Source of the DNA: Gekko japonicus
Lineage: Eukaryota
DNA: 64,000 nt
Direction of reading: 5' to 3'
Assembly: GCF_001447785.1 (NCBI RefSeq)
Contig: NW_015167585.1
Span: 1-64,000, forward strand
Position 1 is the stretch's first letter, and the number at the start of each line of letters is the position of its first letter. Below are positions 1 through 64,000 of the stretch, in pieces. The notes below the pieces were generated by a model. That model saw nothing but the letters and a program-made list of their open reading frames with translations, searched no databases and was not told the DNA's origin. Position numbers and translations under genes: made by a program.

Positions 1-758
1 ATATTACTTGTTCTCACAGTTAAAAAAAAAGAACTTAGCAACTTGAGATCCTTACTTGCCTTAGCCTTCTTTTTGAGTGGCGTGGAAGCGGACGATTGCA
101 TCTTCAATGTCAAGAGCTTCGGCATCGGGCGGTCGACATCGGAGGTAGGTCTCGATGCCGGAGCTGTTGATGTAGACGGTCTCTCCTCCATCGATGATGC
201 AGGAGCAAGGGCTGATTCAAGCAGCGCCACTTTAAGGTGTCCAGCACGTTTTTTTCTCGTTTGGTTGGAGAAACGCGCACAATGACGACAGGACTCTGGC
301 TTGTGAGACTCTCCAAGGCAAAAAATGCAAAGGGTATGACGGTCGGGTAGAGTACATTTGCTACCGCAACCCTTGCACCTATTAAAAAATCCCCACTTCT
401 TCTCCATACAAGAAAAGGAGAGGGAACGTTTGAGGGGTGGGGGTAGCCCGAATGGGCTGAGGTAAACTCCTCAGCAGAAAGCAAATTTTTTTAAAACTGT
501 TTTTGAAGAAGAGACAAGCAAAAATAAAGTAAAAGAAAATGTGGAAATAATTCCTAAGAGCTGTATGGCGAAAGCTAACAGCGAACCAACTGGACCGACG
601 AAGAAGAGGTCTACTCAACGCGGCGGTAAGAAAGGAAATGGTGGGATGTCTGTGCCCACCCCTCTGGGCATGCGCGGTGGGGTTCCTGCGCATGCCCGAG
701 GGATTGGGCGTGAAAATCCATTAAAATGGGTGTGAAGCACAGAGACCACGTTGAAGAT
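1..758 (-). mobile_element. DIRS1-like tyrosine-recombinase retrotransposon 5' end: terminal repeat plus gag ORF (ATG at 407, open to the window edge)
   Basis: MEKKWGFFNRCKGCGSKCTLPDRHTLCIFCLGESHKPESCRHCARFSNQTRKKRAGHLK matches the DIRS1 gag Cys/His pattern. Terminal ...GTGGTCTCTGTGCTTCACAC and a GGGCATGCGC inverted repeat at 660-702. Confidence 0.82.
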
Positions 759-1084
759 CACTGCTTGCCTCCCTTCCATCCTCAGTTTCCACCTTGCCTA
801 GCTTGCCCCTCCCATTGTCAGTGCAGCACTTGCTTGTCTCCCCCCCGTTAGAGCTCTGCCCTCTTGCCCCCCATCTTCAGTTTGCTGCCTCCCCCCATCA
901 GTGCAGTGCTTGCTTGGTTCTGGTTCCCCCCATCGTCAGTGCTCCCCCTCCCCCCATGACAGCTTGCTGCTTACCTGCCCACTCCCCCCACCATTCTCAC
1001 CACCGAGCGGCTGAGGAAAAAGGAAGAGGCTTCGAAGGCAGGGCAGGCTGACCAGGGGGTCATCTCCACAGCGGGTACAGCTGT

Positions 1085-1260
1085 GAGCCAGTTTGGTGTA
1101 GTGGTTAAGTGTGCGGACTCTAATCTGGGAGAGCCGGGTTTGATTCCCCACTCCTCCACTTGCACCTGGCTGGATGACCTTGGGTAAGCCATAGTTCTGA
1201 TAAGGGCTGTTCTTGAAAAAGAGCCGTTTCTGTCAAGAGCTCTCTCAAATCCAATCTCAT
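1085..1260 (+). mobile_element. tRNA-derived squamate SINE
   Basis: A box TGGTGTAGTGG and B box GGTTTGATTCCC; shared body with other copies. Confidence 0.85.
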
Positions 1261-1449
1261 CTTCTTCCTCTTCTGATGGCATGGTAGGCAGTCGTTCCCC
1301 TTTCCTGTCACACCACCGTTTATCCGGCCCTCACCATCGCTGCACCTGTTTCCTGTGCTTCCGAGGCGGAGAGCTGTGGTGGGCGCTGCCTACCACGGCA
1401 GCACTGGTAGGAAAGGGCAGACTTTGAGGGCTCCTCTCCCAGCCACTCG

Positions 1450-1688
1450 AAGCAGAGGTCCATCAGTGGCTATTAGCCACAAGGTATAGATAGGGACTCT
1501 GGGGCAAGTGATGCTCTGTCATCTTGGTGCTTGGGGGGGGGGGTCAACAGTGGGAGGGCTTCTAATGTCCTGGCCCCACTGGTGGACCTCCTGATGGCAC
1601 TGGTATTTCTGGCCACTGTGGGATACAGAGTGTTGGACTGGATGGGCCTTTGGCCTGATCCAACATTGGCATCTCTTATGTTCTTATG
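1450..1688 (+). mobile_element. CR1 3' UTR fragment
   Basis: GGTCCATCAGTGGCTATTAGCC...CTTATGTTCTTATG; same family as 2395-2650, 31310-31465, 34180-34545, 45790-45898 and 60290-60598. Confidence 0.85.
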
Positions 1689-2394
1689 TAAGTGATGCCT
1701 GTGTCTCTCCCTGGCTGGTGCTCTGCCCTCGCACCCTCACCAGCTGTTGCCTGACTGAAGTGCCTCCCCCCTTCCACACCGCTCCAATGGAGAAGTGATG
1801 TCTACACACATGCAGGTAATGCTCCCGTTTTAAGGGAATTTAAACCTCCTCCAATGTATTCCCCCCCCCCCGATTTTTCTGCAAACCTCGGGGGGGGGGA
1901 TCACCTAAGTGTGCAGAAAAACTTGTTCGGGGGAAGTATGCCCCCTACCTGCAGGAATAAGTATCTGCACAGAGGGGACTGTTGGGAATTAGATATACAG
2001 AGCAGTCTCTGTATATTTCTTGATTAAAGTCTTTGCCACAGGAGTCCTGTCCCAATGAGGCATGGATCATCTGCCTAGGACAGATATCTAGATTTTAAGA
2101 CAAATTGATTTTTCAGGCTATATCACAGCAGAATGCTGAAAAAGGTCTGAAACTTAATACGGCTGCTCCTGCGGCCATTGAATTTGATAGTAGTGCAGAT
2201 TAACAAACTAGATCATCTATACTGCTGTTTATACATTCACTGTGTCGGTCAACCAAAAAGATTAGCTAGTTATGCTTTTGGAGATTCTGGAAGACTGTTA
2301 GGACTGAGAAAGTACTTTTTAGACCCCCACCCCTCGCAAATGATGTCTCCTCTCACAGAGCTTATACATTCAAATGTCTTAGACATTCTGATGG

Positions 2395-2650
2395 TCCATC
2401 AGTGGATCTTAGCCAAAAGATATAGATGGAACACTCTGTCTGGGGCAGTGATGCTCTGTCTTCTTGGAGCTTGGGTGGCTACAGCTGGAGGGCTTCTGGA
2501 GTTCTGGTCCTGCTGGTGGACTTCCTGATGGAACGGCGGTTTTGCCTACTGTGTGTTGGACTGGATGGACCATTGGCCTGATGTGTTGGACTGGATGGAC
2601 CATTGGCCTGATCCGATATGGCTTCTCTTATATTCAACTTCTTATGTTCT
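2395..2650 (+). mobile_element. CR1 3' UTR fragment with internal tandem duplication
   Basis: Same 3' UTR; TGTGTTGGACTGGATGGACCATTGGCCTGA occurs twice. Confidence 0.8.
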
Positions 2651-3010
2651 CTTCACAGCCATAAGGACCACAAAGCTTACTGATAGTTGAGATAACAGTG
2701 AACTACATACTCAGTCCCAATTTCTGCATTTGTGTGGTCGAATCCAGCCAGAATAAAATGAATACATTTAACAAGCCACTTCGTGAAGAGCATATAACCC
2801 ATACCCACTATACATATTAATACTATTAATATGTATTAATATTAATCAAAAATCTAAAAAAGAAAATCAGTCTGATCATACAACTGATATCCCCAAATTA
2901 ATATATTTAACAGAGGCCCAAAATGATACTGTGTGTGCATATTACACTTTTCACTCTAGGGTAATTGAAAATTTTGGACTTTCACCAATTGGCTTTTCTT
3001 GGTACCTACT

Positions 3011-4634
3011 TAGAGATGTGAAGGCCTGGAAAAAAACCGGAAAAATTTGGAAAAAAACTTTTTTTCCGAAAAATTGAAAAAAAAGAAAAGAAATTGATTA
3101 CGCAATAGCAATCTGCTGGTAAAACAGATAACAAACTTGAAAGCTGGTACTGTTGCATCAATCAACAGCTTACAATTTTATTTCTGAGTTATAATGGAAC
3201 TAGCAGTAAAGCCCGTTGTGAAAGCAATACAACGGGATCTCGAAAGAGGCTCTGGGGCAGTGCTCTGGCTTTGGGCAAACAGTGTCAATTTGCTGTGGTG
3301 ACCTCAGCAGGGTATAATGACAGAGTCCACTGTTTTCTCCAGAAGAACTGATCTCTGCTACCTGAAGAGCAGTTGTAATTGTGAGTGATCTGTAGCCCTC
3401 ACCTGGAGATTGGCAGCAATTGTTACCCAGGACAAAATGGCTGGTTTGGAGGGTGTAGTCTATGGCATTCTACCTGTCTGAGGTCCCACCCCTCTGCAAA
3501 CCCCACCCTCTCCAGGCTCCACCCCTCAAATCCCCAGGAATTTGTCAGCATGTAGTTGGCAACCCCATCTCCTTCCCAGCTAGCCACCAACCTACCATTA
3601 TCTGCCCCTTTGACTTCAGCTGACTTCTGCCCTCCCTTCTGCAGAGCAGTTGTAATACTGAGTGCTCTCCAGCCCTCACCTGGAGATTGGCAACAATGGT
3701 TCCCTATGTGAGACTGACTGGTTTGGAGGGTGGAGTCTATGGCAGTGTACCTGTCTGAGGTCCCACCCCTCCTCAAACCTCACCCTCTTCAGGCTCCATC
3801 CCTCAAATCTCCAGGAATTTCCCATCTGGAGTTGGCAACCCTATCAGGACTGGCCCCAATGTGTTTTCTCCCAAAGGCCAAAGTAGGTGACAGGACCAAG
3901 CTTAGTTGCCTACCAACAGGCACTGAGGGGAATGTAGGGTTGCCAGCTCTAAGGAGGGAAATACCTGGAGGTTTGGGGGGTGGATTCTGTAGAGGGCAGC
4001 ATTGGGCGGAGCGGAAGGACTCAGCAGGTATAATGTCATAGGGTCTACCCTCCAAAGCAGCCATTTTCTCCAGGGGAAACTGATCTCTGTCATCTGGAAA
4101 TCAATTGTAGCAGTGGGAGATCTCCAGGTCCCACCTGGAGTTTGGCAACCCTAGGGGAAAGTGTGCTGCACAGCAGGGGGTTGAAGAGAATGGTTTGATG
4201 GGTGCTGGGCCAAGATTGGCAACAATAGTTCCCCAGGAGCAAATAGCTGGGTTGGAGGGTGGAGTCTATGGCACTGTAACCTGTCTGAGGTCCCCATCTC
4301 CCCAGGCAGCTTTTAAAACATGATCCTGGGACCTACACACCACCAGACATTCCAACTGCCTTGCGGGGGGGAGTATGAGGTGTGGAATGGAGTGAAGTCC
4401 AATCAGCTTCCATATGCAAAAGACCTTGAAGGTTCCATATGCAACTGACATTCCAACTGCCTTGCGGGGAGGGGGGTGAGTTTGAGGTGTGGAATGCAGT
4501 GAAGTCCAATCAGCTTCCATATGCAAAAGACCTTGAAACACTGGGCGGGACTGCACAAAGCATTCCGTTTTTTTCCCGGGAAAAAAACCCTGTTTTTTCC
4601 CCGAGCTTCAAAATTTCCAGAAATTTTACATCTA
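3011..4634. mobile_element. hAT-type non-autonomous element (TAGAGATGT termini, 8-bp TSD TACCTACT) containing a nested Helitron and repeat array
   Basis: TACCTACT at 3003-3010 and 4635-4642; imperfect terminal inverted repeats; CCGGAAAA/TTTTCCGG subterminal motifs. Confidence 0.65.
3200..4545 (-). mobile_element. Non-autonomous Helitron, 3' part, internally expanded
   Basis: CTAG terminus at 3200-3203 with a CCCGTTGT..ACAACGGG hairpin; homologous (inverted) to 38151-38657. Confidence 0.68.
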
Positions 4635-5379
4635 TACCTACTTTGTACTGAAAAGCAAGATAAAATTATTTTTATATTTTTAAAAGAATACCATGGATTC
4701 CCCGGAGAATCTGTGAAAAGCACTCATTTCTAATAATTATCCAAATGTGACCTTTTCTCCTATAATCCACCCACCAAGCCATCTGGTGTGCCGGCTCCAT
4801 GCCTGCCCAAGGAAGCGCTCCCCACCATCTAGCTGCCAGGGTTCCAAGAGGCTGCCGCCTTGTCCGGCACCCCACCGCGTTACTGGTGTTGGCCAGGGGG
4901 CAGGAGATCAGCATTCATGGCTTACCTGTTGGGGAGTTGCCGCCCCTTGGGATCCTGGCGTACAGGCCCTGGACTTTGCTCTCCTGGCGCTCTCTTTCCC
5001 CCCACATGCTCTTCCAAGGGTGCCAGATGTCCTGTGCCCGTGTTTCCCACCACTGAGGTGGGCGCATGCTCACTTAGTCCACACAACAGGGAGCTGCCTG
5101 GCTGTATCCCGTGCTGCAAACCCTACCTCTGAAGTTATGAACTAGCAGGGCCATTTGTAAGGTGGGGTAGGCCGGAGGGGGTGAGGTGCACTCTCGGTCA
5201 GAATCCTGAGCTGCTTGGGCTCTTCAGGGCGTGGCCACAGGGGTCTGGGGAGAGTTTCGGCGGCAAGCCAATTCAGATCAGTGAATCTGAATCGACCCGC
5301 AGCAGCCCGAAAGGGACCCAAATGGGCCATTTTTGGGGGTGCATTTGGTTCAGATTAACCGAATGCACATCCCTAATTT

Positions 5380-7100
5380 GCATTTAGCCACAGGCCATTA
5401 CAAACCAAGGATAACAACAGAGGGGAATACTATAAATATGAATAATGGTATAAAATAGAGTAAAAGTTAAGATATAATAAAACCATAAAACTGAAGCTAT
5501 AAGCAATCAATTAAGTCAAAAGGTGTCCACTAAGATCAATATTAATTAGTTACCATAAGAACAGCATTGGCCCATATTTTCTTTGCAGCCAAGGCATATA
5601 AAGCCATTCTATAAGATACGTTGGCATTGGAATCAGCTAACAAGAATACAATCTTTTCAGAGTCTGAATAGAAACTTAAGTCTGATAAAATACCGGAGAG
5701 AAATGTCAACTTACCTTGGGTATACATTGAGCATTCAAGAATGGTGAAGAGCCACAAATACGAAAGTGCTGTTCCTTATGTGTTCTACTATAGCAGCCAG
5801 CTAGTACGGCCATTGGCATTCATTCAAAACGCAAAGATGTGAAAGCTGCTCTGAGGTTATGATTATCTATACTAACGAGGTAAGAGGATCTAAGATGGTC
5901 ATTCTTAAATTATTTGAACCAGGGAGCAGACTGTGATTTTAAAATTAACTGTCTAACGGAGCATCACACTTAAATACCCAATCTCTAAGTTGTGAACTGT
6001 TTGTTGAAGAACTATGAAGGTAATCAGGAATGGAGTATCTTGATAATAGATTATTAAGAAAACAAGAATGCTCTAAATCTTTGGATAGCATTGAATTAAA
6101 TGCCAGTTGACTGAATGAGTCAGAAATGGCAGCTCTGATTTTCTTCCAAGATTTTAGAACAACAAGATGCAACTGCGCCCTTAAGGAAGGTTGTTGAGGA
6201 TATGAGAAACCTTCACCTTCAGTTTTTCATAAGTCCATTGGATATCAAGGTCTAGAAAGATGTCGTATTATTTCTATTGAATGAATCAAATTATGCCAAC
6301 TTTCAAACTGCACCCTTCTCTTGGACTCCCTAATGTGACTTCTATACTCTCGCTTCAAAGTAAGATGGCTATTCAGATTTTCCTGGGTATTTGACTTTCT
6401 AAACTGTTGGAGAGCATATCATATTGCACACCTCAATGTATGACAACCTTCATTATCCATCTTTGGTGGGTAATTTTTCTAATGCCAAAAATTTAGTGTG
6501 ACATGGATGAAACAGCATGAATAAACCAGTTAATTTCTCTATATTAATTTGAACAGAGAATGAAAACTTGAGTCCCTGTTTTAGCTAGGCAGAGTCTGGA
6601 ATTAGAGATGTCTCAACTACATTATTTGATATTTCATTTGTCCACCTAAGACAGTGGTTCTCAACCTGTGGGTCGCAATCCCTTTGTGGGTAGAACGACC
6701 CTTTCACAGGGGTCGCCTAAGACCATCGGAAAACACAAATTTTCGATGGTCTTATGATAGCAATGAAAATAATTTTATGGTTGGGGGTCACCACAACATG
6801 AGGAACTGTATTAAAGGGTTGCGGCATTAGGAAGATTGAGAACTACTGACCTAAGAGAACATAGCCGAAAATCCCTAACAACAATTTGGGTATTAAATTT
6901 AATACCCATATTATCCCCTTGCTTTATTTGAAGGATTAGATGTAGCAGTAAGGGATCACTCACAACATAGTTATCGACCAGAAACAGCTTAACCAATGAA
7001 AACATATCAGGAGACAAAAAACCAACTACACTTGCACCTTGGGAATTCATAAAGGTGTAATCACCCTTTGTATCGAAAAGGTGCACCTGTTAGCAATAGT
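5380..7100 (-). mobile_element. Decayed non-LTR retrotransposon (LINE) ORF2 3' fragment, clade uncertain
   Basis: RAAFTSLRFE.MPMAVLAG-like C-terminal motif at about 5850-5790, AT-rich tail, interrupted by the SPIN MITE. Confidence 0.55.
6652..6848 (+). mobile_element. SPIN (Space Invader, hAT-Charlie; URR1-like) MITE
   Basis: CAGTGGTTCTCAACCT..AGATTGAGAACTACTG TIRs, exact 8-bp TSD ACCTAAGA, internal sequence matches the URR1/SPIN consensus as recalled. Confidence 0.88.
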
Positions 7101-7636
7101 AATTGGCAAGAGGGGCCACCAGATTGGGAGGAAAGCAGTCAAGGTGCCACTGCCAACCCTCCAGGAGAACCTCAAAGAAGGAATTTGGCCCCCGTGGTAA
7201 CCTAACTGTGGGAGCGGAAGGCCCAAAGGCAGAGCCTCCGTGGTGTGAAGGGGAGTTAGGAGATTGTCCCTCTTAGCAGGCAACCCACAACAGGACAGTG
7301 GTGGCAGCGGGTACCCTAGTGGAAGGAAGTGGAACAGCTCCCTCCTGGAGGCGGCAACTCAAAGGAGGGGGTGGGCAGGACAGATTCTACAAGCTGAGCA
7401 GGCCTGTTACATCACATGACTACATGTGCGTTTCCTAATGCGGCCCCCAGCCTGTGGAATGGCCAGCCAGAAGCTAAGAAGGCCCCCCCATGCTTCTGTC
7501 ATTCTACAAACTATTGAAAGAACTGTTCAGGAGGACATTGCTATAAAGGTAATATGGCTCGAACAGAATGGTTCAGGAAGGTGCTTTGATAAACAGAACA
7601 CGTCTGTCGACCATACCGTTGTGTACAGCATGCATT

Positions 7637-7790
7637 CCCCTGACCCGGATGGCCCAGGGCCGACCCGGCTTAGCTTTCGATATTCTTATCAGATCTCAGA
7701 AGCTAAGCAGGGTCAGCCCTGCTTAGTACTTGGGGGAGACCACCAGGGAATTCCAGGGTCGCTATACAGAGGCAGGCAATGGGGTTCATT
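7637..7790 (+). mobile_element. 5S rRNA-derived SINE
   Basis: GATCTCAGAAGCTAAGCAGGGTCAGCCCTG.TTAGTACTTGG..GAGACC 5S-like head; diverged. Confidence 0.72.
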
Positions 7791-7919
7791 AACACCCCCC
7801 CCCCTTTCCACACTTTCCTTGCACAGGAATACAGGATAACCATATGCTGAACACAGAGTTCAGAACTCAAGCGCTTGCAAAAGACTTCAGAAACAGCAGC
7901 CAAGGCAATTGTAAATTGT

Positions 7920-7930
7920 TTTATTTTATT
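7920..7930 (-). terminator. Two overlapping AATAAA polyadenylation signals of SAFB (3' UTR about 300 nt)
   Basis: TTTATT at 7920-7925 and 7925-7930 on the plus strand, about 290 nt after the stop and following a U-rich UTR. Confidence 0.75.
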
Positions 7931-8212
7931 TATAGAAAATGGAATGCCTCATAAAAGAAATGCATTTTCTTTTAAGGGGGGGTAGTTGTAAGGGTAGCAC
8001 GTACAGGAACACGTTACCAAAAAACAAAACAAAGAGGGGGAAAAAAACAACCCCAAACCTGAATGGGTTCACATTTTGAGCTACGAAGTAAAACAACAAA
8101 GGTTAACTTAAGAGTCACAGTCAGTGGGACACTGAGCAGTAGTGTTGTAGTCTCTGTTGCCGTTGTACAGTTGGGGGGACGGGGCGGGGGGGCGGGGGAG
8201 CCGATAAAACAT

Positions 8213-8342
8213 TCAATAGCGGCGACTGAACCGAGGATCGCTGGGCCGGCTCCCTCTGTCCTGCCCTGAGAAGCCTTCATCTTCTGCCTCTCCACCATGC
8301 GAGGCTTGGCCCTCTGTGCTGCTGGGCACGAAGCGACCCCGC
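8213..8342 (-). CDS. SAFB: SAFB exon 21 coding part (stop TGA)
   Basis: cttag|[42 protein letters not shown]. Confidence 0.93.
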
Positions 8343-11300
8343 CTAAGGAAAGGTGACACAATCAAGGCTTCGTGAGCAACCGCTCAGCCTGAGGTGACAT
8401 AAGCTTGCGGGGAGTTCCTGGGCCTGGTGGGGGAGGCTGTCAGGCTAAGACTTTGACAATCCCAAACACTTCCCAGCGGCCACGCTGGATCCTAATGCAA
8501 GGCTTCCGGACCAGGCTCGGCCACTGGTCTGAGCAGCTAGGAGACTGCTCTGCACTCGCCCGCTTAGCTTAACAGGAGTCAGGTCGGAGAGTTCTGCCTG
8601 TCTAGGGCTGCCCCCGACAGCTAAGCCTCCCTCACTGCAAAGGTGGAGTGGGCCAGCCAAGATGCTGAGTGATACCGGTCTCCTCCAGTTAAAAGGTACA
8701 CATCACCAAACAAAACAAAAACCAGGAGGGACTGCAGACTGCCTGGCCTTGCTGGATGATCAAGTTACCTGGTCTCCCCTCCCCAAGAAAAGCCCAACAA
8801 GGGAAAAAAGTTCAAGTGAGCAAACTAGCAGAAAAGCCTCACAGGATGCTTGTGTAACAAATGTACCCCTCATATTAATAAGAAGAGGTTTGGAGAGCGC
8901 AGAAGGTTAAAAAAAAAGGGGGGGGGGTAAAAGGAACTAAAAATCTACCCATGGGGAAGAAAGGGAGTTCTGAATTGCAGTGGCAAGTGCAAAGCTCCTT
9001 ACCCAGACATTCCACCTCGAATCCTATAGCCGCGTCTCCCTCTGCCCCCACCTGGAAGGAACACAAGCACGGTAAGGGCACGTCCACACTAAAAACGTCA
9101 ATGGCTTTGATACCCATCGAATTGTCCCATTCCTGTCCCCCACAGTAGTTGTGTCTGCAACGGCTGTCCCTTTGTCTACGGGTCCTCTGAGCTACTGGAC
9201 ACCTGCAGTCAAATAAGCTCCTGAGTTCAAACAGAAGCGCCACATCCTCACTGCTGGGGAGCCTGCCCAAAGCCGCTCACAACCTAAAACTTCATAAAAG
9301 CGATTAAAACCCACCGTTCCAGCACAGAACACCATTCCAGTACAGCAACATGATGAAGCGGCTTAAAATGGGTATTAAACGTTTTGCAGGCTAAAAACAG
9401 ACTATAACATGATGATCAACCCCTTACGTTAAAATAAATGTTTTGGGCTGGCACCTTAAAAAAAAAAGCAAAAAAAAAAGAAAAAAAAAAAGCCATAGCT
9501 TGTGAGGAAGAGCTTAGCCAGCAGGCTGGCCAGTACTGGGTCTGTGCTTCAAATAAGACATCTTCGCTTCCTCCTGTACATAGGCTCTATGTGATGTTCT
9601 ACTCACTGCCGGACTGACTGCTTTCCCTTCTCTAACAGAGCGTGAACCGAAACAACCTTCCTTAAGCAGTGTTCTGCACGGGAATGTTTGTGAATATTCT
9701 GTACCATTGTAATCAGTTTAGTCAGTCAGCACGAGACATTCTACTATCTATAAGCAGAACGCAATTACAAAATGCCCCTTAACTGACCTCCCACCCCACC
9801 CCACCCTTTTCCAGGTACAATTCCTGCTATAAGTATAGTGGGCAAATTTATTGATCAGAGCTGCTTTGGGAGAGACCTTTTGACCGAAAAGCAGGATAAA
9901 AATCTAATCGAGATTCTTCAAGTTTTCTCTGGCGCTCTCGGTGCTGAATAAAGAAAACAGTTACCTCGCCATCCATGTGTGTTGCTCTGCCAGGAGCGAT
10001 CCTGGCTGTCATCAAATTTCCTACTGTGATGTCCCCAGCTTCGTCCATCTCTGAAAAGAAGTTTTAGAGGCTCATCTTTTATTGATCTGCAGAAAGAACT
10101 CCCCCCCCCCCCCCCCCCCCCGAGGAATGCAGCTTTGGTCGACGTGAAGTTTTGTTACTGGAAGTTCAAAAAAATATACGGTAGCTCACTTTGCAGTGTC
10201 ACTTCAGGCAGCCACCTCATGATGCGAGCGGAGGGAGCCAGTGTGGTAGAGTGGCTGCTGTTCTGGACTAGGACCGGGGAGATCTGTGCTCTGATCCCCA
10301 CCTCTCCCATGAAGCTCAATGGGAGACCTTGGGCTAGTGTCTCTCTCTCTGTGGAACCTACTTGAAAGGCCTGTCTGGAGGACCAAAGGGGGGGGGGAAC
10401 TATGTGTTCTGGTCTGAGCTCCCTGGAGGAGAGGCAGGATAAAACTATCAGAGCAAGACAAATATCAACACTGGGGGATATCTCCCGCCTCCTGTTCTGT
10501 GACTAAGATGGTTGAACTTGACAACCCTACATCCTCAACCCTCAGGGAACAAGAAGTATTTATTGAAAAAAAGGAGAGATAAGTTGGTTTTGATATTTAA
10601 AGTTACAGGCATTTCATAGAACTGTGGAGCATTGTTTAATCTAAATGGATAGTGCCATAGAGATAACAATGCTCAGGTCATTCTGGTCAGCTGATGTGGA
10701 ATACCAGCTATCCTGAACTGACCTGAAAGCATCAAGACAAGCAATAAACACTTCTCTAAATATATCTGGAGCGGGAAACCAGCCAGAGAAGCAGTTGGGC
10801 CTTTGGATGACAAAGGAAGAAAGGGATTGCTAAAGATGGTGAGATGACAGAAAAGCGCAATGAATTTTTTTGCTTCTGTATTCAATGTGGAAAGTATGGG
10901 GCATGTACCCATGCCACACCCACTATTTTATGGAAGGCAGTCTGAAGAACTGAGCCACAATGAGGTGACCAAAGATGAAGTTCTAGTAACCAGTAAGTCT
11001 CCAGGTCCTGATGACTTACACCAGAGAGTTCTTGGGGAACTCATATAATAGGTTACATATACAGGTTAGTACATCAACTATCGCTAAATTCAACCGCTGT
11101 AACCAGAAGACTGGAGAATAGTAAATGTTACACCAAAAAGGGATCTGGGGGGGAACCAGGAAATTACTGGCCAGTCAGCCTAAGATCTGTCCCAGGCAAA
11201 TCAGTAGAAACTGTAATCAAAGACAGAATTGTTAGGCACAAAGAGGAACAATGCCTGCTGAGGGAAAATCAGCATGGCTTCTGCAAAGGGAAGTCCTGCC

Positions 11301-14300
11301 TCACCAGCCTGTTGGAGTTCCTTGAGAAAGTGAACAAGCATGTAGACAACAGTGACTTGGTAGACATTACTCGGACTTTTGACAAGGTACCTCATTGAAG
11401 ACTTCTGAGTACACTCAGCAGTCATGGGATAGGAGAACGGGTTCTCTTATGGATTAAAAATTGGCTAAATGACAGGAAGAAAAGAGTAGGAATCAATGGA
11501 CAGTAGTAAGCAGTGGGGATCCTCAAGGACTAGTATTGGGGCCAGTACAATTTTATTCATAAATGATCTGGAACTAGGGGTGAGTAGCGCAGTGGCCAAG
11601 TTTGCAGATGATACCAAATTATTCAGGATGGTGAAGAGCTCCAAGAGGATCTCCACAAACTGGGTGAGGGGCGACAATGTGTCCAATGAAGTTCAATGTT
11701 GGTAAGTGTAAGGTGGCGCACGTAGGGACAAAAAATCCCAACTTCAAGTATAGTATAGGCAAATGGGGTCTGAACTTGCTGAGACTGAGAAGGAAACAGA
11801 TCTTGGGGTCAAAGTGGATAGCTCGATGAAAGTGTCAACCCAGTGTGCTGCAGCAGTGAAAAAGACAAACTCTACCTTAGGGATTATTAGGAAAGGGACT
11901 GATAACAAAATGGCCAATATTATAATGCCGCTGTACAGATCTATTTGGAATCCTGCGCACAGTTCTGGTCACAGTATCTCAAAAAAGACATTGCAGAGCC
12001 GGAAAAAGTACAGAGGACAGCAGTGTTCCCTCTAAGCTGAGTTAGTGTGAGCTAGCTCACACTAACTCAGCTTAGAGGGAACACTGGAGGACAGTGACCA
12101 AGATGATTGGGGGGGATGGAGCACGCTTCCTCTGAAGAAAGGCTGAAGAATCTGAGATTTTTTAGTTTAGAAAAGAGAAGACTAAGGGGGGATATGACAG
12201 AGGTTTATAGAATTATGCATTGTGTGGAGAGAGCTGAAAAAGAGAACTTTTCCTCCCTCTTCCAAAATACTAGAACTTGAGGACATCCAAGGAAGCTGAT
12301 GGGCAGTAGGTTCAGGATGGAGAAGAGGAAATACTTCTTTACAAAGAGTGATTAAAATGTGGAATTCATTGGCAGAGGATGTAGCGGTGGCCACAGGAAT
12401 AAACAGCTTTAAAAAGGGGAGAAGATAGACTGATGGAGGATAGGTCTAATAGTGGCTACTAGCCATGGTGACTGAAGGGAATCTCCACATTCAGAGGCAC
12501 TAAGCCTCTGAATCCCAGAGCCAGAAGGCAACCTCAGGGGAAGACCTCGGCCTCTATGCCCCCACTGATGGCCTTGCAGAAGAACTGGTTGGCCACTGTG
12601 TGAGACAGGATGCTGGACTAGATGGACCACTGGTCTGATCCAGCAGGGCTCTTCTTATGTTCATATTCATAAAGCAAATTGCAATCTTTCCTGTTCTCCT
12701 GTGATCTTTAAAACTCTTCAAAATAAAACTGCAAAACATACAATGTAGTAGAACTCCCACCTGAGATTAGACGAATGTCACAGGGAGCTACCAATTTAGC
12801 AATAAATACAGTTGAATCACAAATACAGATTTCAGGCAGTTGTAACTAAAATGATTACACAAGATCACTTTAGAGACGTATATGAACTTCCTCTGACTAA
12901 AGCAGCATTAATTTACTGGCCATATGGGTCAAAAGTGGTGTGCGCGTTAAGTTCCATGTGTTTGCAAACATTCTGCAATCCACTGATCATTACCACACAG
13001 AGGGGGACTGAGTTATGTGCCACAGTTTTTATTACAAAGTGCCACTAGAAATGGTTGCTTGCTTAGACAGCTGCTTTCTTTTTTAAAAAGGGTTAGGCAG
13101 ACCAGTCTCTACTGAACAAATTTATCAATAGATTTCTGAGTCTGGTGATGGGGACAAAAACAGAGGGACCAAACCCATTCCTTAGGAATTTCACACCGGC
13201 ACCCAGGTGGATGCTGGTGGAAACTTTGCAGAAGGGCTAAAACCGATTCTCGGTCTGTTCCCAAAAGGCAATTCTTAAACACTTAATGCACGACCCCAGT
13301 GATGGCTCAGCTGGTGCAGAATCTTGCCGCCCTCCTCCGGAGAGAGGAGTGTCATTAGAAGCAAAAGAGACCCGTCGTGTTCCAGCGTCTGCACTGGCTC
13401 CCTTCGTCCTTCAGAGCTCTGTTGAAGGGGCTGCTAACTTGAAATGGTATAAAGAGCCTGGGATCCTCAGACCACGACAAAGGAAGAGTTGGAAACTCCT
13501 GTCAAGCCACGTGCTGGACAGCTGCTGAGCTATGTTCCTTCTAAGCTGAGTTAGTGTGAGCCAGCTCACAGTTTTTTAGTCTCCGACTCAGAGATTTTTG
13601 TTTTAGCTCAGGAAGGACGGCTCCAGGGCAAACTAATTGATGCAGCAGCCAAATCGCTCGCTCACAACTGTAATGCCAGTAGCTCACAAAGTAGAAATTT
13701 TGCTCACAAGACTCTACAGCTGAGAGGGAGCATTGCTGCTGAGGGCCAATGGTGAGTACCTCCCTGAAATGGCGTAAAAACATTTATCTGACTTTTAGTG
13801 GCCTACAATAGTGTGGTGCGAGGGTCAGCTTTTAATACCGGGCAAAGACTTGTGTTTGTAAAACCTTATTCCTGCCCTGATCTTTTGGGGTGAGGCGAGC
13901 TATAGATCCCACGAGTAAAACGCTAACCAAAATTTAAGCAATGTGACAGGCTACGCCACCACTCACCGAGACGGTATGCTCCGCCCCTCGCTCAAGTGCC
14001 GGTCAGAGCTGTAGCTGCCCCAGCTGTCCCGCGAGTGTCGATCTGGTCTCCCATGGCGCTCATCTGCATAATGCTGGCAGAATGAAGAGGACACAGGATC
14101 AGCATACTCTCTGCTCTCGCTTTCCCTCGTTGGGATGATGGGGGCTGGCAGAGAAAATTGCACCCTTCTTGGGTTCCCACAACTGCAGCTAAGCCTGCAG
14201 GGAGAGGTCAGTGGAGACAGGCAGGAACTGGGATCGAGCTAAATAAAGACCCTTCTTCCACTTTTGGGCTATTTACTTAATTCAACAGGGAGGACTTGGG

Positions 14301-17300
14301 GCACACAAGCCAGGACTGAACAGTTTTAAGCAGAAGCCGTGCCAGAGCTTAACACTTCTTGTGCAAGACTCCTGTGTGGGAGAGCAATTTACAGAACATA
14401 ACAACAGAGGTACAAAACAATACACCCTGGCGTCTTTTCAGCCCCCTGAGGGATGTATGATACTTCCTCTGGCATCCATGCCACACAGACTTAATAATTT
14501 TCAGGGGCAAGAAGCTATGTCAGGCTAATATATTTGCACACAGGTAGACCTCACTGTAAAAATGGGCCCAAGCTTGCAAAATGACAAAAACATCCCTCTT
14601 TCATACCTCCCTTCTCTCCTGCTCTTGAAGAATGTCCCTGCCTGAAATACGTTCCAGACAGTGAAACACCTGCAAGATTTGTGTGTAATATTCAGGGGAG
14701 GCATCAGGGATAAAAGTGTTGGTTGTATCAGTAAAAGGAGTTTGGGGCGCTGATGTCTGACCAACTGAAGTGGAATTGACTTGTCTGATGAAAAGTTACA
14801 GAAGCATACGTAAGTGGCCCCCCACCCAATGTTTAGTTTTTACACCCATGTCCCCAAGACTGGAGAGGTGGGGTGGGAAATCTTTCCATTTCCTAAGTTC
14901 CATAAAACTAACAATGAAAGGATGGCCATAGTCAGTGTGATATTAGACAGTTTACAGTGGCAGTTTACAACTCTGAATTAATATTCTTAGAAGATTGTGC
15001 CTAGGAACTGAGAGTGCATGCATACTTTTCACTTTGTAACATCAGGAATGAGGTGGGGGAGAGAGAATAAAACCACAAATATATATATAATACCCCAAAT
15101 AAAGAATGAAGTTATATAATCTACCTGATTCGCTGTGTAAAGCCAATAAAAAGCTATAGTTCTTATTTATACATTTCCTCCAACATGTGCAAGGCATACT
15201 GCACTCCCCAATATGATATGGAATTAACAAGTAATGCCACGGAGGGTGAAAGCAAGCCTGAGGGGCAGGAGTGCCTACTCTTAAAGCCCAGTTTCCACTC
15301 CCCTTCTTATCAGCCTGAATCTCTGAATCCTGCAAGTTCTCTCAGCAGTCTATGTCTCAATTACCAAACAATGCAAACTGCATGGAAATCCATTCAATTG
15401 AACACATGAATCCTGACCGCAGTACGCAGGTTCCCTTACAGGGAGAAATACACCTGGCTCTTCACACTTTTCAGCAAATGCCACTGGTTTCCAAACAACA
15501 ATTCTTTTTTTTTTTTGAATGGTTCTTATATTGAAACAAGAATCGATTTTCTGACAAATCATGCACACTTCTTTAAGGATGCCATCTTGCATAATACTCG
15601 GGGGGGGGGGTGGCACGATTTTTTTAGGTGCCTTCACCCTTAAAGTCTACAACAAACACTGCTCACTTGTCCGTCTCGGTCTCCCATGATTCCTCGCGAC
15701 CCTTCCCTCCTGGAGGGGGAAAAAACGTGGAGTCAGTTCAGACCAACACAAATTTTAATTTTCAATACTGTGAGAAGTTTTTGTTTCTGTGGTCCTGGGA
15801 CAGAAAAAGAGATTCAGACGATACGCACACTTGCTACTGCAGCCTTCGCCGGAGAATGGAACAGAGCACTACCCTATCTCTGCCCCCTGCACAGCCTATG
15901 GAATTCACAGCCACAAGCTGCTTCATGTCTCTCGCTCCACAGCGTCCAAAGGGAGCTGCTAGGCACCAGAGGCAGATTCTTTCCCTCCCCAAGGCATGCC
16001 ACTAAGGATGCTTTCATGCACAGTCCAAACGGCTATGAAATTTATTTATTTACAGATCCCTCCCTGCCCCCTATCCTCAATATCATGACAAAAGACATTC
16101 TGCTGGTTAACAAAACGCTCCACTGTGAAGGACTGAAGAATAAAATCTACACCTTTCCAACTAAATGGACAGTATGTTCTCCACTCCAATTTCTTTTCCA
16201 AGGCCCTTAACATGAGGAGACAGCACCATTCGCTCACTGGCTAACCTGTCAAGGTCTTGGTACCGGCCACGATCCCTGTGGTCAAAATCATGGAACCGGT
16301 CCTGACGGTTAAAATCCGAGCGGTGGCGGTCATCCAAAGCCATCCGCTTTGACTCTGGCCAGTAGGGGTCATCTCGCCTGCAAGGAAATTTAGTTAAGAA
16401 AACTGACAGAAGATTTCTCTTCTCTTACTTTGCTCTCACCACACTAATAAAAGATGAGACCCGATAAGGGAAAGGGACGCTACCAGCAACAGAACCAGAA
16501 ACACAGCACACTTTGAGAAGAACAGATTGGATTTATACCCTGCCCTTCACTACCCAAAGGAGTCTCAGAGCGGCTTACAAACTCCTTTCCCTCCCCCCTC
16601 CCCACAACAGACACCCTGTGAGGTAGGTGGGGCTGAGAGAGCTCTGACAGAAACTGCTCTTTTTCAAGAACAGCTGTGCCAGAACTACAGCTTGGCCAAG
16701 GTCATCCAGCAGGTGCAAGTGGAGGAGTGGGAAATCAAACCCGGTTCTCCCAGATTAGAGTCCGCGCACTTAACCACTACACCAAACTGGCTCTCTTACC
16801 AAAGGAAAACAAACAGAACAAAGGAAAAATGGCACAGTAGCAGATGTAACTCCCTCTCCCATCAGCCTAGAACGGTTTGTTGAACTTTCTGAACCACAGC
16901 ATCAGACATTCACCTGCTCGGAATTCCTTTGCTCCATGATTTGATCAGGGTGCACAATGGCAGCTACAATTCAACACTGGGTGGAGCAACAGCTTCTTGA
17001 CTTTAAGTGACATGCATATTATCAGGTAAGGACCACTCTTTTCCTGGACTCTAGTTTCTGGCTATGCAGGTATGTCTCTCTCCACCTGTCTCAAAGCTTC
17101 AGGGCACAACTATGTCCTTTCTCACTTTGGAAACTGGAGGACGAGAATCGTTCTCAAGGCCTGAATCTTGCAACGGAGCAGCCCAGATCACCAAGCAGTG
17201 ACTTCCACACGGACGTTAAATTACCACTTGATGCGGTATAGCCTCCTTGAGAGAGGCATTAAGAGAGGAACACGTGCCAATTCCCTGAACTATTTGTTCA

Positions 17301-20300
17301 CACAAATATTACTGGACTATGGCTCACACCATTTTATTCCAAGTGCCTTCAGCCACCCCAGATAACATGCCTTTCTTTGCAAACAGAGAACCTAGGATAT
17401 GACCTCTGGGCTGGTTATCTTTTCCCAACAGTGGCCCCGTCAGCTGCTTTTAGGAAGCTCACCACCTGAGTGTGGCTATAGCAGTGGCTCCTGACACGAA
17501 AGCCAAAACACTACAAGATTCTTGTTCAGCACAGGATGGCCAGCATGTGGCTCGAATCCACAGCCTTGCTGTTATCAGTCCATCCTCATACTACTTTCCC
17601 ATACCACTCCGCATACGGTGGCCCCGGCAGAACAGCGTCTTTGATCAGCAGAAGGCTTGATTAGCTGAACAAAGTGGTAAGATACAGCCACTTTTTGAAC
17701 GCACTCCTGTGCGCCAAGCACACGTGAGCAGTACAGAAGGTGCGCATGCATGCACACACACAAGTCCTACAGGCTGGGGAATTCCCATACCCCTGAGCGA
17801 AGCATACCTCCCATCTACGTCGTACGGACGCTTCAACGCCACGCGCCTGTCTTGTTCATAGCGAAGCTGCTCGTGCTGCCGCCGCAGCTCCTCCCTCTCG
17901 CGCTGGATGCGCTCCTGCTCCCGTCGCCGCTCATGCTCAATGTGCATGCGCTCCCGCTCCAGACGTTCCCGCTCCAGGCGCTCTCGCTCCAGGCGGGTCC
18001 TTTCGATTTCCAGCCTCTCCCGGGCGATCTCGAGCCTCTCCCGCTCTTCTTGCTCCCAGATGGCTTGCAAGCGCTGCTGTTTATCTCGACGCTCCCGGGT
18101 ACTGCTTAAGGAGGCAGACGGAACGCATCAGCTCCACCCCCCACAGAAGAGACAGCTTTTCCACAGACCTTTGTTTGCTACTGCCTTCATTCAACTTACA
18201 AAAGGCAAAGCAGCCTAGTTCCAAAATTTTGCTAGAAAACTAGACACACAACTTCATTTACTAAAGTACTTATACCCCGCCTTTCCCACTGAAAATGGCG
18301 GTTTTACCTTAAATATTCATGCCTTGTCCCAAATTGGTTGAAAAAGATACCAGAAGGGATGCCGAATCAGGGACTCAGGGTGAAGGCAGAAACCAGGTTA
18401 TGCAAAAGAAAATCATGCTTATACTGGATCACAGAATTAATTTCTATTGCATCCCTCCAAGAAGCTCAGGGTGGTATACGCAGCTGTCCCCTTCTCGGCT
18501 TTATCCTTCCGCTTTTCTTGACAAAGAAATCATTACAGGCAAAGCAGCCCTGGTTCTAACTATCTCACCCACCGCGTCCAGATTTCAGAAAACAGAACTT
18601 ACCATAAAGTTCCCTTCTAGGCAGACAGCAGAAGAGGCAGCAAAGGGTTAATTCCTCCCCTGGCTGACGGAAGGCCAACAAACAAACTTGGCGTTTTATC
18701 TGGAGGACAGAAACTTCCCAGTTTCAGGATGTCGATTCAGGTTGAGAAAGTTAACAAAAAGTAACACCAGAGCCCTAACAAGGATGAACAAAAAGCCAAA
18801 CACAGAAGGAATTCTTCCAGTGTCTTTGACTGGGGGAGAGGAGAAGAGGGGAACACATCCATCCAGATGCAACAACCCCCCCAAGTTTCAACACAGCACC
18901 CAGGACCCGCCTGCTCTCCTGATTACTAAATAGAAGGGAACCACGCAAGTCCCAACTTCCTATTCTTGTTCAGCCAGCAGGAAAGCAGGCCACCAAGGGA
19001 TGCCCAAGAGCAGCAGCCAGTTTTGTGGTTGAGACCCGACACTGAGGCATGATCCTCCTATAAGAAGGAAGATCAGATGCAAAAGAATTACATGCCAGTG
19101 AAAAGGTAGGGGTGGCCCAAGTGGCACCCCTGAAACATCTCCCAGCAGTCATCAATTTAAACAGGATACTGGCCCAGGCTAGGCCGATCTTGTCAGATTT
19201 CAGAAACTCAGCAGGGTCGGCCCTGGTTAACACACGGGAGACCACCACGGAAGTCTAGGGTTTTGCTACACAGAGGCAGGTAACGGCAAACCACTTCTTG
19301 CCTTGAAAACTCTATGGGGTCGCCATAAGTCAGCTGCGACTTGACGGCACTTTCCACCGCCACGGCTCTCAGCCCCTGTATGCGCAATGCTAGCACAATG
19401 CCTTCTCGGGCTACAGATCTCTGGCGTTGCACACAGAGAGGCAGAAGGCTCACCTAGGATCGTGGATACTCACATGGGTAAGTTAGCAAAAAAGTCAGGC
19501 CTGGCAGCCTCATACTAAGTGGGTCATGATCTTCGCTGTTCATTCAGTTATCTATCTACTGGGAAGTGACCCGAACACTGTCACTCCCCATCCTAGTTGC
19601 TGAAACAAAGACTGTCAAAGCAACTTAGTTCCAGAGACCTCCTCATGCCCATGCTGAGGGCACAGCATATTTCTACATGTCTGTCACCAGTTAGGAGGAC
19701 TGCAAGGACCGACCGTTTCTTGGCTCTGGTGAAAGGACACATAATGGATTTGCTGCGGGGAAGCAGCTTACCGTGAAATGTGTACACCTCTCTCCCCAGC
19801 CTGCCAAGCTGCAATCACCAAGACCACCATGTTCCAGGTAAGCTTTCTTTGGTTCTCGTATACGTGAAGAGGGGTGATGTAAATGTCCTTAATGCTAAAG
19901 ACAGGTCCCAGCTTGGGAATATACTTCTAGAGGATGGGCTAATAAAAAAGGCTCTGCTGAGGAACAGTCTAATGCACGAGTGGAAAGACAGGGCACACCT
20001 TCCTGCCCCATCTTAGGATGTTCTAGGGGTGAGGTTTGCCTCTTCAGGATAGCCAGTCCAAATGCCTGATCCAGACTCCACTGGAGAAAACCCAAAGTAT
20101 CTGATCCAGAAACCGAAGTGGGGAAGATCTCCTTGCTCCTTCCTCTTTTATCTTGTAGATTTTCTTGGTGGAAGACCACAAAGAGGCCAGGATAGTCCAG
20201 ATCACATCTGTAGCATATCCCTTGCTTATAAGGCACAGCTGCTCAATTTCCATGTGGGCAACTGATGCCATGCAGAGTATGGGGGAAGTACAGTCCCCAA

Positions 20301-23300
20301 AAGGTGCTGCAGGTTGAGGGTCCTGAAGTCCATCTGGCTTGAGAACGGCTTCCACAACCAGAATGGAACCGCTACTATTACTTCCGCTGTCAAGGCTGTT
20401 GTTTTCCCACATCACCCTTCCTAGAAGGTAGGAAAAGGCTTCTTCAAGTCCACACGGTACGTTGCCCCTGCCCTCTAAGAATCTTGAGCAAAACCACTGA
20501 AGGCAGCTGCAAACAGGTTAATGATCCGGGTGTTCTAAGAGCGAGCAACTATCTGGAACGCTTCTGGATGAAGAGTCTATTTCTCCTGGTTGAGGATCTT
20601 CCAGTTCAACTAATCCACCCAAGAGCACTCCAAACTCTGGTCGTACTTTGCTGAGATGTCGCTTCCTCTTAAAGGCCATCAGAATCAGTGGTACTGTGTT
20701 TCAATGACACGGGTGTTGACAGAGACATCTGTCTGGCCGTGCCGTCTTGTCAAAGTATGACTACACAGCTGATCTGACCAAAAGGTGAGGAGATCAGCTT
20801 CCACGGGGGACAAATGATCTTGGGCCTTGACGTTCTGGTCCCTTCACATTGCAAGACAGGTGGCATTTCCCCAGCCAGGTGATACCAATGTTTAGCAGGT
20901 TTCAGTAACAGTATCTTACACAGAGCTGGAAGAATCTTAAGGAACTCTTTCATTTTACACTTAAGCACTTTCACCTTACCTTTCTGACAACAGGCCACTC
21001 AAGAAGGCTAAGTGTATGATAAGACAAGAAAAACCCCAAGCAAATTATAAATCCAACACAGCAGATACAAAAACAAAATAGCAAAAAGGTGTTAAGTGGG
21101 CAGTATAAACACCAGTAAATTGTACTCCACATACTGCCATCTTCATTTGCCAGACTATAAACACCAGTAAATTGTACTCCAGTCTCCACATACTGCCATC
21201 TTCATTTGCCAGAAGGCCAGAACAGAAGAAACTTCTGAGGAAGGGAATTCCAAGGCCTGGGAGAAACTACTAAAAGGCCCTCCCTCTTGTTGAGAAATCC
21301 ACCTCAATTCTGATGGTAAGGAGATGCGAAAAAAGACCCTGAATATCTAAGTGAAGAGGTAGGCAGTGGTCCTTTAGTAAACCTGGTCCGAGGTCCTGAA
21401 CTGGGGTCAGAAAAACGAGGATAATTAAGCATTAGAGTAACATGATGCTTGCTGTAATTCCCAGTTAAGACTCTTGCTACTGCATGTTAGACCAAATCTT
21501 CTCTTCTAGCTCTTGGAACAGAGAGGTCTTTGTTCTTTACTCTCTTAATGGAGACTCTGTAGAACAAAATCTTGATTCTGTTAACCACAAACCCATGATG
21601 CTCTAAGAAAGGAGAGTAAAAGTTGCATCTCTGGGACTTCAGGCCTGCAAGCATGACCAAATCAGGATTGTCAAGGCAGTGGTGCCTGTGCATTCAGTGG
21701 CCTGAAATGCACTGCTGCAGACCTCAGGGGCAGAAGAGAGGTGGAACGGGAAAGCCTTGAAGTACAGATTCTATTTTATGTATCCCATGAGCCTCAGGGG
21801 TTGAGAGAGCTGGGACAAGCAGGATGTGTAAAAGTACACTTCGAGTAGATCAGATCCCACGAAGTCTCTTCACTGAAATGCTTCTGTCTGCCCGCTTTTC
21901 CAGATAAATAAAACCTTAAGTTCTTCCTTGGGATGTCAAATTCCTCAGCTGCTCTCCACTCCAGCCTCTCTTTGAACTGTGAAAAATACTGGAAACCTGC
22001 CAGAGGATCCTTCTAGTGTTGGAACTGGTGCAGTGGCTCCTGTGCCTAGCACACGGTCAACAATACCTATTACCTGCTGATTTTGGCCACACTGTGGGAC
22101 ATGGAACGAACCTCAGCTTCAGAGGGCAGTCTCAGTAAACTGCTGCCAGCCACCAAGGCTAAGGTACATGGGGAACAGCAGAAGACTCCCACTGACCAGG
22201 GCTGACTATCTGACTGGGTCATGGTGGGGGCAAGATCCTCCGTTTACTTCCTCAGTTGGACTTGGGCAATGAGGATTCAACTTCACAGTGAGGACCAGAC
22301 CACGCAGATATGAAGGTAACAAGAGACATTCCTCTTGGGATGACAAGCACAAAAACTCTTGGGGGGGTGGGGAGGGGGAAGGAGAGTCTGTCTTTGGTAT
22401 CCAATATGACCAAAGCCGAGAAAAGAATGTGTTCCCGAAGGAAGAGTTGACAGATTGGGCTTGAGTCACTCCTGGTGCTGTACTGCCACACTCCTACGTG
22501 CTGCAACACCAGAGGCCAAAGCCCTGATGAGAGCTTCAAGCAGTCTGTGAGGGAGCTGGCCACAAAGACTGCCACTCCAGCACGAATGCAGATATCTGGC
22601 GACTAGGGGAACTCTGGGAAATAAAACTTCAGCTCATAACCTTTGGGTGCCACCAATTCAGAGAGGAATGGAGATTTTCAGACTGTCCATAAGGCAGAAG
22701 GAAGCTTGCGGATTTTCGGATCAGACTGCTGAGTGCTCTGGGCCTAACTTGGATTCCATTTGTCCTGTGGAAAAGACACAGAGTTCTGTTTGGGTAGCAC
22801 CGGAGAAACATCTTGGTGAATATTCCCATGTTGGAGTCTACATTAAAGCGGTGTCAGCAACTCCTAGCACAAAAACCTGGATTGCTCTGGACAGGAATGG
22901 GAGTATCTCCTTTAATTAGTTCTCCTCCAGCTGGACATCTTCTGGCATGTTTCGAGCTCTTACTGGTCTTGGCTTCCTCCTCCAAGTGAGGACAACCCAA
23001 GCAGGGAGGTGGAGAGCAGGAGAAAGGATGCAGAAGGGATCTGGTGAGGGATTACTTACCCTGCTCCAGAGGAGGTGGTGTGCTGTAATGCTGCGTGGGA
23101 AAACACCCAGGGCAAAACATGAGAACTGGGAAGGAGCATTCCCCCATCTCAATCCAGCTAGGGCACTCCAGCACCCACGCATCACCCTCCTACATCTCCG
23201 AGTATCTAACAGAAGAACCCAAGAGATGAGAGTGGCAGACTGCGCAGCAGAAGCTCCCACGCACGGGCCCTCTTCCTCCTTGCTGAGTCACCTGTTGTAA

Positions 23301-26300
23301 GTCACCACAGTGGCCTGCAGCCATTCTTTTTCCGGGCTGAGGGTTGAACAGATGTTGGGACGCAGCTTCAGCGGGGAGTGGCAAAGAATGAAGGCGCCCG
23401 TCCGTTCCTTTCCTGCTGCACAGGGGGTGGGGCCAACAGCCAAGATCCGCAAACTGCCAAGTAGGGATGGCTCTGGTTTCCCACGGAGGGGGGCAGGCTG
23501 CATTGGGGAAATCCCTCTCCCCTGTTTGCTGAGAACAGGGAAGGCAAAGAGGAGGGGGGAAAGGCTGTGGGAGGAAATGTTGGCTGTGTGCCCAGTTTCA
23601 GTTTGGAACAAGAAGGGACCCTGCTTTTCCTCCCTGCAGTGGGATATAAAGTCTGTCAAGTCCTACCTTCCGCTGGGAGGAGGTACGTGCCTTTGTTGCC
23701 TGCTTCCCTGGAGAACTGGAAGGGCACTCGCGGGCTATAGCAGGTAGGGAAAAGCTGCTGCCACAGAGTGCCAACTGTGCGCAGAAGAGCACTTTAATGG
23801 ATGCCACAGCCGCCAGCTGGGCAGACATTTTTTAAAGCGCCATGCAAACTCCTGCAGATAGAAACCACAAGCGGACATGATATCCCACCTTACAGATCCA
23901 GACTCCGCGAACTGGGCTTCTCACCAATTAAGAGCCATCCGTAGCTATTGGAAAACAACAAAAACACGGATCTCCACATAGATATCCCCCAACCCTCACT
24001 TGTGCGTGCCTTCTCTCACGATAATATGCATACCTTCTATGTATAGACACACAGACAAAAACAAAAACCCAGGGATTTCCTCCCGTATGAGAAACTGAGA
24101 CAGATGATAACAGGGAAGTGGCTGGCCCAGCTCCTTCCCTCTCCAAGCAGCCCATGAGGATGACCGAGTCAGGGAAGCAACAGGGAAGACACTGAGCAGG
24201 CAAAACCTTTAGGAAAGCAGCATGGGCAACACGGAAAGAACAAAGCAGGACTAGGGCATGGCAAGTGGCTAGACATTTTTGCTGAAAAGGACCACAGATT
24301 ATATCGGTGTTACGAGCTTACCGGTGTTCTACATCTCTCGGCCGTTTCTGCTCCTTGTTTTTGTCAGAGGGCGCGGTCCCTTGCCTCTCTTTGCTCTTTT
24401 CCCTGCTTTCCGATTTACGATCCTGGCTCTTGACACTCTAACATTCAAAGCCATAAAAGCTAATTACTGAAGCACGGGTTTCAAGGGAATCTCACAAACA
24501 CAAATATACGTATATACAACCCAACCGTGCATCCACCCAAACACATTCCCCTCAGCTTGCACACCACCAAGTGAGCAGCCTTTTGGTATTTCATAGCTAC
24601 AGGACATCTGCCTGCCTAACCCCACTTTGGAAAAGAACAGCTCATGTATAAAGGAGAAAGAGCTCAGCCTGGATTTGTGATCTCTGGTTATGTTATCTGT
24701 GAAGAAGACTGGCTTTCATTTAGAGAGACTTGCTTTATAAATCTTTATCGTGAAATACAGCCCAACACTAAGAAGTTCTAACTATTCTAGCTTGAGGTAA
24801 CAGCTCTAAGCAGCACATAAGCAGGACCCTGGGGTCACCTGGAAATGGGGACTGTGACATTCTTTTTGGACACAACAGAGAGGCTGCGGTCACACACACA
24901 TTAAATAATCCACTTTCAATCCACTTTCCAACTGGATTTTGCCAGTTCACACAGTAAAATCCAGTTGGAAAGTGCAGTGAAAGTGGATTATTTAGTGTGT
25001 GTGTGTGACCACAGCCAGAGACTGCCCAGGAGGCCTGCCGAGAGCCAGACAGGCCTCTGAACAAAGACACCCTTCACAGGGCCTCCCCCCAACATACAGA
25101 AGATGTTTGAAGAGGACAACTATGTTGCTACTTTCCTCTGGCACTCTGAATACCTTCCTGGGCCCCCAGAATTGTGTATCCCAATCCTCCTCTTAGTAGC
25201 CCCATTGCCCACTCACAATGAGAAACTGATGCCGGCACTCTGATCTGTACAGAATGGTCCAGATCAGTTTCCCCAAGGGATCCCACAGCCTCACTTGTGG
25301 TAAATCTGCTTTCAGTTTACATGAAAGCGCTTAAACCAAGATCAAACTTCAACCATTACTGTCCCGTGAAGTATCTTTTTTTGTGATCTAAAGATTTAAA
25401 GCAACAGTGTGCTACAGCCTCTCTACATATGAAGAAGAGGAGATTGGATTTATACCCCCGCCCTTCACTTGGAGTCTCAAAGTGGCTTACAAAGTCCTTT
25501 CCCTTCCCCTCCCCACAACAGACACCCTGTGAGGTGGGTGGGGCTGAGAGAACTCTGCCACAAACTGCTCTTTTTCAATAAGAAGAGGAGGAGGAGGAGG
25601 AGATTGGATTTATACCCCGCCCTTCACTTGGAGTCTCAGAGTGGCTTACAAACTCCTTTCCCTTCTCCTCCCCACGACAGACACCCTGTGAGGTGAGTGG
25701 GGCTGAGAGAACTCTGACACAAACTGCTCTTTCAGGAACAGCTGTGCCAGAGCTTGTGACTGACCCAAGGTCACATCAGCAGGTGCAAGTGGAGGAGTGG
25801 GGAATCAAACCCGGTTCTCCCAGATTAGAGTCCGCACACTTAACCACTACACCAAACTGGCTCTCATATGTTTTTAATCCCTCCTTTCAGCAAAAAAACA
25901 GGCTTACGAAGCAGCTAAAAGGAATAAAGGTCCCACACAAAAATCGGACATAAAGTATTTCCTGGGGAGGGGGTTTTCCACTCAGCTAGACACAAGAATG
26001 GTGGAGGGGTCACAGCTGCCTCTTGCCTTTCTTTTGGAGACTCTGTATGACAGAGGTTGGAGGGAGGTGTCTCACAGCTGGAAATGGGTCCAGACATGCT
26101 TGAGGGATACCTAATGGTCTCCTGCCCTTCATCTGACAATTCCATCATGGGCAGCAAGAATCCAACATGTGAAGGCATCCAAAGTNNNNNNNNNNNNNNN
26201 NNNNNNNNNNNNNNNNNNNNNNNNNNNNNNNNNNNNNNNNNNNNNNNNNTACTAAGAAAGCTCAAGAAACTTACTGGTAAGCGTTTGGCTACCTGATCAT

Positions 26301-29300
26301 CCACAGTGGGATCAAGCTTTCTGTGCTGCCGAAGATAGCTTGTAACGGGTTCAGTTTAAACACACACACACACCCACACACCAAACAAACAACACTTGAA
26401 GAGAACATCATTATTTCACTTACTCTATCTTTTGATGTAGTTGTCGTCTTTACGCTAATGACCGGTTCACCCTTAGATTTATCCATTATCACAGTCCTTT
26501 CTGTTGCTTTGTTTCCTACACAAAAGCGGGGAGGGGAAAAATTAGACATTTAATGCATAACTCAGCTAAATGGAGCCAGTTCTCCACAAAAGCGGGGAAG
26601 GGAAAAATTAGACATTTAATGCATAACTCAGCTAAATGGAGCCAGTTCTCCACAGGCATAAACTCAATATTCTTTGGGACCAGCATTAGATGTTTAGTGC
26701 CTGGAATTCTACAGACGGATGACTTCTTCAGTGAAGGGGCATGTCTATTACGTTAAGGGTATTTCAGACACTGGAACTCAAGTCTGAATTATCTTTTCCC
26801 ACTTCCCTTCTGTGTCCCACCTACTTTCTATTGCACAGTGTGGGGTGGGGCTTGGTAACGGGCTGCGCACTCTTCCAGATGCTGCACAGCCAGAGAGTGA
26901 AGCTGGCAGCAAGTTTCAACCACTTTGGTTTGTAACAAAGAAGGGTGAGCAGTCTGCTAATCGAATGAAAGGCATGGGTGAAGGAGGAAGCAATCCAGAC
27001 CCCACAAAGGTGTCCTGCAAAGGAGGACCAGAAAGGACAACCCAGTACCTACTACCATTTCCACAGGGATGCATCTGCTCTTACACAACAAAACGGAACA
27101 CGAGACAACGACGGCAGACCCTTCAGCCTTATCCGCTTTCTTCCCTTCTCTGACATTTATTTCTACCTTCCCTAATGTTCCAATACAGTCTTAAAAAAAA
27201 CAAACACAATAACCACAACAAGAGAAAATGATGGTACCCACTTAAGTTCGGGCGCAGCCAACTTGTGGGTACTGATCACTCCCCAGTTACACAACAATTC
27301 CTGCTACATTTTTTTTTTTTTGGTATTGTGTGCCTGCACCTGGAAGTCATGTTGACCTCTGTTGACTAGACCCCTACTGGGGGCCTGGAGGATATTCAGA
27401 GAGGTGGCAAAATAAAGCCTGCCTCTGTCCTCCCAACATGGTATTCCAAGGAAGTCTGCCATCCAAGTACTAACCACAGTTGACCTTGCTTAGCTTACGA
27501 GCTCTGACGAGATCAGTCTTGCCTGGACTATCCAGGTCAGGCCTGCTACACTTCTTGAAGGCAAAAGTACTTCATTCCCATGTTAACACTGGCAGAAACA
27601 TAAACTGACTCTAATTTTGAAAGGTCAACCGGAAACTACATTTGAAATACCTGGTCAAGATTCTACGAATGGTATGAGGAACAATATAAATAAATTATGA
27701 AGTATTAAAACTTGCTGAGGACATATAAAGTATTAAGCTGTTAAGATATGCAGAATTCTAACTACTATTTCAATAATACAAGGTGAAGTATACAAGCTAT
27801 AACAAATAGGCAGGTGAACTGGTAACAGATGTAATTTGCGCATTGAATGAAATGCCCCCATTTGTGTTTGTATGTTTGTTTGTGTGTTATGAAAAATAAA
27901 AAACATAAAAAACAAACCAACCAACCACTGGCAGAAACTAGTGCCACTTGAAAAGGCAGATGTTAAAAGCATCTGCCTCAGGTAAGCCCAAGTTTTTTGT
28001 ACTCCAGTGATACTTACAAGCAGCCACCAAAACAGTCACGCAGGCTACCAAACAGTTTACCAATGAATGGATTTTACTACCACCAGAAGAGAGTGTAACA
28101 TATACGATATGATCTATCCAAGCTGATGGCTGTGTTGGAACCAACTCTGACTTGGTTACATCTAACCAGTTTGATAAACACATTGCAAGATAAGCACTGC
28201 TCTGAAAATCTAGAGCACTCAGTCTGCAATGCAGGCAAGTATTATTTAAAGGTTGGGCCGGGGGAGCAGCTCAAGAGCAGAGCATGCAGATTCAGGCCCA
28301 GGCACTTCAACGTCGAAGGATGCCCGGTAGCAGGGTGGGGAAGATTTCTCTCCACTCAAGATCTTGGAGAACTACTGCCAGTTACAGTTGACAGTACTGG
28401 GCATTGCTGTACTGTAATGAAAATGTAGGAACAATGAGTGGCTTCCAACAACAAATGAATTTGTTTGGCAGAGCCAAGATTTGACCTGAGGGCTTCCCAG
28501 ACTACATCCTTAACCTACAGAATACCGGAGAGCTGCCAGATCCCCCCCCCCCCACGCAGCTGCCATCCATTTAGCCTTCTTCTCAGTGACAGAGCCTAGT
28601 AGAATACCTGATTTGGGGGTTTTAGACTGGTCTGCTGATCCAGCTTTCACTTCTTCTTTCCCCTTCTCATCCTTCTCTTCAGTTTTTTTGGCATCTTCTT
28701 TCTGGTCTCCCTTCTCACTCTTTTTGGTGCCGGGAGACCTGCAATATTGCCAAGTTCAGAATGGAGGGAGGGAAAGCGAGGCACACAAACTTCGGTGGGG
28801 CAGCTTCATTGTACTGTCAAATCAGATCTGCTCCTTTTTTCGAGAAGTGCTGCAAAGAGCTTTTTCAATTGGGATTTGTCTAGACTTTGGGGTAAAGGAA
28901 GTAGGAGCCTGTTTTTAATTTTATACCAGACAGTTCCTCCTTGTTCCAATATACTTCATTAACTACTTCCAGAAATTCTGGAAAGAGGTGGTGCACAAGC
29001 TTCAAATACTGCTGGGCCTATGTTCCTCTAGGCAGATAAAGCATTAAACCCCCCCCCCCAAAAAAAAGGGGGGGGGGGAATAATTTGAAGAGTATTACCT
29101 GTCACTGGCCGATGCATCACTTTTCACCTCATTTTCCTTTTTCTCCAAGGGCTTCTTAGCAACAGGTTCATTTTTGGCCTGAAATTCATTATTATTGTTA
29201 GAAATCCTTGAAGTAAAATCTTAGGATATTTGGGGGCCTGGAGAAGAGAGAGGGCGAACAACGGGTTTTTAAAAAATGACGGGGGAAAAAAAAAGGACAA

Positions 29301-32300
29301 TCACTCACTCGTTCAACAGATATTATTTTCCCATGTAATTCCGTTTTGTGGCAATGCGCAATGCATTTTGTGGTTTCTTCTGCTGTGGACATAGTCACAA
29401 AACCGTAACACCGAGCGCCTGGACTGCGAGCATTGGTGACCACTTTTGCGCCCACCACCTTGAGAAAAGGAAGCAAGTGCATTAAACATGGAAGGAAAGT
29501 GAGCGCTGCTGCACAGCTCAGTTCTCAATGTCGCAACTTTTCCAAGGTGGCAATTTCTATACCATTAATCTGTAACACTTGTGGCTTACAGTGGCAACCA
29601 GTAATTGTCATGCAAAATTATAATACTCCATAAATGCATTTAAGATCCATTATAAATATCACACACAAAAACACCAACACCAACTTCTGCATAAATCAGA
29701 GGGTCTCCAGATGTCCAAGTGACTATCAAAACCTAATTTAAAGGGGGTGGGTGGGGTATTTTACATCATCTCCAACTCTTCCACAGTACATTAGCCCTCT
29801 TTACATCATCTAGAAGCCAAGTATAGGGCATGGGGGTGTGGCTGCAAAGGAAGCTTTATTTCTGGCCCCTGCTGACACTTCACCAGTCTGGCCTTTGGGG
29901 GGGAGCAAGGTACACTGCTTGACCTTAATTGATGCCAAGGGACTCAGGAAGAGTGACAGTCCAAGGCCTAGTAGAATTTGAAGCAAGTTGGTACCTAGGA
30001 CAGCTGACTGAACATACTCAGCTGATTCTTTAAGACAATGCTTAACCAACAAGTTCTGTGTTTTATGCCAGCCGTCGCTTCAAGAGCAGCCCCACATAAA
30101 ATGCATAATCGTTTGTATCCAACTGTCTGGTCTTGCAAGGGCTCAGCCATCAACAAGACTTACTTTTCCGTATTTGCTAAAGAGGTTCTTCAAGTCAGTC
30201 GCTCGGGTGGTGGAAGCAAGGCCGCTCACCCAGAAGTTCCGGCCAGAAGCGGCAGCACTGGGACCTGGTGGGAAACAGAAGGCAAATGCATCAAACTGTG
30301 TTGTGACACGGCCACACTCATTGCTGAAGAAGCCAGCCCCACGGGAAAGGGAGATGCCCTAGACAGTTTGCCCGAGGAAGCTATTTACATCACAGCAAAT
30401 GTCTGAAATCTGATTAAGAGGCCGTGGGTGAGAACCTGCTCTGCATGCAGAAGGTCTTAGGTCCAGTCTCTGGCAGTTCCTGTTAAAGGATCTTCGACTG
30501 CAGGACTGGGAGACATTTCTCTATTCCAGGGCCCGCAGAGAGCTGATCGCAGTCCAAGCAGACTCTTCTGAGCTAGATGGACCTGTAGTCCGAGGCAGCT
30601 TTACACATTCATGCCTGTCACTGGGTTCAATCCATAACAATGCAGTTCCTATGCCCAAACTCGGCAAATCCCAGCCACATGGCATTCGGAGACTTGCTGG
30701 ATATGCTCCTTCTGGTGACACTACCAACCGAGCTGGGGACTGCTGAAACTGACTCTCCTGGCCACTGCTGTGTTCTTTTTACTGCATTTACCCGCTGCCT
30801 TTCTCCCCAACGGGGGACCCAAAGCAGCTTACCTCTTCCTCCTCACCTCCATTTTATCCTTGCAATAAACCCTGAGATCTAGGTTAGGCTGAGAGTGTTT
30901 GACTGGCTCAAGCTTCCACAGAAGAGTGGGGATTTGAACCCGGAGTCTCCCAGGTCCTAGTCCGACACTCTAACCATACCACCACACTGCTGAACGGTAC
31001 AGTGATGTGGGTATCGTGTAGGACACAGTGGCAGCTATGACATATTCCAGTGTTTGTTATGACAGTTCCTTTGAAATCTGGCCATAGGCTGCACTCTGGT
31101 TACAGGACGAGCTTTGGAAGCTGAAAACAGGCCTCTGTTGACTGCCTAAAATATAATCTTTGAAGAGGGCTGACAGGATGATAAAGCCTGGACACGTGAT
31201 TGGAAGGGGAAGTTGTTTGGTTTCTGGACCACAACTAGGGGTTCCAGGGCTGTGGATCAAACATGGTGCCATATCCTAGCACTCTGCTCAGCTAACAGCT
31301 TCACCTTGCTGGGGGGGGGGGAGAGCAACAGTGGGAGGGCTTCTGGGGGTCTGGCCCCACTGGTGGACCTCCTGATGGCACCTGGGTTTTGGCCATTGTG
31401 TGACACAAGAGTATTGGACTGGATGGGCCATTGGCCTGATCCAACATGGCTTCTCTTATGTACTTATGCTCTTCCAGCCCAAGACCCTTCTCTTCCAACC
31501 AAGGAAGATGCTGCTGTTAGCTGGAGTGGGAGAATATAACCCAAGGCTTCAGCTGAGGAAGAGGTTGTTCAACAATGATTTCTATCCCACAGCTCTCAGG
31601 CAAAATGAAACAAAACAACAACAACAACAAATGACCAAGGCAGCTTTCAATCTATAAAAAGAAAACATTAACACACCACAGAACAGCCAATAAAAACCAC
31701 CACAAACACGAACATTTTAAAAGAATATACGTACCTTTCTCTTCTTTTGGAGCCAGCTTTGTGTCTTTGTTCTCCTCCAAACTAAGGACAGAAAGAAAAA
31801 AAAGGAAAAACCAATAAGGAAAGAAAAGACAACTGACATACAAAATTGCAAGAATTCAATACCTACCAGAATTTAGATGTTTAAAAAGTAAAAAAAACAA
31901 AAACAAAAAGCCAACAACAATAAAAAACATCTTATGGAGATATCCAACAAGCACAGGACGGCAACCTTACAGGCATCTTGCAGACAATTAAAAGTAAGGA
32001 TTTAAGGAAAAACAACCTCTGATGGTTGCAGAAAAGAAATCAAACTGTTCTGTTTAAAATATGCACAAGGAAAAAAAAGATGGCTTTTTTTTTTTTAGTA
32101 TAATGCAACAATTTCATCAGTCTTGCAGGCCAATGGGAAGTAAACATTGGCCTCACTCTGAGAGACCAAAGAGATATTTTTTAAAAGGGGGAAAAAAAGA
32201 CAGCATCTGGTCTAAAACGCAGAAAAAACAAACCTCGTGTTCTGATCACCACCCTCTGGGGCAGAGGCCTCTCTAGTGGCAGAGGAGGAGTCTTCCTCAC

Positions 32301-35300
32301 ACTGAGCTTTCTCTTCCGTCTTCGCGGCCTCTTGGCTGGCCGCACTGGCCTCACTACTGGCTTCCAGACTCTGGGCTGCTGTTTTGCTACCCTCATCATC
32401 ATCTCCTCCTCCTCCACCACCACCACCACTCCTGCTCTCTACTGCTACAGAGTCCGAGTCCGGCTGGGCTTCCTCGCCTGTCTGCTCGCTCGGCTCCCCT
32501 GCCGCTACCACTAAGTGCTTTGCCTCTGCCTCCTCCTCCTGCTTCCCGCCCGCAGCTGGGGCGGAGGGGCTCTTCGTATCTAAAAGGTCTTCTTCCGACA
32601 GAGGGGCGGCGGTGGCAAGTGCGTCTTCCTCTTCCTCCGCTGCCTTTTTGCCCGCCAACGGGCTTTTCGCTTCCTGTGCCTGCTCCGCTTCGGAAGTGTC
32701 TTCTTTAAAGGGCTCAGATTTACAAGTGTCACCCAAAATGTCGAGCATTTTCTCATTTTCTATGGATTTAACAGGAATAGAATGGCACAAGGTTTAATCA
32801 CCAGGGAAACACAGCAAAGACAAGTGCGGAACGGGCATGGCTGCCAGTCTAATGCTACACAGAGATCGGAAAACCCTTGCGTACATCACATTCAAACGCC
32901 TAAAAGCTAACTTAACATGGCTTATTAAAGACCAAAAGGTACGAAGAACGTGACCTTATTAGTTTAATGAAAAACCTTCAGGCTCGTTCTTGACAAGTCT
33001 TCAAGAGGTTCGTCTGTTCTAGTTCTTCCCAAATTTAGCTTCCCAGGTTTCAAGAGGCTTAAACGGAATGATTCAATGAACTCAAAATTCCATTTCAAAC
33101 TGAATTTCTCTCTCTTTTTTTAAAAGCAGGGCACTCCAATACGACAGCTCAAACATCTTCTGCCGGTGGATGAATGTGTCAAAGTCGAAGAAAGTAAATA
33201 GTATCTTTATGGGATTTCCATTTGGAACCTCTTGTCTTCCTTCTTCTGTTATATCCCGTTACTGACTTAAAACTTGGCATTGCCCTAAGACAACTTTTAA
33301 ACTGCCTCCACTATTCTACTTGTATCACAAACCAAGGAATTGTACACCACAGTCTGGTCTACGAGCATAAATCTTTTGCCTTCAAGCTCTGACATTACAT
33401 TTCTAGTGCATCTGTGAAGCTAAGCACAGGCCTTGTTTCAAATGCTTCGTGTCTAGAAAAACAACTCTTAAATGGTAGGCGTTTGCCAGATCTAGGGACG
33501 TGGCTGGGCTTCCAACCTTTGCAGACCTTTGCAATGATCTGGATAATCTACTGTACAGTAAAACAAAAGGTTTAAGATCTGTACCTTTCCCACACATTTT
33601 TAAAATCAGAAGAATTACTGGAAAGGCAACATATATAACAGTACCTGGCTCTGTATGATGTTCTTCCGAATCCTACAATAAAAATGGAAGGGGGGAAAAC
33701 ACTCCTTAAATGATGAATACAACTCCCCCCAAAGGTTATCAGAACTAGAAAAACATTTAAATTCCTAGATGCCAAAATCATAAACACTGACATATGATGC
33801 TTCCTTGTGCCAATCAGACTGCAGTGCCACTCAGCTCAACATTTTCCACTCTAACTGGCACTCTCAGGTCTTTCCAATCTTTCTAACGAGAACTTTTAAA
33901 CTATAGATGCCAGGGACTGAATGTGGAATTTTCCACATGCCAAGCATGAGCTCGACCACTGAGCCAAAGCCCTCTCCCATCAAAAGTTTAGAAGCTAGTT
34001 TAGGATTTCCCCAGTCCTTTATATGGTTTTATCAGAAATGTTATCATCATCCATAGGAACACGTGGTTAGCTCTGATGATGACGAAGACATGTCTGAAAG
34101 TCCGAGGGCGGTGCCTGGAAGAATCTCTGCAGAGCAGTACAAGAGCAATACAAGAACTCGTGGGCACTGAATAGAATTGCTGAGCAGATGGGTTAGAACG
34201 GATAAAAGGAAGTCCTTCTTCACCGAGTGATTAACACATAGAATTCACTGCCACAGGAGGTGGCGGTGGCTACAAGCATGAACCGCTTCAAGACGGAGTT
34301 GGACAAACATAAGGAGCAGAGGTCCATCAGTGGCTATTAGCCACAAGGTATAGATAGGAACTCTCGGTCTGGGGCAAGTGATGCTCTGTATTCTTGGTGC
34401 TTGGGGCAACAGTGGGAGGGCTTCTAGTGACCTGACCCCACTGGTGGACCTCCTGATGGCACCTGGTACTTTTGGCCACATTGTGATAGAGTGCTGAACT
34501 GGATGGGCCACTGGCCTGATCCAACACTGGCTTCTCTTATGTTCTTAGTTCCTGGCAGCAGGGCTTCAGTGCCCTGTATGGCTTTTTTGCCCTCATCTCA
34601 TGGCTTGCCTCTGCAGAATAAGTTATGAGACAGAGGAAAAATCCTGGGCAAATTGCAGGATCAAGCTGTACTCGGTCCAAAACAGGGAGAGGAGGAATGC
34701 TTTTCAACAGAGTGAAAATTCCTTTGGCTGTGACAAATCTGATTACAGAAACGGAGGCTGCAATCACAGACCTGCGTATCTCACAACAGCACCAACAGCT
34801 TATGAGCCAGGCTGCTTTACAAAATTACACCACAGCTGCCTGTCCCTTTGAGACAAAATCTCAACAGACACACACACAGATCAGATGACATCTGCACAAC
34901 TGCCACAGGTTTTGGATGAGTTACTGGTGTGTAGATAATTAAGAGATTTTATGGTGCAATGACAGCTAGGGCCTACTGCACCATCCATTGGAGGCCTGGT
35001 AGCCTGAGGCCAAATCCAGACTCCCAAGCCTCTACAGCGGCCAAAAGAGCCCCTCACTCCAAACCAAGCACAAACAGTTGTGCGCTTCAGATGCCTTCCT
35101 CAAAGCTGAAACACAGCTTTAAAGCTATCCTTCTCCTGTAGCATGAACAGCAAGGAAAGCTTCAGCACAGTGCTCCCATTCTAATGCACACTGGCTGCCT
35201 GTGGGTAAATGAGAGTGAGCAACTGAAGTGCCTAAAAGAAGTCAAACTTCACCCTGAGAGAGAGGGAGTTGAGTTCTTTGCCTCTGAGAGTCAGTGTTAA

Positions 35301-38300
35301 AAATATGGCCCCTGTTAAAAACAAAGTGATGACTGAGGTATCAGAATATGCTTTGGGCCCGTGAGGCTGCATCTGGCTATTACCTTCACGGCAGCTACAT
35401 TAGGAGAAGCAGCATCCAGCACTTTATCAAGTTCCTCGCCATTCTCCTGAAAGAATGAAAACAAAATACTTATTCCTTGCTGAAACTTATTAATTTTTCT
35501 CAGGAGGGAAAAAAAAGGAAATTGACATGCATAAATTTGCATACATTCTGGAGCACATGACTATAAATGCTCAGAAGTAACACAAGTCAGATCTCAAATC
35601 AACCATACACACAGAAATTTGACTGCCGCTAGCCAACTATCTCAAAGTCACGGATATTCTAACTGCTCAAGTTTAAAGCGTCAGCAATAGAACGTTGATG
35701 CTCATGGACTGGAGCGTGTGCGTAGTACTGACAGCTAAGGAGGAGGAAGAGAGTAAAGATACAGGATACACTGGGTTGGGCAACTCTAAGGAGAGTTGTG
35801 ACCAGGGTGGAGAGCGTAGAAGGACAGGAGCTAAATTTCACATAATGATCTGAACCAACCAACCATGCGAGTTTCTGGCATATAGGAAATAAAAGCGTAC
35901 AGAAGGACGTCATCCGTTACAGACCTCGTTATCCATCAACTGATCAGGAAGTTCCTTCAGTTCTGCATCAGTATTATCTTTCTCATCAGAGTCAAGAACA
36001 TTTTCAGTGATGTAATCATCCTTGCAGTCGATGGCACTGGAATTATCTGTTTCAGCTTCATCTAACACGCTGATGTCCATCATGTAAATATCCTGCAAGT
36101 TATCTGAACTTGCTTCAGTATCCTCCTGTAAGTGGAGAAGGATGGGCACAAAAAGAACAGACTATTAGCGGTGTGCTTCTAAACAAGTCTGTTAACAAAC
36201 ACTAATTCACACTTCCCCTTCCCTGCATACCTGCCCATCTCTCGAGTTCTCCTCCAATCCATTATCTTCACCATCTTCTTCTTCTGGTTTACGTCCTAAA
36301 AACCAACACAGAGGCTCAGGACTAGAGGAATCACCATGTAGCTTGCTGCTTGCTTCAGATTTTTCACCCCTGTTTAAGAATATACTACAGCTATACTGGT
36401 TATGGGGTCCAAAGCACTACTCTGACCCCCTGGGGGACCCAGCAAATATGGAATCACCCAGTAAGGAATCTGCCTTCCATTTTTACTTTTATGGAAAATA
36501 AGGAAAAGTGCAATACAAAGATTCCACTCAAACTTACAGTTTTTTTGGGGGGGGGGGGATTTTGTACATTAACACGTATATACATATGTACATAATGGTA
36601 GTGGAAAGTGTTATCAAGTCTCAGCCAACACCAGTTTGATGTAGTGGTTAAGAGCGTAGGACTCTAATCTGGGAGAACTGGGTTTGATTCCCCACTCCTC
36701 TACGTGCAGCTGCTGGTGTGACCTTGGGTCAATTACAAGTCCTTTCAGAGCTCTCTCAGCCCAACCTACCTCACAGGGTGTCTGTCGTGGGGAGGGGAAG
36801 GGGATTGTTCTCCTTCGGGTAGTGAAGGGCAGGGTATAAATCCAATCTCTTCTTTTTACGAGACCCCTCAGGGCTTTTCCAGACAAGATACATGCAGAGA
36901 TGGTGTACCATGTCTTGCCTCTGCGTAGCAACCCTGGCCTTCTTTGGTGGTCTCCCATCCAAATACTAACCAGGGCTGACCTTACTTAGCTTCTGAGATC
37001 TGATGAGATAAGCCTAGCCTGGGTTATCTGGGTCAGGGCTATGTATGTAATAGCACTGTCTAAAGACACAACCCAACAGCCTTCCTGAAGTTAAGCGGGC
37101 CTAGGACTACTCTAGACACCATCTGGGAACTCTATGTTTCCTTGTGTTTCAGTTTAAAAAAAAAAGCAGAATGCGAACAAAATAAGTAAACAAAAAGCAA
37201 ACGCATATATGTAATGCTATAAATTTCAGCTCTGTAACAATGAAACCCTTATTGCTCATGATGAGTTATTACACTGAGAACCAGAAAGATAATACTGGCT
37301 GCGGTCACACGGAGTATTTGCTGCGCGGACGATACGGATGGTAGGCGGATTTTCCGGGCGCGATCACACCGCAACATCTGGGAAGCGTAGAGCTCCCGTG
37401 GCTAACCCGAGGCTTCCCGCCGAAGATGCGGGGCAAGGGCGGGTCTCTGATCGCGTTTCCAGTGGACTTACGTGGCATCCGGCGCCCGCTGCTGTTCGTC
37501 GCGCACAAGGGGTTTTTTTGTCTCCCAAGTCTCCGCAGGTTGCGCAACAGTGCCCAACAGCACATGCACACAAAGAGCGATTGCTAGCTTCTGTGCCGCG
37601 CTGCAGGATACCCATCTGGTTGGCATCTCCCCCCTAACCGCGGGACCTCGACCGGGACGTGTGCTCGGGCGGCCGTGCGTTAGTTTCCTCCGGGGCAATT
37701 AGCCCCCCCACCCGGCAATATCCGGCCCGTGTGACTGGGGCCACTGTTCATTACAGGGTTAGTTTATGTGGCCAAATCAGTTCCTAGATTCCTGTTTGGA
37801 GAACCTAGTGATCCTGGAGAATACAAAAGTTGTTCAATCCTAATATAAAGTATAAAATCTGAGCTGAACGATCCTTCAGTAATGAAACCGATTTAGCTAC
37901 ATCTTTAGAAGTGTTTGAAAACCTTCCCACTGGCTAAATGAGAACTACAGAGCAGACTCCAAGCTAGAACTTTGTATACTGGCTACTGGCTGCTACCATC
38001 ATATGAACACCAACAACTACTAGCACTTTACTATGATTTTATAATTTGCTTTAATTATAATTATGTTTTTAATGTAACTATCTGCTTTTTTGTAAGCCGC
38101 CCTGAGTCAGCTCCGGCTCGGAGGGCGGGGCAAAAAGAATATCTGAAAAATCTCTCCTTATATATAATTGAATAGTGGGTGCCAAAGTTCTAATTCTAAA
38201 ATGCACTCCCTTAGTGTATGGCTGATGGCACTGCTCCTCAGCATATATCGCCACCAATCAGAAGGCAAAGCCCGGGTCCCGCCCACACCACAACTGCTGC

Positions 38301-41300
38301 GACAACCTGGTCTTTTGCATATGGAAGCTGATTGGACTTCAGTCCATTCCACACCTCAAACTCCCCCCCCCCGCAAGGCAGTTGGAATTTTCAGTTGCCT
38401 AACATACCTCATAGGGGAGAGGAGAATGGGTAACAATGGTTACCACTCTCCAGGTGAGGGCTACAGATAACTCAAACATACAAATGCTCTTCAGGTAGCA
38501 GAGATCAGTCCCTCTGGAGAAAACAGTGGACTCTGTCATTAAACCCTGCTGAGGTCGCCACAGGAAACTGACACTGTTTGCCCAAAGCCAGAGCACTCTC
38601 CCAGAGCCTCTTTCTAGATCCCGTTGTATTTATTTCTGCAACGGGCATTATTTCTAGTAAATAAATAAAACCATTGCCCTCTTCCCAGCTTGGAAGTTTC
38701 AACGTTTATATGAAAGCACAAACACAACGCATCTTTGCTTTCTTAATTAAAAACCTCAGTACAGACTGTTCTGCAAAGCTACTGTATTAAGATCTGGCGA
38801 TAGCTTGAAACATGCACCTACATCTATATTAGAGGACAGCTCTGGAGAGAAGAGATTTTGTATAACTTCAAAACAGATTCAACATGATGGCAAGATAGAC
38901 ATGCTTTTCTCTGTACCTTTTACGGTTCTTTTGGGTGTCCTCTTGTTGGTAATCTCGGTAGAGGCTGGAATTTCATCAGGATTTCCCCCTTCTTCCTCAA
39001 TGGCCTGTTAGGAAGACACAATTGTGAATATTTCTACAAGAACAGTTATCACTTTTGTGAGTCACTGCTCACTTCTTCAGATATCTGAAAAAGTGAGTAG
39101 TGCCTCACGAAAGCTCCTACCCTGCCACAAATTGTGTTAGTCTTTAAGGTGCTCCTGGACTCTTGCTCTTTTCTCCTGCTACATACATTGTATGATACTT
39201 CCTAAAAGGAGTAAAGTCAGGCTCTTCTCTGCATTTCAAAAAGGAAGTATTCACTGCCTACATAATGGATGAGAGACCCAGGAAAGTGTGGTATGAGGCC
39301 TACCCTTGTAACAGGAACAAACAGCTCAAAACTATTGTTAGACTTTTTAAAAGGAAAAAAACAGCTGAACTGAAGCAGAGGCTATCTAAACTGAAATCAC
39401 TGATGCATGGAGAGAAGTTTAGTGAAACACGCAGGGAGGCATTTTAGGATTTGCAGTTGTTGTCCTGAGAGGTTGACACCCTGGAACTCCAAGAGGTATA
39501 CTGGTGGTGATAGTCCCAACCCCCTCTGCTTCCCAACAAAGAAGTTTTAGAAAAGTAAAAACTGGTTGCTTTCCCTCGATGACTGGTGATAGCCATGCTT
39601 TAACATTAAGGTTAATCCTTGTATTCTATGACCCAACTGAAATACCCTTACCCTGCCTACACAAACATAAATTAAATAAGACAGATACACTGCCTGTTCT
39701 GTCACATCAGTTGCAAGCAAAGATTGCTTCTGAATGTCGAGTGTTGAAGAGTGTGTCCGATCCTCCACGCATTCAGCTAAACACACCTTTGTAGCAAAGT
39801 AGTGTTTATTCAAGCAATGAAGAAACTGGAACACAGGGATTGTTTGGAATGGCCAGGAAATGCAGGGCACAAGATAATAAATGGATTCATACAATGCAAT
39901 AACCAATAATCATGGTTCCTGCTTTCACAGGTGTTTCCAAAGCTCGCGCCTAAAGCCTGAGAATTGAAACGGCTCTAAAGATAAACAATTACTAGCTTCT
40001 CATGACCTAGCTCATTATAATATACGCACAGACACAACTCCAACTCCACACCTGTTAACCTTGTAGATAACTATGTTTCAAAGCAGTACTAGCATATACA
40101 GAAAGGAATGCAGATTGCAGGCTGCTGGTAGCATACATGCACAGTGGGGTCTGAGAAGAACCAGGGAGGGCAGAGATGGGGTGTACAAAGGTTACACAGA
40201 GTTCTTTGGCAGCTTGCTGACAGAGTGAAGGTCATAAGATGCACTGAGAGTATACTGGACTACTTGTGGACACGCTCAAAGCTGGGGGTCACTGGCCAGC
40301 AGACAAGGGGAAAATGAAGCGTCTGAAGGGGAAGGTTAGAAAATTTCCAGAAAACTTGGTTAATATACTTCTGCAGACTGAGGCTATTTCAGCATCATTT
40401 CTTGATAGCCATCACTGTCTACAAATATATTAAGACCATATTATGCCATCCAAACGATTGCTATATCTAGCCAAGTATGACCAGCAGTTGTTCACAAAGA
40501 CCTCAGGCAATGAGGTCTTTCCTGGACTTGCTATCTGAGCTTCAGCCAGCTTAAGTCTTACCCCAGCTATGAATTCATTGGGTAGCCTTATACATGTCAT
40601 CAATTGATCCCCACGACTGCACAGGTAACACAAGATACTTCCAGCTACCTTAGAAATTTATTGTAAGGGTAACTGAGATAATATCCAATACATGATTTAC
40701 CCAAATTTAATATCTAATAGCCCCAACATGCAGATCTAAAAATCCATTTTTTTTGGGAGGGAGGGAGCAATCAGGGCTTGAGTATGTTCCTGGTAACCTG
40801 GATTTGCCGAAAAATATGAAAACATAAAAAGGGAGAGAAATTTAAAATCATTAGAAAGTAAAAAGTGATGTCTGTACATGTGCAGACAGGCAATGCAGGA
40901 GAAAAGACACCTGGGTGGCACTATGGACCGCTGTAGCAACCTAAAATGATGCAAGTTACAACATATTGCATGGCCTCCACCTGCAGCTGGCTGTAGTAGG
41001 CAAGAGGGGAGGGGGGGCTACAAGGCCTGAGCGATGAAGGTTTGGGAGGGAAACTGGCAGCTGAGAAGGGTAGACATATTGGTGAGGGAAGGAAGCAGCA
41101 GCACATGTTGGGGGGAAGCAGCCAACGGGATTTCCCTTCTCATTGACTAGTTACTTTGAAGGAAGGACAAAACCCACCAGACAAAGATAATAATCTTGCT
41201 GAGACAGAAGACTGGTAAAGGCACATGACCTTCCTTGAAATACAGCTTGATCAATGTGCATAATTCCTGCTCTGCTTCTGCAATGTTACAGCAGAGAAGT

Positions 41301-44300
41301 GATTGGTGAATTCTAAGCCGCACTCAATTCATGCTGTTCAGCAGCAAGAAAACCTAATAGCGACCGCGTAAACCAAGCATGTGCCCTAGAACATGTCCCA
41401 GAGTCTTCTGCAACACACAGGGTATTTCAACAAACATGATGGTGTTTCCAAGATGTAATAATGCAGAAAAGGCAAGCCTGAAAGCCACTACCCTAGCACA
41501 TTACTTATAGCAAATGATGCTGAAAAGCAGAATATAAAACCTTATCTCCGTTTCAAAATTGCTGTGAAATCTGATTATTATTCCTTCTTTTTACACTTCT
41601 GTAGTAAAGGCAAAACTCCCTTTCCAAAGTGACTTATCTGGTCAATCTTCCAGAACTTTTTAACCGTCCAGAATAGAAACAAGAACTTTATTTCATAGAA
41701 TCATAGAAGCACAGAGTTGGAAGGGGCCATACAGGCCATCTATACAGGATTAAACCTGTAATTCAGTTTTTTCCAGTGCCAGCTTCAAAGCTCTGGGATA
41801 CACTAGGGATACCTTTTAAGCTCTGCTGAAGGAGAGCCCTGCGATTTTTTCATCTTGGGACAAAGAATGAATGCAGTCTAGACTACCTGGTATAAAATGG
41901 TGCTGACTTTTCTCTCTCCCTAAACGTCAAGATCAACAAAAGGGATCCCACATTCTCTCCCTCAGATCTACTGAGAAGATGGGATGGGCAAAAAAAAAAA
42001 AAGGACCTTCTTCCCTCAAGATGGGTAGCCGTGTTAGTCTGTCTGTAGCAACAGAAAAGAACAAGAGACCAACAGAACCTTAAAGACTAACACAATTTGT
42101 GGCAGGGGAGGAGCTTTCATGAGTCACTGCTCATTTCTTCAGACATCTGAAGAAGTGAGCAGTGCTTCATGAAAGCTCCTCCCCTGCCACAAATTGGTGC
42201 CTCTTTGTATGCACTGTTGGAGCAGGAGGCTGACAGCCTCTAAGATACTACTGGACTCTTGCTACTTTTCTACATCTTCCTTAGAATCACAGAGTTGGAA
42301 GGGGCCATACAGGCCATCTAGTCCAACCCCCTGCTCAATGCAGGATCAGCCTACAGCATCCCTGACAAGGGTTTGTCCAGCCGCTACTTAAAGACTGCCA
42401 GTGAGGTGGAGCTCACCACCTCCCTAGGCAGCTGATTCCACTATTGCAGAACTCTGACTGTAAAAAACTTTTCCTGATATCCTGCCAGTACCTTCCCACC
42501 CTTAATTTAAACCCATGATTACGAGTCCTATCCTCTGCTGCCAACAGGAACAGCTCCCTGCCCTCCTCCTCGAAGTGACAGCCCTTCAAACACTTCAAGA
42601 GAGCAATTATGTCCCCCTCAACCTCCTCTTCTCCAGACTCAACATTCTCAAGTCCCTCAGCCTTTCCTCATGGGGCTTGGTCTCCAGGCCTCTGATCATT
42701 CTCATCGCTCTCCTCTGCACCCCCTCCATTCTGTCCACATCCTTTTTGAAGTAAGGCCTCCAGATCAGCACACTCCAGGTGTGGCCTGACCAAAGCAATG
42801 CACAAGCAGGACTAGGACATCTTGCGATTTGGATGTTATGCCTCTGTTGATACACCCCAAGACTGCATTTGCCTTTTTTGTTGCTGTATCACACTGGCTG
42901 CTCATATTTAACCTACAGTCCACCTGTACCCCAAGATCTTGTTCACACACACTGCTACTCAGAAGTGTATCCTCCACCAGTATGCATGCTCCTCATTTTT
43001 GTTACCCAGATGTAGAACTGGGCACTTATACTTATTAAATTGCATCTTGTTCGCATCCACCCATTTTCCCAGTGTTCAGATCTCGTTGAATTCTATATCT
43101 TCTGGTGCTGCTCTTCCCAATTTGGTGTCATCTCCAAATTTAATGAGTACCCCTCCAAACCTCATCCAGATCATTTATAAAAATACTGAGAAGTACTGGG
43201 CCCAGAACCGAGCCCTGTGGCACCCAACCGGACACCTCCCTCCATTCAGATGAAATGCCACTGACAACTACAGATGGACAAATACAACCCTCCTTTTCTC
43301 CCTACCACACCTATCTGGATTTCTTTCAGCTGAAGACAGATTTATTTAGGACTGCAATTGACTGATTAACAGTTTTTATTGGCAGTCGTGATCGGAATGT
43401 TTAAACTGTTGACTTTTCATTGTGTGTTTATAACTGTTGCTTTTAAAATTTATTTAAATAATGTTTTATTTAAATTGTAAACCACCTCAAGTTCTGCATG
43501 GAAGAAAAGCAGTTAATACAGGTTTAAAATAAGTAAAACTAAATCAGTTCCTTTCCCCTCACTTGCCTTATTTTCCTTTTCCCCTTCTCACCACCTCTAT
43601 CCTCATCTGAACCTACCCCTTCAGGATTCCCTGAGTATTTGCCACTCATTTTCCTTTCTGAGAAACTTGCACCTAGGCTTTCCCAGTCTCTAATCTGGTT
43701 AAGATGGGTACCCATTAGTCTTTCTGTAGCTGTAGAAAAGAGCAAATGTCCAGGACCACCTTAAAGACTAACATTTGTGGCAGGGTAGGGGCTTTCATGA
43801 GTCAGTGCTCACTTCTTCAGATAGATCAAGATGGGTGCCTGCATTAACCTGTCTGTAGCAGGAAAAAAGAGCAAGAGACCAGTAGCACCTTAAAGACTAA
43901 CAACATTTGTAGCAGGGTAGGAGCTTTTTTCAGTCACTGCTCATTTCTTTTTCTAGCTGTATCTGAAGAAGCGAGAGCACAGGTGTAGGTGGCTCTCGGC
44001 TAACTGTTTCAACTGTTAAGAGAGGATGACTAGCCCAAATTCACCCACAGCTAAAGGGGGGGGGGAGAGAGACTTGAACCCAGCTCTCGCCTATCCTCAT
44101 GTCTGGAAGCATCAACACAGCAATTCTTAGTGGGGGTTATCCCCTAAAAATCTAATTCAAGGGGCTTTAAGTCAGCACCCTCCCCCCACCACTTGCAAAG
44201 AGCTTCAGACATCCGGAAGGGTTTTAGACTGTTTACCCCAACCTTAGCGATTAAAAAAAAATTAACCCCAGATCTCTCTTTCTTTTGGTGTAGTGGTTAT

Positions 44301-45510
44301 GGTGCTGCACTGGGAACTGGGCGACCCAGGTTCGAATCCCCATTCTTTTCATGGAAGTTCCCTGGTGACCTTGGGCCAGTCACACGCTGCCATCCCTGCC
44401 TCCCCCACAGGGTTGTTGGGTTGCCAGCAGTGTTCCCGCTGAGCTGAGTTAGTGTGAGCTAACTCACAGTTTTCTAGCTTCCAGCTCACTCCTTTTTGTT
44501 TTAGCTCAGGAAGGATGGCTCCAGACTGAACTAATTTATGCAGCAGCCAAATTGCTCACTTGCAACTTTAATGTCAGAGCCCACAAGACTCCACAGCTGA
44601 GAGGGAGCATCGGGTGCCAGGTCCCCCCTGGCCACTGATGGGGGATGGGGGGGGTAAGGGTTTCCAGATCCAGGCTGGGAAACGCCTGAAGATTTTTTTT
44701 GGGGGGGAGGGTGGAGCCTGGGGAAGCCAAGGACCTCAGCGGGATACAATGCCAGAGTCCGCCCTTCAGAGCATCCACTGTCTCCAGGGGGACGGATCTC
44801 TCTGGGGTCTGGACCGCAGTGTTCCCTCTAAGCTGAGTCAGCGTGAGCCATTTTTTTTTTTTAGCCTCCGGCTCACAGATTTTCGTCTCCGCTCAGGAAG
44901 GAGGGCTCCAGAACAACCNNNNNNNNNNNNNNNNNNNNNNNNNNACAACCGGCTTTATCCCGCAGCCGAATCGCTCGCTCACAGCTTTCATGCCGGTAGC
45001 TCATTTTTGCTCACGAGACTCCCCCACTTGGGGGAGGGGGCCTGGTCTGGAGATGAGCTGTGATTCCGGCGGATGCCCGTCTACCAATGCCCGCAAGCGC
45101 CGCAGTCAAGAGGCAGGAAGGCCCTCGGGCGGCTTTGTCCGGGCCGCCATCCCCGGGTGTTTCGCTGGCGGCTACGGAGGGCGAGGGGGGCCGGCGGGGA
45201 AAGGTCAGCAGGGCCGAGAGCGGGGCCGGGGCCCCCCGCCCCCCCCATCTTCCCGCCCCGCCGCCATCATGGCGCCGCCGCCCCCCCTCCTTTCCCTTCC
45301 CCCGTCACTGACTCTGCGGAGGCGCTCTAGGAGGACGCTCTTGTTGCCGCCGGTGTCCAGGTTGCGGCGCTTCAGCTCGGCCCTCAGGTCGATCACCCGC
45401 AGGTCGCTCAGGCGCCGGCCCACCGGGGCGGCGCTCGAAGGGGGAGGGAGGACCTGCGGCGACGCGTCTTCAGCGCCCGACCCGGGGCACTCGGACTCGG
45501 GTGCCGCCAT
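8213..45510 (-). CDS. SAFB: Scaffold attachment factor B1-like, complete 21-exon CDS (2730 nt, 909 aa): join(complement) 45313-45510, 38917-39004, 36231-36295, 35925-36125, 35384-35446, 33645-33672, 32234-32759, 31735-31781, 30164-30264, 29309-29458, 29099-29178, 28608-28738, 26424-26515, 24322-24437, 17808-18104, 16246-16377, 15667-15709, 13967-14073, 9965-10050, 9003-9051, 8213-8342
   Basis: Exons were read by hand. All have AG/GT boundaries, phases chain without a frameshift, and the total is divisible by 3, ending in TGA. Domains: SAP ([33 protein letters not shown]), RRM (GRNFWVSGL...RCYGFVTM), E/R coiled coil, and the C-terminus [14 protein letters not shown]. Residues [29 protein letters not shown] and the C-terminus resemble mammalian SAFB1 rather than SAFB2 as I recall them. 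The family is certain; the paralogue assignment is about 0.8. Confidence 0.93.
9003..9051 (-). CDS. SAFB: SAFB exon 20 (RG/RGG-rich)
   Basis: tccag|[17 protein letters not shown]|gtaagg; phase 1 to 2, as required to join exons 19 and 21. Confidence 0.88.
9965..10050 (-). CDS. SAFB: SAFB exon 19
   Basis: ttcag|[28 protein letters not shown](G)|gtaact. Confidence 0.9.
10236..10445 (+). mobile_element. Older tRNA-derived SINE
   Basis: Diverged A/B boxes and tail. Confidence 0.6.
10620..12662 (+). mobile_element. 5'-truncated CR1 LINE (decayed RT) in SAFB intron 18
   Basis: [32 protein letters not shown] motifs; TTCTTATG tail. Confidence 0.92.
12021..12086. mobile_element. 66-bp perfectly palindromic hAT MITE with 8-bp TSD
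   Basis: 33+33 nt perfect inverted repeat; GAGGACAG at 12013-12020 and 12087-12094. Confidence 0.9.
13531..13735 (+). mobile_element. hAT MITE of the CAGTGTTCCCTCTAAGCTG family
   Basis: Same left end as 12021; further copies at 44428-44590, 44817-45022 and 61501-61685 (minus). Confidence 0.75.
13967..14073 (-). CDS. SAFB: SAFB exon 18
   Basis: gccag|[35 protein letters not shown]|gtgagt. Confidence 0.94.
15667..15709 (-). CDS. SAFB: SAFB exon 17
   Basis: tccag|[14 protein letters not shown]|gtgagc, 43 nt. Confidence 0.94.
16246..16377 (-). CDS. SAFB: SAFB exon 16
   Basis: tgcag|[43 protein letters not shown]|gttagc. Confidence 0.95.
16515..16793 (-). mobile_element. tRNA-derived SINE, full length
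   Basis: Reverse complement of the 1085 family with a TCT-repeat tail. Confidence 0.88.
17808..18104 (-). CDS. SAFB: SAFB exon 15 (Glu/Arg coiled coil; NAGNAG acceptor, alternative start 18101)
   Basis: aag|cag|...[20 protein letters not shown]...KRPYDVDG(R)|gtatgc. Confidence 0.95.
19168..19362 (+). mobile_element. 5S rRNA-derived SINE
   Basis: 5S-like head plus shared 3' body. Confidence 0.75.
19450..24230 (-). mobile_element. Degenerate near-full-length DIRS-like retrotransposon in SAFB intron 14 (interrupted about 20960-21490); boundaries approximate
   Basis: Decayed RT motifs DLLEVYF (about 21850), [15 protein letters not shown] (about 21765) and LEHHGFVVN (about 21600), plus recombinase-region [20 protein letters not shown] (about 20220); many stops and frameshifts. 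Confidence 0.72.
24322..24437 (-). CDS. SAFB: SAFB exon 14
   Basis: gttag|[19 protein letters not shown]...RPRDVEH(R)|gtaagc. Confidence 0.92.
24882..25016. mobile_element. Palindromic PIF/Harbinger-like MITE
   Basis: GGCTGCGGTCACAC..GTGTGACCACAGCC TIRs, long internal inverted repeat, 3-bp TSD AGA; related copy at about 60685-60836. Confidence 0.7.
25431..25863 (-). mobile_element. tRNA-derived SINE plus tandem partial copy
   Basis: Full copy about 25580-25863 and duplicated 3' half 25431-25575. Confidence 0.85.
26186..26249. other. Assembly gap (N run)
   Basis: Run of n. Confidence 0.99.
26424..26515 (-). CDS. SAFB: SAFB exon 13
   Basis: tgtag|[31 protein letters not shown]|gtaagt. Confidence 0.95.
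26520..26654. repeat. 66-bp tandem duplication at the exon 13 acceptor
   Basis: Two near-identical units, period 66. Confidence 0.9.
27361..27543 (-). mobile_element. 5S rRNA-derived SINE
   Basis: 5S-like head on the minus strand. Confidence 0.65.
28608..28738 (-). CDS. SAFB: SAFB exon 12
   Basis: tgcag|[18 protein letters not shown]...KTPKS(G)|gtattc. Confidence 0.92.
29099..29178 (-). CDS. SAFB: SAFB exon 11
   Basis: ttcag|[26 protein letters not shown](R)|gtaata. Confidence 0.94.
29309..29458 (-). CDS. SAFB: SAFB exon 10 (RRM C-terminal half, RNP1)
   Basis: tcaag|[23 protein letters not shown]...GKIISVER|gtgagt, 150 nt. Confidence 0.96.
30164..30264 (-). CDS. SAFB: SAFB exon 9 (RRM N-terminal half, RNP2)
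   Basis: accag|[34 protein letters not shown]|gtaagt. Confidence 0.96.
30780..30990 (-). mobile_element. Older tRNA-derived SINE
   Basis: A/B boxes on the minus strand. Confidence 0.65.
31310..31465 (+). mobile_element. CR1 3' UTR fragment
   Basis: Matches the other copies. Confidence 0.82.
31735..31781 (-). CDS. SAFB: SAFB exon 8
   Basis: cttag|[16 protein letters not shown](G)|gtacgt, 47 nt. Confidence 0.92.
32234..32759 (-). CDS. SAFB: SAFB exon 7 (acidic low-complexity region)
   Basis: catag|[17 protein letters not shown]...GGDQNT|gtttgt, 526 nt. Confidence 0.95.
33645..33672 (-). CDS. SAFB: SAFB exon 6 (28-nt micro-exon)
   Basis: tgtag|DSEEHHTEP(E)|gtactg; same length and same donor as paralogue exon 6. 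Confidence 0.88.
34180..34545 (+). mobile_element. CR1 3' end fragment
   Basis: End of ORF2 plus 3' UTR and tail. Confidence 0.85.
35384..35446 (-). CDS. SAFB: SAFB exon 5
   Basis: ttcag|[21 protein letters not shown]|gtaata, 63 nt (same length as the paralogue exon). Confidence 0.9.
35925..36125 (-). CDS. SAFB: SAFB exon 4
   Basis: tacag|[25 protein letters not shown]...DQLMDNE|gtctgt, 201 nt. Confidence 0.92.
36231..36295 (-). CDS. SAFB: SAFB exon 3
   Basis: tttag|[22 protein letters not shown]|gtatgc, 65 nt. Confidence 0.95.
36622..36852 (+). mobile_element. tRNA-derived SINE
   Basis: Same family as 1085. Confidence 0.85.
36861..37040 (-). mobile_element. 5S rRNA-derived SINE
   Basis: 5S-like head on the minus strand. 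Confidence 0.72.
37297..37742. mobile_element. CpG-rich PIF/Harbinger-like MITE
   Basis: GGCTGCGGTCACACGG..CCGTGTGACTGGGGCC TIRs, 3-bp TSD ACT, undepleted CpG. Confidence 0.72.
38151..38657 (+). mobile_element. Non-autonomous Helitron (507 bp)
   Basis: A|TC start, subterminal hairpin CCCGTTG(38620)...CAACGGG(38645), CTAG|T end, no TSD. Confidence 0.78.
38917..39004 (-). CDS. SAFB: SAFB exon 2
   Basis: aacag|[29 protein letters not shown](G)|gtacag, 88 nt. Confidence 0.95.
42021..42270. mobile_element. Penelope-like element terminal repeats in inverted arrangement with hammerhead-type cores
   Basis: GTTAGTCTGTCTGTAGC..CACCTTAAAGACTAAC-type terminus; CTGAAGAA-stem-GAAAGCTC on both strands; related pieces at 39052-39182, 43700-43970, 45900-46120, 51025-51145 and 58060-58205. 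Confidence 0.72.
42282..43270 (-). mobile_element. CR1 LINE 3' fragment (second subfamily)
   Basis: [43 protein letters not shown] motifs. Confidence 0.9.
44428..45022 (+). mobile_element. Two hAT MITEs of the same family flanking a GGGTTGCC-type repeat fragment
   Basis: CAGTGTTCCC..AGCTGAGT starts at 44428 and 44817. Confidence 0.7.
44919..44944. other. Assembly gap (N run; ACAACC on both sides suggests overlapping contig ends)
   Basis: Run of n. Confidence 0.99.
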
Positions 45511-45740
45511 CGCGACTGGCGGCTCGGATCTTTCTTGCCCCCGTTCGCAGCAAGGGCGGCGGCCGAGGAAGAGCCCACTGTCCCGTCTCGCCCACCGCTC
45601 CCTCAGACAAAATGGCGGGAAGGCACCGGCCGTCGAGAGACACAGGCGGAGAAGCCCTGCGCACGCGCGAAGGCACGGGGCCGTGCGCGCCTGCGCGGAG
45701 GGGCGGGGCTCTCCTTTCCTAGCCTGGAAGATCGCCTGAG
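45060..45740 (-). promoter_or_regulatory. CpG island / promoter of SAFB, with YY1 (CCGCCATTTTG, 45608-45618 minus) and NRF1-like motifs (45658-45668, 45687-45696)
   Basis: Very high GC and CpG density around exon 1; motif matches read directly. Confidence 0.8.
45313..45510 (-). CDS. SAFB: SAFB exon 1 (ATG, SAP domain)
   Basis: MAAPESEC...LLERLRR, then donor AGA|GTCAGT; lies in a CpG island. Confidence 0.95.
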
Positions 45741-45789
45741 CCAGGGGGCACCTTTAAGACCAAGGAAGTTAAATCCTGGGTGTAAGTCC

Positions 45790-45898
45790 CACTGCTGGAC
45801 CTCCTGATGGCACCTGGTATTTTTGGCCACTGTGTGACAGAGTGTTGGACTAGATGGGCCATTGGCCTGATCCAACATTGGCTTCTCTTATGTTCTTA
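45790..45898 (+). mobile_element. CR1 3' tail directly upstream of the SAFB promoter
   Basis: Matches the other copies. Confidence 0.82.
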
Positions 45899-47454
45899 TA
45901 AGTTTTCGTGTACAAGCACAGTTCTTCAGGTATCTTGAAACAGACTTCCTCAAGCCTTACATATTGCGGGGGGGTTAGAAACAGACTTCCTCAAGCCTTA
46001 CATATAGGTATAGGGTTTCTAACCCTCCACCCTCTTTCTACCCCTACGTAAGGCTTGAGGAAGTCTGTTTCAATGTATCTGAAGAACTTAGCATGCATAC
46101 GAAAATGTACACCCAAACTTTGAACTGTTGCGTCAGGGCAACACAGCTACCCACCAGATTAGTAGGGAAATATGTCATCCTTTTGCTTTTCAAAATATTA
46201 TAACCCTAACATAAGATTATTGCAAGGTGCCCTGAACCATGACGAAGGCTAGTACGGAAATGTTTTAATAAATTATCATGAGGGACCTTTTAAAAAAAAG
46301 GAACCGAACTGTAGTCTATTCCAATGCTCATCATATGTATTATCCTGCTCTTTCTGCATTGTTTTCTACTTTTGTAATTCCACTTTCTCTGTTTATGGTA
46401 TATTGAGTCTGACACCTTTCTTAATTTTTGAGATCCTAGTCATGTGTCATTGTTTATTGGATCTTTGTGCTGTCTGAGTACAGTATTCTGTATGTTGTGA
46501 TCTGCCTTGAGTCTCAGCAAAAAGGCATATACATTTATTTACAGATTTCTATAAATTTAATTGTTGTGTTTTAATTATGCATGTTTTATTCTGTATTTAT
46601 GTTACCCGGAAGCCACCCTGAGCCTGCTTTGTGGGGAGGGTGGGGTACAAATTTGATAATAAATAAATAAATATGCTTTTTATGATTGAGACTCAAAACG
46701 ACTACATAGAAGGCATTAAATAAAATTTAAGTACAGAAGGCATTAAAATAAATTTATTTTGATTTTAAGACTACAAAATTAGAAAACAAAATTAAATACT
46801 AGTATTATATGACAGTGCAATAAAACTGGATTTCAGAATTAGAGAACATGGAAATAAAAAGTATATATCCAGTAAATACAAAATGGAAATCTAATTTCCA
46901 CACATTAAAAATAGAATCCTATTGCTTTTATAAAAAGCCCTCTTCAGCAATTCTGGTTCACTGAAATCTTATTTTATTTGATACGTATAAAATCTTTAAT
47001 TGCAAAATGTTAACAAGTATACCCAATTCCCTTTATAAAAATGCCCTCTTGAACTCCTTCGTTCTCCACATTTAGAGGAGGTCCAATTTTTTTTTTTTAA
47101 ATACCTAGCCTGAAAAGAATTCTGCATGGTCTTAGTTAAATGTGGGCATTCTGGCAACGATATAACGGTAAGAAACAGGAGTCTAGTAATGCTTAAAGGC
47201 CCAATAAAGCTTATTTCAGAAGCTTTCGTGGATCGCAGCCACTTGTCTTCAGATGGAAGTCCTCTCATTGCAGAGGGATAGAGCGGCTCCATCTTTTGTG
47301 TTTTTGGTCAGTCACACAATCGAGTTTGCCTCTTTGCCATCCCATGGGCCTGTATCACACCAGGCCCTCCTCTCTTCTACAGTTTCTCCATTAGGCGTTT
47401 ACACGGCAACTGGAAGTGTTACTTCATGTACTCTTCCTCAATGGCCTCCATTTT

Positions 47455-47825
47455 TGTTGTTGTTCAGTCGCACAGTCAAGTGCGACTCTTTGCGACCCCA
47501 TGGACCAGATCACGCCAGGCCTTCCTGTCTTCCACCATCCTCTGAAATTGGCTGAATTTCATGGTTGCATGGACCAGATCACACCAGGCCTTCCTGTCTT
47601 CCGCCATCCTCTGAAGTTGGCTGAATTTCATGGTTGCATCTATGACACTGTCTAACCATCTTATCCTTTGCCGTCCCTGTCTTCTTTGACCTTCAATCTT
47701 TCCCAGCATCAGGGTCTTCTCCAGGGAGTGCCCCTTCTCATTTGGTGGCCAAAGTATTTGAGCTTCAGTTTCACTATCTGGCCTTCCAGAGAACAGTCAG
47801 GGTTGATTTCTTTTAGGATTGACTT
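47455..47825 (-). mobile_element. BovB (RTE clade) LINE 3' fragment with an internal tandem duplication of about 60 bp
   Basis: MLGKIEGQRRQGRQRIRWLDSV; CAA-repeat tail. Confidence 0.88.
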
Positions 47826-48049
47826 TTAGGATTGGCCTCCATGGGAATGACCAAAAAATGCAGCGCACGCGCACTACCTTTCTGTGTGTAGGGCTAGGGA
47901 AACGAAAGGAGTTGTGTGAAATAAGTAGAAAGACTTGCTTGAACGAATGCATGTTCTCGCAGTTTCCTAATAAGGCCCTTTATCTTTATTAACTTTCAAA
48001 AAAGGGCATTTATTGCTTAGGGATAAATAATTCCCAACGCTTGAATATC

Positions 48050-48790
48050 CGTTCTGTTCTTTGGACGCATCCGGGCTCTTACGTAAGACGGACCCTCTCT
48101 CCAGACGCATGCGCCGCTCTCCCCTATTAGCGTATGACCACATCGCTTGCCAGCGGCGTTTTCTAGGCGCCTAACTCGCGGCTGAGTCTGCGCGTGCGCA
48201 AGAGCATTTCCGACGCGCTGGTCAATTTCTCGCATGCGCACAGAAACACTGGCCGCCATTTTGCGCGCCGCTTCAATCAGTCTTTCTGGTTAAAAAAAAG
48301 AAAAGAAAAAGTAAGCCAAAAACGAGACTCGTCAATGGCGTCGGAGAACGAGGTCGGACTCGTCGCAGAGGCGACAATACCCCTCAGCGGCGATGGCGCT
48401 GCAGAAAGCCCCGGGGGTGGCGCCGCTGTGGGGACGACGACGGTGCGGCGCCTCAGCGACCTGCGAGTGATCGATCTGAGAGCCGAACTGAAGCACCGGG
48501 GCCTGGACACCGGTGGGAATAAGAGCGTCCTTCTCGAGCGGCTTCGGAAGGTAAAAGCTTCACTGAGGGGAGAAGGGAGCAAAAATCCCCTAGAATAAGG
48601 GGAGGAGGGTTAAACCGGCTCTGCGCATGTGCGTTGTGCGAGGCCCGCTACCCTGCGGTAAGTAAATGGCGCCTCAGGGTTCCATTGAGCACGTGACTCC
48701 TGGACGGTCTCGCGGGTCACGTGGCCGTGGCCACGTGGTTTGCGGTAGTTTTTTGGGGGTGCGTGGCCTCTGGCACTGCGCCGTTAATTA
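48050..48790 (+). promoter_or_regulatory. CpG island / promoter of SAFB2, with YY1 (48253-48263), NRF1-like motifs (48106-48114, 48189-48200, 48231-48240) and three intronic CACGTG E-boxes
   Basis: CpG-rich; motif matches read directly. Confidence 0.8.
48335..48550 (+). CDS. SAFB2: SAFB2 exon 1 (ATG, SAP domain)
   Basis: MASENEVG...[35 protein letters not shown]|gtaaaa. Confidence 0.93.
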
Positions 48791-51700
48791 ATTGCACGTT
48801 TATGTAATAATATATATATAAGAGAGATTAGGGTTACCCGATGTCCTCTTTTTTACAGTGCTTGTGTTCTTTTTTGTGTGTGGTCCTATTTTGGGCTCTT
48901 TTTAAAAAACGGATGAAAATGGCCTCTTTTTGGGTTGGAAGGTTAGGAATGTTCCTAGTGAGTAGCCATGATCACAGCTTAAAGAGGAGGGGTATATAGA
49001 AGGAGACAGGTAATCGTGATCGCTTGTTTGAAGTGGTGGGACACATGGCCTCTTTTTTGCGGTTCAAAATATGGTAACCCTATGAGAGATGTCTTTTTGC
49101 ATTGTAGTTATAACTAACTGCAGCCACCACCACACCCTAAATTAAGTTAAATTGCATAGCATACTAAAAAGAATAGGAACTAGAAAGGGGGGGGGGGAGA
49201 CCAAAGGCTGGATAATGACCAATGACTGGATAACAGATTAATTTGTTGTCGTTGTTCAGTCGCACTGTTGAGTCTGACTCTTCAGGACCCCATGGACCAG
49301 ATCATGCCAGGCCTTCCTGTCTTCCGCTGTCCTCTGAATTAATTATGCTCCTCGGTTTCCAAAGAGGAGGGAAAATCATTCCAGCCAGGGCTATTTTTGG
49401 GCAGGAACGCACAGGAACGGAGTTCCGGCTGGCTTCAGAGTTGGCCACACCCACTACAGCCAAAACCTCTGTGTGGGAGGCTACAGAGGGAAGGCCTGGA
49501 GGGTGACACCCCCCCCCCCGCGACTCCGAGGCCAGCAGGCCAGGGGGTCCCTGGAAGGATTAAATGCCTCTCCGTGCCTTCCCTGGCCGCGGGGTGCCCA
49601 GACAAGCCAAGGGAAGGCATGGGTGGTGTCGCCTAATATGCTAATGTGTTTCTGCTGTTGGGTGTGACCTATTATGCTAATGAGAGGTTGGTGCAAAGTC
49701 ACCAATTGAATTTGATGGCAAAGTGGGGATTTGAACTCGCGTCTCCCATATCGTACTCTACTCTTCACAACGAATTGGCTATTCACTGCATTGATAGCAG
49801 CTATTAGTTATGGTGGCTACATGGATCCTCTGTGTTCAGTGGCAGTCTACTTTTTGGATTGGGGGGGGTGGCACAAGCAACCAGCCCAAGCTATGGCTTT
49901 TGTGTTCTGCTCACGCTTGTAGCCAGGAATTTCTAAGTCAGGGGGCATTTTAATTCTTGGGGGGGGGGCACTGGCTAAATCAGTTAAAGGTAACTCACAT
50001 GCTTCAGCTGACCCCAGAGAGAGGTGTGGTGCAGGGAGAGGGCAAGGAGAAGTGGCAGCGCAGGGGGAGTCCGTGGCAGCCATCGCATCCTGCCAGAGAG
50101 TTGGGGTGGGGCCTGGGCTGAAAGGAAGTTGGGGGGCATTGGCAGGAAGCCCTGGGGCCAGGCCCCAAAATGCCCTACTGTACCTGTGGGCCTGGTTCTG
50201 CTTTTGAGCTTCCTGGGAGCATCTTGCTGGTCACTGCTCAATTCAGGCTCTTTAGATAGAGACACTGTTCATATAATCCTGCAAGAGTGATTTTGTGTTA
50301 GATGCCCCTTAGATTATAGCTCTTTAGTAATATACTCTCTGCACTGTCCTTCCTCATACGCTTACTGCTCCTTATTGGGCATGGGGAGAAATGCCTCAAA
50401 CCCTGTGTGGTCAGAGTCCCTCTAAATGAAGTTGTAGGCTTCACTTTCCGGGGGATGGGGCTTTATTGCTTTGCACAGCACTGTCTCTTTCCTCACTGGC
50501 CAGTTGTGTGGTCAGACCCACTGTAACTTGACATATCCATTGAGGCATCCGGGAAGCTGTCCTTCTGGGAGTCTTTCTCTGGCTTGCNNNNNNNNNNNNN
50601 NNNNNNNNNNNNNNNNNNNNNNNNNNNNNNNNNNNNNNNNNNNNNNNNNNNNNNNNNNNNNNNNNNNNNNNNNNNNNNNNNNNNNNNNNNNNNNNNNNNN
50701 NNNNNNNNNNNNNNNNNNNNNNNNNNNNNNNNNNNNNNNNNNNNNNNNNNNNNNNNNNNNNNNNNNNNNNNNNNNNNNNNNNNNNNNNNNNNNNNNNNNN
50801 NNNNNNNNNNNNNNNNNNNNNNNNNNNNNNNNNNNCTTAATTCTTCACTTCTGTTTCTTTCTGCCTTTCTCCTCTTGCTGTTTGTTCTTATTTCCCTAAT
50901 AGCCACAGCCCCATCTCCTAGGTCAGACCTGACCCTCTGAGGGAGGCATGACTGGTTCCACACTGTGATGCCACATCACCCCCATGTGCCTTCTCCCCTT
51001 TGGGCTTTGCTTTTGAGAGGTTAAACAAAGTTTGAGTCCAGTGGCACCTTTAAGTCCAACTAAGTTTAATTGTGGGTATACATTCGTGTGCATGGACTCA
51101 AACTTTGTTCTGTGCTTCTGATCAACATGGCTGCCCACCTGAATCTGTTTTTTTTAGAGGCTGTGGGCTTTGCCCCTAGGCTGATATATGAGCCACCTAG
51201 CTGCCTGTCCCTTTGCACCCTGTCTGTTTTGTTTGCCGTCCTGTCTAGGTAGGTCTAAGGCCTATAATGCAGTCAGGAAATAAAAAGAATCTACTTTCAG
51301 GATTGCCTGTTGAGGACATGGATTTTGTAGGACAAGGGACTAGTGAATGTGATTTATGAATGTGATTTCTTTCATATATCTATACTCTCCCTGGACTCCA
51401 ACTGTGTGTTCTTTATTCGGCCCCAGGAGCCCACGGGGCATAGATTTGTGCATCTATTTCAGATCCACGTTGGTGCCTCTTTGTATGTACTGTTCGACAA
51501 CATCTCATAAATATTGTAGCTTTGTGACATACACATATTACAATCTTATTAAGATCTCAGTTCTAACTATACAATTAACCAAACTTACCGTAAATGCAAA
51601 AATATAGCTCAAAAATAAATCATTTTTTTAATACAGTGGGTTATTTGGAATAATTTCTTTTTCAAGCATAAAACTTATAACAGGGTACCATACTGTGACC

Positions 51701-54700
51701 ATGTTTTAATTGCAATTTTCTGGTGATGAATTTCGATATTTTTTTTTTGCATTATAAAACATTCCCATATATGATTATACCATTGTGTAAGTGTTGGGGG
51801 TTTCTTGTCTAACCATCTAAGAGCAACAAGAATATGTGCTGTTGCTATATGAATGTAATATCTGATATTTCTCTTGACATGTAGAATGCCAGCTGCCACT
51901 GTGCCTTATTAGCATTTAGCCTAGTAAGAGGAGATTTAGAATAGAATCAATTACAGTATTATATTTATTGGTTAGAGGTGGGAAAGACTGGCTTTTTGTT
52001 TTTTACTGTTCTGGAAAAATGTAGAAAATTTGAGACTAGAATATATGTAATATTTACTTTACTGTAGGAGCCCAGGCTAACCCAATCTCAGGCAAGATCG
52101 ACAGTGGTTAGTAGTTGGATGGGATACCACCAAAAAATACCAGGGTTTCTATTCAGAGGCAGGCAATTTATTGGTTAGAGGTCCTTTTTTAGATTCACAA
52201 AATATTAGAATGGAATGTACACTTTGAAATTATAAGCTTCCCAGCTGAAGGACATCCTACAGCAAAGTTATGAGATGGAAAGACCCTGAATGTTCCCAAA
52301 ACAATATCTTTCTTTACAGAGCAGAGAATCTGGCACCGGGAAGTCTGCCAAGAGCTAAGTTGTATGCTTCTTATCAGGGAAGTCCCAATTTTTAGGTTGA
52401 AGCAAATAGGTCAGGAATGATGCCAAAAGAAGGCCTCTTTGTTCGTTGATGTTCTCCACTGTTCCGGGACCAGATAAGCAGACGTAATTACTGACACTTA
52501 TGATCAACGAAGGAATATGCCAGTAGAAAGGTGCCGGGTCAAATGATGCTCTGATGATGATACCTATTGGACACCAATTAGGGATTTCTTTCTGTGTAAA
52601 CTGTCATGATGTCATTTGGGGTATAAGATCTACTGCCCTTCCTGGCTGGGGCAGAATACAGCTTGGTGTTACTGGGTGCCAAGGGCTCCAGTCCTGTATT
52701 TTCCTAATTATTGCAATAATCATATATTTATACTCTCCCTGGACTCCAACTGTGTATTCTTTATTCGGCCCCGGGAGCCCACGGGGCATAGATTTGTGCA
52801 TCAATTTCAGATCTACGTTGGTGCCTCTTTGTATGTACTGTTCGGAGAAGTAAGGTAGATTGTAGCCTGCCTTCTGAGTAATAAATAGCCCTTAATGTTG
52901 CTCTCAGTAAATCTGAGAGTGAGTAAAACTGTGGAATACTGTGGAGTGTGCTTATGTGTCATTGCATGTGGCAAGCTTTGTGATAATTGGATAAAATTGG
53001 CCGCCTAAAGTCCTGTCATGTCACTTAATGATACATCTTTGAAATCCTACCAGTTCAAGTCTGTTTTCTAATCAGTTTCTAATCAGAATCATTAACGTGA
53101 TTTAAAGCTTTAAAACGTAATCTTTCTGGCCTTTTACAGAACCGATGGTTTGCACAGATTTTTCTGCTCTTGATAGAGAAGATAGCTTTTTTTTCTCGAT
53201 TTGGTACATGGTTCCAAGCACAGATCAGGCTCTCCTGCCCACCCGTGCCTTCAGATCTCCAGAAACCACGTGGTGCATCAGCTATTTGTCCACACAGGCG
53301 GCAAGCCTTGGAGGTGGTTTGTGAAAGGGGTGGAGTGGCCTACCTTGGAACAATAAGAGACAGTGTGTTTCACAAACTTGCTCTCGGTGTTGTTTGGGGT
53401 TTACTTTTTCTTTAGGCTCTTCTGCACGAAACACAGTGGGCCTCTATCAATAAGCAGTTGATTTTGGTCTGTCTTGTAGGCAATTGAGGAAGAAGGAGGA
53501 GATCCTGATGAAATTCCAGTGGTGTCTGAAACAACCCTTAAGAAGACTCCCAAAAGAAATAGCAAAGGTATGCAAGGGAATGCAGAGAACTCCACCTCTG
53601 TCCACATGCTGCTGTATTTTGCTTGTTTTGTTCAGTAGTGAACAGTTGAACTGAGCTGTGCCAGCTAGACTGTGTACTCACCCCAGAAGTGGAAGCAGTG
53701 AACGCTTTCTGAAGGCCTCCGTAGGTAGGCTGATTTGTCTGTAAAGCCACAACTGCACTGTGTGCGTTTTAACCCAGAACTGCTTCTCAGTCTCTCTGTC
53801 CACTTTGCCATGTCAGTGACAGTCCCTCAGACTCAATTTTCACAAGCAGCAGGTGAGATTGTCCAGGCTGTGGCACTTGAGGTTACAGACTGCGCCAGCT
53901 AATCAATTGGAGATGTAGGCATAACACTAGATGCTGGTGAGGCTAGCCTTTTCTTTGACACGCAAGTTGAATATGGCTGGGGAAATAGGAGGAGCGGCTT
54001 TTTCACATGGCTGCATCAGACAGAGATGAGACAGTGAGCTTGCCTCTCTTGGCCAGTTTGGGGCGAACTCTGACCCCACGCCCCGAATCTGCTGCTGCAG
54101 CCATTTTGTCTGGTCATTACGGAACAGTTCTGCACGTTATTTAAGTATCTGAATTTACTTTCCCACCCTTTCTTCCTGGCCCGTTCTCCTGTGTTCTGTG
54201 CCATGTTAAATATAGATCAGCATCATTATAAAAGTATATTAAAACAATGCTTTATGCGGCGAGAACTGCAATAGCATCAAAATGGAAGAATCCAAACTCA
54301 ACCACTATCCAGGAATGGTTCCAAAAACTTTGGGACCAATACATAATGGAAAGTATTACTGGAAAATGTAATGCTGCAAAAACCAACCAGCCCGATTTGA
54401 GGTTTAGTGCAAAGTGGTTTCCTATTCTTACCTTCTTAGAAGCAGAACAATACATACCACCCTCTTGGAAGAAATATATTGATTGGCTCTGAAGGAAATT
54501 GAAAGGTAGAATTTTTCTTAACAGGGACATGAGGATATATCCTATTACAGATAAGTTTAAACTATAATAGGTCAATAATCTACATAATGAAAAGTAGTGT
54601 TAAAAGGTCTGCCAAAGCTTAATATTTACCTGATTTATTGCTAAAAAAATTTCTCCTCTGAAATATAATTATATCCAGTACAATATTGAGATTAGTTAAA

Positions 54701-57700
54701 TGTTGAATATATATTTGTTCTTGATGATTGATGTATAGATTATGTTGTTATTAGTACTAGCTAATTTTTGTTAAAATTGAAGTGGTTTTATCTTACTTTA
54801 ACAGTTGTATGCATTTTTAATACTTCAATAAAAAAGTGTTTAAAAAAAAAGAAAAGAAGTAAACTGCCTTGAATGCAGTTACCTTGGCCTGGGTGGCTAG
54901 GCTAGTCCGATCTTGGAAGCTAAGCAGGGTTGGCCCTGGTTAGCACTTGCGTAGGAGACCACCAAGGCAGTCCAGGGTCATGACACAGAGGCAGGCCACC
55001 TGGACATCTCTTGCCTTGTAAACCCCATGAGGCATCTCTATAAGTCGGTGGTGACAACACTTTCCACCACCATACCTTGAATACAGTACCTGACTGTTCC
55101 CTGGAAGGCCAGATCCTGAAGTTGAAGCTCAAATACTGTGGCCACTCACTGGAGAAGAAGACCCTGATGCTGGGAAAGACTGAAGGTCAAAGAAGACGGG
55201 GACGGCAAAGGATGAGATGGTTAGACAGTGTCATCGATGCAACGAACATGAAATTGAGCAAGCTTCAGAGGACAGCGGAAGACAGGAGGGCCTGGTGTGA
55301 TCTGGTCCATGGGGTCATGAAGAGTTAGACTCGACTGTGCGACAACAACACCTTGAATCCAATGACAGAAAGGAGAATACTGGTCTATGACCGTAATAAA
55401 CTTGAAAACTAATGACAGAAAGGAGGAACGTAAATGTATTGAATGAAGAAGGTGGTCAGCAGAGTGTTTTTTAAAACATTTCCACGTCTTCTGTTTGTTC
55501 CCTTTCTGACCTCTTTGGGAACGGGATGCCCCCAAATATTAGGAATTATGCGAGATCCGACTTAACCGTTGTATATTATGTCGCTGTAACTATTTGTGTT
55601 TACGATATTTAGCCTGCCTTTCTCACTGAACTCAGCTGAACTCTCATACTGTCCGTGTTTTCAATGTGCATAGGCCATGAAGAGTAGTTTTATGCACGCG
55701 TGCCCTGCTTTGAATTCTAACGACAGCGATCTCTTTTAGGACGTAGGCCGGAGGAAGAAGGTGTCGAAGACAATGGTCTCGAAGAAGATTTTGGAGATGG
55801 ACAGGTACAGCTGGCCCAGTACTGAAGCTGCAAAGTAACAGTTCTGCGTCCTGCGTCCTGACTACTGTCACACATGCTCTTTTTTTCCTTTTTGCAGGAG
55901 GATATTGAAGCAAGTTCGGATAACTTGCAGGATGTTGACATGATGGAAATTAGTGTGTTAGATGAAGCTGAAATAGATAACAGCAGTGCAGTAGAGTGCC
56001 GAGCAGCTGGCAGTGCCGATAGTGGGCTCGACTCTCTCTCTGACAGTAAAGGAAATGCTGGGGCAGGAAGGAAAGAACATCCACAGCAGCTTGCAGGATG
56101 CCCTGCAGGTGACATGGAGGCACCTCCACAGTCGCCGGGCATTAAAGAAGACCCGAGAGAAATACCAGTAGCTGTGGTATGCATCTCTACTCCAATGTGC
56201 AGAATCAGATCAATCATCGCAGTAACCTCTTTAATTTTTCTCAAAATAGACTATAAAAAGGGGGGGGATGTCTAAAAATAAACACAGAGTCCCCCCCCTT
56301 TTGAAAAAATGACCATAATCATACCATTTTTGACTAAAACCTGAAAAAGTTAAATGCATGAATCATAAACATTGTCTGTAGTAGCAATAATTCAGAAATC
56401 TGGTTTTTTTAAATAGTTGAATGCTCTTTTTTTTTTTTTTACCACATGCATTTCTGCTCATTCACCTTTTTGTGTGTGTTCATGTTCAAGGGGACTGCAG
56501 TTACATTTTTTACTTGGTCGAGCCCCAGGGTGTTTTGTTTCCAGGCAAACGATAGCCTTGTTCCCTGTCTGACTTCCTTGGGTTCAGGATGCCCCCAAAT
56601 ATGAGGAGAGAGTTGACTTAACCGTTGTATATTATGCAGGGGTAATCGCTTGCGTTTATGATCTTTAGTTTGCATTTCTCACTGAGACTCAAGATGGTTT
56701 ACAGGGGCGTAAGTCAGTGTGATCAATAGTTAGTGGATTTCAAAACCCGATTTCCCAGCGAAACATTTAGGGGTGGTCCCATTCTGTCCCCACTCCCGCC
56801 TCAGTATTTTAATTCCAGTTTGTGAATCGTTTCAACCTGCCTGAGATCTCGGGAGGGAAGGCAAGTGCAATGAATGCAAAGTTATTGCTTTTAGAACTGT
56901 GTTTTGAAAACCACATTAACAAATTTGAGTGTGCCCTAAAAATATCACTTCTTGGAAATTTTTCATCCTAAACCTGCAGCCCAGCCTGAGCAGGCATGTG
57001 CTGTTTGTGAAGTTGCTTGTTACACAAGTTGACTAGGCTGGCTGTTGTGGCAAGATACGTTCATCGTGCCAGGCTGTCATTTGCACCTTTGGTTTTTACG
57101 CTGTGCCGTGGGGAACTCTAAAGTTCCTTGGAAGCTTATTGGAGGCTTTTTGATGAGAAGTGTGCTTTCTCGTGCATACCCCAGACTGCTCTGCGGTGTG
57201 CTAAGCTCTGAAGGGATAAGCTCCTTCTTCTCTGAGCAGGAGTCTTGTGGCAGGCAGGCCCTTTCATCCACCAGTGGAGGCAGGACTTGTAAACGCTTGA
57301 GACTTCACCCCTGGAGGGGGGTCACTCTCCATTTTGGAAGTTCTGCAGCTGTGGGAAAAACAGCCAGGCTAAAAAGAATGCAAAGCTGTGGTGTGGGATT
57401 GGACTGATTATGGGAAATACCCAGCGCTATCCTAGATCTGGATGCCCTGTTACACTTGAGAAGAACCAGCCTGTGTGGCATAAGCCTCATGTTTTGGTTC
57501 ATCCAGCCACACATGTCCCATGATAACAGTGTTCTGGTCCACTCAAATGGGGGCATGTCCCATGATGGGGCACTCAATAACAGTGTTCTGGTCCACTCAA
57601 ATGGGGCTTGCACTGCGTCCATTGCACCAATTATTGCAGCCCCCTCCTGCCAAAAGTAAGCCATTAAAGCCCCTGCCTGTGCTGGTGGATGAGGGCTGAC

Positions 57701-60700
57701 TGCTCACCCCTGGGTTATTGCCTGTCTGATGGGGTCCACGGAGTGGGGAAGTTCTGATAACCTGGAGAGCAGAATGACCCCTGAAGGAGGGCTGGTGTCC
57801 GTCTTGACTCTGTTCTTATTTCACCCCAGTTGTGAATTTCCTGAGCAGCCTGTATCAAGCTTTGCTTTTATCCCCACCCCCTACCCTACCCCAATGCAGT
57901 AAGTGTGAAGAGTCGCCTGTATCAAGCTTTGCTTTTATCCCTACCCCAATGCAGTAAGTGTGAAGAGTAGTGGGCTGTCTCACAGGGTACTTGAGGATGG
58001 GGTGGTGGTGGGACTCTAAAACATACTACACTTGTATGGATTGGATAACATACCGCTTGATAGATTCCGGTGGGTAGCCATGTTGATCTGAAGCAGTAGA
58101 ACAAAGTTTGAGTCCAGTGGCACCTTTAAGACCAACAGAGTTAAATTCTGGGTATAAGCTTTCCTGTGCATGCACACTTCTTCAGACCACGAAAGGTTAT
58201 ACCCAGAATGCCACTTGAGTAACAGTACAGTAATGGTACTGTTGTGGCAGTTAATGAGTCCAGTTCTACGGTTCCAATCAATAAATCACAGATTTGTGAT
58301 CAGCCACAAAGAGCTAGAATTTTGCTTTCCCGCTGTGGTTTGTGTTAACTGTGTTATGTGAACCGACATCCGCTGTTATACTTCCAAAGCAGTCCCTGCA
58401 TGGGTGTTGTGAGCAACAGAAAATGTATACCGGCGAGGAACTGTGAGTTGTGACTTGTACATTTGGAAGCCTAATCTTCTGCTTAGTGCAAAACACGGTT
58501 CGGTGTTAGTTCCAGAGGGGTGTGGTGGTTTGGTGTGATAAGTGAATTGAGCTAGTGAGGGCAGAACTCCGTGCCTGCCAGTGGGGAGAGGGAGCAGATG
58601 GTGAAGAATTGACTGTCCAGAGCTGCAGCCCTATGCATGCTTACCTGTGAGTAGGATTTGTTTCTGAGTAAATAGACAAAGGATTGCACCTTATAGCAGT
58701 CTGGAGAGAATGTGTCCTGTTTAAAATTCGTTATGGGCATGGTCTATTGAGACTCTGCTCTCTTGAGTTAGCAGTGCACTGGGGGCAAGCGAAACAGCGT
58801 CTCCTTCCCCAAATGTGTCAAGAGGATTCTTCTTCTTTGTGCAGATGTGCTAGGGACTTAGAGAAATGCCATCGAAGTTCCTTGCCACTTTTCTTCATCT
58901 CCCCTGCCACCCTTCACTTCATTTCTTGCTTTTCAAAAAACAAATTCTGTCTGTTAAGCACGCTGCTTGTTTAATTCAAGCTTCTTTCAGAATAAGGGGT
59001 CATCATAAGGCCCAGGGGATCTTATCCCTCATTCTGGCCTGTCTTTCCTTGACAGTCGTCTGTTACAGCTGCTCGTGTACTTCTTTTAGGTCGAAGGTGA
59101 AGATGCTGGAAGCGCCATGGAGCTGGGAACTTCTGATTGCACCAGTGCAAAGGTAAAACGGTTTAAAAATTCCTGACTGATCTTACAGTAATTCTGAAAA
59201 GTTGCCGAAACAACTGTTGGAAAGTTTATGATGCAAGAAGACCCTGACTTGCAACCTGCTCGATAGGTGGGTAGTGCGTCATTCAGAGCAGCGGCAGCGT
59301 TGGCCAGATGACTCCTGCCCATGCGGTAGCCAAGAGTGGACTCGGCAGGAGACGTGAGCCGGGGCCTGATGTGGTGGATAGCTGGCTTCCACTCCTGGCA
59401 GTGGCGGGCCTGTAGGATCTCTGCATGTATTTGGAGCGACACACAGCTGGCTGGTAGTAACTCCCATGCGAGAAAGGGAAGACGGATAGAAACTGGCTAG
59501 TGATGAAACAATTGGCCAGTCGCTCGAAGAAGCACGAGTTGTGCCCAGTTGGTCAGTTATCCGTGTCAGCGTGTTTGACTCTGAAAGTGGGCAGCGCTTA
59601 AAGGCTGCAGTCTGAATTGGGATAGTCCCCATCCATGTTCCCTGAGGCCAGAGGAACAGATCGGCCAGGTTTTGACTACTAAGATGTAATGACGTTTATG
59701 AGTACGTAAATGCCACAAATAAGTCCGCATCAACACAGTTTGCGATTCACTCCTCACTGTAGCTGCAAACACAGAAGCCCCCAAGTGTTGAATGTGGCAA
59801 GATGGTGTTACGTCCTTTGCTTTGATCTTCTGTGGAGTGAGCTGGAGCTAACCTACATGGGCCGGTTCTAGGCAACTTTCCACGCAAAAGGGAAGTGGAG
59901 ACACCACCCCCTACATCCATCTGTGGTGGCAGAGACCAGCAGTGGGGAAAGGATTCCAGAGCCCAGTGCAGACTTCACAAGCTCAGCTGCCTCAGTTCTG
60001 CCACGCAAGGGTGAAACTGGCAGCAGCGTGCGGGCCCAGAAGGGAGCTGCAGCTTGGCAGCGGAGCATGGCACCCTTGTGGTCTAGATATGCCATTTGCT
60101 GGCCTATTTTCTATGCAAGAGTTTTAGTTCCTCTCCACAGGGGCACAAGTATTCGGCAGCGGAGCATGGCACCCCTAGAAATGCCATTCGCTGGCCTATT
60201 TTCTGTGCAAGAGTATTAGTTCCTCTCCACAGGGGCACAAGTATTTAGTGCAGTAAGACTCTTCTGCTGTGCAAAGGGAGGTGATATAGCACTGCCACAG
60301 GAGGTGGCGGCAGCTACTAGCATGGACAGCTTCAAGAGGGAATTAGATAAGCATATGGAGCAGAAGTCCATCAGTGGCTATTAGCCACAAGGTATAGATA
60401 GGAACTCTCAGGCTGGGGCAAGTGATGCTCTGTATTCTTGGTGCTTGGGGGGGGGGGCAACAGTGGGAGGGCTTCTAGTGTCCTGGCCCCACTGGTGGAC
60501 CTCCTGATGGCAGCTGGTATTTCTGGCCACTGTGTGACAGAGTGTTGGACTAGATGGGCCATTGGCCTGAACCAACATTGGCTTCTCTTATGTTCTTACA
60601 TGCTCTTAAAGAGTGCATGGTTGATGAAGATTTGTGTGAATTGAGAGGAGAGCGCAGGAAGTCTAGAGTGGCTTCACAAGACTAGAGTCTCTTTCACACA

Positions 60701-63479
60701 TCCTGAATAACACAGTTTCGGTCCACTCCAGCAACCATTTGCAAGTGGATTTTGCCATTTCACACAGTGAAATCAAGCTGCAAAGTGCATTGAAAGTGGA
60801 TTGAAAGTGCATTATGTAGTGTGTGTGAAAGCGCCCTTGGTTGACTATGTTTGTCCTTGTTATTTTGAAGCAGAAAACAGAAAATGTGCCTCCAGGGTTG
60901 TGAAGTGTGCAGACGGTTCATGTTGGCTTTTAAGTAACCATAATAGAACGCTGTCTCTTTAATTGCAGCCCCTAAAATATGGGAATCGGTGTCCTGTAAT
61001 GACGGAGAGCATGCATACCTCTCCTTGGCCACAGTCCCATTGGGTGGCGTTCGCTAAGCTGTTACTCGCTTGTTGTCAACGCCCTCCCCCCATCTTTGAT
61101 ATGGGAGTACTAACCCTGATCTGTCTTACAGCTGGGCTGCTAGAAGGAATTAAAGGGCTGTTGAAGCATGAGTTTTTTTACAAGCCAAATATTAGAATTA
61201 TTGTCAAACATTTCACTAGGGGTGTGTGCAGTCATACTGCTGCCCTGATAAAATGCCTGGTATTTGCAGATCAGCAATGGCCGATTTTTGCACCACACCC
61301 TCCTGATGATCCCTGATTCCAATGATTCTACTCCTGATAATACCAGAATTGGGAATCGTGTTGGAGAGACCGCAGGAGCAGCGAGGGAGGAGGGGGCATG
61401 CCCTGTGGTGCACTGGCCCTTTACATTTTAAGGGGCCACTGTTGTCTGTGGGTGGAAGAGGCCCAGTCTCCCGCCCATTGGAAATAATGGTGCTTGGAAG
61501 CAATGCTCCCTCTAAGCTGTGGAGTCTTGTGAGCAAAAATTCTACTTTGCGAGCTCCTCGCCTTAAAGCTGTGAGCGAGCGGTTTGGCTGCTGCATAAAT
61601 TAGTCTGCTCTGCAGCCCTCCTTCCTGAGCAAAGACAGAAATGTGTGAGCTGGAGGCTAAAAAACTGAGTTTAAAGGACCAGTGCACCCTGGACGAGTGA
61701 GTGCGTCCCTGCTCCTGCTAACTGAATCTGGGAGTGGGGGGAGTCCAGGTGGTGGGGACTTCCAAATTATCATTTTAGTTTCCTTTGGTAAATTAAAAAA
61801 GTGTATGAATGCTGTTTTCACTAAATTAGGAGTACTGTTCCAATATTTATTAAAGTGGAAAATTTTCCCAATGTGACTTTCCAGAATGAGAACAGCATGC
61901 CCGTCCCAATTTTTTGAATTGCACATTCCCTAGGGGGCATTATTTCTTCAGCTTTTATTTCCTCCTGACCTCTCAGCATGAGATGGGGTAACATATTTCT
62001 TGTTTCTTTTTCTTTTTTTTAAAACTAATAGGAACTGGAAGAATTTCCTCTGGAATCAGGTACTGTTGCTTAGAAACATGCTGGGCCCCTTCCTTTTACC
62101 TCCCCGCATATTTTTCACTCACAAAATCCCTTTAGTTGCTTAAAATATTTGGTTTTATTCCATTAATAACTATGGTGTATTCTAAATGGTGCACGATCCA
62201 GCTCTCTCGCACACGCACCCCCCAAAAGCCACAGAGATTGGAAATCTGGTCATATCAGCAGATCTGCTATAGCATGCTCATTCTTGCATGAGGCAAATCT
62301 TTGGAGAGAAATGAGCAATTTGCTTGCTTCCTTGGAATTGGCGGACGAGCTGCCCTTGACAGGAGCAGTTCTGCATACAGAGCAGGTCTTGTGATATGAC
62401 CTAGTACCTTGATTCTGTAAATCTTAGACTAGAGAAGGACAGTTTAGTCTAAAGCAGAGAGTAGGGAATGAAAACAGGACGTCGAAGACAGAAGACAGGT
62501 TCATCGCAAAAACTGTGCTTTCTGAACTGCAAACGTATTGTCATTCCATCTGAAGCTGGTCTGGTTTTCATGTTTGGACTGATTCATCTGAAAGGAGTTC
62601 AGTAAACCTGGAAGCTGTACTGTCAAAAGGACTATGTAAACATCCTGGACTTTGAAGCTAGACTGCAGAAGAAGGACAAAGTTGAGATGACTACATGAAG
62701 ACAGTGAAATAAAAACAAGCCGGGAACATCGTGCATAAAAGGTGTTTTTAAGCCATTTTCTTCTTTCTTTCAGACAGTGCTCTGCTAGGTATGTTAGACT
62801 GCAGTGAGCTTAGGCGTTTGAATGTGATGTACGCAAGGGTTTTCCAATCTCTGTGTGGCATTAGACTGGCAGCCATGCCCGTTCCGCACTTGTCTTTGCT
62901 GTGTTTCCCTGGTGATTAAACCTTGTGCCATTCTATTCCTGTTAAATCCATAGAAAATGAGAAAATGCTCGACATTTTGGGTGACACTTGTAAATCTGAG
63001 CCCTTTAAAGAAGACACTTCCGAAGCGGAGCAGGCACAGGAAGCGAAAAGCCCGTTGGCGGGCAAAAAGGCAGCGGAGGAAGAGGAAGACGCGATTGCCA
63101 CCGCCGCCCCTCTGTCGGAAGAAGACCTTTTAGATACGAAGAGCCCCTCCGCCCCGGCTGCGGGCGGGAAGGAGGAGGAGGAGGAGGAGGCAAAGCACTT
63201 AGTGGTAGCGGCAGGGGAGCCGAGCGAGCAGACAGGCGAGGAAGCCCAGCCGGACTCGGACTCTGTAGCGGTAGAGAGCAGGAGTGGTGGTGGAGGAGGA
63301 GGAGGAGATGTTGATGATGAGGGTAGCAAAACAGCAGCCCAGAGTCTGGAAGCCAGTAGTGAGGCCAGTGCGGCCAGCCAAGAGGCCGCGAAGACGGAAG
63401 AGAAAGCTCAGTGTGAGGAAGACTCCTCCTCTGCCACTAGAGAGGCCTCTGCCCCAGAGGGTGGTGATCAGAACACGAG
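48335..63479 (+). CDS. SAFB2: Scaffold attachment factor B2-like, partial (exons 1-7; gene continues beyond the window): join 48335-48550, 53480-53567, 55740-55804, 55898-56176, 59090-59152, 62032-62059, 62954-63479
   Basis: Exon-by-exon paralogue of the minus-strand gene, with the same lengths (88, 65, 63, 28, 526 nt) and phases. Head-to-head arrangement as for mammalian SAFB/SAFB2. Named SAFB2 by exclusion. Confidence 0.88.
48829..49082. mobile_element. hAT-type MITE (TAGGGTTACC TIRs)
   Basis: TAGGGTTACC...GGTAACCCTA; TSD AGAGAGAT/TGAGAGAT (7 of 8 match). Confidence 0.78.
50588..50835. other. Assembly gap (N run)
   Basis: Run of n. Confidence 0.99.
51373..52844 (+). repeat. 124-bp direct repeat (51373-51496 and 52721-52844)
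   Basis: 5 mismatches in 124 nt by hand alignment. Confidence 0.85.
51560..51900 (-). mobile_element. L1-clade LINE 3' fragment
   Basis: [22 protein letters not shown]2 C-terminal motif, AT-rich UTR. Confidence 0.7.
53480..53567 (+). CDS. SAFB2: SAFB2 exon 2
   Basis: tgtag|[29 protein letters not shown](G)|gtatgc. Confidence 0.94.
54200..54850 (+). mobile_element. L1-clade LINE 3' end
   Basis: [25 protein letters not shown]-rich UTR, AATAAA and poly-A at about 54826-54850. Confidence 0.8.
54880..55070 (+). mobile_element. 5S rRNA-derived SINE
   Basis: 5S-like head plus shared body. Confidence 0.72.
55075..55350 (+). mobile_element. BovB LINE 3' fragment
   Basis: [37 protein letters not shown]; CAA tail; a short further piece at 49243-49340. 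Confidence 0.88.
55740..55804 (+). CDS. SAFB2: SAFB2 exon 3
   Basis: tttag|[22 protein letters not shown]|gtacag. Confidence 0.94.
55898..56176 (+). CDS. SAFB2: SAFB2 exon 4 (279 nt)
   Basis: tgcag|[30 protein letters not shown]...REIPVAV|gtatgc; the phase-0 donor was chosen to match exon 5. Confidence 0.85.
59090..59152 (+). CDS. SAFB2: SAFB2 exon 5
   Basis: tttag|[21 protein letters not shown]|gtaaaa, 63 nt. Confidence 0.88.
60290..60598 (+). mobile_element. CR1 3' end fragment
   Basis: Matches the other copies. Confidence 0.85.
61501..61685 (-). mobile_element. hAT MITE, same family
   Basis: Reverse complement of 13531-13735. Confidence 0.7.
62032..62059 (+). CDS. SAFB2: SAFB2 exon 6 (28-nt micro-exon)
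   Basis: Long pyrimidine tract, aatag|ELEEFPLES(E)|gtactg. Confidence 0.9.
62954..63479 (+). CDS. SAFB2: SAFB2 exon 7
   Basis: catag|[17 protein letters not shown]...GGDQNT|gtttgt, 526 nt, near-identical to SAFB exon 7. Confidence 0.94.
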
Positions 63480-64000
63480 GTTTGTTTTTTCTGCGTTTTA
63501 GACCAGATGCTGTCTTTTTTCCTCTCCCCTCCCCATTGGTCGTTTTATGAATGCAAAATGCGAATGTCTCAACCAACCCCCGGCCAGGGCCATAACAAAA
63601 TGTATAGTTTTATTCTAAATAGAATCTTTAGTTGTTTCTGCACACTTCTTTTTTTTTCTTTTTTTCTTTTCTGGTGTGGGTTTTGCTTTTTGGTAGAAGA
63701 TGGCTTGATTTCTTTTTCTTAAACGCTTGTTTTAATTCTCTGTTGTCTAAGGTCACATACTTTAATGTGAGCTGTTAGCTCAATTTGGTCACCTTTGACT
63801 TCGCTGATTTTTTTTTTTTAATTCTAAGGAAAGCTCTCCCCCGCCTTTTGAAAGGCGTAATTCTTATTTTGCAGTTCATTTTCTTTTCTGGTAGGTATCT
63901 GATCAAAGCCCACAGGGCCTTGCTTGCCCTTTTTAATGTGGCCTCTTTTCATATTTGAGTAACATTCAGGTTTTTTGTCTTTAGTTCGAATGTGGATCCA

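What the first reader, a model, noticed from the sequence alone, without database searches (positions are those of the whole stretch)
62810..63520. Exon-7-restricted concerted evolution (gene conversion) between the inverted SAFB and SAFB2 paralogues
Seen: 62810-63520 is the reverse complement of 32193-32903 (positions sum to 95713 at every anchor checked), with 14 mismatches in 711 bp (about 98%). The tract includes 144 nt of upstream intron (2 mismatches) and about 41 nt of downstream intron. By contrast exon 2 differs at 23/88 nt, exon 6 at 11/28 nt, exons 4-5 barely align, and other introns carry unrelated repeats. The homogenised exon encodes a low-complexity acidic/Gly/Ala linker, the part least expected to be constrained, and silent and intronic sites are shared, so protein-level selection alone cannot explain it. 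Inference: recent gene conversion between the arms of a 30-kb-spaced inverted repeat. From memory, human SAFB1 and SAFB2 are also almost identical to each other across this exon while being very different from the lizard sequence. If so, the same exon has been re-homogenised independently in separate amniote lineages, a persistent single-exon conversion hotspot that keeps one module matched between otherwise diverged paralogues.
Basis: partly seen in the sequence, partly recalled or inferred. Interest (0 to 1): 0.88.

Follow-up and report, generated by a model that had tools for sequence, protein, structure and literature searches.

The report
One exon kept identical between SAFB paralogues
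Two head-to-head SAFB-family genes of a gecko are anciently diverged except for one 526-nt exon plus its intron edges, which are 98% identical, and protein comparisons show that the same exon alone is kept matched within species in 22-23 of 24 mammals and squamates, a long-lived single-exon island of gene conversion.

Summary
Window 62810-63520 (+) is the ungapped reverse complement of 32193-32903: 711 nt, 14 mismatches. It covers coding exon 7 (526 nt) of two divergent SAFB-like genes, plus 144 nt of upstream and 41 nt of downstream intron. Outside the tract, identity falls to background within about 10 nt.

Exon 7 has dS 0.058. The other shared exons have dS about 1.1.

The window is Gekko japonicus. 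Two NCBI proteins, P0172 and P0175, map to it at 100%.

I compared both paralogues in 24 species (9 mammals, 15 squamates).
- Exon-7 identity within a species is 77-100%, and at least 91% in 22 species. The N-terminal part is 40-78% identical and the C-terminal part 60-78%.
- The step sits at the exon-7 borders in every species.
- The exon-7 tree groups paralogues by species in 23 of 24. The N and C trees group by paralogue. Holding one squamate paralogue class together on exon 7 is rejected (p 8e-53).
- Between species exon 7 evolves as fast as the rest or faster, so constraint cannot explain the identity.

Recurrent non-crossover gene conversion is the best explanation. Advanced snakes appear to have escaped it.

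The kind is known, but I found no paper describing this case. Reads and other species' DNA could not be obtained.

The parts
62810..63520 (+). Homogenised tract, right arm: exon 7 plus 144 nt of upstream and 41 nt of downstream intron of the right-hand SAFB-like gene, which NCBI names 'SAFB2-like' (P0172).
   Evidence: 711 nt, 14 mismatches against the left arm. Identity falls to background within about 10 nt beyond both ends. A gapped alignment extends the tract to 62803.
32193..32903 (-). Homogenised tract, left arm, in the left-hand SAFB-like gene, which NCBI names 'SAFB1-like' (P0175).
   Evidence: Reverse complement of the right arm; coordinates sum to 95713.
62954..63479 (+). Coding exon 7 of the right copy. 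It is 526 nt, starts in phase 1 and has 174 whole codons (62956-63477). It encodes an acidic, Gly/Ala/Ser-rich disordered segment between the SAP and RRM domains.
   Evidence: P0172 residues 247-421 map here at 100%. Translation. No Pfam family. AlphaFold2 mean pLDDT 54.5 with no secondary structure.
32234..32759 (-). Coding exon 7 of the left copy: the same length and an intact reading frame, with 5 amino-acid differences from the right copy.
   Evidence: P0175 residues 215-389 map here at 100%. Translation.
48335..62058 (+). Exons 1-6 of the right copy: E1 48335-48550, E2 53480-53569, E3 55739-55804, E4 55895-56179, E5 59090-59152, E6 62032-62058. All are anciently diverged from the left copy.
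   Evidence: Exact peptide mapping of P0172. Nucleotide identity to the left copy is 44-74%, and pooled dS is about 1.08.
33646..45510 (-). Exons 1-6 of the left copy: E1 45510-45313, E2 39004-38915, E3 36296-36231, E4 36128-35925, E5 35446-35384, E6 33672-33646.
   Evidence: Exact peptide mapping of P0175.
8216..31783 (-). Exons 8-21 of the left copy, covering the RRM, the Glu/Arg-rich region and the Gly-rich tail. The stop lies near 8216.
   Evidence: Pfam finds an RRM at residues 417-485 and a SAP domain at 34-69 of P0175.
63983..64000 (+). Start of exon 8 of the right copy. The window ends here.
   Evidence: P0172 residues 422-427 map here. The piece is only 56% identical to exon 8 of the left copy.
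45511..48334 (.). Spacer between the two divergent start codons. I presume it holds the shared, bidirectional promoter.
   Evidence: This is inferred from the head-to-head exon maps. A bidirectional promoter is described for the human pair in PMC4582101. It was not tested here.

Best explanation
Two SAFB-family paralogues sit head to head, with their exon-7 copies 30 kb apart in inverted orientation. The genes have been separate at least since before the squamate radiation, and seemingly since before turtles and squamates split. Their other exons are near saturation at silent sites, and their introns no longer align.

Exon 7 is the exception. I infer that a break in one copy is repeatedly repaired from the other copy without crossing over (non-reciprocal gene conversion). 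Each event re-copies the exon and as much flanking intron as still matches.

I infer that the island sustains itself for three reasons.
- Exon 7 is much the longest exon: 526 nt, against at most 294 nt for any other.
- High identity makes the next conversion possible.
- The diverged introns stop the tract, which produces the sharp edges.

The process has run independently in each lineage of mammals and squamates. It seems to have lapsed in advanced snakes, where the two exon copies are drifting apart.

Shown: the tract, its borders, the silent-site contrast, and the species-wise clustering of exon 7 against the paralogue-wise clustering of the rest. Inferred: the repair mechanism, why this exon, and neutrality.
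For: In the window:
- 711 nt at 98.0% identity with sharp borders.
- dS 0.058 and dN 0.014 in exon 7, against pooled dS of about 1.08 in exons 1-6 and 8.
- The intron flanks inside the tract differ at 2 of 185 nt.
- The mismatch deficit in exon 7 has P = 5.5e-47.
- The mismatches are clustered, leaving clean stretches of 235 and 209 nt (P = 0.0016). This is what overlapping sub-tracts, fast-mutating (GAG)n and (GGN)n runs, or both would give.

Across species, paralogue identity as N part / exon 7 / C part:
- platypus 68/100/78
- wombat 78/99/75
- seven eutherians 59-67/98-100/65-72
- Eublepharis 60/100/72
- Elgaria 61/99/69
- Anolis carolinensis 58/99/60
- Gekko 60/97/66

The step coincides with the exon borders in all 24 species.

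Trees:
- The exon-7 tree pairs the paralogues by species in 23 of 24 species, mostly with strong support.
- The C and N trees split by paralogue class.
- The AU test rejects one paralogue class as a clade on exon 7: delta lnL 925, p 8e-53.

Against constraint as the cause: between species, exon 7 changes as fast as or faster than the rest. Platypus-hippo is 52% in exon 7, against 57-71% (N) and 76-80% (C). The two Anolis species are 77-80% in exon 7 against 86-93% elsewhere.

Against crossing over: N and C classes always pair the same way in all 24 species, so no net crossover has become fixed.
Against: - All cross-species evidence is at protein level. I could not see silent sites or intron flanks in any other genome.
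- This window comes from a gapped assembly (three runs of N in the window), and I could not check it with reads.
- The two ends of exon 7 (ENEKxLDILGxTCKSE and ESSxxEGGDQ) are conserved across amniotes. About 30 nt before the acceptor and about 20 nt after the donor also look conserved between bird and gecko. Some of the identity is therefore selective constraint.
- The GC3 signal expected from biased conversion is weak. Exon 7 has GC3 0.56, against 0.22-0.47 in neighbouring exons but 0.60-0.78 in the 3' exons.
- The mammalian AU test is only marginal (p 0.048), because 7 identical pairs had to be left free.
Confidence: 0.9

Rival explanations
1. Conversion supplies the copying, but selection is what keeps the island alive. 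Under this reading the two paralogues need an identical disordered module, for instance to co-assemble or to share a partner. Converted haplotypes are then favoured and diverged ones removed.
For: - The pattern persists through at least 23 separate lineages of mammals and squamates.
- The tract ends at the same exon everywhere.
- A published domain scheme of the human proteins marks this region as 'HD, homologous domain in SAFB1 and 2' (10.1101/858647).
- Conserved short motifs sit at both ends of the exon.
Against: - Both genes remain as intact annotated proteins where the exon copies have drifted apart. In exon 7, Erythrolamprus is 77% and Tiliqua 85% identical; Crotalus a versus b is 87%, while orthologues are 96%.
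- The exon evolves fast between species and is predicted to be disordered.
- No function is mapped to it. The ERH-binding motif and the minimal microRNA-assisting fragment both lie downstream of the RRM.
- Exon length alone is enough to explain the persistence.
Confidence: 0.2
2. There is no conversion. Exon 7 and its flanks are held identical in both genes by very strong purifying selection at the nucleotide level, for example as a splicing-regulatory or ultraconserved element.
For: - The splice-proximal intron reads nearly the same in gecko and bird when translated: CHSIPVKS before the acceptor and RFVFS after the donor.
- Both ends of the exon are conserved across amniotes.
Against: - The body of the exon is the least conserved part of the protein between species. 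Gecko versus mammal is about 40% and platypus versus hippo is 52%.
- The exon-7 tree follows species, not paralogue.
- Identical drift in two independent copies is not what constraint predicts.
- Rfam finds no RNA family in the region.
Confidence: 0.03
3. Assembly or annotation artefact. Under this reading one exon-7 copy was pasted in from the other by a short-read assembler, or gene models borrowed the exon from the neighbouring gene.
For: - The window has gaps (N runs at 26186-26249, 44919-44944 and 50588-50835), which suggests a scaffolded draft.
- The two ends of the tract are perfectly identical.
- I could not lay reads on it.
Against: - The two copies differ at 14 sites and sit in unrelated flanks. 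Each has intact splice sites and neighbouring exons of its own gene.
- The same exon-limited identity appears in 24 independently assembled genomes. In many of them both genes lie on contigs or scaffolds of 10-430 Mb.
- A gene model takes its residues from the DNA at its own locus, so borrowing an exon is not expected.
Confidence: 0.03

Closest known systems
Concerted evolution of the mammalian HSPA1A/HSPA1B (Hsp70) pair and the inverted Hsp70 pairs of Drosophila (recalled from memory, not checked here)
   Same: Two neighbouring paralogues are kept nearly identical within species by repeated gene conversion over long periods, while orthologues diverge between species. The tract is limited to coding sequence plus a little flank.
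   Different: In those cases the whole intronless coding region is homogenised. Here a single internal exon out of about 21 is converted, the rest of each gene is saturated with change, and the converted piece is a fast-evolving disordered segment rather than a conserved chaperone.
Arm-to-arm gene conversion in inverted repeats and palindromes, such as the human Y-chromosome palindromes (from memory)
   Same: The copies are inverted on one chromosome and homogenised by intrachromosomal non-crossover repair, with sharp edges where homology ends.
   Different: Palindrome arms are tens to hundreds of kb long and more than 99.9% identical. Here the 'arm' is 0.7 kb, embedded in two otherwise unalignable genes separated by a 30-kb spacer that holds both promoters.
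Partial, exon-limited conversion between paralogues, for example HBG1/HBG2 with a conversion border at a simple repeat, OPN1LW/OPN1MW, and RHD/RHCE (from memory)
   Same: Conversion covers only part of the gene and produces a mosaic of young and old segments. Simple-sequence runs lie at or inside the tract.
   Different: Those pairs are young, or are converted over several segments. The SAFB case shows one fixed segment kept matched in monotremes, marsupials, eutherians and most squamates.
The 'HD, homologous domain in SAFB1 and 2' in published domain schemes of the human proteins (10.1101/858647, Fig. 5A legend)
   Same: It sits in the same place in the protein, between SAP and RRM, and is recognised because the two human paralogues are especially alike there.
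   Different: In the text I read it is only a label in a figure legend. The papers I could search give no evolutionary explanation, exon mapping or cross-species analysis. I did not compare human sequence.

Membership tests
Interlocus (ectopic) gene conversion / concerted evolution of paralogues | Within the tract, paralogues of one species are closer to each other than to their orthologues in other species. | tested here: met
   The exon-7 tree pairs the paralogues by species in 23 of 24 species. The AU test rejects paralogue monophyly in squamates, p 8e-53. This is protein-level evidence.
Interlocus (ectopic) gene conversion / concerted evolution of paralogues | Outside the tract the same genes group by paralogue, so the duplication is old. 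| tested here: met
   The C-part and N-part trees split the squamate copies into two classes, each of which includes turtles. They also split mammalian B1 from B2. Pooled dS of the other exons in the window is about 1.08.
Interlocus (ectopic) gene conversion / concerted evolution of paralogues | The identity extends to silent and non-coding sites. | tested here: met
   In the window, dS is 0.058 in exon 7 and the intron flanks differ at 2 of 185 nt. This could not be tested in other species because their DNA was not obtainable.
Interlocus (ectopic) gene conversion / concerted evolution of paralogues | A discrete tract that is statistically distinct from its surroundings. | tested here: met
   Identity steps from 98-100% to about 50% within about 10 nt. 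Hypergeometric P = 5.5e-47. The GENECONV program itself was not run.
Interlocus (ectopic) gene conversion / concerted evolution of paralogues | Conversion events are seen directly, as shared polymorphisms between copies or de novo events. | not testable with these tools
GC-biased gene conversion signature | GC3 is raised inside the tract relative to the rest of the gene. | tested here: inconclusive
   GC3 is 0.56 in exon 7, against 0.22-0.47 in exons 2-6 and 8 but 0.60-0.78 in several 3' exons.
SAFB family (SAFB1 / SAFB2 / SLTM type proteins) | An N-terminal SAP domain, a central RRM, and a Glu/Arg-rich and Gly-rich C-terminal half. | tested here: met
   Pfam finds SAP and RRM_1 in both gecko proteins. 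The proteins map at 100% to the window. Their database relatives are named scaffold attachment factor B1 or B2.

The most novel reading that the evidence does not exclude
The exon-7 island is more than a self-sustaining by-product of exon length. On this reading it is kept by selection because the two SAFB paralogues must carry the same fast-evolving disordered module, for example to mix in the same assemblies. Conversion would then be the mechanism that lets the module change over time while staying matched between the two genes. Advanced snakes would be a natural experiment in which the requirement was lost.
Probability: 0.2. Interest if true: 0.78.

Novelty: new member of a known kind. Interest (0 to 1): 0.64.

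Why it matters
The case gives an unusually clean natural example of how far gene conversion can be localised and how long it can last. One exon stays matched between paralogues in monotremes, marsupials, eutherians and most squamates, while the genes around it diverge to saturation.

Practical consequences:
- Phylogenies, orthology calls and dating of SAFB and SAFB2 that include this exon will be misled.
- Antibodies, probes, guide RNAs and short reads aimed at this exon cannot tell the two genes apart.
- The inverted 0.7-kb repeats could in principle mediate inversion of the shared promoter block. That would swap the 5' halves of the two genes. I found no fixed case.

The apparent escape in advanced snakes offers a way to measure what happens once conversion stops.

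Tried and rejected
Every cross-species statement is therefore protein-level.

**Ideas tested and not supported**
- Module swapping. If crossovers between the inverted exon copies had been fixed, N-terminal and C-terminal classes would be re-paired in some lineages. They are concordant in all 24 species, so this is rejected.
- An embedded structured RNA. Rfam finds nothing in 61500-64000.
- A folded domain in exon 7. There is no Pfam hit and AlphaFold2 predicts disorder.
- ERH binding as the function of this exon. The motif lies at residues 567-588 of human SAFB2, downstream of the RRM.
- GC-biased conversion. The signal is inconclusive.

**Left open**
- The AU tests do not reject species clustering of exon 7 in snakes (p 0.11 and 0.26). 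The 'escape' rests on tree support and identity comparisons only.
- The gene trees are unrooted because no amphibian, fish or SLTM outgroup was retrieved. Whether the mammalian and sauropsid pairs come from one duplication is unresolved.

Exon 7 was searched by reference, and full-length database proteins by id.
- P0007 looks like a primate SAFB2 (judged from memory of its length). P0006 is an unnamed mammalian fragment from a 991-bp Logan contig.
- I used P0006 and P0007 in one protein comparison, and P0007 as one of four tblastn queries that mapped exons on the window. I looked up the cluster names of P0006.
- After that I left both out of all trees and conclusions. No human DNA was fetched or compared.
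Full report
**1. The observation**

The repeat finder lists arms 32193-32903 and 62810-63520: 711 nt, 98% complementary, 29,906 nt apart. It is much the longest inverted repeat in the window. A direct count gives 14 mismatches in 711 ungapped positions, and the coordinates of paired bases always sum to 95713.
- Two mismatches lie in the upstream intron part (62846, 62857).
- Twelve lie in the exon, all between 63093 and 63311.
- The last 209 nt have none.

In 50-nt steps beyond either end, ungapped identity is 16-48%. A gapped alignment of the whole exon 6 to exon 8 interval extends the tract by at most 7 nt (to 62803). Identity then sits at about 50%, the level a gapped global alignment gives for unrelated sequence. 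A sensitive blastn of one half of the window against the other finds no other long high-identity paralogous match. It finds only short exon matches at 74-88% and interspersed repeats.

**2. What the tract is**

The open frame 62956-63477 encodes 174 residues of acidic, Gly/Ala/Ser-rich sequence. The partner arm encodes the same with 5 substitutions.

A search of the 50%-identity protein library with this peptide returned SAFB-family proteins. Three further searches seeded with full-length database proteins gave about 180 named vertebrate SAFB1 and SAFB2 sequences.

Two Gekko japonicus proteins map to the window without a single mismatch, exon by exon. The window is therefore G. japonicus, and the gene structure is known.
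- P0172 ('SAFB2-like') is the right copy on the + strand. Its exons are E1 48335-48550, E2 53480-53569, E3 55739-55804, E4 55895-56179, E5 59090-59152, E6 62032-62058 and E7 62954-63479. E8 starts at 63983, where the window ends.
- P0175 ('SAFB1-like') is the left copy on the - strand. It runs from E1 45510-45313 through E7 32759-32234 to the last exon at 8341-8216.

The genes diverge head to head, with 2.8 kb between their start codons. The human pair has the same layout (PMC4582101).

Both proteins carry a SAP domain and an RRM. The exon-7 peptide hits no Pfam family. AlphaFold2 with a 37-row alignment predicts no structure for it: mean pLDDT 54.5, pTM 0.12. Rfam finds nothing in 61500-64000.

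**3. Contrast with the rest of the gene, inside the window**

Codon-aligned comparison of the two copies:

| Exon | Nucleotide identity |
|---|---|
| E1 | 68% |
| E2 | 74% |
| E3 | 71% |
| E4 | 72% (plus a 27-codon length difference) |
| E5 | 44% |
| E6 | 59% |
| E7 | 97.7% |
| E8 | 56% |

- Silent-site divergence (dS) is 0.058 in exon 7. Pooled over the others it is about 1.08, near saturation.
- Of the 227 mismatches in 1182 aligned coding positions, 12 fall in exon 7's 522 positions. The hypergeometric probability is 5.5e-47.
- The intron sequence inside the tract differs at 2 of 185 positions.

The mismatches are not evenly spread. Two clean stretches of 235 and 209 nt are unlikely under a uniform scatter (P = 0.0016). 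Several differences sit in (GAG)n and (GGT/GGA)n runs. Newer sub-tracts at the ends, fast-mutating simple repeats in the middle, or both would explain this.

GC3 of exon 7 (0.56) exceeds that of its neighbours (0.22-0.47) but not that of the 3' exons (0.60-0.78). A biased-conversion signature is therefore not established.

**4. Other species**

For 24 species in which both paralogues were retrieved, I cut each protein at the borders of the gecko exon. I then compared the paralogues within each species.

| Species | N part | Exon 7 | C part |
|---|---|---|---|
| platypus | 68 | 100 | 78 |
| wombat | 78 | 99 | 75 |
| seven eutherians (bats, carnivores, hippo, narwhal) | 59-67 | 98-100 | 65-72 |
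| Anolis carolinensis | 58 | 99 | 60 |
| A. sagrei | 53 | 96 | 62 |
| Elgaria | 61 | 99 | 69 |
| Podarcis raffonei | 58 | 99 | 67 |
| Eublepharis | 60 | 100 | 72 |
| Paroedura | 57 | 98 | 72 |
| Gekko | 60 | 97 | 66 |
| Lerista | 74 | 96 | 69 |
| Hemicordylus | 40 | 94 | 71 |
| Liasis | 57 | 93 | 68 |
| Phrynosoma | 65 | 93 | 60 |
| Pogona | 60 | 93 | 68 |
| Euleptes | 57 | 91 | 69 |
| Tiliqua | 62 | 85 | 72 |
| Erythrolamprus | 61 | 77 | 60 |

All values are percent identity between the two paralogues of one species.

In all 24 species the identity steps up from 18-65% in the 20 residues outside exon 7. The last 20 residues of the exon are 95-100% identical in every species. The first 20 are 91-100% identical in 23 species. 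The exception is Erythrolamprus (20%), where one annotated model lacks the normal exon start.

**5. Trees**

- The exon-7 tree (60 rows) joins the two paralogues of a species as sisters, or as identical rows, in 23 of 24 species, mostly with strong support. The one exception is the python/colubrid pair.
- The tree of the C-terminal part splits the squamate copies into two classes, each with 15 species and each joined by turtles. It also splits mammals into B1 and B2.
- The N-terminal tree gives the same classes.
- Forcing one squamate class to be a clade on exon 7 costs 925 log-likelihood units (AU p 8e-53).
- The same test for mammalian B1 is only marginal (p 0.048), because seven species have identical pairs that the test leaves free.

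**6. Why constraint cannot be the cause**

Between species, exon 7 is as variable as the rest of the protein or more so.
- Platypus versus hippo: 52% in exon 7, against 57-71% (N) and 76-80% (C).
- Wombat versus hippo: 64%, against 67-81% and 80-81%.
- The two Anolis species: 77-80%, against 86-93%.

Only the ends of the exon are conserved across amniotes: ENEKxLDILGxTCKSE at the start and ESSxxEGGDQ at the end.

Contig-derived open reading frames that run through the exon show a second, separate conservation. The roughly 30 nt before the acceptor and roughly 20 nt after the donor read almost the same in a bird and the gecko when translated. That part of the flank identity is ordinary splice-signal constraint. 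The remaining 110-120 nt of upstream intron identity is not explained that way.

**7. Mechanism (inferred)**

Non-crossover repair of a break in one exon copy from the inverted copy 30 kb away re-copies the exon and any flank that still matches.

Exon 7 is 526 nt. No other exon exceeds 294 nt. It is therefore the only stretch long enough to stay above the identity and length that homologous repair needs once the introns had diverged. High identity invites the next event, and diverged intron stops the tract.

Crossing over between inverted copies would flip the promoter block and re-pair the 5' and 3' halves of the two genes. The N and C classes are concordant in every species examined, so no net crossover has been fixed.

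**8. A lineage that seems to have escaped**

Among 12 snake species, exon 7 of vipers, elapids and colubrids sorts by paralogue. Support (bootstrap/SH-aLRT) is 90/98 for one class and 83/98 for the other.
- Crotalus class a versus class b is 87% identical, while Protobothrops a versus Crotalus a is 96%.
- Pseudonaja b versus Naja a is 89%, while Ophiophagus a versus Naja a is 98%.

AU tests do not reject species clustering there (p 0.11 and 0.26), so this is suggestive and not proven. If real, it shows that the exon diverges quickly once conversion stops. It also shows that both genes remain annotated with complete proteins when unmatched, which argues against a strict need for identity.

**9. 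What is known**

- A published scheme of human SAFB2 marks an 'HD, homologous domain in SAFB1 and 2' between SAP and RRM (10.1101/858647).
- Reviews and papers describe more than 70% overall similarity and a bidirectional promoter (PMC4582101).
- Full-text searches for SAFB or SAFB2 together with 'gene conversion', 'concerted evolution', 'GENECONV' or 'homologous domain' found no paper that explains or analyses this. The single co-occurrence concerns amplified SAFB2 copies on gorilla acrocentric chromosomes.
- Subscription-only papers, including the 2003 paper that first described SAFB2, could not be searched.

**10. Limits**

There was therefore no read support for this assembly and no DNA from other species.
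- The trees are unrooted. In them mammalian B1 and B2 are sisters rather than orthologues of the two sauropsid classes. The names SAFB and SAFB2 for the gecko genes are therefore only labels, and the number of duplications is open.
- P0006 and P0007 (mammalian, possibly primate) were used in one protein comparison. P0007 also served as an exon-mapping query on the window, and the cluster names of P0006 were looked up. Both were then left out of the trees and conclusions. No human DNA was handled.

**11. Verdict**

Exon 7 of the two SAFB paralogues is a conversion island, shown here in monotreme, marsupial, eutherian and squamate lineages. Gene conversion between paralogues is a well-known kind of process, and this is a striking, apparently undescribed member of it. 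It is notable for being confined to one exon that encodes a fast-evolving disordered segment, and for having persisted across deep amniote lineages.

Noticed in passing
window 62926-62953 and 63480-63500, and the partner positions 32760-32787 and 32213-32233: The last roughly 30 nt of intron 6 and the first roughly 20 nt of intron 7 translate to CHSIPVKSI and RFVFSAF. Almost the same strings flank exon 7 in a bird-derived contig ORF ([10 protein letters not shown] ... RFVFSPL). An unnamed mammalian contig ORF carries the downstream one only (RFVFSQF). The splice-proximal intron therefore looks conserved across amniotes, apart from any conversion.
   Followed up: partly
proteins P0003-P0184, C-part and N-part trees (no window coordinates): Mammalian SAFB1 and SAFB2 are sister clades (SH-aLRT 98). 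The two sauropsid classes are not one-to-one with them: class b (with birds and pleurodire turtles) lies next to mammals, and class a (with cryptodire turtles) lies outside. This points either to separate duplications or to whole-gene homogenisation in stem mammals. There is no outgroup, so it stays unresolved. Only class b was retrieved for birds.
   Followed up: partly
snake proteins P0133-P0181 (no window coordinates): In vipers, elapids and colubrids, exon 7 sorts by paralogue, and the copies are only 77-89% identical. Conversion seems to have stopped in advanced snakes. In the skink Tiliqua the copies are 85% identical.
   Followed up: partly
window 47295-47801, 49242-49338 and 55089-55350: A repeat unit of about 90-100 nt is present in several tandem copies in the spacer between the two start codons. 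It recurs in direct orientation in intron 1 and in inverted orientation in intron 2 of the right copy, at 74-95% identity. It could be a mobile element or a promoter-associated tandem repeat.
   Followed up: no
window 60290-60598, 34246-34547, 1451-1686, 2394-2581, 31307-31473, 45788-45898 and 12367-12665: An interspersed repeat of about 300 nt has at least seven copies in the window, at 70-96% identity. Copies lie about 0.7-1.3 kb on either side of the left exon 7 and 2.2 kb upstream of the right exon 7. None lies inside the converted tract.
   Followed up: no
window 45313-45510 (exon 1, left copy): Exon 1 has GC 0.73 and GC3 0.89, far above the rest of the gene. This is consistent with a CpG-island promoter shared by the divergent pair.
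   Followed up: no
window 62956-63003 and 63442-63477: Conserved short motifs sit at the two ends of the otherwise variable exon: ENEKxLDILGxTCKSE and ESSxxEGGDQ. They are nearly invariant from gecko to mammals and are candidate binding motifs of unknown partner.
   Followed up: no
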